This document shows positions 1 through 64,000 of a stretch of DNA of 64,000 bases, piece after piece. This stretch comes from Ignavibacteria bacterium (GTDB lineage Bacteria; Bacteroidota; Ignavibacteria; Kapaibacteriales; Kapaibacteriaceae). Both the position numbers and the translations under genes were made by a program. The stretch lies in NCBI GenBank assembly GCA_947495975.1, contig CANMBE010000002.1, positions 89,192 through 153,191 on the forward strand, read 5' to 3'. Below the pieces are notes generated by a model, which was not told the DNA's origin, did no database searches, and saw nothing but the letters and a program-made list of their open reading frames with translations. How positions within the stretch are numbered: the stretch's first letter is position 1; every line of letters begins with the position of its first letter.

Positions 1-1197
1 ATCGGTGCTCAAACACTTATACGATTTGCTTCTCGAAGAGCTGGATATGCAATCGCTCACAAGACCTTAACTGTTGCGCAGAAATATGAGTTTACAGATA
101 TCTGTTTGTCACTAGCGGTTCTCTTACGCGAATCGGCTGCGGTGTGGAATAAGCGAACAACATTCTTGCACCACCACCGCGATGTAGTGAAATATCAAAA
201 CGCGCTTCGCTGTGAGTATGATGCTGATTTTATGCTCCACCATATCAAGATGGAAATGACGGTAACGAGTCGGAAGAGGTCGTACCTCATGGATCTGCAT
301 AAGGATGCAATGATAAAGGTTGAGTCTATGTGCAGAGAGCACAATACCTATCTTCTACGACTCAATAGCATACGTGCAGCTGTAAATTATTACGACTTTA
401 TTGAAGACTTTGTAGGTGTGATCAACGAGTGCAAGAGAGCCATTCAATATTTGAATTCACAGCCGCATCTGTTGCTGCGTAATCGTTACGGCGAGTTCAT
501 ACTTCAGAATATGTCGGCCGCTCTCTATTTGCGTCGGTATGATGAAGCTTTTCAATTGGCAGATAGCTGTATAGAATCTTTTACAGAGGCAGGTAACAAT
601 TGGTACTTTGCGTCTGACCTTTCATTTGTTGCTGCAATCAATATTCAGGATTATACGAAAGCTGAATATTATTATTCGAGAGCAACGAACCATCGCAAAT
701 TCACCATGCTCTCAGAAAGCACACGTGAGCGATGGATCATATACGGGGCCTACCTTCTCCTTGCAGAAAGACTTGGGCTTCATGCTCCATCTCAAAGTAA
801 AACAAAGACATTTCGCCTTACTACATACCTGACTTCCCTACCGGAAGAATCAAAGTCTAAAAAAGTCTATAATGTACTTATCATCGTTTCGCATGTATTC
901 TATCTTATGCTAAACAGAGACTTTGATACTGCCGAGAAACGTATTGATGATCTCCACATATATTCTTCACGCTACCTGAAAGAGAAACACTTTCATCGAG
1001 TTCGGATCTTTCTTCGACTCATTCAGAGCTTTCCTAAACACTCCTTTATTCCCGAACAAATTCAGAAGAATACCAAGGACATCTATAGTGAGCTTGTTGC
1101 CTCATCACGTAATCCTATGCCATCTGAGACGAATGAGCTGATCCCATTCGAAGTAATGTTCGAATCCCTGCTCACAACAATGAAAAGCACAGACTAA
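1..1197 (+). CDS. hypothetical alpha-helical (TPR-like?) protein, probably 5'-truncated by the window edge
   Basis: Frame 1 is open from nt 1 with no stop. The ORF caller only begins at a TTG at 106. The region looks AT-richer than the rest of the window. I recognise no motif. Confidence 0.35.
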   Translation: MGAQTLIRFASRRAGYAIAHKTLTVAQKYEFTDICLSLAVLLRESAAVWNKRTTFLHHHRDVVKYQNALRCEYDADFMLHHIKMEMTVTSRKRSYLMDLHKDAMIKVESMCREHNTYLLRLNSIRAAVNYYDFIEDFVGVINECKRAIQYLNSQPHLLLRNRYGEFILQNMSAALYLRRYDEAFQLADSCIESFTEAGNNWYFASDLSFVAAINIQDYTKAEYYYSRATNHRKFTMLSESTRERWIIYGAYLLLAERLGLHAPSQSKTKTFRLTTYLTSLPEESKSKKVYNVLIIVSHVFYLMLNRDFDTAEKRIDDLHIYSSRYLKEKHFHRVRIFLRLIQSFPKHSFIPEQIQKNTKDIYSELVASSRNPMPSETNELIPFEVMFESLLTTMKSTD

Positions 1198-1204
1198 CCT
1201 CTAG

Positions 1205-1236
1205 CTGTATATATTGTTTACATTTTGTATATTGTC
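1205..1236. promoter_or_regulatory. candidate operator upstream of the S24 repressor: CTGTATATATTGTTTACA (TGTA..TACA ends) followed by an imperfect direct repeat TTGTATATTGT
   Basis: Palindromic and direct-repeat structure in the 70-bp gap before the LexA-like gene. Similar in style to a CTGT-N8-ACAG SOS box but not identical. Confidence 0.2.
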
Positions 1237-1268
1237 CACACGTTTCCACATTCAAAAACGGTGATACT

Positions 1269-2036
1269 ATGCAAACAAAGATTCAGCTTGGTGTACGCCA
1301 TCGCCAGATTAGAGAATCTGTGCTTCAAATGTCTGTAGCTGACTATGCAAAGCAAATGCAGGTGAAGGTTCCAACCGTGTATTCGTGGGAATCTGGGCGT
1401 ACAAGCGTCCCTCAGGACGTACTTGCCAAACTCGAGAACCGTTATGGCATTTCATCCGGCTGGTTGCTCACTGGCGCTGGATCTCCAAAGAGCATCGCAA
1501 CGGAGCCGGATTCAAACACCACCCAAGCATCCAAGAGCGCATTAGAGCGTTTAGAAGAACAAGTTCATGCTATCCGCAGTGTGATTGCAGAACTAAAAGC
1601 CCACTCGCCCCTTGTGGTAGCTCCTGCACGCTTATCAAAGGGGGCTCGCGGTACACGTATTCCCATGCTGTCACTCGGTGTAAGCGCTGGGCAACCAACA
1701 GCATCGGACGACACAATTGAACGTGAGATTGACCTTGCGGACATGCTCCTAGAGCACCCGGAGAGCACATATTTTATTCGTGTTGTAGGCGACTCAATGA
1801 CAGATGCCGGCATAAGCGATGGTGATACGCTCATCGTAGACTGTGCCGTGCAGCCCCGCTCAGGACAAATCGTTATAGCAAAGGTCTACGGAGAGCTCAC
1901 CGTGAAACGCTACATCAAGGCTGAAGGCCGCCCTGTGTTGCGTGCTGAGAACAGACGCTACAAGGACATTGCTATAACGGCCGAAATGGACTTCACAATC
2001 GTTGGCGTGGTTCGTAGCTGCATTAAAAAGTTCTGA
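1269..2036 (+). CDS. XRE-family HTH / peptidase S24 LexA-like (CI/UmuD-like) autocleaving repressor
   Basis: N-terminal Cro/C1-type HTH (VADYAKQMQVKVPTVYSWESGRTSVPQDVLAKL). C-terminal S24 fold with a GDSM serine motif (VVGDSMTDAGISDGDTLIVD) and a downstream Lys (VKRY). Confidence 0.75.
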   Translation: MQTKIQLGVRHRQIRESVLQMSVADYAKQMQVKVPTVYSWESGRTSVPQDVLAKLENRYGISSGWLLTGAGSPKSIATEPDSNTTQASKSALERLEEQVHAIRSVIAELKAHSPLVVAPARLSKGARGTRIPMLSLGVSAGQPTASDDTIEREIDLADMLLEHPESTYFIRVVGDSMTDAGISDGDTLIVDCAVQPRSGQIVIAKVYGELTVKRYIKAEGRPVLRAENRRYKDIAITAEMDFTIVGVVRSCIKKF

Positions 2037-2091
2037 ACTCAACGTTGGAATAACTTTACGATGTCAAATCATTCTACATTTTGTAGAATTG

Positions 2092-3051
2092 CAAATGATC
2101 ATCTGCATCGTTATCGAAGACGTACTTTCTCAGGCCCGCTGGGATGCTATTGTTGAGCGTGTACACGCCTACACTCCCCTGCTTGTTGTCGCTAAACATG
2201 GTAGGCTCTACTCTGGAACTGACAACCTTGACGGCTTGCGGTCACTTGTTCAAAAAATTCGCGCGCACGCCGCGCTAGCACCAGACCGTACGAGTGCGCT
2301 GCTCTGCGCATTATATGGCACATGCGGAAGGTTAGATGCCTATGCATCCGCAGAAGAGGTGCCAACCTCTGTACTATTGAATATTCCTGAACTTGATCTT
2401 CATGAGCAAGATGCAGAGCGTTTGAGTCTCTTTGGCATGCGCACAATTGGAGATCTGAGCGCGCTGCAAGAGAGACATCTACGCGTACAGTTTGGTAGTG
2501 CAGGAAGTAGACTCCATACCTTTCTCACTTCACAGAGTTCTGCACTCCCATTGTATGTGCCGCCCCCTGACATTATCAGTCGCATTCGCTTTGATGATGC
2601 ACAACGCGAACCCGGCGTACTCGTTGAAACGTTGCATTACTGCGTAAGCCAAACCGTTCAGGAGCTTGCACCACAGCTATGTTGGCGCATTGAGGTTGCC
2701 GTGCTCGATAAAGCTGACGAGCTCTGTGCACAGCGCGGACGTGTATTGCGCAACGGTGTAACAACAGTCGATGCGATACTTGTTCATGCAAGAGCGCTGT
2801 TACGTGAGTTGCTTCATCCAACACGACTGTGGTGGGGAATCCGCGTGCGCCTCGCATCACTTACTCCACCACAGGCTGCACAAACACAACTATTTGTTGA
2901 GCGTAAGACTGCTCAGGATGTTTCGAACGGTATGCTTCCACGTTATGCACAAGTGATGAAGCGAGTAGAGATCCTCAACCCGTGGTCAATCGTGCCTGAG
3001 CACTATGCACGCCTTGTGAGATATTCACAAGACCCACAAGGAAACGTATGA
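2092..3051 (+). CDS. imuB: ImuB-like Y-family DNA polymerase-like protein, catalytically inactive type, N-terminal body
   Basis: Y-family HhH/thumb signature (LLNIPELDLHEQDAERLSLFGMRTIGDLSALQERHLRVQFGSAG). The palm is shortened and lacks DinB catalytic acids. It sits between the S24 repressor and dnaE2. The start was chosen at an internal ATG to avoid overlapping the upstream gene. Confidence 0.5.
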   Translation, partial: QMIICIVIEDVLSQARWDAIVERVHAYTPLLVVAKHGRLYSGTDNLDGLRSLVQKIRAHAALAPDRTSALLCALYGTCGRLDAYASAEEVPTSVLLNIPELDLHEQDAERLSLFGMRTIGDLSALQERHLRVQFGSAGSRLHTFLTSQSSALPLYVPPPDIISRIRFDDAQREPGVLVETLHYCVSQTVQELAPQLCWRIEVAVLDKADELCAQRGRVLRNGVTTVDAILVHARALLRELLHPTRLWWGIRVRLASLTPPQAAQTQLFVERKTAQDVSNGMLPRYAQVMKRVEILNPWSIVPEHYARLVRYSQDPQGNV

Positions 3052-3284
3052 AACTGTTGCTCGAGCCAATCGATGTTGGTTGTCGCAATAACACACCATA
3101 CGTTATCTGCTGGCGAGGAGGTGCATACGATGTGGAAAGCGTGCTTGACTCTTGGAGCAGCCGAGGTCCGTGGTGGGGCAAGGACGAACTGCGAGACTAC
3201 ATCCTGCTTATGACAACATCCGGCGTGATGGAGATCTACCGTAGCAACCTACATGGTTGGATGTTATCACGAATGTTTGACTAG
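3048..3284 (+). CDS. imuB: ImuB C-terminal module (DUF4113-like, RDY..G..W.L.G.FD) encoded as a separate overlapping ORF
   Basis: WWGKDELRDYILLMTTSGVMEIYRSNLHGWMLSRMFD resembles the conserved C-terminal domain of ImuB-type proteins. It begins with an ATGA overlap on the imuB stop, in a different frame. Confidence 0.45.
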   Translation: MKLLLEPIDVGCRNNTPYVICWRGGAYDVESVLDSWSSRGPWWGKDELRDYILLMTTSGVMEIYRSNLHGWMLSRMFD

Positions 3285-3304
3285 GTACTGAGCTGAATCA
3301 TCAC

Positions 3305-6300
3305 ATGTTTGCCTCACTCCATACGCGTTCACACTTCTCCTTCCTCGATGGAGCATCGTCTCCTGAAGAATTAGCTCAGCATGCAGCACAGCTTGGCCAT
3401 CATGCTATTGCACTTACAGACAGCTATGGTGTATACTCTGCCGTGCGTCTGCAACGTGCTTGTCTCGCGCACGGCATTGCGCCGATCATGGGAACTGATA
3501 TCTCACTACATGGTGTAATGGTCTCCCTCCTTGCTAAAGATCAACGAGGATATGAAGAGCTCTGTGGTCTTATCACAAGAATGAAAGGTGATGCAGACGT
3601 TGATGCACTCAAAGCAGTTATGCAGTTACAGCAGTGTTTCACAATTGTTCATTGTAGGGCAGATGATCTAGGCAATATCCATGAACTGCTGAGCCCCCTA
3701 TCAAAAACAGGCACCTTTGTTGGCATATCACATGACGGTAGACCGTGGGCAAAACGTCGCGCCGGTAGCATCGTACAACTCGCTCAATCACACGGCATAC
3801 CAATCGTAATTGCACAGGATGTACGATATGCTACGCCTGATCAGTATGCAACACATGATCTCATGACGTGTATACGCGAAGGCATCACCATCTATGAACC
3901 ACATCCACTACGTCCAGTAAATGACAGACATTGCCTGCGTAGTGAACATGAACTGAGATCGCTCCTACCATGGCCAGAAGCATTCGATGCAGTTCATGAA
4001 ATCATACGTCAGTGTAGCTTCAATATCATACCGGAACATATCACGCCCCCTTCTGCAAAATTGAAAGCTGACGAAACGGCTATTAATGTTCTACGAGAAA
4101 CATGCTGGAAGGCATTCCCGAAGCGTTACACGAATATGCAGAAGCAAGCATCGGATTTACTAGAACACGAATTAGATGTAATCGGAGATCTAGAGCTTGC
4201 CGACTTTTTTCTTGTTGTAAAAGAAGTGACAGACGAAGCACGTCGCCGTACAATACGATGCTCAGGCCGTGGCTCGGCGGCTAATTCAATAGTAGCCTAT
4301 CTGCTTGGTATCACAGGAGTATGCCCAATCAGACATCATCTACTCTTTGAACGCTTTCTGCATAGGGGGCGAAAGGGCACCCCAGATATTGACGTAGACT
4401 TTGATAGCGACAGACGGAACGAGATTATCACATGGATGGAAAATCGCTTTGGTATTGACCGCACGGCCATGACGGCTACATTGATCATATACCGCACACG
4501 CATGGCTGTACGCGATGCTGCGAAAGCCCTTGGCTGGCCAATGGACACTGTGAACAAACTCTCTAAATGTGTACCGTCGTGGACAAGCAAAGCCATTAGT
4601 GATTACCGAGAAGATCTCTCGGCTGTATGCGGTGATGTGCCATTGCTCGACGTACTCATCCGCTCTGTGCAGCTGCTACTCAATCATCCACGTCACCTGG
4701 GTTTACACTCAGGAGGAATGATATTGTCATCACGCTCACTCAACACATGTACACCTGTTCAACGCTCTGCCAATGGTGTTGCTGTTGTGCAGTTCGACAA
4801 GGACGATGTAGAAGCAATGGGGCTAGTAAAGTTTGACGTTCTCGGCCTGCGTATGCTTGCCTGTGTAAGTGAGGCTGTAGAACTCATTGCACAACATACT
4901 GGTTGCCTCATTGATATTGACGAGCTCCCGCTAGATGACGAAGACACCTACAACCTCATTCGTAGTGGTCATACACTTGGCGTGTTTCAAATAGAATCAC
5001 AAGGACAGATGCACTTACTCGCAAAACATCAACCGGAAAACTTTGATGACTTGGTTACGGAGGTTGCTCTCTTTAGACCAGGCCCACTACAAGGTGGTAT
5101 GGTGCATCCATATATCGCACGGCGCAAAGGCATACAGCCCATAACATACATACACCCAGACCTAGAGCCAATCCTGAAAGATACGCTTGGCATTGTACTC
5201 TTTCAGGAGCAGGTATTAGAAATAGCACATCGGTTTGCAGGTATGCCTCTAGACGAAGCTGATGATTTTCGTGCATTAGTGTCCAAGAACAGGGATCGTG
5301 TTTTGATGGAGGCCATGCGAACACGATTTATTGAAGGGGCTAAGCAACGCGGTGTTGATTGCGATAGTGCAGAACAAGTCTACGAGAAGCTCTCGCACTT
5401 TGTGGGCTATGGATTTTGCAGATCACATGCTGCTGCCTTTGCGAAGATCGTCTATCAGAGCGCTTGGCTAAAGCAACATCATCCTGCTGCATATATGGCA
5501 GCCTTCATGCAACATCGCCCAGGCATGTACAATCTCATGACGCTAGAAGATGAAGCACGACGATTTGGAGTAGATATCCTTATGCCAAATTTGGAAATAT
5601 CAGGTATGCGCTACCACCTAGAAACAGTATCTGAGGGTTCATTTGCTATACGTAAGCCCCTTACCAGTGTAGCTCATATAAGCGATGATATTGCACGCCT
5701 CATCGTGTGGGAGCGCTCATGCTCGCCATTCGCAAACATAGAAGACATTGTTGTGCGACTGCCGAACGTCCCACGTGATGCACTAGAAGCACTTGCGCTA
5801 TCCGGCGCAATGGAACCATGGGAGCCAGATGCACGCCGCGCCCTATGGATTGTTGGCGTTGTAAAAAGAAGATCGTCAGGTTCTGTACCATCACTACTAT
5901 CCGTGCCTATACTGCATAAGGACGATGTGCCAATCCTACCAGAACTTCGTGCACAAGAACGTCTCGCATACGATTATATAACACATGGTGCGGCACGTGT
6001 ACATCCTATGACGCTCTATAGGCGCAGCCTCATAGACTTAGAGGTACGCTCGATCGATATCATAAAGCGACTGCCTCTAACACCTGTAGCAAGGGTTGTT
6101 ACCTCCGGTATCGTTATCCTGCGTCAAGCACCCGCTACGGCACATGGCATGTTATTCGTTACACTCGAAGATGAAACAGGCTTTGTACAGTGTATAGTAA
6201 AACCTGAAATACGAGATCTCTTCCGCAAAGAGCTCCGCAATGCGTCCCTTGTTGTAAAAGGTACACTACATGGTACAGCAAACTGGCGTGGAATCATGAT

Positions 6301-6421
6301 AGAAGAGGTTCGCATATTAACAAACGTCATCGGTGGATATCATGGTCACCTCTCGTTTGCTGGCGGTACTGACACACTTGAAATTGGTGCCATCACAAAA
6401 GAAAGGGCCAACGTTCAGTGA
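3305..6421 (+). CDS. dnaE2: error-prone DNA polymerase DnaE2 (ImuC)
   Basis: N-terminal PHP domain (FASLHTRSHFSFLDGASSPEELAQHAAQLGHHAIALTDSYGVYSAVRL). Its 1038-aa length is typical of DnaE2 and it is linked to the LexA-like/ImuB genes. Confidence 0.85.
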   Translation: MFASLHTRSHFSFLDGASSPEELAQHAAQLGHHAIALTDSYGVYSAVRLQRACLAHGIAPIMGTDISLHGVMVSLLAKDQRGYEELCGLITRMKGDADVDALKAVMQLQQCFTIVHCRADDLGNIHELLSPLSKTGTFVGISHDGRPWAKRRAGSIVQLAQSHGIPIVIAQDVRYATPDQYATHDLMTCIREGITIYEPHPLRPVNDRHCLRSEHELRSLLPWPEAFDAVHEIIRQCSFNIIPEHITPPSAKLKADETAINVLRETCWKAFPKRYTNMQKQASDLLEHELDVIGDLELADFFLVVKEVTDEARRRTIRCSGRGSAANSIVAYLLGITGVCPIRHHLLFERFLHRGRKGTPDIDVDFDSDRRNEIITWMENRFGIDRTAMTATLIIYRTRMAVRDAAKALGWPMDTVNKLSKCVPSWTSKAISDYREDLSAVCGDVPLLDVLIRSVQLLLNHPRHLGLHSGGMILSSRSLNTCTPVQRSANGVAVVQFDKDDVEAMGLVKFDVLGLRMLACVSEAVELIAQHTGCLIDIDELPLDDEDTYNLIRSGHTLGVFQIESQGQMHLLAKHQPENFDDLVTEVALFRPGPLQGGMVHPYIARRKGIQPITYIHPDLEPILKDTLGIVLFQEQVLEIAHRFAGMPLDEADDFRALVSKNRDRVLMEAMRTRFIEGAKQRGVDCDSAEQVYEKLSHFVGYGFCRSHAAAFAKIVYQSAWLKQHHPAAYMAAFMQHRPGMYNLMTLEDEARRFGVDILMPNLEISGMRYHLETVSEGSFAIRKPLTSVAHISDDIARLIVWERSCSPFANIEDIVVRLPNVPRDALEALALSGAMEPWEPDARRALWIVGVVKRRSSGSVPSLLSVPILHKDDVPILPELRAQERLAYDYITHGAARVHPMTLYRRSLIDLEVRSIDIIKRLPLTPVARVVTSGIVILRQAPATAHGMLFVTLEDETGFVQCIVKPEIRDLFRKELRNASLVVKGTLHGTANWRGIMIEEVRILTNVIGGYHGHLSFAGGTDTLEIGAITKERANVQ

Positions 6422-6721
6422 ATGTGAGTCCATAGTTTCGATCAAACGAACTATACGTAAAAAACGAAGCGAATACCAATCGCTGCGTTAACATTGGATC
6501 CTTTTTTTGCGCCACATAAAGACATGGGGCAACCTCGCCAAAGATCTCAATGCTTCTTGCAGGCATCCATTGAAGGCCAACTGGTAAATGGATTCCAAGA
6601 ATACTTAGATCTGCTAAACCGAGGTTAACGCCAGAGCACCAGAGCAAAAGCTAACACTACCAGTACCATCAAAACGCTCATGCAAACACTTTTCATCACA
6701 ACTACTTGATAAATTTGCTCC

Positions 6722-7492
6722 ATGAGATCTATTGCCCTATTGATTGAATACGAGGGAAGTACGTATTCTGGTTGGCAGCGCCAACCACATGATGCTTCTG
6801 TACAACAAGTTATTGAACAGGCAATTGCTGTCGCATTTGACGCTGATGTGTCTATCGTTGGCTCTGGGAGAACTGATGCAGGTGTTCATGCTCGTGGACA
6901 AGTAGCTCACGTTCATCTTCCACCTCATGCTAACGATATCCCTCTTTCTAAAGTCGCGATAGCATTAAACACCCGATTGCCTCCAGACATACGCGTTCGT
7001 TCAACTTCTGATGTAGATGCAATGTTCCACGCACGTTTTACAGCAAAGTCTCGAGAGTACATCTATGACATCTCAAAGCATGATTCCATATTCAGACGTG
7101 CCTTTTCATGGACTCCAGAACTGTCCTATGACCCAGTACGCCTCGCTGAAACATTGACGTTGTTTGAAGGTCAACACGACTTCACTGCAATCTCAAAAAA
7201 CAATCCCGATACAAAATCCTATGTCTGCTCTGTAGAATATTGCCGAATGAAGGAACATTCTGACCGTTTCGTCATTCGTATTCGAGCAGACCGATTCGTT
7301 TATGGCATGTGCCGCTCGATTGTGGGATCTGCAATGACCGTTGCACGAGGCAAGATTGATCTTGAAGGTGCTCGGTCGATACTGGCATCCGGGATTCGTT
7401 CCAGCCAGCTCATACTAGCCCCATCTCATGGATTGACCCTTAATCGTGTCCGCTATGCAAATGGTGTTTTTGATGACGAAACATACTTCTAA
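6722..7492 (+). CDS. truA: tRNA pseudouridine(38-40) synthase TruA
   Basis: IEYEGSTYSGWQRQP and GSGRTDAGVHARGQVAHV motifs. Confidence 0.9.
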   Translation: MRSIALLIEYEGSTYSGWQRQPHDASVQQVIEQAIAVAFDADVSIVGSGRTDAGVHARGQVAHVHLPPHANDIPLSKVAIALNTRLPPDIRVRSTSDVDAMFHARFTAKSREYIYDISKHDSIFRRAFSWTPELSYDPVRLAETLTLFEGQHDFTAISKNNPDTKSYVCSVEYCRMKEHSDRFVIRIRADRFVYGMCRSIVGSAMTVARGKIDLEGARSILASGIRSSQLILAPSHGLTLNRVRYANGVFDDETYF

Positions 7493-7675
7493 ACAATGTC
7501 TTTTTTATACTGGGTCTGCTGCTCAACGCTGCGTGCATGAAATCGTCAATCGGATTCTACAAGCACCTGAGGTAACGTAACACAGGCGATGATCATTCTA
7601 CCATTGCGCCCCCTACCGAAGCTCAGCTCAAGACGAGAGGCTACACGGATTTCAAGAGGAATCTCTAACGCACCG

Positions 7676-8524
7676 TTACGCCAGCCACGCCGGTGCTTCA
7701 TCGAGCGCTCGTGTGCAGGCGCGCCATGCCAGTCGGAAGGCATCTGCTGCATTATCGGACTCGGCAACAATTGTGCTATCGCCAATCTTTGTGATGCCAT
7801 GTTCCATAGATGCCTTATCGCACTGCTCTCTGCGGTACATCTCCACTTCAATCCGAGCATGACCCACGTCATATAAAAATGATGCACCTAGATTCGTAAC
7901 CACATGAGCCGCTGCATGAGATATTAATATCCTTGTGCGTGATGGTGTTAGACACACGCCCGCCGTGGGACCGAGTGTACGCTTTGTAGCAACAAACGCA
8001 ACACGTGAATCCCAGGCTGCTATCTCTGGGCCTAGATCACTGTTACCAACAACAAGTGCAACAGGCACGCCAAAGGAGCCCAGCACAGCAGCATTCATTT
8101 GGACTTCACCAACTGCAATGCTGTTGAGCCTCCACTCTCGAACGACACTCCCAATGTAGGTGTGTGCCAATAGTCCAGACGGAGTTCCTGACATGCTGTG
8201 ATACCCAATCATGAATGCGGCATCGAATGTGGAATCAATACCCTCAAGCTGACAAAGGGGCTTATTCGATGGCTTCCCGGAGCCAATAACAAGTTCGGCT
8301 GCTGAGTGAAGTTCTTCTAGAATGATGTTGCGCATCGGTCCATGACCATCGCCAACAACAAAGGTTGCTAAGGGGTCTGCTCGCAGCACTCCTTCAATTG
8401 CAGCGTTCACATCACCTGTAAGTAAGCGTTGGGCGGCTGCATAGCCCCTTCCCTCAGGCATCAATTGATCGTGATGTACAACTCCAGTTGCACCTTCCAT
8501 GTCGGCTGCGATAAAGATCTTCAT
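7676..8524 (-). CDS. D-aminopeptidase DppA-like, peptidase M55
   Basis: MKIFIAADMEGATGV N-terminus typical of the M55/DppA family. The start was moved to the internal ATG. Confidence 0.75.
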   Translation of the reverse strand: MKIFIAADMEGATGVVHHDQLMPEGRGYAAAQRLLTGDVNAAIEGVLRADPLATFVVGDGHGPMRNIILEELHSAAELVIGSGKPSNKPLCQLEGIDSTFDAAFMIGYHSMSGTPSGLLAHTYIGSVVREWRLNSIAVGEVQMNAAVLGSFGVPVALVVGNSDLGPEIAAWDSRVAFVATKRTLGPTAGVCLTPSRTRILISHAAAHVVTNLGASFLYDVGHARIEVEMYRREQCDKASMEHGITKIGDSTIVAESDNAADAFRLAWRACTRALDEAPAWLA

Positions 8525-8620
8525 GAATGATCCGATAGTGTAGGAACAGCGAGAATGTACATGTTGAATCTGCACAAAAGTACGCTATTGGATGTGCCAA
8601 GCATACCGTATCATGCATAT

Positions 8621-9019
8621 ATGAAAAATGGCATCGAACATGGAATTGGTACCGTGGAGATAATTGTCACACAGGGGATGATGGCAATTCTTGATGAACG
8701 CGTCATACATCCTGTGTACTCAACGTTTTGGTTGGCATACCATGCCGAGCTTGCGGCTCGTCGTGCAATCGAGCCATACTTTGATGATACAGAGAATGCA
8801 GTGGGTAGTTCAATCAGCCTCACGCATAAATCCATGGCGGGCCTCGGCGCAGAGGTTCGCATCACCGCACAAGTATCTGTTGTTACGGGGCGCCATGTAT
8901 TGTGCACCATTGAGGCACGAGCCACGAAAACGGATACTCTCTTGGCAGAAGGTATTCAGGGTCAGGTCATTTTATCATCGGCTACACTTGCTGCGAAATG
9001 TGCAAGCGCTGTGCGATAG
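8621..9019 (+). CDS. hotdog-fold thioesterase (FlK/YiiD_C-like)
   Basis: About 130 aa with a hotdog-like pattern. The start was set at the internal ATG (MKNGIEHGIG). Confidence 0.5.
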   Translation: MKNGIEHGIGTVEIIVTQGMMAILDERVIHPVYSTFWLAYHAELAARRAIEPYFDDTENAVGSSISLTHKSMAGLGAEVRITAQVSVVTGRHVLCTIEARATKTDTLLAEGIQGQVILSSATLAAKCASAVR

Positions 9020-9209
9020 ACTCCCAACAGGTACAGCTTACTGAACACGAAGGTTGTCTTTGTTCGTGATGCATGATGATGCTGCGCGGTTAGCAGAGAT
9101 CTGAATCCGCGCTGGGTAGACACAACGTCCCATGCGTAGGTTGCCGATTTAGATAGTGGACTAACATATCTGTATCCAACGGGTTAGATCTTTTAGCTGA
9201 CTCGTGTGA

Positions 9210-9842
9210 TTATTTTAAAATAAATCCAGTTTGAGCGCACCAAAAGAGCAAATCAACCTCATCTATATCAATTCCAATATCCAGACAATACTCTCTGAAC
9301 TGCTTTTCTACTGACTTGTATCTTGATATCGTGCTCACACTGGGCACTTCTGCATAGACTCCACAGCGAACAAGATTGGTCAAAAGATGCCTATCGAGAA
9401 TAGCTAGGCCCCGTACACCAATATTTCGAAGAAAGTGGCTAGACTCCTTAAGACCAAAGCCATCTACAGTTTGGGCAATGAGGTCCCGACGCTCTACTGG
9501 GCTGATATCACGGTGGTCAACGATTGCCGCAATGGCTGGCCATTGTCTTCGCGCCTTTATGAGTCTGGCGTGCTTGGTATTATGGAAGCGGATGTATTGG
9601 TTTGGCTGCCTGAGCAGATGTAAGACATCTTGCCCATCTTCTTGATAATGAACGTACTTAAGAGATTCAACTACGGCGTTTGCATGAACTGCTGAAGACT
9701 GAGGGGTCAATAGACAAAAACACAGTTCATAGAACCTATCCTTTGGTAAAACAGCCTCAAACTCACAAAGCCGCGCTCGTATCTCCAGCTGCTTTTGGGA
9801 GTAAAGTTTTGCTAATTCAGGTGGTAATGCGTGTCCAATCAA
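9210..9842 (-). CDS. 8-oxoguanine DNA glycosylase / N-glycosylase-DNA lyase, Ogg2 type (HhH-GPD)
   Basis: LCFCLLTPQSS and HFLRNIGVRGLAILDRH motifs. The only in-frame start is a TTG directly after the upstream stop, so the start is uncertain. Confidence 0.65.
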   Translation of the reverse strand: MIGHALPPELAKLYSQKQLEIRARLCEFEAVLPKDRFYELCFCLLTPQSSAVHANAVVESLKYVHYQEDGQDVLHLLRQPNQYIRFHNTKHARLIKARRQWPAIAAIVDHRDISPVERRDLIAQTVDGFGLKESSHFLRNIGVRGLAILDRHLLTNLVRCGVYAEVPSVSTISRYKSVEKQFREYCLDIGIDIDEVDLLFWCAQTGFILK

Positions 9843-12017
9843 TTATACAAGTCCCCTTCTTTTCCTCAAGAACCACTCGAGTGAAAAGGCCAGAATGCCA
9901 AGTACAATCAACCACGGCAAATGGTACAAAGGAAACTCTCGCTCAGAGGTTTTCGCTACTGGACGAAGCCTTGGGTCTGCCCGTATAAGACGCACGAGCT
10001 CATCAACTCCAGATGTGGACACAACGATGCCTCCAGTGCGCTGTGCAAGCACTTGCAATAGCGAAACATTACACGTTGACGCTCCTTCTTCAAGTCCGAG
10101 TTCTCCAACAGTGAATCTCCCTTTGTCGATCCCAATTTGAGCACCTCTGCTTGTAACAGCGCCAGTAAATGAATAGTCACCGGGAACGAGCGCCCCTACA
10201 TCAAAACTATACCGTCCACTACCCTGACCAGTCATAATGATATCTCTCCGGCTCGAGGGTCCATCAAGCGTAATCTTTATCTCAGCATCATCAACCGAAG
10301 CAAACGTCTGGTCTTGAACTGATGCAATAAAGCCAACACGCTCGCCCGATGCGTAGAATGGGTGCGTTGATCGAATTCGAACTCGTTTTGCATCGTCTCG
10401 TACGCTAAGCCATTTGAGTGCGTTCCCCATGAAAGTTTCAAGCACATCAATTGGCTTCGATCCCCTCGAGATTGTTGGACCCTCACCAAGCAGTTTCCAA
10501 CGATAGATTCCATATCCAAGGAGAGCTATTGAGCGGACATTCCCCTCTTCGCATTTCATGATAAGGGGCTCATCTAGCGGCGCGTTACCTACCCGTATAG
10601 TCGCAAGCGTAACTGACCCCGCAGTGGGCTCCACAAACGTTTCTGTGCGATAGATTGGTGGCAGATTGTTCCACAATTCTGCATCGGTCTCCGAACCACT
10701 GAGCTTGATGATAGGGTCTGCCGTGGCTCCTCTTGCAACATCGGGCGACACTAAAAATTCTTGCGGACGAGAACCACCTACCCGAAACGGTAATATGCGT
10801 TCGAATGGTCCGAGTCTTGTGTAATCTGTCTGAAGCGATGGCATGAAGAAAAGCGACCTACCCTTTGAGCACGCTGCAGCAATTCGATCAATTACATCAC
10901 GTGACGATGATTGTGTAGGGAAGCCGATGAGCACTACTGCCTCTACGTCATCTAGGCCATTTGCTGGAATAGCCCCTTCATAAAACTCAGATCCTTCTTT
11001 TTGGATATAGGTCTGAATTGTTACTGAAGGATCATGAGAAAGTGCAGTCTTTACAAACGTCACATCCGGGCTAGGTGCACCGGCAACCAGCAATACTCTA
11101 CGCTTGTCTTTGCGGACGGTCACAAAGTCTTGAACAAGGTTGTTACGTGTGGTGAACTCACCATCCACCGGTACGATGCGCGCACCTACCTTGCGAATTC
11201 CATCAACTCGTGGTGTCCACACAAACGTGACAGATTGTTTTTCAGCTCCACGTCGGATTGGTACGCGAGCACGCTGTACCTCAGTACCGTTGTCTTCTAA
11301 GATTACATCAACCTCTCTATCATCCATGTTTGCTTGTCTGATCTCAACGTTTACAGGAAGGGGCTCACCAACAACAGCAATTCCATTGACAAGAATGCTG
11401 GCAGCTTGCAGATCGCGCGGAGGAACTGTGTCTCCAACTGCTATGGAATACACACCCAAGCCAGATCGCTCAGCTACGTGAACTGGCACATCCTCTGTAT
11501 TGTGATTACCATCGGTAACGAGGATGATGGCACCATAGGCGTCATCGAAAGATTGGTTGGAGATGCCATTTATTGCGTGTGCAATGTCAGTTCGGAATCC
11601 ATTGAACTGCAATGAATCAACGCTCGCAGATCCATATTCCCGAAGGCCTTCATCAAAAGTGTAAACATCGGCTACACCAGATAACGCATTCTGCAATTGC
11701 AGTACCGCCGTCCGAGCATGTGCGCCTCTATCGCCGGATTTGTCCGTGATCAACATGGAACGTGAGACATCCACAGCAATCGCTACCTTCACTACAGATG
11801 TTTCACTACGAACAATTCGAAGGAGCGGTTCAAAGAGGAGCAGCACAAGGCAGGCAATGCCAATTGTGCGTAGCAAAATGAGTGCTACTCGTGTTCTCGA
11901 TTCTAACGGAGGATTCGTGCGCCGGTAGGTAACAATTGCAAGTGTTGCTGCTGCCAGGATACAAAGGACATATACCCACCATGGACCGGCTGCAAGATCA
12001 AATCGGAATTGCTCCAT
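9843..12017 (-). CDS. membrane-anchored von Willebrand factor A domain protein, Bat-like: N-terminal double TM, C-terminal TM
   Basis: N-terminal two-TM segment, vWA MIDAS motifs (AVDVSRSM, VTDG) and a C-terminal hydrophobic anchor LPWLIVLGILAFSLEWFLRKRR. Confidence 0.5.
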   Translation of the reverse strand: MEQFRFDLAAGPWWVYVLCILAAATLAIVTYRRTNPPLESRTRVALILLRTIGIACLVLLLFEPLLRIVRSETSVVKVAIAVDVSRSMLITDKSGDRGAHARTAVLQLQNALSGVADVYTFDEGLREYGSASVDSLQFNGFRTDIAHAINGISNQSFDDAYGAIILVTDGNHNTEDVPVHVAERSGLGVYSIAVGDTVPPRDLQAASILVNGIAVVGEPLPVNVEIRQANMDDREVDVILEDNGTEVQRARVPIRRGAEKQSVTFVWTPRVDGIRKVGARIVPVDGEFTTRNNLVQDFVTVRKDKRRVLLVAGAPSPDVTFVKTALSHDPSVTIQTYIQKEGSEFYEGAIPANGLDDVEAVVLIGFPTQSSSRDVIDRIAAACSKGRSLFFMPSLQTDYTRLGPFERILPFRVGGSRPQEFLVSPDVARGATADPIIKLSGSETDAELWNNLPPIYRTETFVEPTAGSVTLATIRVGNAPLDEPLIMKCEEGNVRSIALLGYGIYRWKLLGEGPTISRGSKPIDVLETFMGNALKWLSVRDDAKRVRIRSTHPFYASGERVGFIASVQDQTFASVDDAEIKITLDGPSSRRDIIMTGQGSGRYSFDVGALVPGDYSFTGAVTSRGAQIGIDKGRFTVGELGLEEGASTCNVSLLQVLAQRTGGIVVSTSGVDELVRLIRADPRLRPVAKTSEREFPLYHLPWLIVLGILAFSLEWFLRKRRGLV

Positions 12018-12059
12018 GAACACGTACCACTAAAGTCGATGAAGAAGGAGAGCGTAAGC

Positions 12060-12788
12060 CTATCGTGCTGAAGAAGTCAGGAGCAGCACAGTACTTTGAG
12101 AAACCAATACACTTGTGACGTAGAAAAATGCCACTTCTTCCCATGGCAAGATATTAGCGACTTTATGCCCTGTAATCTGGCGCTTATCGAAGAACCAAAT
12201 CCCTTTGCGCACAGCCCATAGGTCAGACAGCGTCAGAATACTACCAATGGCGAAAGTTGCAAGCAAGATTACCTGCAACTGTGGCCATAAGATCGGCCAC
12301 CCAAAGACCCATTGCAAGAGGATTATTGGGCCGAACCAAAAGAAGAGGTGCCACGCATATGTTACATGTGGTCTTGAGGAGCGCCACGTGCGCGAAACTA
12401 ATCCAACAAATAGCCACATGGCAATTGTTACAACGATGAGTGTCACTGATAATGGACTGAAGTCTCCTTGCTCCGCTGACTGTCCAGGAAGCCAGGCAGC
12501 AATCGCCGCGGTTAACAGACCAACCTGCACGGTTTGAATCACGAAGAAAAAAATTTCTTCGACCGGTAAAAAGGCAATTCGGAACCATACTCTGTCCGGT
12601 GGGAAGTCCCATATTCCTCTGGATACTGCCCAATTATCCCAAGGAAACGTAAAGGCAACTACTACTACGCAAAGGCAAGCAATTGGGATGAGCGTTGAAA
12701 GGGGCTGGCCACACATAATCCAGAAGATTGCACAGGCTGCAACTAAAGGTATGGTCCATCGAAGGTGAAATTCTCGGTACGACGTCAT
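12060..12788 (-). CDS. fused lycopene cyclase-domain protein (CrtYcd type)
   Basis: Polytopic membrane protein with two PxEE(x)FF lycopene-cyclase-domain motifs (FLPVEEIFFF and ILPWEEVAFFY). Confidence 0.55.
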   Translation of the reverse strand: MTSYREFHLRWTIPLVAACAIFWIMCGQPLSTLIPIACLCVVVVAFTFPWDNWAVSRGIWDFPPDRVWFRIAFLPVEEIFFFVIQTVQVGLLTAAIAAWLPGQSAEQGDFSPLSVTLIVVTIAMWLFVGLVSRTWRSSRPHVTYAWHLFFWFGPIILLQWVFGWPILWPQLQVILLATFAIGSILTLSDLWAVRKGIWFFDKRQITGHKVANILPWEEVAFFYVTSVLVSQSTVLLLTSSAR

Positions 12789-12970
12789 GACGTCCGTTTC
12801 ACGTCTGCAGATTGCTCTATACAGGAGGCAAACGGCAGCTCTACATTAGGCGTATAATCATCAAATAGGAGAATTGGCGTAATAGAGTCAATGACTGAGC
12901 GTGGATTCCGCCGAATATCCAATTCTGCTATACGAGGCAGGTCTTGATATGGTATGTGGATCGTCTTCAT
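12785..12970 (-). CDS. small hypothetical protein (61 aa), translationally coupled
   Basis: Its start codon directly abuts the upstream stop (TAAATG on the coding strand). Its stop overlaps the cyclase start (ATGA). I recognise no motif. Confidence 0.35.
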   Translation of the reverse strand: MKTIHIPYQDLPRIAELDIRRNPRSVIDSITPILLFDDYTPNVELPFASCIEQSADVKRTS

Positions 12971-13918
12971 TTATTCTTCTATTCTGACCGCAACACTTAC
13001 ACGATGCAACAGAACGGAAGCTCCAATAGAGCTCAATGCATAATCAAAATCAAGCGAGGGCAGCGCTATACCAATACCTGCGCTCAGTCCAGTCAATTGT
13101 GTTGCTACATTCACGCCGCTCGTATTGCGAGTAGCATTATCGTACCCAACACGGACTTGAATCACCTTACCGAGATACAACTCTCCGCCAACTGAGAAAT
13201 TAAGGAATCTGTCAAAAAAAGACGGTACGTCGTCCGTTAGATGATTCAATGAAACGTTCACAAGTAATGGAAGACCGCGCAACCTATGATTCACACCCAA
13301 ACGCATATCTAACGGCAGCGCATCGGACGTTCCATCATATGTGGATAGTTGGGTACCGATATTGATCACACTAACACCAAGATTTGTGCGGCTTGCCGGG
13401 AAACGAAAGAGAAGACCTGCATCCAAAGCAATTGCCGTTGATGCCATATCGTCCAAGCTCGAATGCAACACCTTGGCTGTTACGCCATAGGTAATGAGCG
13501 TATCCAACTCGCGTGCAAATGAAACTCCTAAGACCACATCACTAGCACCAAATGTACCAGTTACGATTCCTTCGTGATTGGCGCGATCAAAAGCCCCATA
13601 ACTAGTAAATGAAGCTGTAACAGCGAAAGTACCTACGTCCTCAATTTCTTGATTGTATGTGGCATAGCCAGCATTTATATCGAGAGCATATTTTATAAAC
13701 GTTCCGGCAATTTTTCGGTGTTCAAGTGTTGGCAACACGGCAGGGTTGAGAACAACATTTGATGGATCGTTTGGCATCGAAACCGTGGAGCCCCCTAGCC
13801 CAGCCATGCGAGCGCTGACCATACTCCGAAGGAACGGGAAGATTGTTGCCTGTTGCGCACGTGCCTGGATAGGGACGAGCACTACAGCACATGCGAGTAT
13901 GAGGCGGGTAAACTTCAT
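12971..13918 (-). CDS. T9SS-associated outer-membrane beta-barrel, PorV/PorQ (PorP/SprF-like) family
   Basis: Signal peptide, then SARMAGLGGSTVSMPNDPSNVVLNPAVL, which resembles the PorV/PorQ N-terminal signature (MGGA...NPA). About 300 aa and rich in beta-strands. Confidence 0.45.
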   Translation of the reverse strand: MKFTRLILACAVVLVPIQARAQQATIFPFLRSMVSARMAGLGGSTVSMPNDPSNVVLNPAVLPTLEHRKIAGTFIKYALDINAGYATYNQEIEDVGTFAVTASFTSYGAFDRANHEGIVTGTFGASDVVLGVSFARELDTLITYGVTAKVLHSSLDDMASTAIALDAGLLFRFPASRTNLGVSVINIGTQLSTYDGTSDALPLDMRLGVNHRLRGLPLLVNVSLNHLTDDVPSFFDRFLNFSVGGELYLGKVIQVRVGYDNATRNTSGVNVATQLTGLSAGIGIALPSLDFDYALSSIGASVLLHRVSVAVRIEE

Positions 13919-14340
13919 GCACCTAGTGGTTGATTGTACGATGTCATGGCATCAAAAAACCGTTGCGGCGGCCGAACTGGTTTAAAGCCGCTCGCAGATA
14001 CAAAAGTGTGACGTGTCCACCCTCTGGCGAGTGTGTCATTATTTCGGCGAATTTCATATCTCAGAACAATTACCGCTGAGTGCTCAATTTCATAACTCGT
14101 AACAATGTCCAAGACATCGTCATATCGAGCCGGCAGAATGTACTCTGCATGTGCCTCGAGCACTGGAAGTAGGTAGCCTTCACGTTCAAGTTCAACGTAT
14201 GGAAGGCCGGCAGATCTCAACAACTCTGTACGACCAATCTCAAAGAGACGCATATAATTACCATAATAGACCACACCCATTTTATCTGTGTCGCTGTACC
14301 TGACTCGATATGAGGTGAGATGAACTATACCAGAATTCAC
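13915..14340 (-). CDS. acyl-CoA thioesterase, YbgC/4HBT family
   Basis: YRVRYSDTDKMGVVYYGNYMRLFEIGRTELLRSAG hotdog motif. Confidence 0.75.
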   Translation of the reverse strand: MNSGIVHLTSYRVRYSDTDKMGVVYYGNYMRLFEIGRTELLRSAGLPYVELEREGYLLPVLEAHAEYILPARYDDVLDIVTSYEIEHSAVIVLRYEIRRNNDTLARGWTRHTFVSASGFKPVRPPQRFFDAMTSYNQPLGA

Positions 14341-15305
14341 CGTGTGCTATCCTGAGAATTCATAGATAACATCATTTCTAAAAGTCGTTCTAATTCTTCT
14401 AAGGAGAAGAAATCAATTTCAACCGATCCCGATTCATCGTTCTTCAAGCGAACTCGTACCTGCGTTGCAAAGAGATGTCGCAACGAATTTTCGATATCTG
14501 AAAGCGACGACGACGGATCATTCTTTGCAATTGATCGAGATCTGGTAGCACTACCAGATGTTGATTTGATCTCACCGCCCTTCGCGAGCTCCTTGCGTCC
14601 TAGTTCAAGATCCTTCACTAATGCTTCGGTCTTTCGTACGGACAGTTCGCGCTTAATAATTTCTCGCAAAACAACGAGCTGTGCCATATCCGATGACAGC
14701 GCAAGCAATGCCCTGGCATGTCCCATGGTTATGCGACGTGTACGTAGCGCAGATTGCGCATCTGGAGGGAGTTTTAAGAGTCGAAGAAAATTTGAAACAG
14801 TGCTCCGGTCCTTGCCTACTTTCACAGCAACGTCTTCTTGCTTCAAATTGCATTCTTCGATCAATCGCTGATACCCCATCGCTACTTCTAAAGGATTAAG
14901 ATCTTCACGCTGTAGGTTTTCAACGAGAGCAATCTCAAGCATCTGGGCATCTGATCCAACGTTGATCACATAGGCCGGAATTGTTGTAAGCCCCGCCATC
15001 TTGGACGCTCGCAAACGCCTCTCGCCACTAATGAGTTCAAAACCATCAAAATGCGGACGCACTGTAATCGGAGTAATGACTCCATGAACAGCGATCGATC
15101 GTGCGAGTTCCTGGAGAGCCCCTTCATCAAAGTGGTGACGAGGTTGCACAGGATTTGTACTGATGCGCTCAATATCAATCTGGGCAACGCCCAGCCCTTC
15201 GCCGGAAGAATCGGCAAGAAGTTGTTGTGCTGTTGATTCAGGCCGAAGGAGTTCCTTCGGAATGAGGGCTCCAATTCCTTTTCCAAGTCCTAACCCTTGC
15301 TTCAC
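14337..15305 (-). CDS. parB: chromosome partitioning protein ParB/Spo0J
   Basis: Matches the conserved ParB box (GERRLRAS) followed by an HTH region. Confidence 0.9.
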   Translation of the reverse strand: MKQGLGLGKGIGALIPKELLRPESTAQQLLADSSGEGLGVAQIDIERISTNPVQPRHHFDEGALQELARSIAVHGVITPITVRPHFDGFELISGERRLRASKMAGLTTIPAYVINVGSDAQMLEIALVENLQREDLNPLEVAMGYQRLIEECNLKQEDVAVKVGKDRSTVSNFLRLLKLPPDAQSALRTRRITMGHARALLALSSDMAQLVVLREIIKRELSVRKTEALVKDLELGRKELAKGGEIKSTSGSATRSRSIAKNDPSSSLSDIENSLRHLFATQVRVRLKNDESGSVEIDFFSLEELERLLEMMLSMNSQDSTR

Positions 15306-15320
15306 GTTTTCGTCCTTCCG

Positions 15321-16109
15321 TTACTCAGCTACTGCGCCAGGAATCACACCATTTTTTGTGAGGATTTCAGTTGCAAGTTCGAGATAGTTCTGTGCACCGA
15401 TACTAGATGCGTCGTAGAGAAGCGCGGGCTTACCATGACTTGGCGCTTCTGATAACCGGACATTTCGTGATATCACCGTCCTACAAGCCTTGTCTTCGAA
15501 ATGTCTGCGCACTTCATCAACCACTTGATTTGAGAGTCGAAGACGCGAATCATACATCGTTAGAAGCACGCCCTCAATCTCAAGATTTGGATTTGTTGTT
15601 CGGCGAACTATTGAAATTGTATTCAGGAGTTGACCCAGACCTTCGAGAGCATAGAACTCGCATTGAACTGGAACCAATACCGAATCTGCCGCAGTCAAAG
15701 AGTTTAGTGTCAATAGTCCAAGTGATGGCGGACAATCAATAATGACAAAGTCATATTCATCTTTTATCGTATCAAGCACTTTCTTGAGAAGATGTTCTCT
15801 GCGTGGTGCATCAACAAGTTCAATCTCTGCACCAACAAGGTTGATATGCGATGGAATGAGATTCAAGAAAGGCATTTGAGTGGGCACTACCACCGAATGA
15901 ATCCCAAGACCGTTGACGAGCACTTCATAGATCGTTCGATCTAACTGCGCTGTTTCAACACCAAATCCGTGTGATGCGTTTGCTTGTGGGTCAATGTCAA
16001 TCAGCAGTGTCTTCTGTTCCGCAGCGGCTAACGACGCTGCAAGATTTACGGCTGTTGTGGTCTTTCCTACTCCACCTTTTTGGTTGGCGACCGCTATAAT
16101 CTTGCCCAT
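15321..16109 (-). CDS. parA: chromosome partitioning ATPase ParA/Soj
   Basis: Deviant Walker A motif [18 protein letters not shown]. Confidence 0.9.
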
Positions 16110-16159
16110 GTCTATCGGACTCCCTCGACGCTACGGTGACTGGTTCTCTTTTGGCTGGA

Positions 16160-16172
16160 TACAAAGGTACGA
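16160..16172 (-). promoter_or_regulatory. candidate Bacteroidetes-type -7 promoter element (TACCTTTG on the coding strand) about 50 nt upstream of parA
   Basis: The TAnnTTTG consensus is matched on the minus strand. Two TTGTTTC(C)ATG direct repeats lie next to it (16180-16209). Confidence 0.2.
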
Positions 16173-16217
16173 ACGCCTTTTGTTTCCATGACGAGCTTGT
16201 TTCATGCACGTTCCACG

Positions 16218-19200
16218 CTACTTACCCCCTGAGATAGAGAGGCGGATGTCTAGACCCACCTGGGTGGTACTGAAACCGGGATTTGCCGCTCCTTCGCTGA
16301 AATTCCCCTCATACCGAAAGAAGGCCGATGCCGTAACGCGATTGCTAATAGTGTAGCGGGCACGGGGCTCAATGATGATCTGAGTAGTGCCGGTAACAAG
16401 GGATCCATCTGGGCCCTTGTACTCGAGTATGTCATATTGCGCCCGGAGACTCTTGCGGACTTGAGCGTTAAATGTGAACTCTAGATCATTCTGAAGGTCC
16501 AAACCAAAGATCTTCAATGTTACACCACGCCGTAAATACGAAGCCTGAATCTGCATCTCATGGGAAGTCTCTCGCGAAATAGTTGATCGTGCCGAGGAAT
16601 TCAATCCATGCGTAGTTGTGACGCTATAGCGCGCCGTGGCGGTTAGGAGACCATTAAGCTTGCGTTCATCAAACGCTAAATTGAGTCCAATGAGCGGCGT
16701 GAATCCGGACTTCACTTGCTGAACTTCAACAAACCTACCATTGTCATTAATTCGAGCGTTTTCAGTGTACGTAGATTGATACGAATGCTCTAAGAATATT
16801 CGTTGTGCAATGCCTCGGAACGGTCCAATTTTTTCAATGCCATCCCAACGCAGCGTCCAATTTATCGCAGGCATAATTCGACTGATCTCACTTATAAAGG
16901 GCGATAGTGATTCAAATCCTTCACGGAAGGAAGTTGACAATGCCTCTAATAATCTGGCGCTACGAGTGGTAGTATCTGGATCGGCTTCAATCACCGCTTT
17001 GCGTTCATTGTACAAGGTGATCACTGATTCAACATTATCACCAAATAATCCAAAAGGCATATCAGGAAAGCTTATGAAGCTCCGCTCAACTGTCTGTCTC
17101 TTGATGACATTTGTAAACGTGGGAGTCCCTGCCGCATCAGTAATGACACGCTGATTTCTGCTATAACCAACATCCGTGCGCATGTTGAGATCAAGCGTTG
17201 CGCCTGGCCACAAAGGACGATTTGTCTGAAACTGGAAATTTGACTTCTGGTTGTAGTCATCCTGCATCACAGCATTTGCCGGACGTTTGCCCTCGGTTGT
17301 CTCAAATCGAAAGAATGGGAAGGCTGAACTAGTTGCAAGATTAATCCCGCCGTGTGGGTTAGAGATAAGTCCTAACTGATATGCCGTGCTTGGACCCCAG
17401 GTAGGATCATTATCGCGGAACGTTAATGAACGTGCCCAAAGGTTTGTAAATCCATTACCGCCCAAAACACCATTGTTTACTGCAGTATTTGTTTGGTTAA
17501 ATGTGAACGTAAAGTTTTCGAATCCAAAGAACAACTCTTGAAGAATTGAGCCAATATCATCGGCACCTTTCTTTGATGCACCAAAGATTTCTGAACCAAA
17601 CTGTCGCCAACGAAACACGGGACTCAATCGCATGTTTGAGAGATATCTACCCGTTCGGACAACATCACGTTGTGCAGGATCAGGTTGCAATGGGTCAACA
17701 ATACCATAAACAACATTGTATGATCCGGTTGTCTCAAGAAGTCGATTTAAGCCCCATATCTCCGGCAGTTTAGGGCGAATGGAGATTGTTACTGTCTGAT
17801 TATAGACGTTATCGCTACCAAAATTGAAAAGTGCACCTTTGGATAAGAACATTTCATCAACAATCTGCCCCCCGGTACGCTGCCTACCATTAGCATCTAG
17901 TTCAAAGGGGACAAGTGTTGAGAATGAGGTGACCTTATAATCCAGTACTGGACTTAAGAATCCATTTTCAACAATTCGCCAGTTGAATCCAAATGCCTTT
18001 TCAGCAATAAACTCACGAATGATCGGACTTGGTTGTGACAGATAGCGCGACTGTTCCGTTGTGCGCGCACGTGTCATCCCAATATTCGCTGTAATTGTCT
18101 GCGGCAGAAAGTTGATTTTCATATCCTTGTATGCCTTCAACGCAAACACATCGGCAAGGAACTTGAAGGGGCTAACGTCATACTTTGCTGGCAACGTTAC
18201 CGCATAATCGAGCCGGAATCTCCAGCGCCAATCAAATCGCTGTTGCACAACCTGAGATCTCTCAAACTCTTGTGCATATGAAAAGTTGAACGTCAACTTG
18301 TTAAAGGTATCATCTATGTACCACGCCTTTGATGGGATTCCCAGTCGCATACCTGTAAGCGCCCATTGATCCTGAACACGAACTCGTTGTGAACGCGTAT
18401 ACACGTTGTTTGATGCCTGCTCTGCCGCCTGTGCAGTACCTCCCGAGGCAAGCGTAACTCTAGCAGCCGCCGCCGCTGCAGCATCGAGTTCCACATCATT
18501 CTGGGCTTGATATTTTGGTGTTTCAGCGAGTTCTGTATGTGAATATGTCACAGGAATACGTGTCTCTTTCATATCCTTCGGGAGAAATTTTTCGAGTCCA
18601 AGCTGCAGCGTTGCATTCCATGATGTGGATTGCATGCGACTACCGAATCTGTCTTCTAATCGATGATAGTTTGGAGTAGTGTGATTAATCGACGCGGTAA
18701 AATCTCCTAGGTCTGCGAGCTTTAATGTGGAGCTAGCGATTCCAGCCCAATCATTGTCATTCATTGGGTCCACTACCCGCAACTCATCCACCCACATGGT
18801 TGTAGAGAGCTCGTTTGGATATCGTTCTGCAGGATTAGCAATACCAAAACCAAAGAACGAAACACGAGTCATAATTGGGTTACCCTTTATCACATAGGTC
18901 CCTTGTGGATCACCTGGAACGGGGAATTCTTGTCGCTCATTCGTTCTCGTTGGGTCTCTGAGTTCCTTGATGGCTGTAAGATCTGCAACTACGATACGTA
19001 GGTCTTGCCAGCCCCTTAGCAGTGGTCTGCGGTATTCATAATAGTTGGCCGAGTCTACGCCGTAGCGCACAAAACAATACGCTGGTGGTGTTGACCCTTG
19101 CGTGATGCTGCTCGGCATTGTGTTGTCTCCATGAACAAAGAATGCCAGTTCCTTGTAGTAGAATAGATCCCACGGTTGGAATATTCGCGCAGCAAATCTC

Positions 19201-22200
19201 TCTTCTCCATATCGGAGGTTTCTGGCCTTTACAACCAGTGACTGCTCATTCAAATATACCTGCTGGTACGGATCGGGGTTCTGCAATTGCTGCGGTGGTT
19301 GAACACCAGGGGGCATCACATAAAAGTCAGGTGCGCTCTGGTTTTCTTCACGGTTTACGTAGGCTACTTGCAGCACTGAATCATTCGATGATATGTTTGG
19401 CTGGAATTGGTGATTCCGCAGCCAATACGAGCCAACAACACCCCAATCAGCGATCGACACTTTTACAGCACCACCCTGAAAGTGAACACGTGCATATTGA
19501 ATATTTGTAAACAACGGATTGCCAACAATCGTGTCTGGTCTGCGTACAGGAATTCGGAACTGATACCAACCAGTCGCGGGATTACCACCCACGATCTGAG
19601 GATTCGTTGATGGATTTGGGTTGAGTTGTATTTCATAACGGAAATAGCTGTTATCAAGTGAGATGGTTTGCCCATTGTTCTTATTCAGAATTTCGGTATC
19701 AGGGAATTGCCCGTTTTCGGACTGCGTTGCGTTGCCTTCATAGTTGTTGTACTGAACAAACTGTGATTCATTTTGATTCTGGCGGTCAGCAGTGAAATTA
19801 AAATTGTAGTCGTCACGTGCCGGATCACTCTCTCGATTGAGTGGGTCTGCATAGATAACACGTTCGCGATCATTCAACAACGTGTCTATACCCACATCTT
19901 CACCAACATCAATCAAATTGTTAGGGGGCGTGCGGTCCTCAGTATTAAGACGCTGATTGGGTATCACATCTTCACTTATCTGACCAAGATCAATAAACAT
20001 GCGCGAGCCCGGCTCATACGCATCGATCTTCATCATTATTTCGATGTAGTCAATGTTGTCATTGTCAAAATTTGTGTTGAAAGCTGAGAGCAAGCGCATC
20101 ATACCACCCCAAATACGATCTCGATTTGGTGCAAGGTAAGCCTGGGTTTGAGCACGCACGGTCAATGAATCAGGATCGTTCCATCGCGGGTTCCTTGCAT
20201 CGAGGAACTCTGGGTTGGGATTGTAGATTCCACGCTCTTCGGGATTGAATACCAGACGAATCGGATTAATATTCGTGCGACCCTGCACGCGCGCGCGGTT
20301 AGGATAGACATCAGATTGAGCAACGTCAGGAACAAATTTCTGATACCAAAATGTCTTGCCCTTGAATTTTACTGCCGTGGTATCATGATCCCATTTTGAC
20401 TCTTCTTTTGCAGGTGATGCATGAGACCAGACGAGTGGAGTCAAACCAAAAGAGAGATACCGCCGTGCACTTTCAAAGTCATCAACGTAAGCAACTGCCC
20501 TTCCTGCGTCGCTGGCTACGGAAGAAACACGCTTGTTGGGGGTTGGTGAAACCATGGCCCATTCGCCCGTAAATGACAGCGTCGACTTTTCCTTCGTATC
20601 TAATCCAGGGAGAGCATCAAGGGCGCTCGTTAGCCAGGGCAGCTCTGCATTGAACTTTGCATCGAAGCCCATCATGAAATTTGAATTGGGTTCCTGACCA
20701 GGCACAACACGATCAATGATTGCCGCCTGATCATAGTTCATCAGCGTCATTCCAATCGAACCGTTCATTCGCCGCTTGTTGAAAAGGATCATGTCAGCAC
20801 GAAGTCCAAGAAGTGTCCTTGTCGTGAGATTAAAAATATCGTTCTGCTCATATTCAATGTTGAGGTTTGCATTTGGTAGCGTAGCTCGTGCATTGAGCAG
20901 AGACAATGTTCCAGAATAATAGTCTACCATAAAGTCCACACCTTCGCGCAAAGGTGCTCCGTCTAACGAAACTCTAACGCTACCTGGGGCCAATTGATAC
21001 GCTAGTTGAATTCGATTGCCAGATGCCGAACCAGCCGCCTCGCCAACAATTAAGAATCGGTTCTTTGCTGTCACAAGGCGGGCTGCTGCATCAGTCGTGT
21101 CATATACTTCATTGTATACGTATTGTTCAGCTAGTTGAGCGTTACCCTTCAAAGCGAAGTATTCCCGAAGGCCTTCTCTAAAAGGCTCTAGACTTGGGAA
21201 CGTAATTTCACCCCGAAGTGAATTAAAGACGGGAGGGCGCGCATCAAACACTCCATCTGGCGGCGCAGCGCCAGTACCGTTGTTTACTTGATCGATGCGA
21301 AAGATTGTCGGGATTTTGTCAGGAGCCCCCTCCAAAACATCTGTTGAGTCATTCGTGGATCGATAATACCACATGCCGATTTTTGCGTCTTGTGGATTAA
21401 CATTCGAGACTCCAATGTTATAGATGTTGCGCATCATCCGCTTCCACAACAACGGAAATCCTGGCTGCATTTGTGGTCGCGCAATGAGCTTTAAGATCAG
21501 CGTGTCTTTTTCGTTGACATTGCTCGTGGTAAGTGTACCATGGTAGAAATCGTCGGTTACATCGAGAGTAGGACCTTCTGTTCTATACGCTACTGCGTAA
21601 TATCGATCCGTACGAAGATTGAGGATTGTAACAGTTCCAAGGTTTACGTCTACTTCGTACCTCTTGTTATCAAGCCTTGTAAATCTACCTCGCTCCACTT
21701 CGCCGGCTTTGATTGCCTGATTCTTTAGAGCGTTAGGATATCGTTGTGCAAGCAAGTACTGAAGTGGGGCGAGATCGGCGATAGCTACGGCTTCATTGGC
21801 TTGAACTTCTTGCAGATCAACCGTTGATTCCCACACTTCAATTTCCTTCACAACAACAGGGGCTGCGGCTGGCGAAAACACAGGCGTCGTTGACCGGAAA
21901 TATGATTTCCAGACAGAAAAATATGCCGTGTCGAGAAAAAAGTGATTGCGGGCATAGTCATAGGCGCGCACATTGAACGTCTGACGCGAAGAGCCGCCAC
22001 GCGCATTAATAAATTTGCGCTCGCCTCTCTTTTGTGATGCAATGGTCTTGAGGTAGAGTGGGCCAAATTGAAAGTCCGCCCTTACTCCAAATAATGTCTG
22101 TCCCCCACCAATCAGAGTGCTTTGTGTTTCAAGATTGACATTGCCGAACTCTACTTTTTTGATGATGTCGTCGTCAAATCCGTCATATCCAACCTTGAAT

Positions 22201-31029: not shown

Positions 31030-32309
31030 AGGTTCACATCATTACACTTGGGTGTAGCAAGAACACTGTAGATAGTGAGATGTTGTCTGGTCATCTCAAA
31101 GCCAACCAGATGGAATTGGCCGAGACAATTGAAGACGCAGACACATTAGTAATCAACACATGTGGCTTCATTGATGCAGCAAAAGAAGAAAGTGTCAACA
31201 CGATTCTCGAAGCAGCTCAGCTAAAGAAGAGTGGCGCACTCCAACGGTTAATCGTTGCAGGATGTCTTTCCGAGCGTTATGGCGATGACTTACGAAAAGA
31301 GATACCCGAGGTTGATCACTTTTTTGGTACCGAGGCCTATGAGCAGATCATTAAGGCAATCTCTCCGGACCTAAAATATTCACTCCTGGGTGAGCGTATT
31401 CTCTCAACGCCTCAACACTATGCATACCTGAAGATCTCTGAAGGCTGCGATAATCCGTGTTCCTTCTGCGCCATTCCAATTATGCGCGGAACCCATCGTA
31501 GCACTCCAATTGAGACTCTAGTGAAAAGCGCTCAAGGTCTTGTTGCACAGGGTGTAAAGGAGCTCATTCTGGTTGCGCAGGACTTAACGTATTACGGCCT
31601 GGATATTTATGATAAACGCAGGCTTGCCGATCTCTTATCTGCATTGGCCGATGAAAGTGGTGCTGAGTGGATCCGTTGCATGTACGCATACCCCGCCAAG
31701 TTTCCGCTCGATGTTTTGCAGGTTATACGCGATACATCAAACATTTGTAATTATCTCGACATGCCACTTCAGCATGCTTCAACGAATGTTTTGAAAAATA
31801 TGCGCCGGGGAATTACGCGCAGAGCTACAGAGGAACTGTTAGATCAAATCCGTCAAACCGTGCCTGACATCGTATTGCGCAGTACCTTTATCATAGGATA
31901 TCCTAGTGAGACGGAAGCAGATGTTGATGAGCTTGTAGAGTTTCTTGACAAACAACAGCTTGACCGCGTAGGAGTGTTTCAATACTCCCAAGAGGACGAC
32001 ACCTATGCATACATTCTAGGTGATCCACTTTCTGCAGAAGTAAAAGAATCGCGCATGAATCGGGTAATGGACTTGCAACGTGGCATCTCACTCGCAAAGA
32101 ATCTTGCCAAAGTTGGCAGTGTGCAACGGGTGCTTATAGAAGAAGACCTAGGCGGCGAATACCGCGGCCGAACAGAGGCTGATGCACCGGAGGTTGACAA
32201 CGACGTATACGTTACCTCATCGCACGAGCTCGTCTTGGGCTCATTTGTACATGTTGCAATTGATGATGCTGAGGATTTTGATTTGTTTGGCAGAGCACAA
32301 CTCAACTAA
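31026..32309 (+). CDS. rimO: ribosomal protein S12 methylthiotransferase RimO
   Basis: MTTase N-terminus (ITLGCSKNTVDSE), radical-SAM CxxxCxxC (EGCDNPCSFCAIP) and a C-terminal TRAM domain. Confidence 0.8.
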   Translation: MKVHIITLGCSKNTVDSEMLSGHLKANQMELAETIEDADTLVINTCGFIDAAKEESVNTILEAAQLKKSGALQRLIVAGCLSERYGDDLRKEIPEVDHFFGTEAYEQIIKAISPDLKYSLLGERILSTPQHYAYLKISEGCDNPCSFCAIPIMRGTHRSTPIETLVKSAQGLVAQGVKELILVAQDLTYYGLDIYDKRRLADLLSALADESGAEWIRCMYAYPAKFPLDVLQVIRDTSNICNYLDMPLQHASTNVLKNMRRGITRRATEELLDQIRQTVPDIVLRSTFIIGYPSETEADVDELVEFLDKQQLDRVGVFQYSQEDDTYAYILGDPLSAEVKESRMNRVMDLQRGISLAKNLAKVGSVQRVLIEEDLGGEYRGRTEADAPEVDNDVYVTSSHELVLGSFVHVAIDDAEDFDLFGRAQLN

Positions 32310-32335
32310 TCGTTGCGTCTGTTCCTGTTGCTGGA

Positions 32336-32695
32336 CTAATGTCTGTAGTGACGAAAGAGTACAGCAAGAACGATGGCGCTAACGCATGACATTGTGATTA
32401 GAAGGATGACAATCCCTACCCGATCGGAGCTGCCCTCAGCTACTGCATACCACTGAACAGAAGCCCGCCAGGTAAACGTCAGCAAGAAGATCGCAACTGC
32501 AGAAAGACTTGCAGGTTGCGTCCACATTCTCCCCTGACGATGCAACAGGCCAAGAACAACGACAAACGTCCCGAAGACTGACCCATTGAAGAGCGACGAA
32601 GCGCTCGTACCCGCCATCAAATAGAAACCTACCACACCTGAAGCAACGAGAAACAATCCGTACACGATGAGCAGAATACCCAATCGCTTATGCAT
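32336..32695 (-). CDS. small integral membrane protein (4 predicted TM)
   Basis: Hydrophobic 119-aa ORF that overlaps the ABC ATPase stop. Confidence 0.35.
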   Translation of the reverse strand: MHKRLGILLIVYGLFLVASGVVGFYLMAGTSASSLFNGSVFGTFVVVLGLLHRQGRMWTQPASLSAVAIFLLTFTWRASVQWYAVAEGSSDRVGIVILLITMSCVSAIVLAVLFRHYRH

Positions 32696-33386
32696 CGTTG
32701 GGTCCTAGGCAACGTCCATCTACCATACGCACGATGCGATGTGCCTTGTTTGCGAGGTCAGGACTATGTGTTGCAATCACACAAGCAATGTTGCGAGTTG
32801 ATTGAAGCCCTAAGAGAAGATCAGCAACAAAACCTGCGTTCGTCGTATCGAGATTCCCTGTAGGCTCATCAGCGAACACAATTGATGGGTTGTTTACAAG
32901 TGCTCGGGCAATTGCAACACGCTGCTGCTCACCCCCTGACATTTCAGTTGGCAAATGATGTGCTCTTGGCAGCATACCAACGTCTTCTAGCAAGGAACTT
33001 GCTTTTTTATTGGCCTCTGCCGGCGACATACCAATGACCAATGCAGGCATTGCAACATTCTCTAGCGCAGTAAACTCTGGCAGCAAATGGTGAAACTGAA
33101 ATACCATACCAATACGCCGCGCGCGAACTGATGCAAGCTCTTTTGACGACAGCTTTGAGAGGTCCGTCATCGTTCCATTAATCTGCAATGCTACGGCACC
33201 ACGGTCAGCCGCATCAAGCGATGCCATGATATGAAGCAAAGTACTTTTGCCTGCGCCGCTTGGGCCAACGAGTGCAATGATTTCTCCGGGTTCAACCTGC
33301 ATCGAGGCACCACGCAGAACGGTTGTATCTACCTGTCCAGTTCTTCGGAATGACCTGTAGAGGTCATGAGCTGTGAGAAGGGGCAT
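32688..33386 (-). CDS. ABC transporter ATP-binding protein (LolD/FtsE-like)
   Basis: Walker A GPSGAGKST, signature LSGGEQQRVAIARA and Walker B VFADEPTGNLD. Confidence 0.75.
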   Translation of the reverse strand: MPLLTAHDLYRSFRRTGQVDTTVLRGASMQVEPGEIIALVGPSGAGKSTLLHIMASLDAADRGAVALQINGTMTDLSKLSSKELASVRARRIGMVFQFHHLLPEFTALENVAMPALVIGMSPAEANKKASSLLEDVGMLPRAHHLPTEMSGGEQQRVAIARALVNNPSIVFADEPTGNLDTTNAGFVADLLLGLQSTRNIACVIATHSPDLANKAHRIVRMVDGRCLGPNDA

Positions 33387-33388
33387 GA

Positions 33389-34411
33389 TTAGAATTGCGA
33401 AAGGACACGAATGTCGTTCTCATAAAGGAGTCGAATGTCATCGATTCCATTGAGCATCAAGACCACACGTTCAACTCCAAAGCCAAAGGCAAATCCAGAA
33501 TATTCATTTGGGTCAATGCCACATTCAGACAAAACATTCGGATGCACCATACCAGCGCCACATATTTCGAGCCACCCAGAGTGTTTACAAATTCGGCAGC
33601 CTTCTCCTTTACAGAGGAAGCATGACATGTCTATCTCACAGCTAGGCTCTGTGAAGGGGAAATATGAAGTGCGAAAACGGAACTCTGCGTTCTCATCATA
33701 GAACCGCCTGGCAAACGCCATTATGGTTCCCTTGAGATCCGCCATACTCACACCCTTGGCGATGTAGAGACCTTCAATCTGATGGAACTCAGCTAGCGAC
33801 CGTGCATTAACCGCTTCGTTACGATAGACGCGGCCCGGCATGATGCAACGGATAGGGGGCTTCATGCTCTCCATCACACGCACTTGCACAGATGAGGTAT
33901 GTGTCCGAAGAAGCACGTCAGAGCGGTCCGCATGCTCTATGAAGAACGTATCCTGCATATCCCTCGCCGGATGATCAGGCGCAAAGTTCAGCTTCCCAAA
34001 ATTATGCGCGTCATCTTCCACGTCCGTACCTTCAGCAACCTCAAACCCCATCGATGTGAATATCTCCACTAATCGGTCAATAGTCTGCGTGATTGGATGC
34101 AGCGCACCTCTTCGAGGTCCACGCGCAGGCAGCGTAACGTCTATTGCTGGAGTAGACGATTGCCGCTCAAATGATTCTTGCACCAATGCGAACGCGCCTT
34201 CGGCCATCGCACGAAGTTCATTGAGAGCTTTTCCTACAAGGGGTTTGTCTTCGCGTGCAACAGCACGCAGACCTTCAACACAGGCTTGAAGGGTTCCCTT
34301 CTTCACCAAATGTTTGAGGCGGAAACTATCGGCGGCCTCTACAGAATCGATGAGCTGGATTTCTAGCTCAATTTCTGTACGAAGCGCAGTTATTTGTTCT
34401 AGGAGAGTCAT
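33389..34411 (-). CDS. pheS: phenylalanine--tRNA ligase alpha subunit
   Basis: FAPDHPARDMQDTFF and class II aaRS motifs. The start was set at the internal ATG (MTLLEQ). Confidence 0.9.
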   Translation of the reverse strand: MTLLEQITALRTEIELEIQLIDSVEAADSFRLKHLVKKGTLQACVEGLRAVAREDKPLVGKALNELRAMAEGAFALVQESFERQSSTPAIDVTLPARGPRRGALHPITQTIDRLVEIFTSMGFEVAEGTDVEDDAHNFGKLNFAPDHPARDMQDTFFIEHADRSDVLLRTHTSSVQVRVMESMKPPIRCIMPGRVYRNEAVNARSLAEFHQIEGLYIAKGVSMADLKGTIMAFARRFYDENAEFRFRTSYFPFTEPSCEIDMSCFLCKGEGCRICKHSGWLEICGAGMVHPNVLSECGIDPNEYSGFAFGFGVERVVLMLNGIDDIRLLYENDIRVLSQF

Positions 34412-34433
34412 GGTATACAAAGGTAGGAATAAG

Positions 34434-34470
34434 AAACGGCGGTGACGACTTGAAGTCATCACCGCCGTTT
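34434..34470 (-). terminator. strong stem-loop (about 16-bp stem) between rplT and pheS, a candidate attenuator or terminator
   Basis: AAACGGCGGTGACGAC-ttgaa-GTCATCACCGCCGTTT, followed on the coding strand by CTTATTCC. Confidence 0.35.
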
Positions 34471-34514
34471 AAATGTTTATAGAAATCACAGGGATCGCTA
34501 TTGGGCGTACACTT

Positions 34515-34856
34515 CTAAACTGACTTTGCAATCGTTGTAAACACCTGTGGGTGGTTCATTGCGATGTCTGCAAGTACCTTACGATTAATCGTAATGTTCT
34601 TCAGCTTTAGGCCGTGCATGAGACGGGAGTATGTTGTGCCGTTGATACGTGCAGCAGCATTGATGCGAATGATCCAAAGAGCGCGAAATGTGCGCTTCTT
34701 ATTACGACGGTCGCGATAAGCGTATTGAAGACCCTTTTCAACGTGGTGCTTTGCAATCGTCCAAACTTTTGAACGTGCGCCCCAGTAACCCTTGGCGAGT
34801 TTAAAGTACTTCTTCTTCCGCTGATGCGCCGCTACTTTATTGACACTACGTGGCAT
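34515..34856 (-). CDS. rplT: 50S ribosomal protein L20
   Basis: [29 protein letters not shown]. Confidence 0.95.
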
Positions 34857-34928
34857 GTCAAACCTCCATTACATATGTCGTCAGGAGAACGGCTACGTCC
34901 CTGATCGACGTGAGAGAAAAATCGACTT

Positions 34929-35126
34929 TTAGCGAAGCGCTAGGCAATGTAAAACGTTGTTCATATCCGACGGGTGCACGAGTGTGTCCTGGCGGAGATT
35001 ACGCTTGCGCTTACGGCTCTTGCTTGTGAGGATGTGGCTACGATTTGCCTTCTGACGCTTGATTGCTCCAGATCCCGTGATCTTGAATCGCTTCTTCGCG
35101 CCCGAATTTGTCTTCATCTTCGGCAT
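34929..35126 (-). CDS. rpmI: 50S ribosomal protein L35
   Basis: [20 protein letters not shown]. Confidence 0.9.
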
Positions 35127-35130
35127 TACA

Positions 35131-35940
35131 TTACTCCTGAACTGATTGTTGTTGCTCTTCTATTGAGGTGTCAGAGATTGGTTCGGGTTCCGTTCCGTTC
35201 TCTGAGACTGCTTCTGTCACTGGCATTGCTTTGGGCTTCAGTTCAACTTTTCCATCAGACTTAGGCTTTGGCTCTTTCTTCTTCACAGGCTTCTTGATAT
35301 CTGGTGCAAGCATCAGTCCCAAGAATCTTCCTTCCATACGCATCGACTGGTCAACCTTAGATACGTCTACAAGTGCGTCGATGAATCGTTGCAAGAGAAC
35401 TTCGCCGAGTTCTTTGTGCAGAATCTCTCGCCCCTTGAACATCACAGTTGCTTTTACTTTATGCCCTTCTTCGAGAAACTCCCGCGCGTGACGGGTTTTG
35501 AAATCAAAGTCGTGTACATCTGTACCGGCTTTGAATCTCACTTCCTTCAGCGTAGTTGTTGTCTGTTGTTTCTTCTGCTGCTTGTCGCGTTTAGTCTGCT
35601 CATAAATGAACTTACCATAGTCGATGATTTTGCATACCGGCGGTTTTGCTTGGGGTGCAATCTCAACAAGATCAAGCTCGCGCTCTAATGCTATGTGCAA
35701 TGCTTCTTTGCGTGTCATAACTCCAAGCGGCGCACCTTGCGCATCAACTACACGTAAATCAGCAGCGCCGATCTCATCGTTGATCTTGTGTTTTCTCTGT
35801 GGTTCCTGACGCGGACCTTGCGGCGGAATGTACGGACGCCTCAAAAGGACCTTCTGTAATATTGGATGAACTTCTTGTGAAGAACGCAAAGATAACGGTG
35901 AAAAGGGGTTACGTCCAAACCCCGTGATGGATTTGCGCAA
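35131..35940 (-). CDS. infC: translation initiation factor IF-3 with an unusual Lys/Glu/Pro-rich C-terminal tail; 5' end uncertain
   Basis: IF3 N and C domains ([14 protein letters not shown]...[15 protein letters not shown]...[14 protein letters not shown]). IF3 genes commonly start with AUU/AUA, so the real start is probably internal to the listed ORF. Confidence 0.8.
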
Positions 35941-35983
35941 GTTCCTTCGTAATTTTTATGCTCTTTCCACGTCAACTGACCCC

Positions 35984-38461
35984 ATGATAGACCAATCCGG
36001 ACTTCTCGATTCGATAGAACAAGCTGAAAAAAGGGCTCCAGCGATCCCAATACAGATGCCGGTGCTCCCCTTGCGAGACATCGTTATCTATCCCCACATG
36101 ATCTTTCCGGTGCTTATTGGACGCGCCTCATCTCTAAAGGCTGTTGCAGAATCTCTAGAGCGCGATAAGTTTATTCTTGTTACTGCGCAGCGCAATGCGG
36201 CTACTGAAGACGCTGGGTTCGACGATATTCACAAGGTAGGCACGGTTGCTAAAATCCTGCAAGTCATGCGTCTGCCAAACAACCTTTTGAAAGTTCTTGT
36301 TGAGGGGGCTGTAACGGCACGTATCACTGGTGCGGCACGCACGGAACCTTACTTAGAGGCAGAGGTTGAAACCATCGCTCCTATCGTGAATGAAAAAGAT
36401 CGAAATCTGAAGGCTCTCATTCGCCATGCCACTGAACTTTTTGAAGAGTATGTAAAAGAGAATCGAAATCTTCCGCCCGAAGTATTGGGAGCGTTTCAAA
36501 ACATTGAAGACCCAATTCGCAAACTCTATTATGCTGCTGCAAATGTTTCGCAGAAGGTTGAGATCAAGCAGAAAATTCTTGATGCACCTGATGTGAAGAC
36601 GCAATATTATGAGTTGGTTCAGATGTTGTCAAACGAGCTTGAACTTTTGCGTCTCGAAATTGAGATTGATACGAAGGTTCAAGATCAAATTCAAAAGTCG
36701 CAGCGGAAATATTTTATTCAGGAACAAATCCGTGCGCTACAAACAGAACTCGGTGATGACGATGATGGCGGCACAGAGCTTGGCCCACTCCGCGAGTTGC
36801 TTGAAAAAGCAGAGTTGCCTGATTCAGTAAAGTCAAAAGTTTTTGAAGAATTCGATAGGCTCAAGCGCACTCCGTCCATGTCGCCAGAGTTTAGCGTCAA
36901 CCGTACGTGGCTAGAATGGATTGCCAATGTTCCGTGGTCGGCCAAAACTGCTGATGATCTCGACATTAATCACGTGAAGGGCATTCTTGATGCTGACCAC
37001 TATGACCTTGAAAAACCAAAGCAACGCATTCTTGAGTTTATTTCAGTCCTGAATCTTGTTGGGGCAATGCGTGGCCAGATTCTCTGTCTCACTGGCCCTC
37101 CTGGTGTTGGTAAGACATCTTTGGCAAAGTCTATTGCACGGGCGCTTGGTCGGAACTTCGTTCGTATGTCGCTTGGCGGAGTTCGTGATGAAGCAGAGAT
37201 TCGCGGTCACCGACGCACGTACATCGGCGCTATGCCTGGTAAGATCGTGCAGTCAATGAAGCGCGCAGGCAGTACAAACCCTGTGATCTTGCTTGATGAG
37301 ATCGATAAGATGTCAACCGATTTCAGAGGCGACCCAAGTGCCGCTCTATTAGAGGTGCTCGATCCAGAACAGAACAGTACATTCAACGATCACTACCTCG
37401 AAGTAGATTACGATCTATCAAACGTGCTCTTCATTGCAACCGCAAATGTGAAGTATGATATTCCAGGTCCATTGCTTGATCGACTCGAAGTGATCGAATT
37501 ATCGAGCTATCTAGAGCCAGACAAGGTGCAGATTGCAAAGCAGTACATCATTCCAAAACAACTTGGACGTCACGGCCTGCAAGACTTCTCTATCTCTTTC
37601 ACCGATGCTGCGCTTTTAAAAATTGTACGCGAGCACACGCGCGAAGCCGGTGTTCGTAGTCTTGAGCGAGAGATCGCAAGTGTCCTTCGTAAGCTCGCGA
37701 TGGAAATTGTTGGTGAGGTAAGTAAACGTTCTGGCAAGGTGAAAGTAGACGATGTCCGTCAGAATAAGGCCTATATCAAGCTGACGAAACAGAAGACGTG
37801 GAAGGTTGATGAGAAGACTGTAGAAAGACTTCTTCGCGCAGCGAAGTTCAAAGAAAAAGAAGAAGAACTCAGCGATAAAGTTGGTGTTGCTACGGGGCTT
37901 GCTTGGACCTCAATGGGTGGTGACACATTGCCTGTAGAAGTGACGATTATGTCGGGCGCTGAAAGACTTACCCTCACAGGTAAACTTGGTGATGTGATGA
38001 AGGAGTCTGCAATGGCTGCATTATCGTTCCTACGTGCTAACGCAACACAGTTTGGCTTGGATCCTGAATTCTCAAAAGGTAAAGAGATTCACATCCACGT
38101 TCCAGAGGGAGCCATTCCAAAGGACGGTCCTTCGGCCGGTATCACGATGACGCTTGCACTGCTTTCAGCGGCAAGTGGTAAGCCCCTTCGTGGAGATGTT
38201 GCGATGACCGGCGAGGTAACGCTCCGAGGGAATGTGCTGCCAATTGGTGGATTAAATGAGAAGCTTCTAGCCGCGAAACGGGCTGGCATGACGCATGTGC
38301 TGGTTCCAAAGGACAACCAAAAGGACGTTCTGGAGCTCTCTCCTCTGGTAACTGAAGGCCTAACCATCGTGTATGTTTCTCACATTTCAGAAGCGTTGCC
38401 TGTGGCTTTTCGCAAGGAGAAATCACAGCCCCGTGCCGCAAAAACCACACGTAAGCGTTAA
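35984..38461 (+). CDS. lon: ATP-dependent protease Lon
   Basis: LON N domain (PVLPLRDIVIYPHMIFPV), Walker A GPPGVGKTS and protease Ser (DGPSAGIT). Confidence 0.95.
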   Translation: MIDQSGLLDSIEQAEKRAPAIPIQMPVLPLRDIVIYPHMIFPVLIGRASSLKAVAESLERDKFILVTAQRNAATEDAGFDDIHKVGTVAKILQVMRLPNNLLKVLVEGAVTARITGAARTEPYLEAEVETIAPIVNEKDRNLKALIRHATELFEEYVKENRNLPPEVLGAFQNIEDPIRKLYYAAANVSQKVEIKQKILDAPDVKTQYYELVQMLSNELELLRLEIEIDTKVQDQIQKSQRKYFIQEQIRALQTELGDDDDGGTELGPLRELLEKAELPDSVKSKVFEEFDRLKRTPSMSPEFSVNRTWLEWIANVPWSAKTADDLDINHVKGILDADHYDLEKPKQRILEFISVLNLVGAMRGQILCLTGPPGVGKTSLAKSIARALGRNFVRMSLGGVRDEAEIRGHRRTYIGAMPGKIVQSMKRAGSTNPVILLDEIDKMSTDFRGDPSAALLEVLDPEQNSTFNDHYLEVDYDLSNVLFIATANVKYDIPGPLLDRLEVIELSSYLEPDKVQIAKQYIIPKQLGRHGLQDFSISFTDAALLKIVREHTREAGVRSLEREIASVLRKLAMEIVGEVSKRSGKVKVDDVRQNKAYIKLTKQKTWKVDEKTVERLLRAAKFKEKEEELSDKVGVATGLAWTSMGGDTLPVEVTIMSGAERLTLTGKLGDVMKESAMAALSFLRANATQFGLDPEFSKGKEIHIHVPEGAIPKDGPSAGITMTLALLSAASGKPLRGDVAMTGEVTLRGNVLPIGGLNEKLLAAKRAGMTHVLVPKDNQKDVLELSPLVTEGLTIVYVSHISEALPVAFRKEKSQPRAAKTTRKR

Positions 38462-38538
38462 CCCTGTTTGGAGTTACCGATTATCTGCCGTAGATTTGAG
38501 GCTCTTACAATCGCAATCGAGAAATACGGAGAATTGTC

Positions 38539-38718
38539 ATGGCTAAAAAGGGCGCACGCGTCATCATTACGCTAGAATGCACGGAAGCTAAAAAAGAAGG
38601 CAAGCCGGCATCGCGTTATTCAACAATGAAGAACAAGCAAAACACCACGGAACGCTTGGAACTCAAGAAGTACAACCCATTTCTTAAGCGTCACACGCTA
38701 CATAAAGAAGTTCGTTAA
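38539..38718 (+). CDS. rpmG: 50S ribosomal protein L33 (59 aa, below the ORF-track size cutoff)
   Basis: Hand translation: [59 protein letters not shown]. Confidence 0.85.
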
Positions 38719-38744
38719 GCTCCCTATCCTGTTGCATCACATGA

Positions 38745-38775
38745 AAAGCCCCAGCATCTGCTGGGGCTTTTTTCG
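38745..38775. terminator. rho-independent, probably bidirectional terminator: GCCCCAGCA-tctg-CTGGGGC plus T-tract
   Basis: Perfect 8-bp GC-rich stem with T runs on both strands, between the convergent rpmG and the CTD remnant. Confidence 0.6.
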
Positions 38776-38794
38776 TTTTCACCAAATACATCGG

Positions 38795-39223
38795 CTATTG
38801 TGTGACAATCTTTACGGGGCAACAATCAAGGTATTCCTTAGAAGATAAAAAGTACACACCTGTTGCATGGTTCAAGAGATTGATCAATGGGCCAGCAGAC
38901 GTGTGAACGATACTGCCGCCTGCGTCCCGAACGATAAACATTCCAAACGCTGGTTCCTTTTCTTGATCGAGGATCGTGACGGTTGAGCTTGCTGGATTCG
39001 GAACAGAAACGAAACAAGGCCGATCGTTTACATTGTCTGACATTACGCTTGTTGTAGAATCGAATCTCATGCGCCATACATCATTCGAAGATGCTACCCA
39101 TAGGCCTCCTTTTTCATCAAATCGGGCAGATGTAAATTTCGTATCGAACGGAAACACATCGATTTCGGTCCATGATTGACCATTGTCAGTGGAGGTAACA
39201 ACACTGTGATCTCGTCCACTTTG
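38795..39223 (-). pseudogene. remnant of a T9SS cargo protein: one BNR/Asp-box repeat plus a T9SS C-terminal sorting domain
   Basis: BNR repeat (STDNGQSWT) and CTD signature (PNPASSTVTI...IVRDAGGSIV...TGVYFL). The frame hits a stop immediately upstream and 39224-39435 has no coherent frame. Confidence 0.45.
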
Positions 39224-39435
39224 TTACTCCAACGAGTGCATTGCTATTAGGCGCTAAATTCGTCGTGTTTCGCCTGAAATGAAAATGTGAGTTCCGTCTG
39301 TTCCCTCGTTGATTTTCTGATTGGTTTACGATGGGATTGGAGGTCAGAAATGATCAAATCGGCGCATTCGAAGAAGTACTAACCTACTCAGCCAGTCACG
39401 GAAGCACAAAACCTCAGAGAAAGTTTCATACCCGG

Positions 39436-39780
39436 CTAGCCAGCCGGGAAATAGGGTTTGATTGAGTTTGGTTGGATGCGAGCCAGCTTACTGGAAACGG
39501 CCTCGGCAAGGTTGACCCCCCTTGCATTACAAAAGTTCATCAGTGCGATCAAAACGTCGGCAGCTTCATCTGCGGTGTGTGCGTCGTTAGGTGGAGCCCC
39601 TTTCCATCGTTTCTTTTCGAGATTTGCTAGCTCGCCGGCTTCGCCGCAGAGTTCAAGGCAGAAAAACTCGGGTGGATGTGCAACAAAGCACTCCTTCTGA
39701 TAGACGTCAAAGGCCTGCTGGATGGGAGTAAGACCGGTGTTGACGGCCTCGATGAGTGAGTCGCACAATGGATTGTTCAT
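39436..39780 (-). CDS. MazG-like nucleotide pyrophosphohydrolase
   Basis: All-alpha EExGE...EE.aDvL pattern (ELCGEAGELANLEKK...ADEAADVLIALMNF). Confidence 0.6.
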   Translation of the reverse strand: MNNPLCDSLIEAVNTGLTPIQQAFDVYQKECFVAHPPEFFCLELCGEAGELANLEKKRWKGAPPNDAHTADEAADVLIALMNFCNARGVNLAEAVSSKLARIQPNSIKPYFPAG

Positions 39781-40484
39781 TCTGCGCTTGCCTCAACTTC
39801 TGGTTCATGGGAGCCACCTTCGCGCATGCGATATCCCACACCACGAATGCTTGTGATGAGCTGTGTTTGTCCAGGCTTTTCAATCTTCTGACGGATGCGT
39901 TTAACGTAGACGTCTATAATGTTTGATTCGGGATCAAAGTTATGTTTCCATACATGCTGCATGATCATGGATCTTGATAAAATCCTATCCTTATTTCTCA
40001 TTAAGTATTCTAAGAGCGCATATTCTTTTGTGGTGAGTTCAATCTCTTTCTCGTCTCTGAAGGCAAAGTGCGTCACTAAGTCGAGCGTGATTTCTCCACA
40101 CTGAAGTTTTGTGGTCTTCTCTGTTGTTGATCTGCGAAGTATTGAACGCAATCTTGCAGCAAGCTCTTCAAAGTGAAATGGTTTTGACAAATAATCATCT
40201 GCTCCAAGGTCGAGTCCCTGCACACGATCCTCAGTGGTGCCACGTGCGGTGAGCATGATAACAGGTGTTGCATTTCCCTCATCACGTATTGCCCTAAGCA
40301 CGCTATAGCCGTCCAACTTGGGCAACATGACGTCTAGCACGATCGCGTCAAACACGTTATTCAAGGCAAGATCGAGACCAATCTGTCCGTCTGCAGCGGT
40401 TTCTACGATATAGCGCTCTTCTTCGAGGCCACGCTTGATGAAGCTGGCAACCTTGCGCTCGTCTTCAATTACTAGGATTCTCAT
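39777..40484 (-). CDS. OmpR-family two-component response regulator (orphan)
   Basis: Receiver domain (VLDVMLPKLDG) and winged-helix output (RGVGYRM). Its stop overlaps the MazG-like start (ATGA). Confidence 0.9.
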   Translation of the reverse strand: MRILVIEDERKVASFIKRGLEEERYIVETAADGQIGLDLALNNVFDAIVLDVMLPKLDGYSVLRAIRDEGNATPVIMLTARGTTEDRVQGLDLGADDYLSKPFHFEELAARLRSILRRSTTEKTTKLQCGEITLDLVTHFAFRDEKEIELTTKEYALLEYLMRNKDRILSRSMIMQHVWKHNFDPESNIIDVYVKRIRQKIEKPGQTQLITSIRGVGYRMREGGSHEPEVEASAE

Positions 40485-40513
40485 GCCTCCAAGATACGAC
40501 TGACCGTATCTTC

Positions 40514-41677
40514 GTGGTCATGAAATGGAATACGATCATTGGCCAAGACCGACTTCAACGGATGCTCCAGCGCTGCATCCTGGATAACCGTATTCCACAA
40601 GCGCTATTGCTCAATGGATTTGAAGGTTCAGGAACGGTGGCCCTCGCCCTGGCCTTTGCCAGAACAGTTAACTGTGAGCAACCCATAACAACAGCCGAAA
40701 CAATCGTGCCATGCGAACAATGCCATGCCTGTAAACAGTCAATCTCGCTGCAACACCCAAACATTCGCCTGATTACAGCCTTACCGGCAAAGAAAAAGGG
40801 CGAGACGCAGGATGTGCCAAAGGATGACGTGATCATGGAATTGCAAGGGGCTATCCATTCGCTCGCTCTTGATCCGTATACATCTCTTCGATTAGCGAAC
40901 GCAACCTCGATTCGTATTGCCCAGATTCGAGAATTGAAGCGGACATTGTCGCTGTCCGCGGCACAGAGTGGGCGTAGGGTTGTTATCATTCTTCATGCCG
41001 AAGAAATGAATGTGGAGGCTGCCAATTCGTTTTTGAAAACGCTGGAAGAACCGAACAATGATGTTACGATCATCCTCACAACGGAACGGCCAGAATCTCT
41101 GTTGCAAACAATTGTTTCGCGATGTCAGGAGTTAATTGTTCCTCCTCTTGATGATAGTGACATTGTGCAGGCACTTGTTGACCGTGGACTCTGCGACAGA
41201 GACGAAGCGCTCATCATTGCTCCGTTTGCACAAGGCAGTCTTCACAAAGCAGTTGACTACTTGTCAGACGATATGCGAGCTCTGCGAGAAACGGCTGTGG
41301 ATCTTCTTCGCACCGCGCTCAAAGGCAAAGATTATCGAAACGCCCTGACTGATGCCGTGCAAGAAGCATCAGAGAGTAGAAGCAAGTCACAAGCCGATGC
41401 AATTCTTTCTCTCCTGGCATTGTGGCTGAGAGATGCCTATGTTATTGCACGTGCAGGCGATGGAGCACCAATTGTGAATATCGATCATCGTGCCGCTCTG
41501 GAACGTTTTGCTGCCGCCTTTGGTGGTGCTGATTTTCCTGCCGTGCTGCAAACAATCGAACACGCTCACAGAGACCTTGCACGCAACGTGTCGATCTCTC
41601 TTGTTCTGCTCACTACCATGCTAGAGATTAGACGAGTGTTTGCTGCGACACGACTCAAGGACAAAGCTACCGAGTAA
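40514..41677 (+). CDS. holB: DNA polymerase III subunit delta'
   Basis: IIGQDRLQRMLQRCILDNRIPQALLLNGFEGSGTVALALAFARTVNCEQ plus a Zn-type CxxC. Confidence 0.7.
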   Translation: MVMKWNTIIGQDRLQRMLQRCILDNRIPQALLLNGFEGSGTVALALAFARTVNCEQPITTAETIVPCEQCHACKQSISLQHPNIRLITALPAKKKGETQDVPKDDVIMELQGAIHSLALDPYTSLRLANATSIRIAQIRELKRTLSLSAAQSGRRVVIILHAEEMNVEAANSFLKTLEEPNNDVTIILTTERPESLLQTIVSRCQELIVPPLDDSDIVQALVDRGLCDRDEALIIAPFAQGSLHKAVDYLSDDMRALRETAVDLLRTALKGKDYRNALTDAVQEASESRSKSQADAILSLLALWLRDAYVIARAGDGAPIVNIDHRAALERFAAAFGGADFPAVLQTIEHAHRDLARNVSISLVLLTTMLEIRRVFAATRLKDKATE

Positions 41678-41849
41678 AAACAGGCTTAGCCTTGTTTGGC
41701 ATTTTCGTTTGCTCAACATTCCAGGTCTATGGGCAAACTGACAATCTGCACATCCACACTGCCGTAACTGATTGGCGCGGGTGGCTCTCGGTTCAGATTG
41801 TACAGGTTGATGCTTCGAGCATATCACTGCTCGATATTTTGACGATATA

Positions 41850-43775
41850 CTAGCTTTTGAAGTCGGGCTCAGCGCTACGGGAATCTCTGCTAGTGGGGCA
41901 ACGGTCGGTAGGTCTGTGAAGTGTTGGGATTACCAATACATCGGCTCCACCAATATCAATTGTTACGTCATCCCGTTGAAGCGATACACCAGGCAAGACA
42001 GATGTGTATTGAAGGCTTGGAACTCGTGAAAGGGGCAATCGAACCGTACGCGAAACGCTAGAGATGTTTACAACAACAAGGATGCCGCACCTCGATCCAG
42101 GTAAACGTCTAAGAAACGCCACTACCTCTATATCATCAACGTCGAGACTTTCAATCGAATCGATGTCGCTCAATTGCCGAAGCACATTGAACGCAGCATA
42201 TTTCTTAACCTTCTCTTGAATCCACAGAGCTGTATCGATTCCCTCCTGCCATGGCAAGGGAGAATCGCTGAACAGTGCTAGCTTTTCCGGAGGATAGGCA
42301 TCCATCATTTCTTGAGTGAATCCGAGTCCGGTATTCACTGGTTTATCGTCATTAAGTTCAAGACCAGCGTGAAGTATGGAAAGTCCATGAGGGAGAAATC
42401 TCAGAAACAACAATAGCGCAATTCCTGCGCGGGGAGACATACGTGATGCTGCACGTTGCGTATTGTGAGACTCAGGAGCTGCGAAAAAACGTATGGGAAT
42501 ATCACCACGCGAAACACGCTCCACAAATGACGTCAGCTTCTTCGCATCATGAGCATCAAACGGAAGATATCCTACAACAGCATCATACCCCGCAGTACGT
42601 GATGAAGCCTCTAGTAGAAAATTCTCTTCAAGCAAGATGAAGTTAGGCTTTACGGTGCGACTCTCAGTGATTATCCGAGAACGAAGTTCCGATGGAAGCG
42701 CATGCCCCATGTCTATCATTGCTCCGTCAATACCGAACATCCGAATGTAGTGTGGTATGATTCCTGCAATAGTATTCCACAGCGAGGTTTGTCTGTAGGA
42801 AGGTTGGTCTAGCTCTCGCTCAAACATCCGAATGGTGTTATACGCCATATATCGGAATGAGGGATGGTCATGCATTCGCAAATACGTAACGTCTGACCAA
42901 GCCGGCTGCGGGTCATCTGGCGGCCAATCAGCGAATGCACCGGGAATGCGCAATACTTTGCCGCGTGCTCCTATGCCCTTCCAACCACGTTCATCTTTCT
43001 CTACACGCAGAGGCATGTGATCAAAGAGCTGTTGATACTTTTCTGCTGGTGCTGGTAGATCAACGTATACGGAACTCTCAATCATCGAATGCATCTCTGC
43101 AAGTGCATCTGGAGTGAAGACTGGTGAGCGGAATGAATCCATGGAACCAATCTGCTTTTCATCAACCCAATAGAACCATTCTGGGTGACCGTGCACGAGA
43201 TCACTGTCAATGCTTGCAGTGCGCAGAACAACTTCGAGAATGACCTTCATACCAAGGAGGTGACACGTTTCAACGAGCACACGTGCTTGATCATCAACAG
43301 ACATGTCAATGTTTGACTCAGCAAGATGTGGGTCAAGTCGAAACGGGTGTTTTGCAGCATACGGAGAACCAAGTGTTCCCTTTCTTCCAACGTCACCAAT
43401 CTCCGTTATTGGCAACAACACAAGTGTGTCAACACCGATGCCTTTCAAATAAGGCAGGAGCCCCATAAGCTTAAGAAAGGTGCCCGTTGATTTCCATCCA
43501 TCATTAACGGTGCCTTCACCGTGGTTAAAGGACGTTACATGTCGCACCATTCCGTTGTACGCTACAGCGCGCTCCAACGTCCACGTCCGCTGGTGGTCTC
43601 TACTTCTCCTGATGGTATCAATACGGCGAAGTTGATGCAACAAGTAAGAGGCACCCGAGTGAAATGTCACATCGGTATGCGCCCCTACCCAAGCGCCAGG
43701 CACGCTATAGGAATGCCACGTAGCATGTTCTTGTTCTTCCAAGAGTCCAATCAGTTTTCGCAGGAGAGGCGTCAA
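41850..43775 (-). CDS. glycoside hydrolase family 13 (alpha-amylase superfamily) protein, cytoplasmic
   Basis: GTFLKLMGLLPYLKGIGVDTLVLLPITE matches the GH13 region-I neighbourhood. No signal peptide. Confidence 0.65.
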   Translation of the reverse strand: MTPLLRKLIGLLEEQEHATWHSYSVPGAWVGAHTDVTFHSGASYLLHQLRRIDTIRRSRDHQRTWTLERAVAYNGMVRHVTSFNHGEGTVNDGWKSTGTFLKLMGLLPYLKGIGVDTLVLLPITEIGDVGRKGTLGSPYAAKHPFRLDPHLAESNIDMSVDDQARVLVETCHLLGMKVILEVVLRTASIDSDLVHGHPEWFYWVDEKQIGSMDSFRSPVFTPDALAEMHSMIESSVYVDLPAPAEKYQQLFDHMPLRVEKDERGWKGIGARGKVLRIPGAFADWPPDDPQPAWSDVTYLRMHDHPSFRYMAYNTIRMFERELDQPSYRQTSLWNTIAGIIPHYIRMFGIDGAMIDMGHALPSELRSRIITESRTVKPNFILLEENFLLEASSRTAGYDAVVGYLPFDAHDAKKLTSFVERVSRGDIPIRFFAAPESHNTQRAASRMSPRAGIALLLFLRFLPHGLSILHAGLELNDDKPVNTGLGFTQEMMDAYPPEKLALFSDSPLPWQEGIDTALWIQEKVKKYAAFNVLRQLSDIDSIESLDVDDIEVVAFLRRLPGSRCGILVVVNISSVSRTVRLPLSRVPSLQYTSVLPGVSLQRDDVTIDIGGADVLVIPTLHRPTDRCPTSRDSRSAEPDFKS

Positions 43776-45631
43776 GGGGCCACCTCCCGCGCGAGGTAGT
43801 GATCATGAATCTTTTTCGCAATCGCTTTACCAACAACATTTTCTAATACTGATAGCGGAGATGACCGAACTTGCTCAACCGATCCAATCACTGACAAGAG
43901 TTTCCTGGCTGTTGTTTCTCCAACGCCCGCGATATCCGTAAGCTCTGTGCGGAAGGTGCGTTTATCACGAAGTGTGCGATGATATCGAACAGCAAATCTA
44001 TGCGCTTCGTCTCGCGCTTGTTGTAATAGTCTGAGACTGCTAGAGACCTTTGGCAGGTAGAGTGGCGTTGTGCTTCCTGGAATGAACACTTCCTCGAGGC
44101 GCTTTGCGAGTCCGATGACCGTAAATGAACTCACAAGATTCAATTGTGAAAAGACTTCCATAGCGTGCGAAAGTTGACCCTTTCCACCGTCGATGATAAC
44201 CAGATCTGGAAGTTCTGTTCCTTCGTCAATAGCACGACCATATCTGCGCGTGATCACTTCCTTCATCGCCTCAAAGTCATCATTGCCTTCAACGGAGCGA
44301 ATCTTATAGTTCCTGTATTCGGATTTTTTTGGTTTCCCATCAACAAAAACAATCATCGACGAAACGTAGTCAGTTCCCTGGATGTGGGAATTATCGAAAC
44401 ATTCGATGCGTCTCGGCAGACGATCCATCCGTAGGTCTTGCTGCAAGGACATAACGGCACGAGGAACTGCCTGATCCTTGGTGGCTTGTTGCGTGAGCAA
44501 CTCACGAAGCAGCACATCAGCATTCATTTCAGCCATGGCAAGCAATTTGCGTTTGTCCCCAATCTTTGGAACAATGATCTCGACGGTCCTTCCACGTTTT
44601 TCTTTGATGAATTCTGCCAGCGTCTCTACGTCATCATATTCACATGGGATAAGCACTTCATCTGGGAAATGTTCTGCCTCAATGTACCAACGCTCTACTG
44701 CTGTTCGCACAATCTCTTGGTCATCTTGTTCACGCGAATTACTGATAAAGTAATGTCGCTTCCCTACGAGCTTGCCATCACGAATGATAAAGACCACCAT
44801 ACACGCCATGCTTTCAGCACGTGCAAGCGCAAAAACATCACGGTCAGCTTCGTCATTCGCCAATACTTTCTGTTTCTCGGTGTATTCTCTGAGGCGAAGG
44901 AGTCGCCCCCGAACAATTGCGGCATCTTCAAAGCGTAGTTCTTCGGCTAGAGACATCATACGTTCTTCGAGTTGACGCTCAAGGTCTCGTGTTCGCCCAT
45001 TGAGTACTTGTTGTGCCTGGCGAATGTACTCGTTGTATCGCTCCTGCGTTATGTGTGCCTGGCATGGACCTTCACACTTTTTTATGTGGTAGTCTAAGCA
45101 CACTTTCCAGCGTCCGGCAGCAATCGATGCTTCTGTGAGAGCTAGATCGCACGAACGCAGAGGAAAGATTGACCGCAATGACTTCATCAACGAGTAGAGG
45201 TACGTGCCATCTGTGTAGGGGCCAAAATACTTGCTACCGTCGCGCACTACACGCCGTGTCTTAAAGACCCGTGGATACTCTTCCTTCGTGATGCGGATGT
45301 ACGGATAAGACTTATCGTCCTTCAGGAGGATGTTGTACTTCGGACGGTGTTCCTTGATAAGAGTGTTCTCAAGGATCAGTGCTTCAACCTCTGTGTCAGT
45401 GACGATGACCTCGATGTCGGCAATCTTCCGTACCAAAGCCTTTGTCTTTGCGTCAACAGGGCGACCCATTTGGAAATAGGATCGGACGCGATTGCGAAGA
45501 CTCTTTGCTTTTCCAACGTAAATGATTTGCCCATCCACATCCTTATGCAGATAGACCCCCGGCTTGGTAGGCAGGCCGGATATCTTCTTCAACAAGGCGT
45601 CTGAAAGAAGGGTTAGGTCGGTTTCCATCAC
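43772..45631 (-). CDS. uvrC: excinuclease ABC subunit C
   Basis: GIY-YIG (GVYLHKDVDGQIIYVGKAKSLRNRVRSY), UvrBC and RNaseH-like/HhH domains. Confidence 0.95.
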   Translation of the reverse strand: MMETDLTLLSDALLKKISGLPTKPGVYLHKDVDGQIIYVGKAKSLRNRVRSYFQMGRPVDAKTKALVRKIADIEVIVTDTEVEALILENTLIKEHRPKYNILLKDDKSYPYIRITKEEYPRVFKTRRVVRDGSKYFGPYTDGTYLYSLMKSLRSIFPLRSCDLALTEASIAAGRWKVCLDYHIKKCEGPCQAHITQERYNEYIRQAQQVLNGRTRDLERQLEERMMSLAEELRFEDAAIVRGRLLRLREYTEKQKVLANDEADRDVFALARAESMACMVVFIIRDGKLVGKRHYFISNSREQDDQEIVRTAVERWYIEAEHFPDEVLIPCEYDDVETLAEFIKEKRGRTVEIIVPKIGDKRKLLAMAEMNADVLLRELLTQQATKDQAVPRAVMSLQQDLRMDRLPRRIECFDNSHIQGTDYVSSMIVFVDGKPKKSEYRNYKIRSVEGNDDFEAMKEVITRRYGRAIDEGTELPDLVIIDGGKGQLSHAMEVFSQLNLVSSFTVIGLAKRLEEVFIPGSTTPLYLPKVSSSLRLLQQARDEAHRFAVRYHRTLRDKRTFRTELTDIAGVGETTARKLLSVIGSVEQVRSSPLSVLENVVGKAIAKKIHDHYLAREVAP

Positions 45632-45707
45632 CGCAAAGGTACCGCAATTCGTGCGACCTCATTGCACGGCGCGTATATTGTGCAAGGTTCACAATGGGAG
45701 GTTCTTC

Positions 45708-47024
45708 GTGCAGCAGGAAACGGACGTCATACACTCCATTGAGGAGATAGCCAAGCAGCTTAAGGATGCTGCGTGGTTCATTGGTCAGCGAGTGATCAAC
45801 AGAGAAGAGGTTATTGAGCAAGCGTTTTGCGCGCTCCTCACTGCAGAGCACATTCTACTTCAAAGCAGAACAGGCGCAGGAAAATCGCTTTTGGCCGAGC
45901 AGATATTCAGCATGTTCGAGGGCTCGCGTCTGTTTCGAGTGCAGGCAAGTAAAGAGCAACAACCCGATACGTTCTTTGGCGGACTCGATCTTGAAGAACT
46001 CAAGGCTGGACGCATCATACACAATACCAAGGGCTCACTTGTTGAGAGTGACTTTGGTTTCATTGATGAAATTTTTGACGCCAATGATTTTACGCTTCGA
46101 GCTTTGCTATCACTCCTTAATGAACGCCGCCTCTTGCGTGGTCTACAAGATGTTGCCTCCCCACTTCACTCTGTGATCGCAGCCACCAACTACCTGCGTG
46201 TGAGCGAAGTAACAGAAGCACTTCTCGACAGATTCCTTTTCAAAGCCGTTATCCTACCAGATAAAGACCCCTTTATCCAGTATCAGATATCACAGCGATA
46301 TCTCATCTACGGAGGGAAGACAGCTGAACCCGTGAAGCGTATTCCGCTGCTTCGACTGCAGCACATGCATAAGATCATTACCGGTAGAAGTGCTGACTTT
46401 CAGATTTCGATTACCAATGAATTGTTGTACTTCACCAACATCGTGATCAGACACTTTGAGTTCTTGCGCAACAGACAGCTGAGTGAACATGCTAAACGAG
46501 GTGATGGAGTAGACTTCTACATTTCACCGCGTACCCAGGCAAAGTCTCTCGATCTGTTGCGTGCATTGGCTCTGTTGAAGGGGCGCACCAATGTTGTGCA
46601 TGACGATGTGAGTCAGCTCTACTTCATCTTTGCCACTGTTGGCCTTCCGGAGGAGGTGGCGTTGTTCAAGAAGGCATACACAACGGTGTTGAATTCACTT
46701 ACTGCCTCTCGTGGATTTGACCAAGTGACAATCTTGTTGGACTTCACAGAGCTGCTACGGGAGATCAAGGAGAATCCGAAGCTCATGTTGGAGCCCCTTT
46801 CCAAGTTTGCAGACTCACCAGTGCGTCGCTCATTCCTAGACTGGGTGAAGGAGAAGTTTAGCAGCGAACAACCGAGGGATCAGAATCGCAAGGTACTTGA
46901 GGCATTCTTGTTGGATTTTGTGCCCGTGTGCGACGAAGTGCGTGAACTGAAGAATTCTGTTGAAAAATCGCTGCAGCAGACGATGATAATTGCTGAGCGT
47001 GAGCTCCAACGACTCAAAGCATAG
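45708..47024 (+). CDS. RavA/MoxR-like AAA+ ATPase
   Basis: Walker A SRTGAGKS, Walker B FGFIDEIFDANDFTLRALLSLLNERR (close to the RavA FLDEI...LLTAINER pattern), sensor IAATN and ALLDRF. A probable GTG start has GGGAGG 6 nt upstream. Confidence 0.6.
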   Translation: MQQETDVIHSIEEIAKQLKDAAWFIGQRVINREEVIEQAFCALLTAEHILLQSRTGAGKSLLAEQIFSMFEGSRLFRVQASKEQQPDTFFGGLDLEELKAGRIIHNTKGSLVESDFGFIDEIFDANDFTLRALLSLLNERRLLRGLQDVASPLHSVIAATNYLRVSEVTEALLDRFLFKAVILPDKDPFIQYQISQRYLIYGGKTAEPVKRIPLLRLQHMHKIITGRSADFQISITNELLYFTNIVIRHFEFLRNRQLSEHAKRGDGVDFYISPRTQAKSLDLLRALALLKGRTNVVHDDVSQLYFIFATVGLPEEVALFKKAYTTVLNSLTASRGFDQVTILLDFTELLREIKENPKLMLEPLSKFADSPVRRSFLDWVKEKFSSEQPRDQNRKVLEAFLLDFVPVCDEVRELKNSVEKSLQQTMIIAERELQRLKA

Positions 47025-47027
47025 GGT

Positions 47028-48584
47028 ATGTCGCGCTCGTCCATCGAACTTTCATCATTCTTCTCCAGCATGGAGCAGTATGGGTTCTTTGACACCGTTG
47101 AGAAACATTTGCCTGAGGAGTTTACGATCATCTATGAGATTGCGCGAATCCTTGAGGATAAAACGCATTCAATTTCGCGAGCAATGGCTCCTATTCTAGA
47201 ATTGAATGATCCGTCAACAGCCGAGAATGCGCTTGATCAGATATTGATTCCAAACATTCCCGAGGCAAAAGAATTTGAAGCAGATCTTATTCGCAGTGTG
47301 ACGGACGTGCGCTATATCTATCCTGCGCAGCATCTGTTGCCCGAGATTGTCTTCTTACGTCGGTTAGCCGAGCGGTCTTTGTGGATGCCACGTGCACGCT
47401 CACCACGAAACTACCGTTATCAAACAGAAAGCGATCGCTTTGCACCTGACGATCGAAAGCAAAAGGTGTACATCCTTTTTGATACATCAAGCTCGATGCG
47501 TCAGAACTATCGCATTCATTTGGCAAAGGCAATTGTTTATTTGTTCTTGCAGCAAAACCAGCGCGAGCTTGGCACAATTTTCTTCAGAACGTTTGATCTT
47601 ACTGTTGGGCCACTACGGACAGCGCGAGACGTGCCTTCGTACGATAGTCTTATCAGCGATGTGATGCACATCAACGCCATTGGAAACGGCACCGTGCTAC
47701 AGAAAGCACTGCAAACAGCTGTAGATGACATTGCTCATGAAAGTCAACTAAGTCATGCACAGATCCTTGTAGTAACCGATGGTGTAGCGCATATTGATCT
47801 CGACAGACTTCGCGAGCAAATGGGAGACCAGATTACAGTGAACACCGTAAAGATCGGTCATGCACGGATGCATATTGATGCAAAAGTGATCGAGGACCAG
47901 GTCTTTCAGTCATCGAGTGATGAAACCGTGCGGTTACGGGAATTAGTGAAGCAAAAGCGCGACTTAGAGCTCCAGATATCTACTGCCGCTGGACATTTAC
48001 GTCAAGAAGCACTACGTTCTCAACTCGGTGTGATTCTACGTCAGATTGAGTCGCTCACTGAGCGGCTTGGGAGTTTTGTCTCTGAGCACTATGGGCTTGA
48101 GATTCAAAAGCTAAGCACCGTCTACGTAAACGTGGATGACATTTCGCCTGAAGAGATGTTCTCTTTGCCCGAAGAGAAAGTTTCTGAACTAGAAGACCTC
48201 GCCGAGTCACTTCTCAAAGCACTCCGCGAAGAACGTCAAGTAGAAGACATCAAGAGAGCCGCCGTGCTCTACGATCATTTGATGTTGCTCATGAAGTATA
48301 ACAAGGTGGATGCATCACGCTTTGACAAGGCGGCAAAAGAACTAGAGCAAATGCTTGATGCAATCCTTAACAAACCCACATCGGGCGTAGACGACATGTC
48401 GATCAGCGACCTCGAGCGAATTCAACTAAGAAACATGCTCGATTCAGGCAGCTTTAGCAACTCCTTCTCACTGGCACGTATCCTTCGTCTGCTCTGGGTA
48501 AAGGGTACACGCTGGTGGCTCGGACGCAAGCAGTTCAAAACGTTTAGAGCGATAACAGGGAAGAAGATTCAGAGGAGAACGTAG
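47028..48584 (+). CDS. ViaA-like von Willebrand factor A protein with a coiled-coil C-terminus
   Basis: MIDAS DTSSSM ... NGT ... VVTDG. The start lies 4 nt after the ATPase stop. Confidence 0.6.
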   Translation: MSRSSIELSSFFSSMEQYGFFDTVEKHLPEEFTIIYEIARILEDKTHSISRAMAPILELNDPSTAENALDQILIPNIPEAKEFEADLIRSVTDVRYIYPAQHLLPEIVFLRRLAERSLWMPRARSPRNYRYQTESDRFAPDDRKQKVYILFDTSSSMRQNYRIHLAKAIVYLFLQQNQRELGTIFFRTFDLTVGPLRTARDVPSYDSLISDVMHINAIGNGTVLQKALQTAVDDIAHESQLSHAQILVVTDGVAHIDLDRLREQMGDQITVNTVKIGHARMHIDAKVIEDQVFQSSSDETVRLRELVKQKRDLELQISTAAGHLRQEALRSQLGVILRQIESLTERLGSFVSEHYGLEIQKLSTVYVNVDDISPEEMFSLPEEKVSELEDLAESLLKALREERQVEDIKRAAVLYDHLMLLMKYNKVDASRFDKAAKELEQMLDAILNKPTSGVDDMSISDLERIQLRNMLDSGSFSNSFSLARILRLLWVKGTRWWLGRKQFKTFRAITGKKIQRRT

Positions 48585-48597
48585 GGCCTCCCCCTAC

Positions 48598-49944
48598 TCA
48601 AACATCCTTAGGCACTACACTCGCTCTTCCAACAGAGTGATATTCAAAGCCATCTGCTGCCATGTCTTCGAGATCATACATGTTGCGACCATCAAAGATT
48701 AAGGGGCGCATGAGCAGGCTCTTCATACGCAGTACGTCGGGTTTGCGGAATTCATTCCACTCGGTGGCAATAACCAATGCGTCCGCTCCATCAATAGCGT
48801 CGTACGGTGATGTTGCATACGTTACACGCTCGCCAAGGACGCGGCGTGCAGATTCGCGGGCTTCAGGGTCATAAGCGTGCACAACGGCGCCGGCTGAGAG
48901 CAATGCTTCGATAATGACAAAGGCTGGCGCCTCGCGGACGTCATCAGTGTTAGGCTTAAACGATAAGCCCCATACCCCTATGATTCGTCCACTGAGGTTG
49001 CCGTCGAACCGACGGAATATCCGATCGATAAATCGCAGGACCTGGCGGTCGTTAACGTGTTTTGATGCTTGAACAATTTCTAGTGGAGCGCCTGCCTCAT
49101 TTGCTGCATGGATGATGGCCTTTACGTCCTTGGGGAAACAGCTACCGCCATATCCGATTCCGGAAAAGAGAAATCGCTTCCCTATCCTACCGTCGGTCCC
49201 AATACCTAGTCTGATTTTTTCAATATCAGCGCCAACTGTTTCGCAATATTCTGAAAGATCGTTCATGAAGGAAATCTTGGTAGCGAGATATGCATTAGCA
49301 GCGTACTTCGTTACCTCAGCACTCTTTTCGTCGAAGATTAAGATAGGCGCGCCGCCACGTACGAATGGTTCGTAGAGCTCCTTGAGAATTTCTGCTGCGT
49401 AGAGGCTTGATGTACCAACCACAACGCGGTCAGGCTTCATAAAGTCGTCAACGGCAAAACCCTCGCGAAGGAATTCTGGGTTGCTCACTACGTCAACCCG
49501 TCGCTCAGGCGCAACGGATGCAAACACCGCAGCTACCCGGCTGGTTGTACCAACTGGAACGGTGCTCTTATTGATAACAATGCGAGGCTGTGTGATATTG
49601 TGTTCATTCAAAAGCTCGCCTACGCGGTGGGCTGTTGCCATCACCTGCTCTAGGTCTGCTTGTCCGTCTTTGCCCGGAGGTGTAGGCAGACAGAACATGA
49701 GTATCTCGCATGTGCGTATGGCCTGCGACAGGTCAAGCGAAAACGTAATACGCTTTTCGCGAATGTTACGCTGGAGCACTACCTCCAGGCCAGGCTCATA
49801 GATCGGGATGTCTCCCTTGCTGAGGCGCGAGACTTTTTCTGGGTCTACGTCGATACAGAGAACTGTATTGCCGACATCGGCTAGGCATGTTCCGGTGACT
49901 AGACCAACGTACCCCGTACCGATAACGGCTATGCGATAAGACAT
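48598..49944 (-). CDS. ugd: UDP-glucose 6-dehydrogenase
   Basis: IAVIGTGYVGLVTGTCLA Rossmann fold and a catalytic Cys region (GYGGSCFPKD). Confidence 0.9.
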   Translation of the reverse strand: MSYRIAVIGTGYVGLVTGTCLADVGNTVLCIDVDPEKVSRLSKGDIPIYEPGLEVVLQRNIREKRITFSLDLSQAIRTCEILMFCLPTPPGKDGQADLEQVMATAHRVGELLNEHNITQPRIVINKSTVPVGTTSRVAAVFASVAPERRVDVVSNPEFLREGFAVDDFMKPDRVVVGTSSLYAAEILKELYEPFVRGGAPILIFDEKSAEVTKYAANAYLATKISFMNDLSEYCETVGADIEKIRLGIGTDGRIGKRFLFSGIGYGGSCFPKDVKAIIHAANEAGAPLEIVQASKHVNDRQVLRFIDRIFRRFDGNLSGRIIGVWGLSFKPNTDDVREAPAFVIIEALLSAGAVVHAYDPEARESARRVLGERVTYATSPYDAIDGADALVIATEWNEFRKPDVLRMKSLLMRPLIFDGRNMYDLEDMAADGFEYHSVGRASVVPKDV

Positions 49945-49983
49945 TGATGCTGCGCTAAGTGTGTAAAATGCAAAGGGGCTCTA

Positions 49984-50163
49984 TCAGAGTTCACGAATAA
50001 CGTACCGAACCACAAAGATGAGGATGAGTAAGATGGCTACCAAAATGCCAAGCTTTACAAGCCGCTTTATTATGGCAAGAAGCAGGAGAATTCCTAGTGC
50101 AACCACTGCAAACTTGCCAAGTGGATGTAGCCCTGTATAAAGAATTGTTAGGTCTTGTATCAC
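49984..50163 (-). CDS. 59-aa predicted 2-TM mini membrane protein, coupled to the tonB stop (GTGA overlap)
   Basis: Hand translation: (M)IQDLTILYTGLHPLGKFAVVALGILLLLAIIKRLVKLGILVAILLILIFVVRYVIREL. Below the ORF-track cutoff. GTG start. Confidence 0.3.
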   Translation of the reverse strand: MIQDLTILYTGLHPLGKFAVVALGILLLLAIIKRLVKLGILVAILLILIFVVRYVIREL

Positions 50164-50915
50164 GAGTTTTTGAACACGAATGTAATAGTGCCTTCCATCT
50201 CAACGCCTGATGAAAGCTTGTTGAACCGCCATTGTTTTAAAACGCGCATTGCCTCTTGATCAACAATAGGGTTCCCACCCTTTCTCACTGGCCAAACCAA
50301 ACTAACGGATCCGTCAGACAGCACTCGGAATTTGAGCTTTACGGCTGTATTCATCGTGCCAGGAGGGAATTTCGGCAGAACTCGGCTTACTACAGTGCGG
50401 TTGCCACCTCCACCCCAGTCGATGGCCTCGTTACCTAAGCCCTTGCCTGTGCCAGTACCTACCCAACCTAGACCGGAAGCATCATCTTTTCCATCTGTGG
50501 TGCCAACGGTCCTATCTGCAGCCTCACCTTCATGCGGTTTTCCATCCTTGCCAATGTTCTTGGCCGGAATGAGTTTCGCCGATTGAGTTGGGTCGGTCTC
50601 GCGGACTTTTCCCGATGAAGAAGCTGATCGCTGCGCATCTTCCAACGGATTTTGTGTTTCTTTCCCGCGTTGTGAGGCCCCTTCCCGTGAGAGATTCCCT
50701 TTGCGTCCACCTGTGCCATCTCCTTCACCAAAAACCATTAGCTCAAAAGGCGTTGTCCTTCGCGAGCTATATGGTTCAGGGGGCGTATAGCGTGTACACA
50801 TGGATACCAAGAGCACAATGGCCATGATGATTGATGCCGCAATAAACCCTCGCACCGCATTCGGATTCCATTCGAAGCGGAGCTGAACTGAAGGGATATC
50901 GTGATATCGACTCAT
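50160..50915 (-). CDS. TonB-family energy transducer
   Basis: N-terminal TM, Gly/Pro-rich linker and TonB C-terminal domain (AVKLKFRVLSDGSVSLVWPVRKGGNPIVDQEAMRVLKQWRF). Confidence 0.6.
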   Translation of the reverse strand: MSRYHDIPSVQLRFEWNPNAVRGFIAASIIMAIVLLVSMCTRYTPPEPYSSRRTTPFELMVFGEGDGTGGRKGNLSREGASQRGKETQNPLEDAQRSASSSGKVRETDPTQSAKLIPAKNIGKDGKPHEGEAADRTVGTTDGKDDASGLGWVGTGTGKGLGNEAIDWGGGGNRTVVSRVLPKFPPGTMNTAVKLKFRVLSDGSVSLVWPVRKGGNPIVDQEAMRVLKQWRFNKLSSGVEMEGTITFVFKNS

Positions 50916-51685
50916 CGTACGCGTGCAATCCAAGGTTGTCGAAAACCAAGATTAACGGCAGCGGCCTCGGCACCTTCGCGCGTTGGAAATTGACCAAATC
51001 GAACTCTGAACCACGGCTGACCGCGCAGTGTTTGTTCAACGATGTATCCATCTTGAACTCGTTTTTCTCGCAATGTCTGTAGCCATTCATCTGCATCGTC
51101 GCGTGATGGACTCGAAAACACCTGCACTACCCACAATGCATTCGCTGTTGACGCTGCGGGTGTGGTCTTAATCTCGGCTGGCCTTGCCACTGGTTTTGCT
51201 GCAACTTCGATGGGCTCAGCAGTAGCAATTTTGACTGGCGTTGGTTCGATGGGTTTTGCGGCGCTCGGATGAGGTGTAGAGGACTTTGACACTGGTACTG
51301 GCTCTGTAAACAGTGGCTCTATTGCTGTATCTGCCAGTGCCGGAACGTGCTGCGTTACGGTTGTATCGGTCTCTCCAAGAAGAGGTTCAGCAACGTCTTC
51401 TACAGGTGCAAAGAAGGCTTGGTCTTCAACGGACGGCTTCGTGACGAAGTAGAACCCTCCACCGAGCAGTGCGCTAAGCAGAATAATTCCTGCGGCAACA
51501 CTGACCCAGAACATTGGCTTTCTTCGTTTTTCTTGTTGAGCTAGTGGCGGCAAGGCATTTACGGCCTCTACCCGCAAGCGCTCAGGCGCTTCGGTTGGCT
51601 CTGAGGATATTGACTGCTCAGACATGAATCCCTGTTCTTCAGGTCCAAAGCCAGTATCGTCCCACGTAGGATCTTTAGGTTCCAT
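50912..51685 (-). CDS. SPOR domain (peptidoglycan-binding) membrane protein
   Basis: One TM, then a C-terminal SPOR-like domain (WVVQVFSSPSRDDADEWLQTL...FRVRFGQFPTREGAEA). Confidence 0.55.
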   Translation of the reverse strand: MEPKDPTWDDTGFGPEEQGFMSEQSISSEPTEAPERLRVEAVNALPPLAQQEKRRKPMFWVSVAAGIILLSALLGGGFYFVTKPSVEDQAFFAPVEDVAEPLLGETDTTVTQHVPALADTAIEPLFTEPVPVSKSSTPHPSAAKPIEPTPVKIATAEPIEVAAKPVARPAEIKTTPAASTANALWVVQVFSSPSRDDADEWLQTLREKRVQDGYIVEQTLRGQPWFRVRFGQFPTREGAEAAAVNLGFRQPWIARVR

Positions 51686-51687
51686 GA

Positions 51688-53283
51688 TCAGAACTTCCAG
51701 GTACAACCAGCAGTGATAAAAATTCCCCGCTCACGATAACCTTCCCACAGAAAGACTGTGCTACCAAGAAGGTTTTCGGCCCGGGCATGTAGGTCAAATG
51801 ATTTCGAAAGAGAACATGAAGCTTTAAGTCGAAGGTCGATATATCCAGCAAGTGTCTTTGAGTTTGCAAAGTCAGTCCATCGTTGTCCTACATAGATCAT
51901 GCCAATTCCGGTTTGAAAAGTTTCTGACCACGTCCTGTCGTAGTGAACGGACGACAATACCGCAGGAATATAGGGTTGAGCTGCTTCTTCTGCGACGGAT
52001 GCGCTCGTCATTCGAACGTCGGCCACAACCACATCACGCGGGGTAACAACGAACCGTGCATCTGCATGCAACTCAACAAGACTGACGGTCCGGTAATCTA
52101 TTGAGAATAGGCCTTGGCGAGACCCCTTCCACACGGCCTCGCGATCTGTCTGACAAATTCGGACACCTACGCTCACTGAAGTTCGCACAGATGGATGATA
52201 CGTGATGGTTCCACGCAGGTCAATGATATCATAGGCCGCATCGAGTCCAACGGAATCATCCACATATTGATTTGCCAACATAAGATCACGAAATGCAATG
52301 GGCCTCATGCCGCTTCTTGCAGTGGCCGTAAAGGTATAATCTGGGCCAAGGAAGAAATCTGCCTGACCACCAAGAGCAAGACCAAAGCGATCTACACCAG
52401 AAGTAGATGTTGCCCATTGAACTCCTGCGCCGCCAGATATTCTCAGCGAACTCGATACCCACCGAGCATATGCACCTGTCTCAACAAATGGATAGGCATT
52501 GCTTGCATAACTCTGCAGTCTCATATCTACCAGCGCTCCTACATCGGCACTCTTCCACTGCTGCTCAACGCGTAAGCCACCGTGCACAACGTTGTCCGTT
52601 ACATCGCGCATGGATGTGGTAGACAGCATCTGGCCTGTCCACGATGCCTGCGCACGATATGTTACATCATCAAATTTTCCCTCTACATCTATGCCCGCAT
52701 TCACGGTTGAATGTTTACGTTCAACGGTATCAGAGCGGGCAAACAATGTATACGAACGATATCGCATTCCTACATCGGCTTGCGTGGTGCTTCCACCAAA
52801 GAATACAAACTTATCGGGCGCTCTGTACGTACTTATCGCACGAACACCTGCTGTGAGATACGATGCGTTGTTCACCCAACCATCACTTGCGTGCACGTCA
52901 CCAGAGAAATCTATACGGTACCTTCCAGCAACAAGTGAGTATCCCGCGTAGAGTTGTGGAGTGATGTAGTTGCCCATCTCCGCTTGGAGATATCCAGGCC
53001 ACATCTGTGCTGAGCGTTGATACTGCGGTAAGGGGCGAGCTGGAAGCACAGGTATTGGCTGCTTCTCTGTCGGATTTAATGAATCAAGGCGAGTAGCAGA
53101 CAGAAGTGGTGGCCGCTGCGGCGATTGTTTTGCACCAGCTCCAACATTGATAAGCTCCTTGCCCATCACGAGGAATTCGGGAAGCTCAAGTGGACCGTTT
53201 GGTGGCTGCGGCATTGGCTGCTGCTGCGCAACAGCAATGCCTAGCGCAAAGACGAATAAGAAAAACAATAGAATGCGTTTCAT
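51688..53283 (-). CDS. predicted outer-membrane beta-barrel protein
   Basis: Signal peptide, alternating amphipathic beta pattern and a C-terminal aromatic residue (..TWKF). Confidence 0.4.
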   Translation of the reverse strand: MKRILLFFLFVFALGIAVAQQQPMPQPPNGPLELPEFLVMGKELINVGAGAKQSPQRPPLLSATRLDSLNPTEKQPIPVLPARPLPQYQRSAQMWPGYLQAEMGNYITPQLYAGYSLVAGRYRIDFSGDVHASDGWVNNASYLTAGVRAISTYRAPDKFVFFGGSTTQADVGMRYRSYTLFARSDTVERKHSTVNAGIDVEGKFDDVTYRAQASWTGQMLSTTSMRDVTDNVVHGGLRVEQQWKSADVGALVDMRLQSYASNAYPFVETGAYARWVSSSLRISGGAGVQWATSTSGVDRFGLALGGQADFFLGPDYTFTATARSGMRPIAFRDLMLANQYVDDSVGLDAAYDIIDLRGTITYHPSVRTSVSVGVRICQTDREAVWKGSRQGLFSIDYRTVSLVELHADARFVVTPRDVVVADVRMTSASVAEEAAQPYIPAVLSSVHYDRTWSETFQTGIGMIYVGQRWTDFANSKTLAGYIDLRLKASCSLSKSFDLHARAENLLGSTVFLWEGYRERGIFITAGCTWKF

Positions 53284-56200
53284 CGGCGCACCTTTTTCAA
53301 TCTCTTGATACGAGCATCTGCAGTCTTGCCATAATCGTCATCTGGTCGAAGTCTGAGAACAACCTCATAAACCGCCGCCGCCTCGTCAAAACGCTTGATA
53401 CTTTCATAACACTCGCCAAGCGCCAGCAGACTAAGTGTATACCAATCTTCGTATCCTGCATATTCTTGCCGCACACGCTCATAATCAGCAATAGCAGATT
53501 CATACTGCTTAGCACGCAAGAAGATTGTTCCTCTATCATACAGCGCATTTGAAACAAACTGTGGTTTGTCAGTTCGCACAGTCAGGAGCGCAAGATGATA
53601 CAGAGCGCTGTCATTACTGCCTATCTTGCGATAGAGCGTTGCAACTTGATATCGTGACTGATCAGCATACTCCGCGCCAGCATATCTGTCTGCTGTTTCG
53701 CGGTACAACATCATGGCACGTGCTGTATCACCGCGCATGCGCGCGGATTGCGCGCGCTCATACCCTGCCTTTGAGGCCGCGTCTGTATCTGCAGGGAATG
53801 TTGTCCAGATAACATCATACAGAGAATCAGCCGATGTAGCATTGGCACTCTTTGTGAAATGCTCGGCAAGATCTAATTTTGACGCAACAATGAAGGGGCT
53901 CTTTGAAAAGCGCTTTTCGATATCAACAAATGCTGCACGGGCTTGTTGCATATCATTCATTGTTAGATACGTTTTTCCCAAAAGGTACAGCGCTTCGTCT
54001 TGGCGCTGCGAAGATGGATAGCGTTTCATATACGATTCAAGCTCAGCAGCCGCATTCGTATAGTTCCGCCCGGAATAGAAGATCTCTGCCTTTTTAAATG
54101 CAAACTCTTCCGCAGAATTTGAATATGGATTTGAGTTTATCAACGTATCAGCAATATCAAGCGCTTCTTGTGTACGCCCCAAACTAAGGAGAGCCCCTTG
54201 CATACTTTTTGCTGCTTCGGATGCGAGTGGGTGCGAGGGATAACGCGAGATTACACTTCTGTACGTAACGAGTGATGCTTCTACATCACCTAGATTAAAC
54301 TGTGCATCGCCGATTGTGTATAGCGCGCGGACGGCTTGGTCGCCATCTGGGTAGGCAACCAGGAGGCGCTGATAATCTTCAATTGCCTTCGCTTCATTAT
54401 GTTGTTGAAATGCGATCCAACCAATAAGATACATTGCATCATCTGCGAGTTTGCTTATTGGATAACGCTGCATAAACTTGCGCATATTTTCAACGGCGCC
54501 TGAGAGATCGCCTGCGCGGTATGAGGCTTGTCCGGCTTGATATGCAGCGTATTGTCCTTCTTCAGACGTGGGCGATGTTGCCGCAGCTTGTTCATATTGC
54601 TCCGCTGCTGCACGAAACTGTCGCAAGATGTATAAGGCATCACCACGTCTAGCAAGTGCTTCTGCAGCGTAGCGCGATGTTGGGAATGAGCGTAAGAGTT
54701 CGCCGAACATTGACGTGGATCGATCAAAGTCTCGTCTACGGAAAAACGTCCACGCCAGCCCATACATTGCTTCTTCTCTGCGCAGACTTGCGGTGAAACG
54801 CTTTACAATTTCATCGTACAGTTCTTGGGCATTCTTGAGCAAGTCAGCACGATACATGGATTCCGCCAACCAGAACGTGGCTTCATCTCTGTGCGCGTCA
54901 TTGGGATGATTGCCAAGAAAATCTGTTAGCGCATTTATCGCTGGTTGTACCTGACCTGCTTGTATGAGACAAATCCCGCGCTTCAATCTGATTTCAGCCA
55001 GGTACATCTGCCGGTCTGAAAGAAACTCATCTGCGGCTTCTTCGGCAATACTTTGAGCACGCTCATAAGCGCTAGCAGCCTTTGACCATTGCTGCATCTC
55101 AATAAGTGTTGCGCCAAGCAAGAGATGTGCACGAATAGATGTTGCTGCATCGCGCGATTCTCTTTCAGCACGTTCAAGTGCTTTGCGTGCACGATCAAAA
55201 TCTTTGGTTTCGTATGCGATTTGACCAAGTTCAATAAGAGCTTGAGCTTGAAACGGATAACCAGCTTGTGAGGCGAGGCTTGTAAAGGCTTTTACAGCCT
55301 CTTCCATCTTACCCACACGATTGAGAACAACGGTGTGATAGAGTAATGCTTGCTGACGAATAGGCGATGCATCGTCTGTGAGGGAATCAAGAATGACTGC
55401 ATAATGATTGAGCGACTTGTCTAGTAACCCAAGCATGAGGGCATCGTAACCCGCATGCAGATGCACATGCCAGCGATATCGGGAGATTGGGTATCGCGTA
55501 ATAAACGTTTCACAACTATCGAGAGCTTCTTGGTAGTTGCGTCGGAGCGTGTATGCTTCTGCGCGCACCAATGCAATTTCTTCACGTGCAGCGTCTACAT
55601 CAATTTGTTTTGCTCCGTTCTCTCTGGCACTGTCATTCAGTAACAGTTCAATTCCTGTTAACACATCAAGTGCCCGCTCAGGACGACGAAGCGAAACGAG
55701 GTCAACTGCTTCTCGAATTCTTGCAGCTACTGATACATTTGATGTGGGATATCTTGTCCGAACAAGACCGAATGAATTGATCGCTTGGTGCACATCTGCG
55801 TTGTGCTCGTATATCTGCCCCATTGCATAATGAGAATACGCTGCGTATTCTCCCAGAGAGTCGGATTTGATGGATGCACCAAAAACATCACGCGCTTCAA
55901 CAAATTGACCGATGCTGGCACGAGCAGCCCCCTCCCAAAAAAATGCTTTGTGTGCCATGGTGATGTAGAAGCTATCGCGCCGTTGTTCAAAAGCAATCAT
56001 CGACTCGCGTGCGCACCAAGCGAACGATTCTGCTGCGGCCTCTGGATCTCCATCTTCAAGTGCAGCAACGGCTCGTTCCATCCACGCAAGCGGCACAAAT
56101 GGCGAATGTGTTCGCTCACGAAGAAAGGCGTCCATTTCTCTGTCCGCACCTGCACGATTGCCAGAGCTCTTCAGAATATCTGCCTTGTCAAAAGGCACCA

Positions 56201-56420
56201 CATCGGCAACGGCGGTATTGCGCCGCGTCTGGTCAAGGATTGCCACATCGGCTGCTGCACGGCGGATCATCCCAGCATCAATAAGGGAACGCACTCCACG
56301 CTCCATGTGTGGAGCTGAGAGGTATGGATATGGGCTAATCTGTGCTACCACACTCGTGCTCAACGCACAAAACATGGCAACAACGATCAACCCGCCGCGA
56401 ATGGTGCCGGGGATTGTCAT
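53280..56420 (-). CDS. large secreted tetratricopeptide-repeat protein (1046 aa)
   Basis: Signal peptide plus dozens of TPR-like A/Y/L periodic repeats. Confidence 0.7.
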   Translation of the reverse strand: MTIPGTIRGGLIVVAMFCALSTSVVAQISPYPYLSAPHMERGVRSLIDAGMIRRAAADVAILDQTRRNTAVADVVPFDKADILKSSGNRAGADREMDAFLRERTHSPFVPLAWMERAVAALEDGDPEAAAESFAWCARESMIAFEQRRDSFYITMAHKAFFWEGAARASIGQFVEARDVFGASIKSDSLGEYAAYSHYAMGQIYEHNADVHQAINSFGLVRTRYPTSNVSVAARIREAVDLVSLRRPERALDVLTGIELLLNDSARENGAKQIDVDAAREEIALVRAEAYTLRRNYQEALDSCETFITRYPISRYRWHVHLHAGYDALMLGLLDKSLNHYAVILDSLTDDASPIRQQALLYHTVVLNRVGKMEEAVKAFTSLASQAGYPFQAQALIELGQIAYETKDFDRARKALERAERESRDAATSIRAHLLLGATLIEMQQWSKAASAYERAQSIAEEAADEFLSDRQMYLAEIRLKRGICLIQAGQVQPAINALTDFLGNHPNDAHRDEATFWLAESMYRADLLKNAQELYDEIVKRFTASLRREEAMYGLAWTFFRRRDFDRSTSMFGELLRSFPTSRYAAEALARRGDALYILRQFRAAAEQYEQAAATSPTSEEGQYAAYQAGQASYRAGDLSGAVENMRKFMQRYPISKLADDAMYLIGWIAFQQHNEAKAIEDYQRLLVAYPDGDQAVRALYTIGDAQFNLGDVEASLVTYRSVISRYPSHPLASEAAKSMQGALLSLGRTQEALDIADTLINSNPYSNSAEEFAFKKAEIFYSGRNYTNAAAELESYMKRYPSSQRQDEALYLLGKTYLTMNDMQQARAAFVDIEKRFSKSPFIVASKLDLAEHFTKSANATSADSLYDVIWTTFPADTDAASKAGYERAQSARMRGDTARAMMLYRETADRYAGAEYADQSRYQVATLYRKIGSNDSALYHLALLTVRTDKPQFVSNALYDRGTIFLRAKQYESAIADYERVRQEYAGYEDWYTLSLLALGECYESIKRFDEAAAVYEVVLRLRPDDDYGKTADARIKRLKKVRR

Positions 56421-56428
56421 CTCTTAAA

Positions 56429-57415
56429 GTGCTGCTATGGCAAATCTACGAAGGCTTCGTGCCCATCGTTGCCCCCAGACCTCGTAGATTTGTACACATT
56501 CCCGACGCAACCAGGACAACTCAAGTGTATCACGCTCTGCTCTACTATGCCTTTGTGCCCATAGACAACCCCGAGGAGTTCGCTAACACCCACCGCGAGC
56601 TCTGCCAGAGGCTTGAGCTTAAGGGGCGAATTTTGGTCTCCACAGAGGGAATCAATGGCACCGTTTCGGGTCCGATTCTGGCCTGCGACCAATACCGTAT
56701 GTCATTGCATGAAGATCAACGATTTTCATCCATGCCCTTTAAGATTGATGAAGTAGATGGGCACATTTTTCAGAAGCTCTTTGTTCGAGTGAAGCAGGAG
56801 CTCGTTACCTTTAGGTCTGATCTGCCAACAGATCCAACGAGGGCAACTGGCAGAAGACTCTCCCCTGCGGAGTGGAAGGAGCGCCTTGAGCGCGGAGATG
56901 CAATTATCTTAGATGGCCGAACGGACTATGAATTCGACATTGGGCATTTCCGGGGCGCAATCCGTCCGGATATTGAGTCGTTTCGAGAATTCCCTCAATG
57001 GATTCGCGAGCACCTCGGTAAAAACAAGGATACCCCCATCTTAACCTATTGCACCGGGGGTATCAGATGCGAAAAGCTCACAGCCTTTATGCTTGCCGAC
57101 GGGTTTAGCAATGTATACCAGCTGGATGGCGGCATCGTAACCTATGGCAAGGACACCGAGACACAAGGGGCTTTGTGGGATGGACTTTGTTACGTCTTTG
57201 ATGAGCGAATAGCCGTGGAGATCAACCATACGGAAGACCGCAGAGTTGTAGGCCGCTGCTTCCACTGCGATTCTTCTACTGAACGATACATCAACTGCGC
57301 TCATCTCCTATGTAATCGTCAACACCTTGTATGTCCGGAGTGTGAAGCACAGTTTTCTCATACCTGCTCCGTAGCATGCTTAGATCGTATCTTGGTTCCA
57401 TATGAATCTCTTTGA
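56429..57415 (+). CDS. trhO: rhodanese-domain tRNA U34 hydroxylase TrhO (YceA/UPF0176)
   Basis: VSTEGINGTVSGP and the rhodanese active-site loop CTGGIRCEK. The start is uncertain; the listed ORF start overlaps the TPR gene. Confidence 0.7.
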   Translation: MLLWQIYEGFVPIVAPRPRRFVHIPDATRTTQVYHALLYYAFVPIDNPEEFANTHRELCQRLELKGRILVSTEGINGTVSGPILACDQYRMSLHEDQRFSSMPFKIDEVDGHIFQKLFVRVKQELVTFRSDLPTDPTRATGRRLSPAEWKERLERGDAIILDGRTDYEFDIGHFRGAIRPDIESFREFPQWIREHLGKNKDTPILTYCTGGIRCEKLTAFMLADGFSNVYQLDGGIVTYGKDTETQGALWDGLCYVFDERIAVEINHTEDRRVVGRCFHCDSSTERYINCAHLLCNRQHLVCPECEAQFSHTCSVACLDRILVPYESL

Positions 57416-58223
57416 ATCAATTCAAGAATCCGTGGCCTTCATTCGTGGTGTTACAGACACGAAGCCGCGCATTGGCGTTATCCTTGGAACGGGGCTTGGT
57501 GGTCTTGTTGGTCAGGTAAACGTCTCATCAACTATCCCTTATGATGAAATTCCACATTTCCAGATAAGTACTGTTGAATCACATCATGGCAGGCTTGTCT
57601 TTGGAAGTTTGAATGGCATTGACATCGTTGTTATGCAAGGCCGGTTTCATGCGTACGAAGGTTATTCACTTCAGCAGATCACCTTTCCTGTAAGAGTCTT
57701 GCATGGGCTTGGCGTACAAACGCTCATCGTGTCCAATGCTTGTGGAGGAATGAACCCGCTCTATAGAAGGGGCGATATTATGCTCATTGATGATCACATC
57801 AATCTGTTGGGCGATAGTCCACTCGTTGGACCAAATGACGAGCGCCTTGGTCCACGATTCCCCGATATGAGTGAGCCGTATTCGCGCCGATTGCTGGGTT
57901 ACGCTGAAGAAGCTGCGCTTGCCAGACGTGTAAAGGTTCACCGTGGGGTATACGTGGCAGTATCTGGTCCCAATCTTGAAACAAGAGCCGAATACAGATT
58001 CTTGCGAACGATTGGAGCCGATGTTGTGGGTATGAGCACAGTACCAGAAAATATCGTTGCACGGCACATGGGAATGGATGTGTTGGGTCTTAGCATTGTA
58101 ACAGATGAGTGCTTTCCTGACTCTTTGGCACCCGTTAAGCTTGAGCATGTGCTAGAAGCAGCATTCCAAGCTGAACCAATCATGACGTCTTTAATTACCG
58201 ATGTGATCGCACGCTGCGCATGA
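57402..58223 (+). CDS. purine nucleoside phosphorylase (PNP-I family)
   Basis: IGVILGTGLG ... SNACGGMNP ... GMSTVPE. Confidence 0.85.
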   Translation: MNLFESIQESVAFIRGVTDTKPRIGVILGTGLGGLVGQVNVSSTIPYDEIPHFQISTVESHHGRLVFGSLNGIDIVVMQGRFHAYEGYSLQQITFPVRVLHGLGVQTLIVSNACGGMNPLYRRGDIMLIDDHINLLGDSPLVGPNDERLGPRFPDMSEPYSRRLLGYAEEAALARRVKVHRGVYVAVSGPNLETRAEYRFLRTIGADVVGMSTVPENIVARHMGMDVLGLSIVTDECFPDSLAPVKLEHVLEAAFQAEPIMTSLITDVIARCA

Positions 58224-59245
58224 TTCGCCCCCTACTCGCCGCATTCCTCTGGGTACTCATCCTCGGTGGATGTGCGCCCACTGAGCCAACCATTACAACG
58301 TTCGTGGACGAGTGGAGATTGCTGTCCGCAGGCCCCAACGGCCTTGCGACGATTACGATGCCCACTGGCATTGTTGCAAATCCATCAGTTTGGGCAGGAC
58401 CAGACGGCACTGTGTTTCCAGTGTCGAAGATCAAGAGATTCAGAGAAGACGTCTACGCCCTGCATTCTTCTCTTCCTTGGATCATCATTTTTGACGCTAC
58501 AACACTGGCACCAAAGGACACGATTGATCTTGGTGGAAACGGCGTGCCTTTCGATATAACATTTCCAAATGCAACCACTGCATATGTGTCGCTTCCCACC
58601 ACAAATGCGGTTGGTATTATTGATCTTACTGTGGGCATGGTAGTTGCTACGATTGACGTTGGTAGCAAATCTGCAGGAATTGCATCAGCTGGTAATCAGG
58701 TTTGTGTGGCACTAACATCTGCAAACGAACTTGCCATCATTGACACGCGAACAAATCTTGTAGAGACTCGCTTACCTACAGATCCCGCACCCGTGTATGT
58801 TGATGCCGATGGACTCAATGCTGTTTTCTGTGTTGTCTGTCTTGGCTCTGGAAAAATTGATCGTGAAAATCCAACGGCGCCAACGATAATATTTGTCTCT
58901 GCCACTTCTCGCACGATCTTAAAGAAGTTGGATATCGCTGGTCGGCCAACCAATGCATCCCTGCAACTACCTCGCGGACTCATAGTCACTGCCAATGAAT
59001 ATGCTTTTGTGCCGGTACAAAATGGCTTGGTACGCGTCAATACACGCACCCGAAACAAGGTAACTGTCATTCAAGTTGATTCGTATGACGCCATTGCCTA
59101 CAATCCAGCACGAGCCGAGATCATCCTGCAGCGCACACTTGATGGTGGCACAGTGTATGATGTGCTCGATGAGTTTGCCGAGAACACAAAGGCATCAAGC
59201 GTGCAGGCAGATTCTTCTTCGTCGATCATAGGAATTGGTCGATGA
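58220..59245 (+). CDS. lipoprotein with YVTN/YncE-like beta-propeller repeats
   Basis: Lipobox ILGGC. Repeated G..DT/..GxxIDxxT blades (YVSLPTTNAVGIIDLT, VCVALTSANELAIIDTRT). Confidence 0.45.
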   Translation: MIRPLLAAFLWVLILGGCAPTEPTITTFVDEWRLLSAGPNGLATITMPTGIVANPSVWAGPDGTVFPVSKIKRFREDVYALHSSLPWIIIFDATTLAPKDTIDLGGNGVPFDITFPNATTAYVSLPTTNAVGIIDLTVGMVVATIDVGSKSAGIASAGNQVCVALTSANELAIIDTRTNLVETRLPTDPAPVYVDADGLNAVFCVVCLGSGKIDRENPTAPTIIFVSATSRTILKKLDIAGRPTNASLQLPRGLIVTANEYAFVPVQNGLVRVNTRTRNKVTVIQVDSYDAIAYNPARAEIILQRTLDGGTVYDVLDEFAENTKASSVQADSSSSIIGIGR

Positions 59246-60231
59246 TCATTGATGATCTCATTCAACGGGCATCTGAGCGCCCACGACGGATTTTATTTCC
59301 TGACGCTACAGATGAACGGACGTTGATTGCTGCAGCTCGTCTGTTGCGTAATAACATTTGTATTCCAGTGTTGCTTGGCAACACTGCAGAGATTCATGCT
59401 GTGTGTGCAACGTTATCTGTCGATGATCTCAACCGCGTGTCTATCATCGATCCAACGGATCATGTTGACGATGTTACTGCCTTTCTCCTTGAACGCAGAC
59501 GTGATAAGGGGCTCCAAGAATCCGAAGCAAGAGTGCTTGCCATGCAACCTTTGTATGCAGCTGGAGCGCTTGTTGCTCTTCTACGTGCTGACGGTGTTGT
59601 TGCCGGATCGCTATCAAATACATCCGATGTATTGCGTGCTGCGATGGTTACGATTGGTATGGCCGCAGGGATAAAGACTGTGTCGAGTTACTTTCTTATC
59701 GCATGGCCTGAAAAGACCCTTTTTTATACAGACTGTGCAGTTGTTCCCGACCCAACAGATCAACAACTTTCTGACATTGCCTCTGCCGCATCAGACAATT
59801 ACCGCGCAATCGTACAAGAAGATCCAAGAGTTGCGTTCCTTAGTTATTCAACCAAAGGAAGTGCGCAGCATCCTCGCGTTGATAAAGTGAGATCTGCAGC
59901 TTCGATTTTCCAGCGAAACCGAACAGACATTGTATCAGATGGCGAGCTTCAGGTAGACGCAGCACTGGTAGCATCGGTTGCGAAACGCAAAGCCCCCTTA
60001 TCACCAATTGCTGGGACGGCTAACGTTCTTGTCTTTCCAGATCTTGACTCAGGGAACATTGCCTACAAGATCTCTGAACGCCTTGGTGGCGCAATTGCCC
60101 TTGGACCAATTATACAAGGCCTTGCACGGCCGTACTGCGATCTTTCGCGTGGGTGCAGCGTTGATGACATCGTGCACGTTGCGGCGATCACATCACTGAT
60201 GTCGCAAGAATCAGTTCCGCTTAACGAGTAA
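59242..60231 (+). CDS. pta: phosphate acetyltransferase (PTA_PTB domain)
   Basis: RILFPDATDERTL ... VFPDLDSGNIAYK. Confidence 0.85.
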   Translation: MIIDDLIQRASERPRRILFPDATDERTLIAAARLLRNNICIPVLLGNTAEIHAVCATLSVDDLNRVSIIDPTDHVDDVTAFLLERRRDKGLQESEARVLAMQPLYAAGALVALLRADGVVAGSLSNTSDVLRAAMVTIGMAAGIKTVSSYFLIAWPEKTLFYTDCAVVPDPTDQQLSDIASAASDNYRAIVQEDPRVAFLSYSTKGSAQHPRVDKVRSAASIFQRNRTDIVSDGELQVDAALVASVAKRKAPLSPIAGTANVLVFPDLDSGNIAYKISERLGGAIALGPIIQGLARPYCDLSRGCSVDDIVHVAAITSLMSQESVPLNE

Positions 60232-61104
60232 CTTTTGTTTCAGGTCAGCAAAGTCTTGTGTGGTCATATAGTACTTCGTTGAGCAATATTGACAAACGAG
60301 TTCATTCTGACCGTCAGCTTCCATGCCGTTGATTTCTTCGAGTCCAAGCGTCAACAACAACGACTTAAATCGATCGTGCGAACACCGACAGAAATAATCA
60401 ATTGGTGATGTATTCATCACAGTGATTTCAGAAGGCATTACTTGGCGGAGAATCTCTTCAGGTGAGTATCCCTTGTCGGCAAACTCCGTAAGCCTATCCA
60501 GATAGTCAATAGTATCGTAGACCGTAAAGATGTCCTGTGGCCGAGCGCCCGGCATTGCCTGTACTAAAAGTCCCACGCTCTGCTTGATCAGGTTATTTTC
60601 ATCATATGCAATATCAATGACAAAGGCCGATGGAATCTGCTCCGATTGAGTCAGATAATACCCTAGGTCACTCGTTACATCGCCTCTTCGGAGTGCCACG
60701 ATGCCGGTAACAGGTTCATACTTTCCGTAAAGTATGCGTTGAACTTTGAGAAGTCCTTCTCCAAGTGGACTCGTCATTCCTTCAGCAGGAGTAGCATTTA
60801 GCTTTACGTAGCCCCGTACCTCACCTACTTGCATAGCTTCTGCATGAACTGTAGAAATCTGTCCGTTGCCATCTCCACGCACAACAACCCGTTCTTCGCC
60901 GTTGAGCAACGAGGCCATAAGTGAGGCACCGGTTAGCGCACGTGCAAGTATGAGTGAGCTCATTGGGTCAAGTCCGTGTTTCTCTTGCGCTGTTCGAACA
61001 GTAATCGGATTATGAATCACTGCTGCCCTAAACATTCCATCTGACGTCATGGCACGCGTAACACGGTCGCGTTCGGCCCATTTCTTTTTTAGTTCATCCC
61101 TCAT
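60211..61104 (-). CDS. hslO: redox-regulated chaperone Hsp33
   Basis: C-terminal zinc centre CRCS...CQYCS. Confidence 0.85.
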   Translation of the reverse strand: MRDELKKKWAERDRVTRAMTSDGMFRAAVIHNPITVRTAQEKHGLDPMSSLILARALTGASLMASLLNGEERVVVRGDGNGQISTVHAEAMQVGEVRGYVKLNATPAEGMTSPLGEGLLKVQRILYGKYEPVTGIVALRRGDVTSDLGYYLTQSEQIPSAFVIDIAYDENNLIKQSVGLLVQAMPGARPQDIFTVYDTIDYLDRLTEFADKGYSPEEILRQVMPSEITVMNTSPIDYFCRCSHDRFKSLLLTLGLEEINGMEADGQNELVCQYCSTKYYMTTQDFADLKQKLLVKRN

Positions 61105-63739
61105 GAAGAGTACCCTTTAACTCAGCTATTGCTTGCATTGCTTGTAGTGGCGTCATATTGTCAACATCGAGTTTTCGCAACCGATCACGCAGACCATCGT
61201 CGCGAACCTCAAAAAGCGAAATTTGCCCAGCACCAGCGCGCGCTGGCTCGGTGGGTACGTGCTGTCCCGATTCTAACTGCACCAACACTGCCCGAGCCGT
61301 TGCCAGCACAGACGGCGGAAGACCAGCCATTCGAGCCACATGAATACCGAATGAGTGGTCAGAATGCCCGTCAACAACACGGTGCGTAAAGACGATCTCA
61401 TCGCCAACTTCGCGTACTTCAACCTGAAGATTCTTTACCCGCGAAAATTGTGTGGCTAATGCCGTGAGTTCATGATAGTGCGTAGCAAAGATTGTTTTTG
61501 CTCCAATCACTTCATGAAGGTATTCCGCAATTGCCCATGCAATCGAAATTCCATCAAACGTTGCAGTGCCCCTTCCCACTTCATCAAGCAGGATGAGACT
61601 TTTCCTTGTGGCATTGTTGAGGATATTGGCCGACTCTTGCATTTCCACAAGGAACGTGCTCTCGCCTGCCACGATGTTGTCCTGCGCTCCAACACGAGTG
61701 AATATTCTATCAGTGAGTGGTACTTCAGCAGACGTAGCTGGCACAAAACTCCCAACGTGAGCCAGGAAGACGATGAGACCAACTTGCCTGAGGTAGCTCG
61801 ACTTACCAGACATATTCGGTCCAGTAAGGATGTGCATCTGATTTGTATCCGTATCCATGTGCACAGTGTTTGAAGTATACGGGGCTCCTGGTGGCAACAC
61901 ACGCTCAATAACGGGATGGCGTGCATCAGTAATGTTGAGTTGCGATCCAGTGTGCATCTGTGGCTCACAATATTCATACTGTATGGCTACATCAGCAAAG
62001 CCGGTGAGCACATCAATTGTAGCAATGAGAGACGAGGTTTTTTGAATAGCCGCACAATCAACAGAAACGAATTGCCGCAACTCGTCCATCAATCGGGCTT
62101 CAATATGAGAAACCATCGAAGCAGAATTGATAATCTTGTGCTCATATTCTTTTAACGTTATCGTAGTATATCGCTCTGCATTAACCAACGTCTGCCTACG
62201 ATCATACCGCTCGGGAACACGATCGCGGTGAGTGTTGGAAATCTCGATGTAATACCCAAAGACATTTGTGAAGGATACTTTTAACGTTGAGATGCCTGTT
62301 TCTGCGCGCTCTTGCGCCTGATACGAAGAGATCCATTCTTTCCCATGATGCAGAGCATCAGTTGCTTCATCTAGATCTGCATTGTACGCAGAGCGGAAAA
62401 TACTTCCCGATCCTATCTGTAACGATGGTTCATCGAGCAATGCTTGCTGGAGTTGCGCTACTGTTGACTCATGCATTGTGAGCTTCATGCCGAGCTCCCG
62501 CACTTCTGCAAACAAACTTTTATCACACAACTGCTTTAGGTTGGGTAGCTGCAAAAGACCGTGGCGCAGAGCAACAAGGTCTCTTGATGTAGCACGATTG
62601 GATACAACCTTTGCGATCAGTCGCTCGAGGTCGCCAACATTCGTAAGTAGTTGGCGGATCTCGGTAAGTCGCTGTTGATCTCTTACAAATGCTCTGACGA
62701 TGCAATGGCGCTCCTGAATTCGCTCGAGATCGACGAGTGGAGATTGCAACCACCAACGCAAGAGCCGGCCACCCATTGGTGTCACTGCTTTATCGAGAAT
62801 GGATATTAACGCGCCAACGGAACCATCGCCCAACATCGAAGAATGAATCTCAAGGTTTCTGCGTGTGGAAGCATCAAGCAACATTGTTGCATCGGTGCGG
62901 AGAATGCTAAGCCCCGTAACCTGACGAAGTGCGCCCTTCTGCGTCTCACCAATGTAATGCAACACAACACCCGCGGCGCGTGCTCCACACGTGAGCGCTT
63001 CTGCGCCGAAACCTTTGAGCGATGCCGTTTGAAAATGCCGCAGCAATACGTTAGTTGTAAAGTCCGGTTCAAAAATCCACGACTCTAAACGTGTACGAGC
63101 TGGGGAAAAAGGCAGTCGATCTAAAAGGGGCTCCCACCAATCACGCTGGTCTTTGTTAACAATAATCTCCGCGGGCATAAACGACTCGATCATGGCGGCA
63201 AGTCGGTTAGGAGAGATATCTCCGGCGGTAAAGGTGCCAGTAGAGATATCGGCTACAGCAAGACCACACATTGGGTTCTGTTTTGTTGGACCCGTTATTG
63301 CTGCAACGTACGTGTGTGTCCTATGATCAAGCAGCTTGTCATACATCACAACACCGGGAGTGACTACTTCTACTACATCCCGTTTGACGATACCCTTTGC
63401 AAGTTTTGGGTCTTCGAGTTGTTCACAGACAGCTACACGGTGCCCGGCTTTTACAAGCTTTGGCAGGTAATTGTCGAGCTGATGATGCGGAAATCCTGCT
63501 AGTGGAATCTCTCCTGCAGCTCCATTATTGCGCTTTGTGAGCGTAATCCCACAAGCCTTGGCTGTGAGGACTGCGTCTTGACCAAACGTTTCGTAGAAAT
63601 CACCAAGCCTAAAGAGCAACACCGTATCTGGGTGGCGTTCCTTAATCTGGTTGTATTGCCGCATGAGCGGAGTTTCGTGGGTTGGCTTCACACGGGAATT
63701 TACGAACTGGGAAGCCGTTAATTTGAAGACCGACAGCAA
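61094..63739 (-). CDS. mutS: DNA mismatch repair protein MutS
   Basis: TPLMRQYNQIKERHPDTVLLFRLGDFYE and Walker A GPNMSGKSS. Confidence 0.95.
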   Translation of the reverse strand: MLSVFKLTASQFVNSRVKPTHETPLMRQYNQIKERHPDTVLLFRLGDFYETFGQDAVLTAKACGITLTKRNNGAAGEIPLAGFPHHQLDNYLPKLVKAGHRVAVCEQLEDPKLAKGIVKRDVVEVVTPGVVMYDKLLDHRTHTYVAAITGPTKQNPMCGLAVADISTGTFTAGDISPNRLAAMIESFMPAEIIVNKDQRDWWEPLLDRLPFSPARTRLESWIFEPDFTTNVLLRHFQTASLKGFGAEALTCGARAAGVVLHYIGETQKGALRQVTGLSILRTDATMLLDASTRRNLEIHSSMLGDGSVGALISILDKAVTPMGGRLLRWWLQSPLVDLERIQERHCIVRAFVRDQQRLTEIRQLLTNVGDLERLIAKVVSNRATSRDLVALRHGLLQLPNLKQLCDKSLFAEVRELGMKLTMHESTVAQLQQALLDEPSLQIGSGSIFRSAYNADLDEATDALHHGKEWISSYQAQERAETGISTLKVSFTNVFGYYIEISNTHRDRVPERYDRRQTLVNAERYTTITLKEYEHKIINSASMVSHIEARLMDELRQFVSVDCAAIQKTSSLIATIDVLTGFADVAIQYEYCEPQMHTGSQLNITDARHPVIERVLPPGAPYTSNTVHMDTDTNQMHILTGPNMSGKSSYLRQVGLIVFLAHVGSFVPATSAEVPLTDRIFTRVGAQDNIVAGESTFLVEMQESANILNNATRKSLILLDEVGRGTATFDGISIAWAIAEYLHEVIGAKTIFATHYHELTALATQFSRVKNLQVEVREVGDEIVFTHRVVDGHSDHSFGIHVARMAGLPPSVLATARAVLVQLESGQHVPTEPARAGAGQISLFEVRDDGLRDRLRKLDVDNMTPLQAMQAIAELKGTLHEG

Positions 63740-63763
63740 TCGTGTATCTTTGCAAGCTCCGAC

Positions 63764-63854
63764 GGAGGGGTGGCCGAGTGGCTGAAGGCAACGGTTTGCT
63801 AAACCGTCATAGGGATTTTAATCCCTATCGAGGGTTCGAATCCCTCCCTCTCCT
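63764..63854 (+). tRNA. tRNA-Ser (anticodon GCU), class II with a long variable arm
   Basis: Hand-folded: acceptor GGAGGGG/CCTCTCC, D-arm GCC..GGC, anticodon loop TTGCTAA, 8-bp variable stem and T-arm GAGGG-TTCGAAT-CCCTC. Confidence 0.85.
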
Positions 63855-63862
63855 CACTTTTT

Positions 63863-63892
63863 AGCCCTACGCTACGGCGTGGGGCTTTTTTC
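63863..63892 (+). terminator. rho-independent terminator after tRNA-Ser
   Basis: AGCCCTACGC-tacg-GCGTGGGGCT followed by TTTTTT. Confidence 0.5.
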
Positions 63893-63903
63893 GTATTTAA
63901 TTC

Positions 63904-64000
63904 ATGTCAGTCGAACGCACCATACGAAAGATCGTTTCTCACCGAAAGGCCTTGTACGAATACGAGGTAATCCAGCGGTTTGAGGCGGGTATTGCACTTA
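63904..64000 (+). CDS. smpB: SsrA-binding protein SmpB, 3'-truncated by the window edge
   Basis: MSVERTIRKIVSHRKALYEYEVIQRFEAGIAL matches the SmpB N-terminus (NRKA.HDY.I.E.FEAGI.L). Confidence 0.7.
   Translation, partial: MSVERTIRKIVSHRKALYEYEVIQRFEAGIAL

Follow-up and report, generated by a model that had tools for sequence, protein, structure and literature searches.

[quoted passage not shown] Standalone ImuB-C proteins are an established architecture (PMC6511836, PMC8072749), and the replacement of ImuA by RecA has been put forward as a hypothesis (PMC6511836). The canonical mutasome, imuA-imuB-dnaE2, is that of Caulobacter, Mycobacterium and Pseudomonas; we examined that of Rhizobium rhizogenes pC5.7c. 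Regarding regulation, non-canonical LexA proteins control imuA-imuB-dnaE2 in some Bacteroidetes species (PMC8565304), and precedents for non-LexA S24 repressors controlling only error-prone polymerases include HdiR, UmuDAb and FddR (PMC8565304, PMC11332147, PMC13148647). UmuDAb of Acinetobacter cleaves at an Ala-Gly site, represses error-prone polymerase genes only and has been mis-annotated as UmuD (PMC11332147). In S. uberis the damage response is reported to consist of a single mutagenesis cassette with the repressor gene at its head (cited in PMC8565304; PMC13148647).

We analysed a 64-kb stretch of the chromosome of an uncultured Kapaibacterium, a deep-branching member of the Bacteroidota (hereafter called the window). 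Four co-oriented genes occupy positions 1269-6421 of its + strand. They code for a 255-residue repressor with HTH_3 and Peptidase_S24 domains (1269-2036), the catalytically dead Y-family protein ImuY, a putative scaffold (2095-3051, 318 residues), the DUF6504 protein ImuB-C (3048-3284, 78 residues) and the error-prone C-family polymerase DnaE2, or ImuC (3305-6421, 1038 residues). With a probability of about 0.8, we propose that they form a self-contained, DNA-damage-inducible translesion-synthesis operon, in which a phage-type repressor governs ImuY, ImuB-C and DnaE2. Both halves are of known kinds; what is new to the literature is the combination of this repressor with these polymerase genes, together with the operator.

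The domain content bears out the initial annotation, which had recognized an SOS-type mutagenesis cassette devoid of imuA and headed by an XRE-HTH/S24 repressor. That annotation had used imuA-imuB-dnaE2 as its template, but lexA-imuY-imuB-C-dnaE2 is the proper one. The Kapaibacterium operon has the gene order and content of the latter: an S24 repressor of the self-cleaving type comes first and is followed by a catalytically inactive Y-family protein, by ImuB-C as a separate polypeptide of approximately 80 residues and by DnaE2, and ImuA is absent. Homology between the operon and the lexA(wHTH)-imuY-imuB-C-dnaE2 cassette of the Abditibacteriota plasmid pIAD-21 extends over the entire unit (hhalign, 99.9% for ImuY and 96.3% for ImuB-C). 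Cassettes of that type start with a canonical winged-helix LexA (PF01726), whereas an XRE/434-type HTH is joined here to a UmuD-like S24 domain, and the operator also differs. Common points with the canonical mutasome are DnaE2, a catalytically dead Y-family scaffold that carries a clamp motif, the DUF6504/ImuB-C module and SOS-type control, the last predicted here. In contrast with it, the Kapaibacterium operon lacks ImuA, encodes its own repressor and has ImuB-C as a separate polypeptide, while the DUF6504 domain forms residues 429-504 of a canonical ImuB. Inspection of ORFs within and between the four genes yielded no imuA candidate, and no ImuA, RecA or LexA was found among the 30 larger window ORFs scanned. 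Of 44 related loci, about 40 have the repressor, imuY, imuB-C and dnaE2 in this same order, with repressor identities of 56-88%.

A possible horizontal acquisition had also been suggested. Recent transfer is not supported, as the GC content of the cassette is 0.486 versus 0.483 for the window, the surroundings are core chromosome (parAB, hrcA-grpE-dnaJ, pheS, infC, lon, holB, uvrC and mutS), and the AT-richer upstream gene and truA flank the cassette in many relatives too (repressors 57-88% identical).

The possibility that the last gene is a replicative dnaE, raised at the outset, did not hold. Its product is DnaE2-like, without the tau-binding end, and best matches the error-prone polymerase model NF004225 of NCBIfam (866 bits, versus 662 bits for the replicative DnaE model). 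Its best plasmid matches are all annotated as error-prone DNA polymerases (31-43% identity), and those to replicative dnaE are weaker and partial. ImuY has no Pfam match of its own. Across 26 orthologues it has no invariant Asp residue, and its sole invariant Glu, E172, falls outside the N-terminal palm segment; it is a catalytically inactive Y-family polymerase. A beta-clamp-type motif, Q263-T-Q-L-F267, is found within a disordered segment. ImuB-C matches DUF6504 with 26 bits (cut-off 24.2), as do 20 of 20 orthologues, and its ATG overlaps the imuY stop codon by four bases (ATGA), an arrangement kept in about 40 loci.

The repressor harbours a PF01381 HTH_3 domain (residues 14-66, 31.7 bits) and a PF00717 Peptidase_S24 domain (residues 137-248, 100.6 bits). 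Residues 1-70 form a five-helix HTH of the XRE/434 type, and the 434 repressor is the best match of known structure for the N-terminal profile (E = 1.4e-5), in agreement with the initial reading of a phage-CI/XRE-type HTH in place of the LexA winged helix. A variable linker with a single helix (residues 91-112) precedes the UmuD-like S24 domain, in which cleavage is predicted at Ala140-Gly141 with Ser176 and Lys213 as the dyad. The Ala-Gly site and the Ser/Lys dyad, the latter a point on which the initial reading depended, are invariant in an alignment of 19 homologues. An identification as LexA was rejected, given the phage 434/P22-c2-type HTH and the UmuD-like S24 domain. The C-terminal domain matches the LexA of the pIAD-21 cassette with 55 bits, no closer than other LexA proteins, so the replacement involved the complete gene rather than its DNA-binding domain alone. 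The closest full-length outgroup consists of Chlorobi prophage repressors (37-47% identity in the C-terminal domain).

We compared this repressor with other S24 proteins. The non-canonical LexA proteins of Bacteroidetes (Sanchez-Osuna et al. 2021, PMC8565304) come from the same phylum in the current NCBI taxonomy and likewise combine HTH_3 and S24 domains, an Ala-Gly site, a Ser/Lys dyad and autoregulation, the latter predicted here. Their palindromes, CTAA-N5-TTAG and TTAC-N5-GTAA (PMC8565304), share a 5-bp spacer with the CTAC-N5-GTAG of the Kapaibacterium locus. However, no relationship between the proteins was detectable: BLASTP against WP_025606010.1 of P. actiniarum gave an E value of 4.2, hhalign aligned only the generic HTH (40% probability), and neither of the two characterized C-terminal domains was matched. 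They also possess a long C-terminal helix that the Kapaibacterium repressor lacks, and a broad regulon, none such being seen in the 64-kb window or the related loci. As in UmuDAb, a UmuD-type S24 domain is joined to an N-terminal DNA-binding part (PMC11332147), but that of UmuDAb is LexA-HTH-like and escapes Pfam, whereas ours is a clear HTH_3; moreover, UmuDAb depends on a co-repressor, DdrR, and on an operator that is large and atypical, and its target is umuDC instead of imuY-dnaE2. HdiR (Streptococcaceae) and FddR (Francisella) are also phage-derived XRE-HTH/S24 proteins co-opted for a minimal damage response, in other lineages and with other operators (GTG-N11-CAC for FddR) and polymerases (UmuC/DinB) (PMC8565304, PMC13148647). 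Lambdoid (434 cI, P22 c2) and Chlorobi prophage repressors have the same two-domain plan, but the Kapaibacterium protein is encoded outside any prophage and is predicted to control a host polymerase operon.

A palindrome at 1205-1236 had been proposed as the operator. The palindrome is real, but the putative operator is a narrower, 15-bp palindrome of the TCTAC-N5-GTAGA type, conserved in relatives, and a second copy had been overlooked. The first site, O1, is located upstream of the repressor gene at 1217-1231 (TTTACATTTTGTATA; core TAC-N5-GTA at 1219-1229) and overlaps the -10-like TATATT (1228-1233, + strand) of the putative repressor promoter read from the sequence; here its -35 box (CTGTAT, 1205-1210) is a poor one. 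The second site, O2, at 2073-2087 (TCTACATTTTGTAGA), is a perfect 5-5-5 palindrome over the imuY -10 box. An identical 11-mer, TACATTTTGTA, is present in O1 and at 2075-2085, before the second gene, and was found independently as a repeat (D4). Using a matrix built from relatives, whose training sites from other species include sequences identical to both, O1 scores 19.4 bits and O2 22.4 bits, the best of the window. No other site in the 64 kb reaches 11 bits, and shuffles gave 0.01 sites scoring 19 bits or more. The imuY promoter-like site (2061-2089, + strand; ATGTCA, 17 nt, TAGAAT) comes from a consensus scan that overall showed no enrichment over shuffles. As its -10 box ends 5 nt upstream of the ATG, the imuY transcript is probably leaderless.

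In relatives, the repressor promoters read TTGACA, TTGTCA or TTGTAT, a 17-nt spacer and TATAAT, TAGAAT or TAAATT, with the operator occupying the spacer and covering the -10 box; in each related locus scanned, an equivalent of O1 is found 33-55 nt ahead of the repressor start. The imuY layout (TTGTCA-17-TAGAAT/TATAAT, with 5-6 nt separating the -10 box from the ATG) is likewise kept among relatives of the window clade. Over 545 kb of related loci, 81 sites scored 15 bits or more, versus 0-3 in shuffles, although these counts are partly circular because the matrix was trained on the very sites counted. All but approximately 10 of the sites of at least 14 bits are at repressor or imuY promoters, and 7 of those 10 precede dnaE2. 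These seven loci, in which insertions of 3.4-4.3 kb part imuB-C from dnaE2, serve as an independent test: in them dnaE2 has gained a dedicated operator approximately 10 nt before its ATG. Deep-branching relatives harbour two tandem operators before the repressor gene and none before imuY, indicating that the unit stays regulated even though the arrangement of its operators varies.

These features suggest how the operon may work. In undamaged cells, a repressor dimer would occupy both operators, blocking transcription from the overlapped repressor and imuY -10 boxes. Upon damage, the repressor, prompted by RecA filaments formed on single-stranded DNA, would cut itself at Ala140-Gly141 through its Ser176/Lys213 dyad, parting the DNA-binding domain from the dimerizing domain and freeing the operators. 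[quoted passage not shown] ImuY might dock on the beta clamp at the stalled fork through its clamp-binding motif and, with the small ImuB-C, recruit DnaE2 for low-fidelity copying past the lesion, RecA probably standing in for the absent ImuA.

The most serious rival, possible but clearly less probable, is that the repressor acts as master SOS regulator in Kapaibacteria and has further operators elsewhere in the genome, at recA, uvr and other repair genes; the Bacteroidota would then have a third 'non-canonical LexA', recruited independently. There is a Bacteroidetes precedent for phage-like S24 repressors taking over a full regulon (PMC8565304). In locus L044 the repressor gene retains its operator although no cassette adjoins it; L034 is similar, but its contig stops approximately 300 bp past the repressor gene, and at a distance from the cassette it also has a further site that resembles the operator (17.3 bits) and is accompanied by a matching -35-like box. 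Nevertheless, none of uvrC, mutS, holB, lon and ogg in the 64-kb window has a site reaching 11 bits, and the non-cassette flanks of the 44 related loci yielded about three sites scoring 14 bits or more, near the shuffle expectation. It is improbable, in turn, that the repressor has a dual role, its cleaved UmuD'-like C-terminal dimer joining ImuY, ImuB-C and DnaE2 as an accessory that offsets the missing ImuA. Its C-terminal domain is closer to E. coli UmuD (44% identity, 101 bits) than to LexA (67 bits), it passes NCBI's curated UmuD cut-off (124.6 bits for the NCBIfam model, cut-off 110), Foldseek with its AlphaFold2 model ranks UmuD' first, then LexA and lambda CI, and its gene is always first in the operon. 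However, Chlorobi prophage repressors have the same UmuD-like domain without a polymerase partner, the Ala-Gly cleavage site is of the repressor style and not the Cys-Gly of UmuD, an ordinary LexA holds this position in homologous cassettes, and ImuB-C has already been proposed as the small-subunit analogue (PMC6511836).

Two further readings are very unlikely. The S24 gene might be a leftover prophage repressor that merely sits beside the polymerase genes without regulating them, in line with its 434/P22 c2-type N-terminal domain and with the Chlorobi prophage repressors among its nearest relatives outside Kapaibacteria. This is largely refuted by the core chromosome context without phage genes near the cassette, by the absence of a close relative in 2.9 million viral contigs, by the adjacency conserved in about 40 related loci and by the single operator type common to the repressor, imuY and detached dnaE2 promoters. 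Equally hard to credit is a decaying cassette, its imuB disrupted by a frameshift and shortened at the N-terminal end, with loss of operon function. The window ImuY is short and devoid of a Pfam match, and in its clade approximately 66 N-terminal residues present in deeper relatives are absent, so its scaffold function is assumed. The 'split ImuB' initially annotated nevertheless corresponds to no gene break, the inactive Y-family protein and standalone ImuB-C being the native architecture in about 40 loci, one already established elsewhere. A frameshift is refuted by the separate imuB-C ORF, intact in every locus examined (76-103 residues, 76-78 in all but two) and with invariant Trp and Arg residues, and the short form of ImuY recurs, free of stop codons, in over 20 related loci with identities of 38-70%.

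Error-prone polymerases are kept silent until needed, and the four plus-strand genes at 1269-6421, which code in this order for an HTH-S24 repressor, ImuY, ImuB-C and DnaE2 (ImuC), would together form a self-contained, autoregulated and RecA-triggered switch for an ImuA-less DnaE2 mutasome. We consider this the best-supported reading of the cassette, with a probability of roughly 0.8, both the cleavage of the repressor and its binding to DNA being predicted from sequence.

The last gene of the cassette, dnaE2 (3305-6421, + strand), codes for a C-family polymerase of 1,038 residues with PHP, polymerase, finger, HhH and weak OB domains according to Pfam. It scored 866 bits with the error-prone model NF004225 (model positions 6-1033 of 1047) versus 662 bits with the replicative DnaE model NF004226, where the match ends at position 1059 of 1146, and the protein stops before the tau-binding region of DnaE. 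On these grounds its initial annotation as dnaE2 rather than as the replicative dnaE can be maintained. Its score lies below the NCBI curated cut-off of 939, and the protein is thus predicted to be a divergent member of the error-prone family. A comparison with 72,556 plasmids yielded best matches of 31-43% identity over nearly the full length, all annotated as error-prone polymerases; matches to dnaE in the same set were weaker and partial.

The nature of the 318-residue product of imuY (2095-3051, + strand) was resolved only by a sequence profile and a structure model. In single-sequence searches it had no match in Pfam or in the PDB, and weak, partial matches to DinB models in NCBIfam. The profile of 26 orthologues retrieved exclusively Y-family polymerases from the PDB (Pol IV 7yll with an E value of 1.2e-8, MsDpo4, REV1 and pol eta), and individual orthologues matched the IMS, IMS_C and IMS_HHH_1 models. 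Similarly, the top 50 Foldseek matches of the AlphaFold2 model (pLDDT 76.9) are all Y-family polymerases, with E values down to 4e-12. ImuY is a dead, i.e. catalytically inactive, polymerase of this family, because the 26 orthologues share no invariant Asp and a single invariant Glu (E172), which is far downstream of the N-terminal segment expected to carry the catalytic carboxylates; at the expected positions, located by eye, the window protein has I7 and K35-H36. A motif of the beta-clamp-binding type, Q263-T-Q-L-F267, whose Gln is nearly invariant among the orthologues, is found in a low-confidence, presumably disordered segment. The ImuY proteins of the window clade lack approximately 66 N-terminal residues that are kept in deeper-branching relatives (loci L028-L046), corresponding to the segment after the first strand ('LFPDLPA...RGRVV...'). 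This scaffold is unusually reduced, yet it is kept in >20 related loci.

ImuY ends before the DUF6504 domain, which is encoded separately by imuB-C (3048-3284, + strand), a gene for a 78-residue protein whose ATG overlaps the imuY stop codon (ATGA). The window protein scores just over the Pfam cut-off for DUF6504, and all 20 orthologues analysed match this signature (best E value 1e-12) and share invariant Trp and Arg residues. In the canonical ImuB of Rhizobium rhizogenes, from an imuA-imuB-dnaE2 operon, DUF6504 spans residues 429-504, after IMS and IMS_C. Since it forms the C-terminal domain of canonical ImuB, the third gene codes for that domain as a standalone protein. Neither single-sequence nor profile searches found a solved structure related to ImuB-C. 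In all loci compared the gene is a separate ORF coding for 76 to 103 residues (76-78 in all but two loci), and what had been described as a split ImuB is a native, known architecture.

The exact repressor sequence was found in two ENA metagenome contigs, and homologous repressors form 91 protein clusters, nearly all full-length ones being 53-99% identical; those few whose source is named carry labels such as Kapabacteria, Chlorobi or Bacteroidetes. When one genome per species was scanned, 44 loci were obtained, mostly labelled Kapaibacterium, which belongs to the phylum Bacteroidota in the NCBI taxonomy, or Ignavibacteria, with a few clear mislabellings. As determined by tblastn with the four proteins, the order repressor-imuY-imuB-C-dnaE2 is found in about 40 of these 44 loci. 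In agreement with the initial annotation, no ImuA gene was detected in the cassette, among the 30 larger ORFs of the window that were scanned, or between the cassette genes of the ~40 related loci.

The window represents core chromosome, with genes for ParA/ParB, the type IX secretion protein PorQ, HrcA-GrpE-DnaJ, RimO, PheS, InfC, Lon, HolB, UvrC and MutS. The GC content of the cassette (0.486) equals the window mean (0.483 +/- 0.010 in 5.2-kb windows), and the genes on both sides, coding for a 504-residue protein and TruA, recur beside the cassette in many relatives. Because of this core context, equal composition and recurring neighbours, the proposal that the cassette was recently acquired by horizontal transfer is unsupported. 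We looked for a deviation in GC content and for a prophage or mobile-element context, and found neither, the latter in the window or in the relatives. The upstream neighbour, cut by the window start (1-1197; full gene L001:6481-7995), has a lower GC content of 0.42 and no Pfam or NCBIfam family; it recurs ahead of the repressor gene in some 12 related loci, usually in the same orientation. Other features of the window include an ORF of 2,271 codons on the minus strand (16218-23033) and, at the window end, a 91-nt tRNA (63764-63854, + strand; Rfam 57.8 bits) that adjoins mutS.

The repressor gene (1269-2036, + strand) codes for a protein of 255 residues, with an N-terminal HTH_3/XRE domain (PF01381) and a C-terminal Peptidase_S24 domain. 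The Pfam scan showed no match to the winged HTH of LexA (PF01726). The initial annotation of an autocleaving S24 protein is strengthened by the alignment of 19 homologues, down to 42% identity, in which the Ala-Gly site (A140-G141, in VSAG) and the Ser/Lys dyad (S176 in GDSM and K213 in TVKR) are invariant. The C-terminal domain belongs to the UmuD type: its identity to Escherichia coli UmuD is 44% (101 bits) versus 38% to LexA (67 bits), the protein scores 124.6 with the UmuD model NF007621, above the NCBI curated cut-off of 110, and 85.3 with the LexA model, below the cut-off of 110.95, and UmuD chains rank first in both PDB sequence and fold searches. In the structure model, five helices are followed by a disordered hinge that includes one helix (residues 91-112) and by a confident, beta-rich C-terminal domain, and the fold resembles those of LexA, UmuD and lambda CI in their RecA filament-bound structures (8gms, 8gmt and 8gmu). 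With the N-terminal 75 residues used as a profile, the best solved matches are the phage 434 repressor (E value 1.4e-5) and P22 c2 (6.5e-4).

An exhaustive HMM search of 1.8 billion representative proteins delineated a family proper of about six clusters at 50% identity, followed by a sharp drop in score; the next full-length relatives come from Chlorobi. Two of these distant two-domain relatives are prophage repressors, encoded divergently from prophage genes, namely Mu-like transposase, MuB, GemA and Mor genes in Chloroherpeton thalassium (L049; CP001100, ~317-326 kb) and an AlpA/terminase prophage in a Chlorobiaceae MAG (L050). The genes of two further Chlorobi relatives are chromosomal and stand alone, one of them next to hrcA-grpE-dnaJ. 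No close relative was found among IMG/VR viral contigs, which yielded just two distant matches restricted to the C-terminal domain. One protein, P0080, combining a LexA winged helix with a Kapaibacteria-type S24 domain (68% identity), was considered as a LexA/XRE domain swap. It is most likely an assembly chimaera: on its 860-bp ENA contig, an actinobacterial LexA is joined to the Kapaibacteria C-terminus exactly at the GDSM motif.

We then analysed the regulatory sequences. The 11-mer TACATTTTGTA is present in exactly two copies in the 64 kb, at 1219-1229 and 2075-2085; the start codon of the repressor gene follows the first copy at a distance of 40 nt, and that of imuY follows the second at 10 nt. 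The second copy forms the core of a perfect palindrome, TCTACATTTTGTAGA. The first belongs to a site at 1217-1231 that covers the -10 box of the repressor's own promoter and is conserved in related loci, equivalent sites preceding the repressor gene wherever upstream sequence is available. We thus predict that the repressor gene carries an autoregulatory palindromic operator in its own promoter. In relatives with recognizable sigma-70-like boxes the layout is constant, with a -35 box (TTGACA/TTGTCA/TTGTAT), a 17-nt spacer with the left half-site inside it, and the right half-site overlapping the -10 box (TATAAT/TAGAAT/TAAATT). A position over the spacer and -10 box is classical for a repressor. 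The sigma-70 consensus scan as a whole showed no enrichment (11 hits versus 9.2 in shuffles), and the promoter calls therefore rest on conservation in the relatives. The -10 box of imuY ends 5 nt before the ATG in the window and in relatives, which is why its transcript is probably leaderless. At 1210-1240, a direct repeat, TATATTGTTTACA / TATATTGTCCACA, with an 18-nt separation, flanks the repressor operator. Its second copy alone is conserved in relatives, in some of which it runs into a degenerate second operator (TCCAC-N5-GTAGA) that is decayed in the window.

With a matrix built from 34 distinct sites of this type (TCTAC-N5-GTAGA), the two window sites score 19.4 and 22.4 bits and nothing else in the window exceeds 11 bits; shuffling yielded 0.01 sites with 19 bits or more. 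The related loci, 545 kb in total, contain 81 sites that reach at least 15 bits versus 0-3 after shuffling, a partly circular comparison as the matrix derives from those loci. Two observations are free of this circularity. In deep-branching relatives the repressor gene is preceded by two tandem operators and imuY by none, and in the window clade each of these genes is preceded by one; in addition, in the seven loci where an insertion separates imuB-C from dnaE2, the latter has its own operator ~10 nt before its ATG. Both features argue that regulation follows the mutasome genes. The insertions, of 3.4-4.3 kb, are found in L005, L009, L010, L012, L014, L015 and L032. The one examined (L009:9012-12475) harbours two opposite-strand genes, coding for an 828-residue protein with an AHPDDE (PIG-L-like) motif and a 278-residue protein. 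A conserved inverted repeat, GAAACT-N6-AGTTTC, is located just upstream of the operator of the detached dnaE2. The upstream regions of the Chlorobi repressor relatives lack the Kapaibacteria motif. An exact 14-17-mer operator search of metagenomes was estimated to return mostly chance matches, making it unfit to define the regulon.

Whether the repressor has a role beyond its own cassette bears on the size of that regulon. One related locus, L044 (6998-7744), keeps the repressor gene and its operator without an adjacent mutasome cassette, and L034 (6947-7747) apparently does so as well, on a contig that ends ~300 bp past the repressor gene. L034 also harbours a further promoter-like operator site (3924-3938; 17.3 bits), which is accompanied by a matching -35-like box, ATTGTAGAA, and is located in a 0.9-kb region that is poor in ORFs and includes a low-complexity repeat. 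Against such a wider role, no operator site was found at the uvrC, mutS, holB, lon and ogg genes of the window, and the flanking DNA of the relatives is almost devoid of sites outside the cassette promoters. The latter observation favours a narrow regulon, like those of HdiR in S. uberis or UmuDAb.

The repressor might also have a dual function, its cleaved C-terminal fragment serving as a polymerase accessory, as the UmuD-like character of that domain could suggest. We consider this improbable, given that the same type of domain is found in prophage repressors and that the cleavage site is Ala-Gly. It is also conceivable, but unlikely, that Kapaibacteria and possibly their Chlorobi relatives are devoid of a working canonical LexA and use the phage-derived HTH/UmuD-like repressor as their SOS master regulator, with a regulon still of about one operon; in the strongest form of this proposal, the cleaved UmuD'-like half would also be a subunit of the ImuA-less mutasome. 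If true, this would represent a third, independently recruited 'LexA substitute' within Bacteroidota.

The preferred reading, that of a self-contained switch, agrees with what is known of related systems. Cassettes that unite an inactive Y-family protein with DnaE2 and a standalone ImuB-C, and that lack ImuA, have been reported in a computational study by Timinskas and Venclovas (PMC6511836), and the corresponding Deinococcus cassette is controlled by RecA/LexA and needed for UV mutagenesis (PMC8072749). [quoted passage not shown] However, the first gene of the variant codes for a canonical LexA (PF01726), in place of which an HTH_3 repressor is found here. Unlike canonical imuA-imuB-dnaE2 cassettes, the Kapaibacteria cassette has neither ImuA nor a one-polypeptide ImuB. 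The best plasmid match, pIAD-21 of Abditibacteriota (L053; AP024153.1:72598-78669), codes for LexA, a 78-residue protein, a 417-residue IMS protein, a 111-residue DUF6504 protein and DnaE2, the three middle genes being annotated as hypothetical; the 78-residue protein belongs to no family. Our ImuY profile aligned with the 417-residue protein over 360 columns (99.9%, E value 5e-32), and the ImuB-C profile with the 111-residue protein (96.3% by hhalign). The repressor C-terminal domain is no nearer to the LexA of the pIAD-21 cassette (55 bits) than to other LexAs, and in the simplest scenario, therefore, the cassette already existed with lexA as its first gene, which was then replaced by a repressor gene of the phage type.

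The Bacteroidetes non-canonical LexA family (PMC8565304) shares the plan of the repressor, HTH_3 plus S24 with Ala-Gly and Ser/Lys. For comparison we used the C-terminal sequences from Data S5 of that study and the full-length, experimentally characterized protein from P. actiniarum (WP_025606010.1). Membership was rejected: BLASTP against the full-length protein gave an E value of 4.2, the C-terminal domains of WP_025606010.1 and WP_075324850.1 were not matched at E values up to 10, and hhalign returned a generic HTH match alone (39.8% probability). In the arrangement of its half-sites, a dyad of 4-5 bp around a 5-bp spacer, the Kapaibacteria operator is similar to the CTAA-N5-TTAG and TTAC-N5-GTAA operators of these unrelated repressors (PMC8565304), a likeness that we attribute to convergence or shared HTH geometry, with no sign of family membership. 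In its domain plan, the repressor can also be likened to the UmuDAb type, in which a UmuD-clade S24 domain is joined to a DNA-binding N-terminus.

S24 self-cleaving repressors have been argued to be repeatedly recruited by bacteria to silence error-prone polymerases, as exemplified by HdiR, UmuDAb, the Bacteroidetes non-canonical LexA and FddR (PMC8565304, PMC11332147 and PMC13148647). Full-text literature searches combining Kapabacteria with DNA repair, or using DUF6504, returned nothing relevant. Thus, the ImuA-less imuY-imuB-C-dnaE2 cassette and the silencing of error-prone polymerases by non-LexA S24 repressors are already known; new are the pairing of the two, the operator motif and an apparently independent, phage-related origin in a deep, uncultured branch of Bacteroidota, which adds a further case of S24 recruitment. 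The repressor of an otherwise conserved mutasome operon was exchanged for one of the phage type and the logic stayed the same, including autoregulation, the placement of an operator over the -10 box and the gain of an operator by the detached gene; the locus is thus a clean case, found in nature, of a regulator being replaced by a non-orthologous one inside a fixed operon. Its interest for SOS evolution is moderate, and it is unsurprising in principle.

The analysis is also useful for annotation, and TCTAC-N5-GTAGA provides a ready motif for regulon prediction in Kapaibacteria. PGAP names the repressor 'translesion error-prone DNA polymerase V autoproteolytic subunit', which is explained by its UmuD-type C-terminal domain. 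ImuY homologues are annotated as 'hypothetical protein', with no Pfam domain on record, and the 78-residue imuB-C was not called on the one ENA contig checked for gene calls (L001:9849-10103). With a mis-annotated repressor, a hypothetical ImuY and a missed imuB-C, automated surveys would overlook this mutagenesis system.

Follow-up and report, generated by a model that had tools for sequence, protein, structure and literature searches.

[quoted passage not shown] The two-gene form of ImuB is ordinary, as it is a long-established, published architecture and not a local event. The locus should be annotated not as a frameshifted imuB or a decaying mutasome, but as an imuY-like gene (inactive PolY), imuB-C and dnaE2 under an S24 repressor.

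Gene Organization of the Cassette

The four genes lie on the same strand in the order S24 repressor, iPolY/ImuY-like gene, imuB-C and dnaE2 (Table 1). The 318-aa and 78-aa ORFs share four nucleotides at a junction that reads gaaacgtATGAaactg, where the TGA of the former occupies 3049–3051 and the ATG of the latter 3048–3050, and the second ORF is in the +2 (= −1) frame relative to the first. A reading made from the sequence only had described ImuB as encoded in two overlapping ORFs, and these are real, with the start of the upstream gene corrected from 2092, where an in-frame CAA (2092–2094) is located, to the ATG at 2095. Initiation at 2095 gives 318 aa, the length common to nearly all body homologues. 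A longer TTG-started ORF (2002–3051, 349 aa) was rejected as the real gene; the MI[IL] position is the start in all homologues, and the added part runs into the repressor gene and the conserved promoter block between the two genes.

Table 1. Features of the cassette, with their positions in the window.
Feature	Position	Strand	Basis or remark
Motif ACATTTTGTATATT upstream of the repressor gene	1220..1233	+	Dyad ACA-N3-TGT; candidate operator/promoter element
LexA-like repressor, predicted to be self-cleaving, 255 aa, HTH_3 + Peptidase_S24	1269..2036	+	Pfam, NCBIfam
Sigma-70-like promoter match ATGTCA-17-TAGAAT	2061..2089	+	−10 overlapped by the second motif copy
iPolY/ImuY-like, predicted inactive Y-family polymerase homologue, 318 aa	2095..3051	+	Active-site position Gly36-Arg37; ~75 N-terminal residues missing
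QTQLF, β-clamp-binding-type motif directly after the little-finger domain	2881..2895 (aa 263–267)	+	Conservation
Helix-plus-strand tail DVSNGMLPRYAQVMKRVEIL, then NPWSIVPE	2917..2976	+	Candidate RecA-NT-like motif
ATGA start/stop overlap	3048..3051	+	iPolY gene stop and imuB-C start; seen in the sequence
Stand-alone ImuB-C protein (Pfam DUF6504), 78 aa, all-β	3048..3284	+	Pfam, hhalign, AF2, D. deserti match
DnaE2-type error-prone C-family DNA polymerase, 1038 aa	3305..6421	+	NCBIfam PRK05672, Pfam domains

Identity of the 78-aa Protein

The 78-aa ORF is the ImuB C-terminal module. It gave 26.0 bits against Pfam PF20114/DUF6504, of which the cut-off is 24.2. A profile constructed from the small ORF and 11 homologues (A1) was then aligned with one of canonical alphaproteobacterial ImuB C-termini (A3), yielding 62 columns with an hhalign E-value of 2e-5 and a probability of 77%. 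Both share the pattern P..I.WRG....V......G.WW....R.Y......G....[FY]R....W.L, which reaches the C-terminus. The conserved C-terminal ImuB motif that had been noticed in this ORF was borne out by the Pfam score and the profile alignment, and the HMM check against ImuB C-termini, set beforehand as a refuting test, detected similarity. Many C-terminal fragments of alphaproteobacterial "protein ImuB" carry a precomputed PF20114 match, and on the canonical 503-aa Rhizobium ImuB the model falls on residues 428–481, below threshold. DUF6504 is called "ImuB-C" in the literature, and this domain was defined by Aravind et al. in 2013 (PMC3765255).

The AF2 model of the 78-aa protein is confident (pLDDT 91.4) and all-β, with seven strands. 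Foldseek comparison of this model with the PDB found no similar structure (best E 0.37), and searching PDB chains by sequence with the profile of the small ORF yielded chance matches only (E ≥ 0.7). The missing PDB relative agrees with the published view of the ImuB-C fold as a β-barrel without close PDB relatives (PMC12926913). W71, R39, R49, and R75 are invariant in the small-protein family, and M1 and K2 are kept as in a true N-terminus. The protein hence combines a score above threshold with the small β-rich fold and the conserved C-terminal Trp and basic residues that characterize the DUF6504/ImuB-C superfamily.

An exhaustive HMMER search with A1 over 1.84 billion cluster representatives retrieved 608 proteins at E ≤ 1e-3. 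The best 150 of these 608 were almost all stand-alone proteins of 66–100 aa; a few longer ones (165–228 aa) carried the domain at their N-terminus, and none was a long protein with a C-terminal ImuB-C domain. Likewise, the 11 body homologues, the 12 small-ORF homologues and the same best 150 of 608 profile matches included no fused relative. The claim that this module is normally fused to the ImuB body therefore holds for canonical ImuB but not for the close relatives, almost all of which are stand-alone among those best 150. The family to which the 78-aa protein belongs thus appears to be essentially always stand-alone, the fusion occurring only in canonical ImuB.

The Body as a Probable Inactive Polymerase Scaffold

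The 318-aa body is not a canonical ImuB, because it gave no Pfam match, including IMS, has no adjoining imuA, and is related to the ImuY/iPolY proteins of iPolY-ImuB-C-DnaE2 systems. NCBIfam gave weak matches (E 2e-5) that cover the C-terminal half of DinB (aa 108–275). The HMM of the body family (A2) scored 70.9 bits against a 417-aa IMS-domain protein of an Abditibacteriota plasmid cassette, and 27–34 bits against the published iPolY/ImuY of D. deserti, Dehalogenimonas, and Sphaerobacter, while the sequence link to canonical ImuB was weak (hhalign probability 15%, thumb region only). In every iPolY/ImuY/IMS target compared, position 8–15 of A2 aligned to approximately residue 75–85 of the target. 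This offset indicates that ~75 residues at the start of the fold, with the first catalytic Asp and the fingers, are missing from the body. The invariant Gly36-Arg37 (2200–2205) stands in place of the catalytic Asp-Glu, and the active site of this Y-family polymerase homologue is disrupted. As a scaffold it is unusually short. Its AF2 model is of modest confidence (pLDDT 63), and the tail (257–319) is disordered except for one helix (274–285).

β-Clamp-binding motifs follow the consensus Qxx[LM]F or QL[SD]LF. The QTQLF of the body fits this consensus and is a putative β-clamp motif, of which Q, T, and F are invariant and L is nearly invariant in the 11 body homologues. Within the following segment DVS..MLPRY..VMKRVEI.NPWSI.PE, the residues R, Y, V, and I as well as PWSI.PE are invariant among the body homologues. 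This region aligns to the C-terminal tail of Sphaerobacter iPolY (...QLKQRYGTSPIYRVVEVEPWSRIPE), where ...YRVVEVEPWSRIPE... of Sphaerobacter is matched with ...KRVEILNPWSIVPE... of the window body. The helix and strand resemble RecA N-termini by eye, and this short-motif similarity makes the tail a candidate RecA-NT-like motif. The body chain ends after the tail, where the canonical ImuB chain continues into ImuB-C, so that the gene boundary is located exactly at the domain boundary. The scaffold is probably a catalytically dead Y-family polymerase shortened at its N-terminus, in which the thumb, the little finger, QTQLF, and a RecA-NT-like tail are retained.

Conservation of the Two-Gene Arrangement

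An alignment-based scan of genome contigs recovered 17 related loci from Kapaibacterium, Ignavibacteria, and Melioribacter MAGs and from metagenomes; a single-protein scan of genome contigs with the body alone gave no match. The order S24 repressor, body, small ORF, dnaE2 was found in all 17 loci wherever the contig is long enough, with the small ORF kept between the iPolY gene and dnaE2. This arrangement recurs in every related locus recovered, which is far beyond chance. An apparent dnaE2 frameshift in one relative (L005) was rejected, as it is an NNNN scaffold gap.

The lengths of both proteins are also conserved. All 12 small-protein homologues consist of 77–80 aa (identity 56–99%) and all 11 body homologues of 318–327 aa (identity 47–99%), with exactly 318 and 78 aa in the cluster representatives that are 99% identical. 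The ATGA is kept in 11 distinct junction sequences (the window and 10 more) down to a body identity of 45%, including loci whose bodies are only 45–48% identical and differ in their last residues (GNV, GNE, or QQ before the stop). The exceptions are L004, with a 13- or 22-nt overlap, and the distant L020, where a 15-nt gap separates ORFs that are in the same frame with an intervening stop. The dN/dS ratio, where measurable, was 0.02–0.09 for the small ORF and 0.11–0.13 for the body, synonymous sites being saturated in most pairs at a protein identity of still 60–95%. These values show strong purifying selection on both ORFs. The comparison with close relatives accordingly showed that the split is conserved, with the same two lengths and the same ATGA junction.

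Alternative Explanations of the Junction

Separate genes may also be reconciled with a small ORF that is initiated independently, the ATGA being merely the commonest compact junction. The four-base ATGA is indeed the most frequent same-strand overlap in prokaryotic genomes; moreover, a purine-rich AAGGAAA lies 5–11 nt upstream of the small-ORF ATG in the window, and L020 copes with its 15-nt gap and L004 with its longer overlap. However, the overlap is kept in the 11 distinct junctions over deep divergence, and the AGGA-like purine tract is not conserved among the junctions, being lost in L007 and L008 (GGACAACAGCA). In addition, the two proteins are expected to act 1:1, because the corresponding parts form one polypeptide in canonical ImuB. 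We consider independent initiation rather unlikely, and the conserved overlap points instead to translational coupling of the scaffold and ImuB-C.

Programmed ribosomal frameshifting before the stop, which would create a fused ImuB-like protein of ~396 aa besides or instead of the two products, is very improbable. In the window, the 48 nt before the small-ORF ATG are free of stops in its frame, but in L005, L006, and L013 this frame is closed by a stop 0–1 codons ahead of the ATG, so that a shift would have no space. Furthermore, the pre-junction sequence is not conserved and holds no common slippery site, the RNA fold of the junction exhibited no significant or stable structure (z 0.14), and the gap in L020 also speaks against it.

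A recent inactivating frameshift, by which a once-fused imuB decays to a pseudogene, was among the explanations put forward in the sequence-only reading, and it would account for two ORFs that are collinear with the canonical ImuB domains (polymerase-like part, clamp motif, RecA-NT-like tail, and ImuB-C) in different frames. Its likelihood is negligible: no fused relative was found in the sets given above, the junction type is identical across lineages with only 45% body identity, both ORFs are under strong purifying selection, with a dN/dS of 0.02–0.09 in the case of the small one, and the small protein keeps its M1 and K2. A further explanation from that reading, a sequencing or assembly indel near 3030–3060 that splits one gene, has nothing specific in its favor beyond the occurrence of indels in metagenome assemblies, and is as good as dismissed by the same ORF pair and ATGA in more than 10 independent assemblies of different samples and taxa and by the exact 318 and 78 aa of the 99%-identity representatives. 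Both the indel and the frameshift were hence rejected, because all relatives share the two lengths, the ATGA junctions recur, and dN/dS ranges from 0.02 to 0.13. The third proposal, a split gene, was right in substance as to a two-piece gene with a separate C-terminal subunit; this is, however, the published architecture and not a local split, and the termination-reinitiation attached to it is suggested by the overlap.

Repressor and Conserved Motif

The repressor is always the first gene of the operon and is 76–88% identical in the related loci. It matched Pfam HTH_3 (E 1.6e-7) and Peptidase_S24 (E 5.9e-29) as well as the NCBIfam UmuD/LexA models, and contains VSAGQP (Ala140-Gly141), GDSM (Ser176), and TVKRY (Lys213). 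For DNA binding it has an XRE-type HTH in place of the winged helix of LexA. The motif ACATTTTGTA[TG]A[AT]T has exactly two matches in the 64-kb window, the one listed in Table 1 and a second copy, ACATTTTGTAGAAT, at 2076–2089; TCTACAtttTGTAGA is a perfect 6+6 palindrome. The copies precede the repressor gene and the scaffold gene, both places are conserved in 13 related loci, and the two copies are plausible operators. A scan for promoters and terminators remained at background level except for the promoter site that overlaps the conserved motif. An S24 repressor with the Ala-Gly site and the Ser/Lys dyad, together with dyad motifs at both promoters, suggests that expression would be damage-inducible.

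DnaE2 and the Absence of imuA from the Window

The fourth gene encodes a DnaE2-type error-prone C-family polymerase. Its best NCBIfam model was PRK05672, "error-prone DNA polymerase", which scored 866 bits, ahead of all DnaE models, against a curated cut-off of 939. Pfam detected PHP, DNA_pol3_alpha, finger, HHH_6, and OB, which are the full Pol III α set. The N-terminal 400 aa gave 174 bits in BLAST to both D. deserti DnaE2X and Rhizobium DnaE2A, a comparison that does not separate the clades. By tblastn, neither the operon nor the 64-kb window nor any of the related loci showed an ImuA or RecA homologue, and the gene immediately upstream of the body is not imuA but the HTH_3/S24 repressor.

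Proposed Mechanism and Significance

On DNA damage, the HTH_3/S24 repressor would undergo RecA-stimulated self-cleavage, by which the two promoters with the ACATTTTGTA dyad may be derepressed. The imuY-like gene, imuB-C, and dnaE2 would be co-transcribed. As the conserved ATGA suggests, a ribosome that ends at the scaffold UGA could re-initiate at the overlapping AUG, so that synthesis of ImuB-C would keep pace with that of the scaffold. From published AlphaFold models, M. tuberculosis ImuB data, and D. deserti genetics, a complex may be envisaged in which DnaE2 is held by ImuB-C together with the thumb of the scaffold, the scaffold also anchors the assembly on the β-clamp, and RecA replaces the absent ImuA. 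DnaE2 would then perform mutagenic lesion bypass.

With this locus, the range of the ImuA-less "split ImuB" cassette comes to include Ignavibacteria and Kapaibacterium-like bacteria, where the regulator is an XRE-type LexA analogue. The tightly kept ATGA and the shortened scaffold are small but usable clues to the subunit stoichiometry and the minimal architecture of a DnaE2 mutasome. It may be speculated, though we hold this to be doubtful, that the Ignavibacteriota cassette is the most reduced natural DnaE2 mutasome scaffold, composed of a 318-aa dead polymerase without fingers or the first ~75 residues, an ATGA-coupled 78-aa ImuB-C, and a dedicated XRE-type self-cleaving repressor acting on two ACATTTTGTA operators. 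If this is true, it defines the minimal parts for DnaE2 recruitment, which are the thumb, little finger, clamp motif, RecA-NT tail, and detached ImuB-C, and provides a clean system for asking whether the stand-alone ImuB-C came first and ImuB was later formed by fusion.

Comparison with Known Systems

Canonical ImuA-ImuB-DnaE2 systems (M. tuberculosis, C. crescentus, Pseudomonas) share with the window the DnaE2 partner and a dead Y-family scaffold with a clamp motif, the latter being putative here, and their ImuB-C domain is similar to that of the window in W.RG...V...G.WW....R.Y...G...[FY]R...W.L. They are regulated by the SOS response. In the comparison loci for canonical ImuABC, which are Rhizobium and Burkholderia plasmid copies (L023 and L024), ImuB is one polypeptide of ~500 aa with a Pfam IMS match, and imuA precedes imuB. 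In contrast, the window has two genes, no IMS match, and no imuA, and a single-polypeptide ImuB is replaced by two ORFs in different frames in the window and all relatives.

The window repressor has the same domain architecture as the non-canonical (HTH_3/XRE + S24) LexA of Bacteroidetes, which similarly controls error-prone polymerase genes through dyad-spacer operators, candidates for which were found here. The operator motifs reported for Bacteroidetes are CTAA-N5-TTAG, GGA-N5-TCC, and TTAC-N5-GTAA (PMC8565304), whereas the conserved dyad in the window is ACA-N3-TGT within ACATTTTGTA.

Timinskas and Venclovas (2019) described ImuA-less operons containing an inactive PolY, a stand-alone ImuB-C, DnaE2, and often lexA (PMC6511836), and a 2026 survey named such a cassette the DnaE2X-iPolY-ImuB-C-RecA system (PMC12926913). 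The iPolY-ImuB-C-DnaE2(-RecA) or "DnaE2X" systems of Kyrpidia tusciae, Sphaerobacter, and Dehalogenimonas (PMC6511836, PMC12926913) have the same composition as the window, namely an inactive PolY with a RecA-NT-type tail (a candidate here), a stand-alone ImuB-C, DnaE2, and no ImuA. The similarity of the window to representatives of these systems is low, with 22.5 and 12.6 bits for ImuB-C and 27–33 bits for iPolY. Ignavibacteria were not found among the published examples of iPolY systems in the searched parts of the supplements. Timinskas and Venclovas regarded the arrangement as "a split ImuB" from which ImuA-ImuB-DnaE2 may have descended (PMC6511836, PMC12926913).

The architecture of the window is already established and published (PMC3765255, PMC6511836, PMC8072749, PMC12926913); the architecture itself, the stand-alone ImuB-C, and the link with DnaE2 have been in the literature since 2009–2013 and were systematized in 2019 and 2026, so that the ATGA junction and the short scaffold will not surprise a specialist. 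A described example is D. deserti, whose entry in the supplement of PMC6511836 reads "LexA->iPolY->ImuB-C->DnaE2". [quoted passage not shown] The regulator in Deinococcus is a canonical LexA, whereas that of the window has an XRE-type HTH_3; D. deserti ImuY has 423 aa compared with the 318 aa of the window body, which is without ~75 N-terminal residues; and the lineage differs from Deinococcus, the window being Ignavibacteriota/Kapaibacterium-like. The D. deserti cassette nevertheless consists of the four genes of the window cassette in identical order, likewise without imuA, and the profile of the window body recognizes its ImuY at 34 bits. D. deserti ImuB-C (ACO47649, 80 aa) matches profile A1 from end to end at 51.5 bits, which identifies the window as a member of the described cassette type.

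Gene linkage at imuB-C

The adjacency of dnaE2 and imuB-C, the gene for the stand-alone ImuB-C protein, is interrupted in three relatives (L013, L010, and L012), where 3.4–4.3 kb of inserted DNA separates the two genes. These inserts indicate that this adjacency can be broken while the ATGA junction, the 4-nt overlap of imuB-C with the gene of the inactive polymerase-like scaffold protein, is retained. At L020 (3696–3716), a distant relative showing 24% identity in the scaffold protein and 38% in the small ORF, the two genes were found in-frame with each other with one TGA and 15 nt between them, and stop-codon readthrough there would therefore yield a fused ImuB-like protein.

A cassette is also present on a plasmid, namely pIAD-21 of Abditibacteriota (L022, AP024153.1, 1139–7210), in the order lexA, a 78-aa hypothetical protein, a 417-aa IMS-like protein, a 111-aa DUF6504 protein (35 bits on that family), and dnaE2, of which the last overlaps the ImuB-C gene by 44 nt. 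Its dnaE2 product is the top plasmid match to the window DnaE2 (42.6%).

Coordinates of the features in the window and of the inserts in relatives (each relative in its own coordinates)
Feature	Locus	Position	Description
363-aa ORF	Window	106–1197	Upstream of cassette
Dyad motif, copy 1	Window	1220–1233	Upstream of repressor gene
Cassette regulator, LexA analogue	Window	1269–2036	XRE-type HTH_3 domain instead of LexA winged helix
Dyad motif, copy 2	Window	2076–2089	Upstream of polymerase-like gene; overlaps −10-like TAGAAT
Insert	L013	6265–10360	Four tandem ORFs of ~310 aa, without Pfam family
Insert	L010	6233–9575	PIG-L-domain gene (828 aa) and DUF2911/TPR gene on the opposite strand
Insert	L012	about 5500–8960	Apparently same content as L010

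Flanking genes

Against the NCBIfam model “error-prone DNA polymerase”, the window DnaE2 (3305–6421) reached 866 bits, short of the model's curated cut-off of 939, so that automatic annotation may give it no more specific a name than Pol III alpha subunit. A dnaE2 frameshift in a Kapaibacterium MAG (L005) was rejected, since the apparent frame break at 4408–4411 is an NNNN scaffold gap and thus an assembly artefact. On the 5′ side of the cassette, the 363-aa ORF gave no significant Pfam family, its sole match being a chance-level one to Mltc_N (E 0.021, 15 bits vs. a cut-off of 22.6 bits). The cassette of the compared locus L001 is likewise preceded by a gene of unknown family (506 aa, without a Pfam match).

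Repressor and candidate operators

The repressor retains the Ala-Gly cleavage site and the Ser/Lys dyad, and is more conserved than the scaffold protein, as judged from identities of 76–88% vs. 45–70% among related loci. There are exactly two copies of the motif ACATTTTGTA[TG]A[AT]T in the 64 kb window, each of them kept in 13 related loci. The motif includes the dyad ACA-N3-TGT, with TCTACAtttTGTAGA in copy 2. These copies are candidate operators for the HTH_3/S24 repressor, and their motif is unlike the published LexA motifs of Bacteroidetes.

Follow-up and report, generated by a model that had tools for sequence, protein, structure and literature searches.

Two adjacent genes in a 64,000-nt stretch of DNA from an Ignavibacteria bacterium (hereafter the window) encode an AAA+ ATPase and a vWA protein, and raise the question of whether such a couple belongs to an already characterised chaperone system, forms part of a conflict system, or represents something particular to its lineage. 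The first-pass annotation had described them as a RavA-like and ViaA-like pair in an FCB-type genome, and the genome is indeed one of the Kapabacteria, within the Bacteroidota. We consider it likely (probability of roughly 0.7) that the two genes form an operon encoding a lineage-specific RavA-clade MoxR AAA+ ATPase and its cognate vWA adaptor, inherited vertically in the core genome of Kapabacteria-like Bacteroidota. The pair is a lineage subfamily within the known MoxR-vWA chaperone class, and the chaperone-type AAA+/vWA pairing proposed at the outset holds at class level, the couple comprising a MoxR-class ATPase and a MIDAS vWA partner.

Gene structure and chromosomal setting

The ATPase gene occupies positions 45708-47024 of the + strand (438 aa, GTG start) and the vWA (MIDAS) partner gene positions 47028-48584 of the same strand (518 aa, ATG start). 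Exactly 3 nt separate the ATPase stop codon from the vWA start codon (TAG-GGT-ATG), as had been read originally. The longest ATPase open reading frame begins with a TTG codon (45564-47024, 486 aa), and an internal GTG at 45708 yields the 438-aa product. This internal GTG is the real start, because the 438-aa call is made in all four of the four public contigs with an identical vWA gene, ATPase homologues are 430-460 aa long with alignments beginning at the GTG-derived N-terminus, and a TATATTG box (45674-45680, + strand) lies inside the 144-nt 5' extension of the longer TTG frame. The first-pass annotation had favoured the same start, together with its Shine-Dalgarno sequence (GGGAGG at 45696-45701, + strand, followed by 6 nt and then the GTG), and direct reading of the sequence agrees with both. 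Its estimate of a ~140-nt overlap with uvrC needed correction, however: the extension is 144 nt long, but overlaps uvrC by only about 65-68 nt (45564-45628/31). The TATATTG box, likely a -10/-7 promoter element of the two-gene operon, recurs in the majority of 12 upstream regions that were aligned from relatives and was not picked up by a generic sigma-70 scan. No sigma-54 promoter was seen by eye in the 76-nt intergenic region upstream of the ATPase.

The divergent neighbour is uvrC (43772-45631, - strand; GIY-YIG and UvrC Pfam domains), which is 618 aa long in the same four public contigs (equivalent to window positions 43772-45628), and the convergent neighbour is ugd, encoding UDP-glucose 6-dehydrogenase (48598-49944, - strand; UDPG_MGDP_dh domains). 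Public gene calls bear out the placement of the pair between these two genes. At the pair, uvrC is syntenic in most close relatives and ugd in close relatives, and the gene order RR-holB-uvrC-pair-ugd-SPOR-TPR is identical across relatives. GC content is uniform, and the rest of the window carries hrcA-grpE-dnaJ, rsmD, coaD, rimO and similar genes. The pair is part of the vertically inherited chromosomal core genome, in a housekeeping context, with the ATPase catalytic and MIDAS residues intact and under purifying selection.

Domain architecture of the ATPase and its partner

The ATPase is a MoxR-class AAA+ protein of the RavA clade. Its Walker A motif (aa 53-60, SRTGAGKS; 45864-45887, + strand) aligns to GPPGIAKS of RavA, with S53, R54, T55, G56, G58 and K59 invariant among 31 homologues, and its Walker B motif (aa 116-121, FGFIDE; 46053-46070, + strand) aligns to VFLDE of RavA, with F116, F118, I119, D120 and E121 invariant. 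The helix-2 insert region (aa 78-99, VQASKEQQPDTFFGGLDLEELK; 45939-46004, + strand) falls between the two, in the same place as in RavA; almost all of its residues are invariant in the family, including the block V78QASKEQQPDTFFG91 across the 31 homologues, as are sensor 1 (N161), the Arg finger (R175) and sensor 2 (R275). The first-pass annotation had reported a RavA/MoxR-type Walker B and helix-2-insert signature from the single sequence. AlphaFold2 (AF2) confidence was low in the insert and across the AAA+ core (residues 81-168).

Database comparisons point the same way. The best Pfam family was PF20030 (108.6 bits), followed by AAA_5 (61 bits), both above their cutoffs, and AAA_lid_8 was also matched. 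A phmmer search of the PDB returned only RavA (E 1.8e-16) and MoxR CHU_0153, and hhalign against RavA gave a probability of 99.2% (E 3.3e-19) spanning the AAA+ and lid regions. Escherichia coli YehL/YehP was considered as the closest relative and rejected, the match to YehL (hhalign E 1.8e-4) being far weaker than that to RavA. Foldseek ranked RavA (4upb/3nbx) first, then 2r44, then MCMs; these structural neighbours, RavA, MoxR 2r44 and the MCMs, are the helix-2-insert clade. Assignment to sigma-54 activators or McrB, raised earlier as a competing classification, did not hold: Sigma54_activat scored 18.9 bits on the ATPase, below its 20.2 cutoff, McrB was absent from the matches, and the best matches were MoxR-type. 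The ATPase ends in a family-specific helical domain (aa 314-437; 46647-47018, + strand; AF2 helices with pLDDT mostly >85), which had no Pfam match and was not aligned to RavA by hhalign. This domain stands in place of the RavA triple-helix/LARA module.

The partner begins with a conserved N-terminal domain (aa 1-140; 47028-47447, + strand) that carries the pre-vWA motif FLRRLAERSLWMP and many invariant columns, among them L28, P29, F32, R40, R116, L118, W119 and P121. No Pfam or PDB match was found for this domain, which is still recognisable in remote outgroup partners. The pre-vWA motif ('FLRRLAER') was aligned with ViaA EFYRRLVEKQLL. The vWA domain itself (aa 145-369; 47460-48134, + strand) has the perfect MIDAS that had been noted (D152-x-S154-x-S156 at nt 47481-47495, T222 and D251), and these residues are invariant in 29 partner homologues. 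PF05762 (VWA_CoxE) scored 23.0 bits on the window partner, below its 26.4 cutoff, and matched 19 of the 29 family members at E <= 1e-3 (best E 2.6e-8). Based on these matches and the 'FLRRLAER' motif, description of the partner as a MIDAS vWA protein of CoxE/ViaA/NorD type appears right at class level. A PDB sequence search with the partner gave no match, a profile search for more distant homologues (word-indexed database) returned the same family only, and no transmembrane segment was found.

The first-pass annotation had placed roughly 190 aa of coiled coil after the vWA domain. That proposal holds in part: AF2 predicts a helical hairpin, a strand, a helical bundle and a basic terminal helix. 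The hairpin (aa 298-354; 47919-48089, + strand; helices 298-319 and 323-354, pLDDT 83-91) lies ahead of the last vWA strand. In the AF2 model a strand at 365-369 follows it and would complete the vWA sheet, in which case the vWA domain would contain the hairpin as an insert; comparison with NorD (PMC9976466) makes it a candidate for a pore-inserting 'finger'. The C-terminal helical bundle (aa 382-472; 48171-48443, + strand; helices 382-401, 405-424, 430-448 and 461-472) had no structural match. The protein terminates in a basic tail rich in L, W, R and K (aa 481-518; 48468-48581, + strand; net charge +12 by charge scan; AF2 helix 482-510), the basic character of which is kept across partner homologues while its sequence varies.

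Neighbouring genes, linkage and alternative readings

A third, effector-like gene co-occurring elsewhere had been anticipated. None was found at the window locus or in close syntenic relatives, and lineage-specific neighbours were seen in distant relatives. Insertions beside the pair in close relatives (a subtilase, a methyltransferase and a nitroreductase) are unrelated genes. Some distant relatives have a metallophosphoesterase, DinB_2 or Usp gene wedged beside the vWA gene; the phosphoesterase, which is calcineurin-like, either separates the ATPase gene from the vWA gene or lies directly upstream of the latter. Flagellin, sigma-54 activators and rpoN are also found repeatedly close to one or both genes in certain distant lineages. 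No tblastn match to the metallophosphoesterase, DinB_2, Usp, flagellin, sigma-54 activators or rpoN was obtained in the window. We regard these variable neighbours as leads only and not as parts of the module.

They do allow a wider, speculative reading, unlikely as it stands, in which an ancient modular system would have the ATPase and the N-domain-vWA protein as its constant core and would recruit genes beside the vWA gene lineage by lineage, the variable genes marking its clients or, alternatively, its effectors. The remote outgroups that carry the pair include some labelled Patescibacteria. If the reading were true, the recruited genes would be the calcineurin-like dinuclear-metal phosphoesterase, the DinB_2 metal-dependent hydrolase/transferase and Usp. 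Were these clients, the pair would act as a dedicated chaperone of the metallo-enzyme maturation or stress-switch kind, held on an anionic surface by the basic tail of the partner; were they effectors, it would be a minimal two-component threshold system.

It is quite improbable that the pair is a conflict or defence system, or the remnant of one, of the MoxR-vWA ternary type (Kaur, Burroughs, Iyer, Aravind 2020), in which the chaperone pair sets the threshold of an effector. The suggestion comes in part from the name of the best Pfam family, 'MoxR domain in the MoxR-vWA-beta-propeller ternary systems' (PF20030), but the same model captures E. coli RavA, run as a control, at 191 bits, and the name is therefore uninformative about the system and is not evidence for a conflict role. 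A 1287-aa gene encoding vWA and a WD40 beta-propeller, two genes upstream of the ATPase in 16 relatives, would also fit such a system; no copy occurs anywhere in the window, however, and in the relatives that have it two housekeeping genes on the opposite strand stand between it and the pair, with which it forms no co-oriented operon. The calcineurin-like phosphoesterase beside or inside the pair in distant relatives is likewise in its favour, this being an effector type named for GTPase-centric systems and said to overlap with the VMAP and iSTAND ternary systems (PMC7159879). Ternary systems are defined by a beta-propeller on the vWA partner and by a third conserved component in which a variable N-terminus is joined to TPR and beta-propeller regions, with a GXXXTAKS P-loop that is frequent and not obligatory (PMC7159879 section 22). 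Here the neighbours are uvrC and ugd, with no third TPR or beta-propeller gene; the partner lacks a beta-propeller, its post-vWA region being all-helical in the AF2 model with no propeller Pfam match; the P-loop is the family-invariant SRTGAGKS, not GXXXTAKS; and the locus is vertically inherited with fixed housekeeping synteny and no hypervariable region. Searches with PADLOC-DB 2.0 gave nothing significant (for the ATPase only mad8 at 16.9 bits, E 9e-4, and RtcR at 14.6 bits; for the vWA protein none). The conflict-system variant mentioned in the first-pass annotation is accordingly not supported for this locus, each of the defining features in Kaur et al. 2020 having been tested and none found.

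We see slim prospects for the view that the two genes are functionally independent and neighbours by chance. Overall, 55 of 80 related species genomes have the two genes side by side, among them every one of the 42 close species loci, which share the same housekeeping synteny. Among distant species loci, adjacency falls to 13 of 38; in the other 25 the ATPase is not followed by the vWA gene, each gene then lying among unrelated genes, which speaks for independence. Co-conservation of the two genes, proposed earlier as a check, is seen as adjacency in most species loci but not in these 25 distant ones. From the vWA side, 42 of 69 informative metagenome loci have the genes adjacent, and three more have a single wedged gene. 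Against chance, tight adjacency (1-3 nt gaps or overlaps) persists from 100% down to <=50% ATPase and ~25% partner identity, and within unrelated flanking contexts. Two outgroup ATPases (<=50% identity) are followed by a remote partner homologue after a 1-nt gap or with a 13-nt overlap, and these partners align to the window partner with hhalign probabilities of 98.2% and 99.6%. In both of the split genomes checked (n = 2), the two genes are retained ~37 kb apart with their motifs intact. Pairing is, moreover, a general rule for the MoxR-vWA class (PMC7159879 section 8), which also argues against independence. The ATPase-vWA gene pairing is real and conserved but not absolute, and members of the subfamily came up in 214 species genomes from this poorly studied Bacteroidota lineage.

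True RavA/ViaA orthology, with the E. coli targets fumarate reductase or NADH dehydrogenase, plus lysine decarboxylase, is very improbable, even though among characterised and solved proteins RavA is nearest to the ATPase and the ATPase-then-vWA order is that of ravA-viaA. Against the NCBIfam RavA equivalog (NF010054), the ATPase scored 66.2 bits over residues 22-301 only, compared with a cutoff of 681. LARA (PF20265) and RavA_C (PF12592), which score 135.5 and 82.7 bits on E. coli RavA, are absent from the window ATPase, and its hhalign alignment ends at RavA residue 279, leaving the C-terminal 130 aa unaligned. Pairwise comparison of the partner with ViaA shows nothing significant (BLASTP E 1.2, hhalign probability 16%), and the vWA domain of the partner is central, not C-terminal. 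These membership tests largely refute orthology, which the 'RavA-like' and 'ViaA-like' names had implied.

The Bat (Bacteroidetes aerotolerance) operon combines an MRP-subfamily MoxR with DUF58, the membrane vWA proteins BatA/BatB and TPR proteins. Membership of the pair in such an operon is extremely unlikely, for although the genome is FCB and BatB (3ibs) and an aerotolerance protein of B. fragilis (4jdu) appear amid many generic vWA matches in a fold search, the BatB matches cover the common vWA fold only, AAA_3 (the MRP signature) scored 21.8 bits against a cutoff of 27, the partner lacks a transmembrane segment, there is no DUF58 gene or second vWA gene, and no DUF58 or BatA-D homologue was found within 10 kb in the window or in any of the 42 close syntenic loci.

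Proposed mechanism and comparison with known couples

For the preferred reading, a lineage-specific RavA-clade ATPase with its cognate vWA adaptor, the template for a mechanism would be provided by RavA-ViaA, NorQ-NorD and CbbQ-CbbO (PMC9976466, PMC7159879). By analogy, the ATPase may assemble into a hexameric ring on which the partner, in one or a few copies, would dock. Docking could involve the pre-vWA motif, the N-domain and the hairpin predicted within the vWA domain, which may contact the pore as well as the helix-2 inserts. The Mg2+-loaded MIDAS would take hold of an acidic residue on a client protein, and ATP hydrolysis, passed via the adaptor, could then remodel that client, with cofactor or metal insertion, complex assembly or release as the predicted outcome. 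The strongly basic terminal helix may conceivably tether the adaptor to an anionic surface, such as the inner membrane. No gene in the window suggested a client candidate.

To our knowledge, MoxR-vWA couples are widespread, with a known client for a handful (RavA-ViaA, NorQD, CbbQO, CoxDE and Mg-chelatase). Because of its distinctive adaptor architecture and ATPase C-terminus, the subfamily is a clean candidate for new-client discovery. Apart from this value and the lesson of the PF20030 name, the locus is an ordinary chromosomal housekeeping one.

Set beside known systems, the pair differs from each in part. NorQ and CbbQ are members of a different MoxR subfamily and have no C-terminal extension, whereas the ATPase here has one; NorD and CbbO have a C-terminal vWA domain and lie beside their client genes (nor, cbb), whereas no client gene is adjacent here; and the protrusion is predicted to be alpha-helical in this partner, in contrast to the beta-stabilised NorD finger. 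The ternary systems of Kaur et al. 2020 share with the pair a PF20030 AAA+ protein, a vWA gene after the ATPase gene and occurrence in Bacteroidota, but they have a beta-propeller on the vWA protein and a third component, and are mobile or variable, whereas the present locus has neither addition and is vertically inherited. In comparison with RavA-ViaA, the locus has no link to frd, nuo or ldcI. The ATPase has a different, 125-aa helical C-terminus in place of the RavA triple-helix/LARA or RavA_C and an SRTGAGKS instead of a GPPGIAKS P-loop, and the partner has an unrelated N-domain, a predicted helical hairpin insert, a basic C-terminal tail and a central vWA domain (residues 145-369 of 518, versus 320-457 of 483 in ViaA). 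What the two couples have in common is membership of the same MoxR clade (33% identity over a 150-aa core), the helix-2 insert and AAA_lid_8 lid of the ATPase, the MIDAS and pre-vWA 'RRL-E' motif of the partner, and a near-abutting gene order in which the ATPase precedes the vWA protein.

Gene structure and start of the ATPase

The two open reading frames of the pair lie on the same strand (+) where the first-pass annotation had placed them, at window positions 45708-47024 (ATPase) and 47028-48584 (vWA partner, 518 aa from ATG), flanked as it had read by uvrC (43772-45631, -) and ugd (48598-49944, -). The expected 3-nt gap between them is present (TAG-GGT-ATG), as is the Shine-Dalgarno sequence GGGAGG (45696-45701, +) six bases ahead of GTG 45708. 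The longest ATPase reading frame begins further upstream at a TTG (45564-47024, +; 486 aa). In four public contigs (from ENA, Logan and NCBI GCA_947505685.1) whose vWA gene is identical, the ATPase was called as 438 aa from the GTG, and the uvrC call stops at window position 45628. ATPase homologues are 430-460 aa long, with the alignment running from the GTG-derived N-terminus. Most relatives keep a TATATTG box (45674-45680, ~28 nt 5' of the ATPase start) ahead of the start; the window copy falls within the TTG extension and within the 76-nt divergent uvrC/ATPase intergenic region, and is likely a promoter element (not called by a generic sigma-70 scan). Given the public calls, homologue N-termini and conserved box, the true start is the internal GTG, as first proposed. 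The extension is indeed ~140 nt long (144 nt), but only ~65-68 nt of it overlap uvrC, rather than the whole.

Beside uvrC, a 641-aa open reading frame (41850-43775, -) has only sub-threshold matches to alpha-amylase/debranching enzymes (19 bits), yet relatives conserve it in synteny. Its length in public calls is 566 aa, which casts doubt on the TTG start of the long form. The largest open reading frame in the window encodes 2271 aa (16218-23033, -).

Identity of the ATPase and its vWA partner

Pfam assigned the ATPase to PF20030 'bpMoxR' (108.6 bits), AAA_5 (61 bits) and AAA_lid_8; the sigma-54 activator class, which had been named among the outcomes that would overturn the reading, was not seen (Sigma54_activat, 18.9 bits, under the 20.2 cutoff). 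As the name of PF20030 hints at conflict systems (in full, 'MoxR domain in the MoxR-vWA-beta-propeller ternary systems'), E. coli RavA (locus L087:5598-7094) was run as a control and scored 191 bits. PF20030 is therefore a general marker of the MoxR RavA clade, and annotating by its name over-interprets ordinary RavA-clade proteins. A PDB sequence search matched only RavA (E 1.8e-16) and MoxR CHU_0153, and BLASTP aligned a 150-aa core with RavA at 33% identity, both Walker motifs (A and B), the 'LLxxxNER' helix, sensor 1 and the Arg finger all falling in register. A 31-sequence ATPase profile matched RavA with 99.2% hhalign probability (E 3.3e-19), restricted to the AAA+ and lid regions (query 27-307), and E. 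coli YehL far more weakly (E 1.8e-4). A structure search with the AlphaFold model (pLDDT 74) returned RavA first (E ~1e-11), then 2r44 and MCM proteins. The catalytic residues are all invariant across the family, and the helix-2 insert block nearly so. These results uphold a MoxR-class, RavA-clade ATPase. Orthology to RavA was rejected: the NCBIfam RavA equivalog scored 66 bits, far under its cutoff of 681, and Pfam found neither LARA nor RavA_C in the ATPase. Residues 314-437, for which no match was found, are confidently predicted by AlphaFold as a separate helical domain.

The partner matched only generic vWA models in Pfam (residues 146-281); VWA_CoxE fell just below cutoff, and is matched by 19 of 29 family members. 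MIDAS residues D152, S154, S156, T222 and D251 do not vary among 29 partner sequences spanning 40-100% identity, which confirms the 'perfect MIDAS' of the first-pass annotation and places it under selection. The AlphaFold model (pLDDT 73.9) comprises a partly ordered N-domain (residues 1-140), the vWA fold (from 145), a confident helical hairpin (298-354), a strand (365-369) that we infer completes the modelled vWA sheet, a helical bundle (382-472) and a terminal helix (482-510). Over its C-terminal 38 residues the partner has a net charge of +12, and no transmembrane segment was found in it. Pairwise comparison with E. coli ViaA showed no significant similarity (E 1.2), and the profile match was weak (probability 16%; within it, pre-vWA 'FLRRLAER' aligned with ViaA 'FYRRLVEK'). 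The partner thus belongs with the MoxR-type adaptors, in an architecture of its own, and was rejected as a ViaA orthologue. The label 'RavA-like/ViaA-like' thus stands at the level of AAA+/vWA class and fails as orthology.

Distribution, linkage and neighbours

Clustering of the homologues gave 369 ATPase and 168 partner clusters, of which the best 120 each are near full length save for a few fragments. Among the matches listed, named sources were almost always Candidatus Kapabacteria, Ignavibacteria, Chlorobiota or Bacteroidota MAGs; Kapaibacterium is classed under Bacteroidota, FCB group. With one genome taken per species, ATPase relatives occurred in 214 species, and 80 of these loci were fetched. 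The vWA gene directly follows the ATPase in 42/42 loci where ATPase identity is 72% or more, and their gene order (response regulator-holB-(amylase-like gene)-uvrC-ATPase-vWA-ugd-TonB_C-like-SPOR-531 aa-TPR) largely matches the window. Co-conservation, proposed earlier as a check, was thus complete among close loci but only partial among the 38 more distant ones (56-67% identity), where adjacency is kept in 13, within different flanks. In the other 25, what comes after the ATPase is rpoN, a gene of the UbiA family, a histidine kinase, a DJ-1/PfpI gene or genes on the opposite strand; two of these genomes carry a vWA homologue ~37 kb off on the same contig, beside flagellin-fliS-fliD. A vWA-centred metagenome scan found 42 adjacent loci, three with a single wedged gene and 24 without an ATPase within 6 kb, plus 11 too short to judge. 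Some lineages have split the two genes secondarily.

An exhaustive ATPase profile search of 1.84 billion representatives placed the whole Kapabacteria family in a single 50% cluster (765 bits) and found ~15 further clusters with full-length coverage (200-360 bits). Two of these outgroup ATPases were located, one labelled Microgenomates. In each case a Pfam-blank gene comes next on the same strand, after a 1-nt gap or with a 13-nt overlap, and is a remote partner homologue including the N-domain and MIDAS (hhalign probability 98.2% and 99.6%). The two-gene module therefore predates Kapabacteria. Adjacency persisting down to ~25% partner identity is strong comparative evidence that the two proteins are functionally coupled.

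Relatives differ in their neighbouring genes. Between holB and the amylase-like gene, 16 relatives encode a 1287-aa protein with an N-terminal vWA, WD40 beta-propeller and Ig-like region (L005:2341-6204, +; homologues in L006, L007, L021, L026, L030-L032, L034, L035, L037, L039-L041, L045 and L089). The equivalent site in the window is ~41677-41850, where holB and the 641-aa gene are 172 bp apart, placing this presence/absence polymorphism two genes from the pair. In a divergent clade, a calcineurin-like metallophosphoesterase gene separates the ATPase from the vWA gene in L145 (4767-5912), L146 and L165 (4122-5297), and lies a short way 5' of the vWA gene in L154 (4643-5941), L158 and L168; only the L168 gene is tandemly duplicated. 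A DinB_2-family gene lies immediately 5' of the vWA gene in L088 (7429-7965, between ATPase and vWA gene) and in L090, L113-L115, L117 and L143, with no ATPase detected upstream in these six (three contigs being too short to judge). Universal stress protein (Usp) genes are another repeated neighbour of the vWA gene, lying 3' of it in one clade and 5' of it in another (L066:12955-13407; L135:5378-5971; L138:5540-5977; L088:13377-13826). Sigma-54 activators or rpoN recur near the pair (L048:2057-3727, L066:8574-9812, L154:3165-4544). None of the vWA+WD40, phosphoesterase, DinB_2 or Usp genes was found in the window. In the split-gene lineage, a flagellin gene lies directly 3' of the solo vWA gene (regions L085:8001-13545 and L171:6001-11534; L136:7616-8560; L138:7585-8592); in L085 and L171, fliS, fliD and flaG follow it and a giant Ig-repeat protein (>5000 aa) precedes the vWA gene. 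This linkage probably reflects one or few synteny events, not independent evidence.

Conflict systems, proposed mechanism and known modules

The first-pass annotation had also mentioned NTP-dependent conflict systems, as proposed for variants of the architecture. Section 22 of Kaur et al. (PMC7159879) describes the beta-propeller ternary system as having a vWA protein strictly ending in a beta-propeller, a further TPR/propeller component whose N-terminus varies and, often, a GXXXTAKS P-loop. All three are lacking here, and this assignment was rejected. A defence role might be read from the vWA+WD40+Ig-like gene that 16 relatives carry upstream of the ATPase, two opposite-strand genes away, and from the phosphoesterase between ATPase and vWA gene, or shortly upstream of the latter, in the divergent clade. 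However, the former is missing throughout the 64-kb window, PADLOC gave no significant match for the pair, GC content is even, and the surroundings are housekeeping (hrcA-grpE-dnaJ, rsmD, coaD, rimO, Lon, holB, uvrC). The pair is vertically inherited in fixed synteny, and we consider a conflict or defence system improbable.

By analogy with the general MoxR-vWA scheme, as summarised in section 8 of PMC7159879, and the mechanism worked out for NorQD (PMC9976466), the ATPase would assemble as a hexameric ring on which the partner docks, a vWA-domain protrusion (candidate, the 298-354 hairpin) reaching the pore and helix-2 inserts. The partner MIDAS would bind an acidic residue of a client, which ATP hydrolysis would remodel; through its basic tail, the partner may attach to an anionic surface.

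The pair is real, and its reading as a chaperone module is sound at class level. It is neither a RavA-ViaA orthologue pair nor a defence system. Where RavA carries LARA and RavA_C, the ATPase has its own helical domain, and where ViaA bears its vWA C-terminally, the partner's begins at residue 145 of 518; the locus represents a subfamily, uncharacterised and typical of its lineage, within a well-known kind of chaperone module.

Follow-up and report, generated by a model that had tools for sequence, protein, structure and literature searches.

[quoted passage not shown] Rather than importing nutrients, it tentatively acts as a Tol-Pal-like tether or constriction apparatus that spans the envelope, a reading to which we assign a probability of roughly 0.45 and in which the variant of the window would be either energised in trans or passive. 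The named members of the module are all annotated as "hypothetical protein", and no paper on the module itself was found in the literature.

The five genes are one operon, in which open reading frame calls leave 0-2 nt at the junctions. The order is a TPR gene (53280-56420, 1046 aa, ATG start), a barrel gene (51688-53283, 531 aa, ATG start), a SPOR gene (50912-51685; its ATG at 51685 gives 257 aa, and the longest frame opens at a TTG at 51706), a TonB-like gene (50160-50915; its ATG at 50915 gives 251 aa, and the longest frame opens at a TTG at 50933) and a peptide gene (49984-50163, 59 aa, whose GTG start overlaps the stop codon of the TonB gene). The models of 1046, 531, 257 and 251 aa were obtained again when genes were called independently on identical contigs. 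Read from the sequence, the TPR/barrel and SPOR/TonB junctions are ATGA overlaps, barrel and SPOR are separated by a 2-nt spacer (TGAtcATG), and the TonB/peptide junction is a GTGA overlap. Frames, junctions and domain calls thus confirm the five-gene module described in a first-pass annotation of this DNA, whose junction list was correct for ATGA and GTGA but wrong in giving a TGAATG, the SPOR/TonB junction being ATGA. TAnnTTTG is the -7 box consensus of Bacteroidota promoters, and a candidate of this type, TAGATTTG (56441-56448, minus strand), precedes the TPR start codon by 20 nt, as a pattern match only; a mirror copy (56485-56492, plus strand) points towards the divergent gene, and the total count of TAnnTTTG within the window is not above chance.

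Co-inheritance was counted from 36 species-level loci, where the TPR gene precedes the barrel gene in 27/27 cases and the barrel gene is followed by SPOR in 29/30 and by TonB in 28/30. Since this gene order recurs, the arrangement is well beyond chance. The gene set is kept down to 22-30% barrel identity amid differing flanks, as at the loci L001 and L002, so that the co-conservation on which the first-pass annotation had made its proposal depend is indeed found.

In the barrel protein, a signal peptide and a 77-residue periplasmic extension precede a plug-less TBDT-type barrel of 22 strands, and the C-terminal residue is Phe (...TWKF). In the AF2 model the 22 strands span residues 97-530 (pLDDT 79) and no plug is present, in line with the 531-aa beta-barrel with an aromatic end initially proposed. 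Its best structural match is BtuB (E 1.3e-16, TMq 0.65), with OprC and FhuA also among the best; 6/19 members of the barrel family match PF00593, and none of the 19 matches the Plug family PF07715. If nothing filled it, an open barrel of 22 strands would leak. Two motifs with invariant positions fall in the extension, which is disordered in the AF2 model. The first, PLELPEFLVMGKE (53155-53193, minus strand, residues 31-43), has P31, E33, L34, P35 and G41 invariant in the alignment, is retained in motor-containing relatives as xLPEFVITG, and is intact beside a TonB gene and degenerate in three clusters without an adjacent TonB gene, a small sample; this correlation and the resemblance in sequence suggest that it is TonB-box-like. 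The second, LDSLNPTEKQP (53056-53088, minus strand, residues 66-76), with D67 and N70 invariant, is absent in the motor-containing relatives and may be considered a candidate peptide ligand of the TPR protein.

The TonB-like protein has a single transmembrane helix (residues 18-40, or 23-41 by hydropathy), a Gly-rich disordered linker with the conserved motifs GDGTG..KGNL and DIDWGGGGNR, and a C-terminal domain at about residues 165-249 (50169-50423, minus strand). The latter is a genuine TonB C-terminal domain: TonB_C (PF03544) is matched with 24.6 bits, which equals the cutoff, and TIGR01352 with 30.6 bits (cutoff 27.1), the comparison with the E. coli TonB domain gives 5.6e-8 vs. 0.03 for TolA, and solved TonB domains superpose with TMt 0.69-0.79 and an rmsd of about 2 A. 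Profile and fold comparison thus bear out the domain on which the first reading had staked its TonB assignment.

The SPOR protein is a bitopic inner-membrane protein with a cytoplasmic N-terminus, one transmembrane helix (63-81 by hydropathy), a Pro/Ala/Thr-rich linker and a C-terminal SPOR domain (PF05036, 1.4e-11, residues 183-253, 50927-51139, minus strand), which among solved structures best matches that of DamX (2lfv). The suggested peptidoglycan-binding SPOR protein is hence upheld, the domain indicating binding to peptidoglycan and not a division role as such. FtsN, DedD and DamX share its topology, long low-complexity linker included; the module protein differs in its own conserved cytoplasmic motif (TWDDTGF..DGF) and in being encoded inside a TonB/TPR/barrel operon, matches RlpA and DamX profiles weakly and does not match the FtsN equivalog.

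The TPR protein appears to be a secreted periplasmic scaffold with a signal peptide, no lipobox and about 8 CpoB/YbgF-type units. Profile searches matched many TPR families, YfiO/BamD and TIGR02795 (tol_pal_ybgF, 282.9 bits over 8 stretches), and the closest natural PDB structures are CpoB (6g5s) and YbgF (2xev). CpoB-type TPR units are generic periplasmic repeats. Hydropathy assigns an N-terminal signal-like hydrophobic segment to both this protein and the barrel, so that frame, profiles and N-terminus agree with the 1046-aa secreted TPR protein first described.

Whether such an apparatus is energised depends on the motor genes. TolQ/ExbB- and TolR/ExbD-like genes lie inside the TPR-barrel-SPOR-TonB operon of four distant relatives (L038, L045, L046 and L047), two of these loci having been found via a search from the TolQ-like gene. 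Against TolQ, the ExbB-like proteins of these relatives reach 92-95 bits and against ExbB 53-55 bits, neither score attaining the respective curated cutoff, and the ExbD-like protein is ambiguous; the TonB proteins carry S-x3-H in all four, and the ExbD proteins a transmembrane Asp. Motor genes within the operon and a retained S-x3-H argue that the module was probably driven by the proton-motive force in its ancestral state. The "Tol/TonB-like logic" of the first-pass annotation is strongly favoured by these four relatives and is also in keeping with the TBDT-type barrel and the TonB-box-like motif, but the coupling to the proton-motive force that it extended to the window is not borne out, the transmembrane helix lacking S-x3-H and no motor gene lying nearby.

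A TonB-dependent gated channel, in which the arm would pull an N-terminal segment serving as a minimal plug and open the 22-strand pore for import or secretion, with the TPR protein as chaperone or receptor, appears unlikely. The fold and PF00593 matches of the barrel, a TonB-box-like motif placed as in TBDTs and the ExbB-ExbD-TonB genes in the operon of the relatives are consistent with it, and Oar is a reported precedent of a TBDT used for protein secretion (PMC6434023). However, the Plug domain is missing from all 19 members of the barrel family and the extension is only 77 residues long and disordered in the model; moreover, the module is not accompanied by a binding protein, an inner-membrane permease, or a SusD-like or regulatory gene, the flanks vary between lineages, and the co-inherited SPOR protein has no obvious use to a transporter. 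A tether or division role, and not transport, is suggested by the lack of a plug, by the SPOR protein and by the TPR protein of CpoB type, and the "unknown cargo" previously postulated, which presumes transport, is not supported. Precedents for non-transport functions are the Agl-Glt model, where barrels with unstructured N-termini bear a putative TonB box (PMC9946355), the TonB-like protein SjdR, whose role is to shape septal peptidoglycan (PMC8262864), and WthA/LbcA, multi-TPR periplasmic hubs that coordinate peptidoglycan remodelling in division (PMC12772221); SjdR and WthA/LbcA are precedents by function, with no barrel or SPOR gene encoded alongside them.

No MotA_ExbB or ExbD gene occurs in the 64-kb window, as previously stated for the immediate surroundings of the module, or within 8 kb of related loci of the same type. 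What the window has is the fifth gene, whose 59-aa product was read from the sequence as a two-transmembrane hairpin with a KRLVK loop: a 19-residue hydropathy window reports a single segment (38-56), a second hydrophobic stretch (about 18-32) preceding the loop. Its conservation in about 25 loci and the nucleotide differences by codon position (2511/1111/3471), a pattern of purifying selection, indicate a real gene; the peptide initially described is thus real and conserved, but it was not invisible, being listed among the open reading frames of at least 40 aa. It has no family match in profile searches and is absent from the deeper and motor-containing variants, being specific to the Kapabacteria-type variant. 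The variant of the window thus appears to have gained a conserved peptide and lost the motor genes and S-x3-H, so that its arm would be energised in trans or act as a passive tether.

That the window encodes nothing but a passive, non-energised staple between outer membrane, peptidoglycan and inner membrane, with a TonB-like protein whose motor coupling is lost and which the peptide stabilises in the membrane, seems rather doubtful. The transmembrane helix without S-x3-H, vs. the motif in all four motor-linked relatives, the absence of motor genes nearby, and the gain of both the peptide and new periplasmic Gly-rich motifs only in the type of the window would fit such a staple. Nevertheless, a stator may be encoded elsewhere; deeper loci of the same type have neither motor genes nor peptide, hence the peptide is not a simple motor replacement; and L035 and L037 have S-x3-N, which works in E. 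coli TonB.

A UDP-glucose 6-dehydrogenase gene (UGDH; 48598-49944, minus strand) lies 39 nt downstream of the module with no terminator between and is probably co-transcribed with it; a terminator-like hairpin with a T-rich tail just past its stop (48571-48594, minus strand) is the likely end of the transcription unit, although it derives from a consensus scan whose count of sites was not above that of shuffles. Export of an envelope polysaccharide fed by this enzyme, of the TPR-plus-porin kind (AlgK/AlgE, PgaA, BcsC, PelB), is nonetheless very improbable. The TPR gene is translationally coupled to the barrel gene, UGDH follows the module in 20/30 loci, and sugar-transferase and epimerase genes are near some relatives; yet UGDH is a neighbour only in closer relatives, missing at distant loci (L001, L002 and the type with motor genes), the barrel is of the 22-strand TBDT type, as opposed to the 16-18 strands of the porins of such systems, synthase, copolymerase and flippase are absent from the module, and those systems have no role for SPOR or TonB.

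Kinship with the myxobacterial Agl-Glt "core complex", for surface motility or surface-component trafficking, is the least credible reading, for although the motor-containing relatives match its parts list (TolQ-like and TolR-like motor, TonB_C inner-membrane protein, large TPR protein of about 1000 aa; PMC3169522), a TonB box has likewise been proposed for the unstructured N-terminal extensions of the outer-membrane barrels of Glt (PMC9946355), both systems share a non-transport output, and the AgmX/PglI tail model is weakly matched (24.8 bits), that match is under its cutoff of 40, the module has no FHA domain, no GltA/B/H/K or CglB-like genes and no adhesin or lipoprotein module, Glt has no SPOR protein, the published core complex was reported from Proteobacteria and Fibrobacter, not Bacteroidota (PMC3169522), and the likeness is one of shared domains across phyla.

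The tether reading finds its closest known counterpart in Tol-Pal, with which the module shares an inner-membrane stator (here only in the operons of relatives, matching TolQ best), a single-pass arm whose C-terminal domain is of the TonB/TolA type, a partner that presents a "box" at its N-terminus, an element binding peptidoglycan, a TPR protein of the CpoB/YbgF type and the organisation as an operon. Unlike Tol-Pal, it has neither the TolB beta-propeller nor the Pal lipoprotein, its outer-membrane partner being the 22-strand barrel; the SPOR domain through which it binds peptidoglycan belongs to an inner-membrane protein; the C-terminal domain of its arm is nearer TonB than TolA, the size of its TPR protein is about eight times that of the TPR domain in CpoB, and the variant of the window is without stator genes. 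With ExbB-ExbD-TonB and TBDTs such as BtuB it has in common the TonB C-terminal domain, the 22-strand fold, the terminal aromatic residue and the TonB-box-like motif close to the N-terminus of the mature barrel, whereas it has no plug domain, no Pro-rich rigid spacer or S-x3-H in the arm and no accompanying uptake genes, and possesses dedicated SPOR and TPR partners.

In the proposed mechanism, the barrel sits in the outer membrane with its flexible extension hanging into the periplasm, where the TonB domain would capture the N-terminal box, a strand motif, through beta-strand augmentation, in the manner of TonB with Ton boxes and of TolA with the TolB N-terminus. The SPOR protein would dock the assembly onto denuded, mainly septal, peptidoglycan, and the TPR protein may bind extended peptides, the second barrel motif among them, and thereby serve as a scaffold for the components in the periplasm. 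The ancestral arm would have been energised by the proton-motive force, the Kapabacteria-type arm either in trans, from stator genes located elsewhere, or not at all, as a passive tether. The net output would be an outer membrane tied to the wall and the inner membrane and pulled inwards in division and envelope maintenance. If this is true, the module would be a functional analogue of Tol-Pal, with a barrel bearing a "box" in place of TolB-Pal.

The five genes of the module, all on the minus strand, encode a TPR protein (53280-56420, 1046 aa), an outer-membrane barrel (51688-53283, 531 aa), a SPOR protein (50912-51685, 257 aa counted from the ATG at 51685), a TonB-like protein (50160-50915, 251 aa counted from the ATG at 50915) and a GTG-initiated peptide of 59 aa (49984-50163). 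The ORF list and the gene calls of others bear out these reading frames as the first-pass annotation had described them, the four larger models (TPR, barrel, SPOR and TonB-like) being the same in others' calls on identical contigs. Read from the sequence, the TPR/barrel and SPOR/TonB junctions overlap at ATGA, the TonB/peptide junction overlaps at GTGA, and a 2-nt spacer separates the barrel and SPOR genes (TGAtcATG); the annotation was right on all of these except the third (SPOR/TonB), which it had wrongly given as TGAATG. The gene for UDP-glucose 6-dehydrogenase (UGDH; 48598-49944) lies 39 nt past the end of the module, with a terminator-like site directly after its stop codon and none found between the peptide gene and UGDH, and is probably co-transcribed with the module. 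Before the TPR start, at a distance of 20 nt, stands a Bacteroidota-type -7 box, TAGATTTG (56441-56448, minus strand), and a second TAGATTTG box on the plus strand (56485-56492) forms a mirror copy facing the divergent gene; both are pattern matches only and fall within the divergent intergenic region at 56421-56530. Other TAnnTTTG matches were found just upstream of gene starts (6710, 8575, 16162, 23145, 23163 and 45634), the total in the window being 27 vs. 31.8 in shuffles and hence not above chance. Scans for Rfam families, tRNAs and sigma-70 promoters brought up nothing further within the module.

The genes are inherited together. The barrel family comprises 243 clusters at 50% identity (E<=1e-30), whose named members are all "hypothetical protein" and all from MAGs, the motor proteins bearing only generic names, and no cultured host of the module was found among the cluster names. 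A genome scan with a 9-sequence alignment and one genome per species yielded 36 loci and, where enough sequence was available, the TPR gene lay upstream of the barrel in 27/27 of them, the SPOR gene downstream in 29/30 and the TonB gene downstream in 28/30. The co-conservation in relatives expected of a true module is therefore present, and this synteny rules out a chance adjacency of the five genes. The genes beside the module vary in more distant loci, indicating that the unit itself is conserved.

Within this common order, relatives differ in architecture. Type A, that of the window, is TPR-barrel-SPOR-TonB, with the peptide added in a large subclade and UGDH in closer relatives; type B, found in the motor-containing loci L038, L045, L046 and L047, is TPR-barrel-SPOR-ExbB/TolQ-ExbD/TolR-TonB; type C consists of TPR-barrel-SPOR only. 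For two type B loci the search had started from the TolQ-like protein and not from the barrel, which shows this group of stator orthologues to be part of the module. The type B ExbB-like protein scored 92-95 bits against TolQ vs. 53-55 against ExbB, both under the cutoffs, and the ExbD-like protein, which keeps the transmembrane aspartate, was ambiguous in TolR vs. ExbD scoring. No stator genes occur near type A: the 64-kb window contains none, nor do the 8 kb around related loci, in agreement with the initial remark that no exbB or exbD is adjacent.

The window derives from a Kapabacteria-like member of the Bacteroidota. MAG labels of contigs carrying the module are inconsistent (Acidobacteriota, Hyphomicrobiales, Bradyrhizobiaceae, Didemnitutus, "Melioribacter roseus P3M-2"), the oddly labelled ones including L047 (GCA_050258555.1) and several other scanned loci; by gene content these contigs fit Kapabacteria or Bacteroidota, and the labels likely reflect mislabelling or mis-binning. 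In the window, a 2271-aa homologue of the type IX secretion translocon SprA (SprA_N 3e-46; 16218-23033, minus strand) is encoded immediately upstream of parA/parB (14337-16109) and confirms that the chromosome is of Bacteroidota origin and carries a T9SS. A plus-strand LexA-like repressor (HTH_3 and Peptidase_S24; 1269-2036), an overlapping gene for a 349-aa protein with no Pfam match (2002-3051) and a 1038-aa DnaE-type polymerase III alpha (3305-6421, plus strand) are laid out in what looks like an SOS-inducible mutagenesis cassette of the imuA/imuB-dnaE2 type (1269-6421). Two plus-strand genes (45564-48584) converge on ugd, the UGDH gene, and encode an AAA+ ATPase (bpMoxR) and a vWA protein of 518 aa whose MIDAS motif is DxSxS; the same pair stands beside the module in two relatives (L004/L005), and no beta-propeller partner of it was seen. 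Two long minus-strand ORFs (9843-12023, 726 aa; 41850-43775, 641 aa) had no Pfam match at 1e-6, nor had the smaller ORFs at 106-1197, 12060-12788, 12971-13918, 29054-29977 and 58220-59245.

The C-terminal domain (CTD) of the TonB-like protein is that of TonB, by profile, by comparison of the family profile with the PDB and by fold. TIGR01352 scored 30.6 bits (cutoff 27.1) and TonB_C (PF03544) 24.6 bits, exactly at its cutoff, so that the domain named in the first-pass annotation is indeed detectable by profile; PF03544 is present in most of the 115 clusters of the family, whose own profile retrieved from the PDB the CTD of E. coli TonB at 5.6e-8 and TolA at 0.03. The CTD in the AlphaFold2 (AF2) model has the beta-beta-alpha-beta fold expected for TonB and superposes on TonB CTDs (TMt 0.69-0.79). 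The remainder of the protein, nonetheless, departs from the TonB family: its single transmembrane (TM) helix, like that of most type A relatives, lacks the coupling motif S-x3-H, no Pro-rich rigid periplasmic spacer is present, and no ExbB-ExbD pair is linked to it in the window. A canonical ExbBD-TonB set, with neither motor genes nor S-x3-H at hand, is thus ruled out for the window. The linker (residues about 45-165) is rich in Gly, Ser, Thr and Asp, disordered in the model, and carries two conserved motifs, GDGTG..KGNL and WGGGGNR. S-x3-H is found in the TM helix of TonB from all four motor-linked relatives; the window variant has neither this coupling motif nor a linked motor any longer, and has gained the peptide and new periplasmic motifs. 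Its arm may be served by a stator encoded elsewhere or may act as a passive staple. Two deeper type A loci (L035 and L037) have S-x3-N (SLIVN) in the TM helix and, since Asn can stand in for His20 in E. coli TonB, some motor-less variants may be coupling-competent.

The barrel itself has no Pfam match. Its AF2 model, built from 19 family members (pLDDT 79), has 22 strands at residues 97-530, and the top Foldseek matches are TonB-dependent transporters (TBDTs), first BtuB (E 1.3e-16, TMq 0.65), then OprC, FhuA and others. PF00593, the TBDT barrel model, is matched by 6 of the 19 members and the Plug domain PF07715 by none of them (E<=0.01); the 22-strand outer-membrane barrel is common to TBDTs and the module, but the plug is found in TBDTs only, and a canonical TBDT is ruled out. 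Across the five proteins, weak matches to NfrA_C (sub-threshold, 0.019) and MauE (0.025) were taken as noise. Only 77 residues, disordered in the AF2 model, separate the signal peptide from strand 1, yet they contain the positions at which the family is most highly conserved. Motif 1 (residues 31-43) reads PLELPEFLVMGKE, with P31, E33, L34, P35 and G41 invariant, and its likeness in position and pattern to known TonB boxes, e.g., [DE]-x-[IV]-V-V-T-[AG], makes it a putative box; motif 2 (residues 66-76) is LDSLNPTEKQP. Types A and B preserve motif 1, which is degenerate (EEPADLAxRTLNG) in three type C clusters without an adjacent TonB gene; in this small sample, the correlation points the way that a role of the motif as TonB handle would predict.

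The SPOR protein has the topology of FtsN and related SPOR division proteins, with a cytoplasmic N-terminus bearing a conserved motif (TWDDTGF..DGF), one TM helix (63-81), a low-complexity linker and a C-terminal SPOR domain (residues 183-253, 1.4e-11); the FtsN model did not match the window protein, and RlpA and DamX gave weak matches only. Expansion of the linker brings its length from about 200 to >600 aa among relatives (L001 at 9610-11178, L029, L030, L035-L037 and L043), and the L001 protein also has a weak match to the STING ligand-binding domain (8.5e-4, below cutoff), probably noise. The TPR protein has a signal-like N-terminus without a lipobox and is built of CpoB/YbgF-type units, TIGR02795 scoring 282.9 bits (cutoff 90.1) over 8 repeated stretches in the 1046 aa; the full-length CpoB model reached 110.6 vs. 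383, BamD/YfiO matches were also obtained, and among natural solved structures in the PDB it is CpoB and YbgF that match best. The peptide, a two-TM hairpin as read from its sequence, is conserved in about 25 loci, with nucleotide differences of 2511/1111/3471 at codon positions 1/2/3, and it is on this conservation and pattern that its coding status is based. This membrane micropeptide carries no annotation, and its genetic partner is defined.

How these parts might work together can be proposed from their domains. The TonB domain would bind motif 1 through strand augmentation, the TPR protein would bind extended peptides of its partners and, by analogy with SPOR domains elsewhere, which are described as binding denuded, mainly septal, peptidoglycan in work cited within PMC12772221, the SPOR protein would place the assembly at such sites. 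SjdR (PMC8262864) is a known example of a TonB-like protein that acts on septal peptidoglycan. Type B loci would unite a TolQ-leaning stator, an arm of the TonB/TolA type, an outer-membrane partner bearing a box, a protein that reads peptidoglycan and a scaffold of the CpoB type, a combination that may be read as Tol-Pal logic with different parts. The TolQ-TolR stator of Tol-Pal is missing in the window, the relatives' stator leans to TolQ while remaining under cutoffs, and neither a TolB beta-propeller nor an OmpA-like Pal was found in the five proteins or among the scanned ORFs of the window (at least 150 aa). On the strength of this Tol-Pal logic, the module is more likely, in our view, to tether or constrict the outer membrane than to take up nutrients.

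Given the barrel fold and the box, it is also plausible that the module forms a gated TonB-dependent channel for some substrate, although the plug is absent, genes for uptake or regulation do not accompany the module and the presence of a SPOR protein would be left unaccounted for. Export of a polysaccharide through a TPR-porin-type system, suggested by the UGDH neighbor only, appears improbable: AlgK/E, PgaA, BcsC and PelB pair porins of 16-18 strands with a linked synthase, whereas the module barrel has a 22-strand TBDT fold and no polysaccharide synthase is encoded in the module. Kinship with the Agl-Glt core complex (parts list in PMC3169522), in which outer-membrane barrels with unstructured N-termini and a putative TonB box have been proposed (PMC9946355), is marginally less probable still, the sole specific model tested, that of the AgmX/PglI-type tail (NF033768), scoring 24.8 bits vs. 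a cutoff of 40. A bolder proposal, with a probability of roughly 0.3, is that a large uncultured branch of the Bacteroidota (Kapabacteria and allied lineages) possesses a hitherto unrecognized alternative to Tol-Pal, in which a TolQR-type stator would drive a TonB-like arm and so pull the plug-less 22-strand barrel by its box, with the SPOR protein directing the machine to septal peptidoglycan and the giant CpoB-like TPR protein as scaffold; from it Kapabacteria would have evolved a motor-less derivative with the 59-aa two-TM micropeptide at the TonB-like anchor.

The domains involved are known, and in the literature searched we found no description of their combination, of the plug-less boxed barrel family or of the peptide. 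Outer-membrane attachment and division constriction in diderms are poorly known outside the Proteobacteria, and here a co-inherited operon combines a plug-less TBDT barrel with a putative box, an arm of the TonB/TolA type, a candidate reader of septal peptidoglycan and a CpoB-like scaffold. If the module is indeed a tethering or constriction machine, pulling on a TonB box would be a general device for mechanical coupling and not just a trigger of transport, and the loci with a motor, without a motor and without an arm would offer a natural series in which to dissect its evolution.
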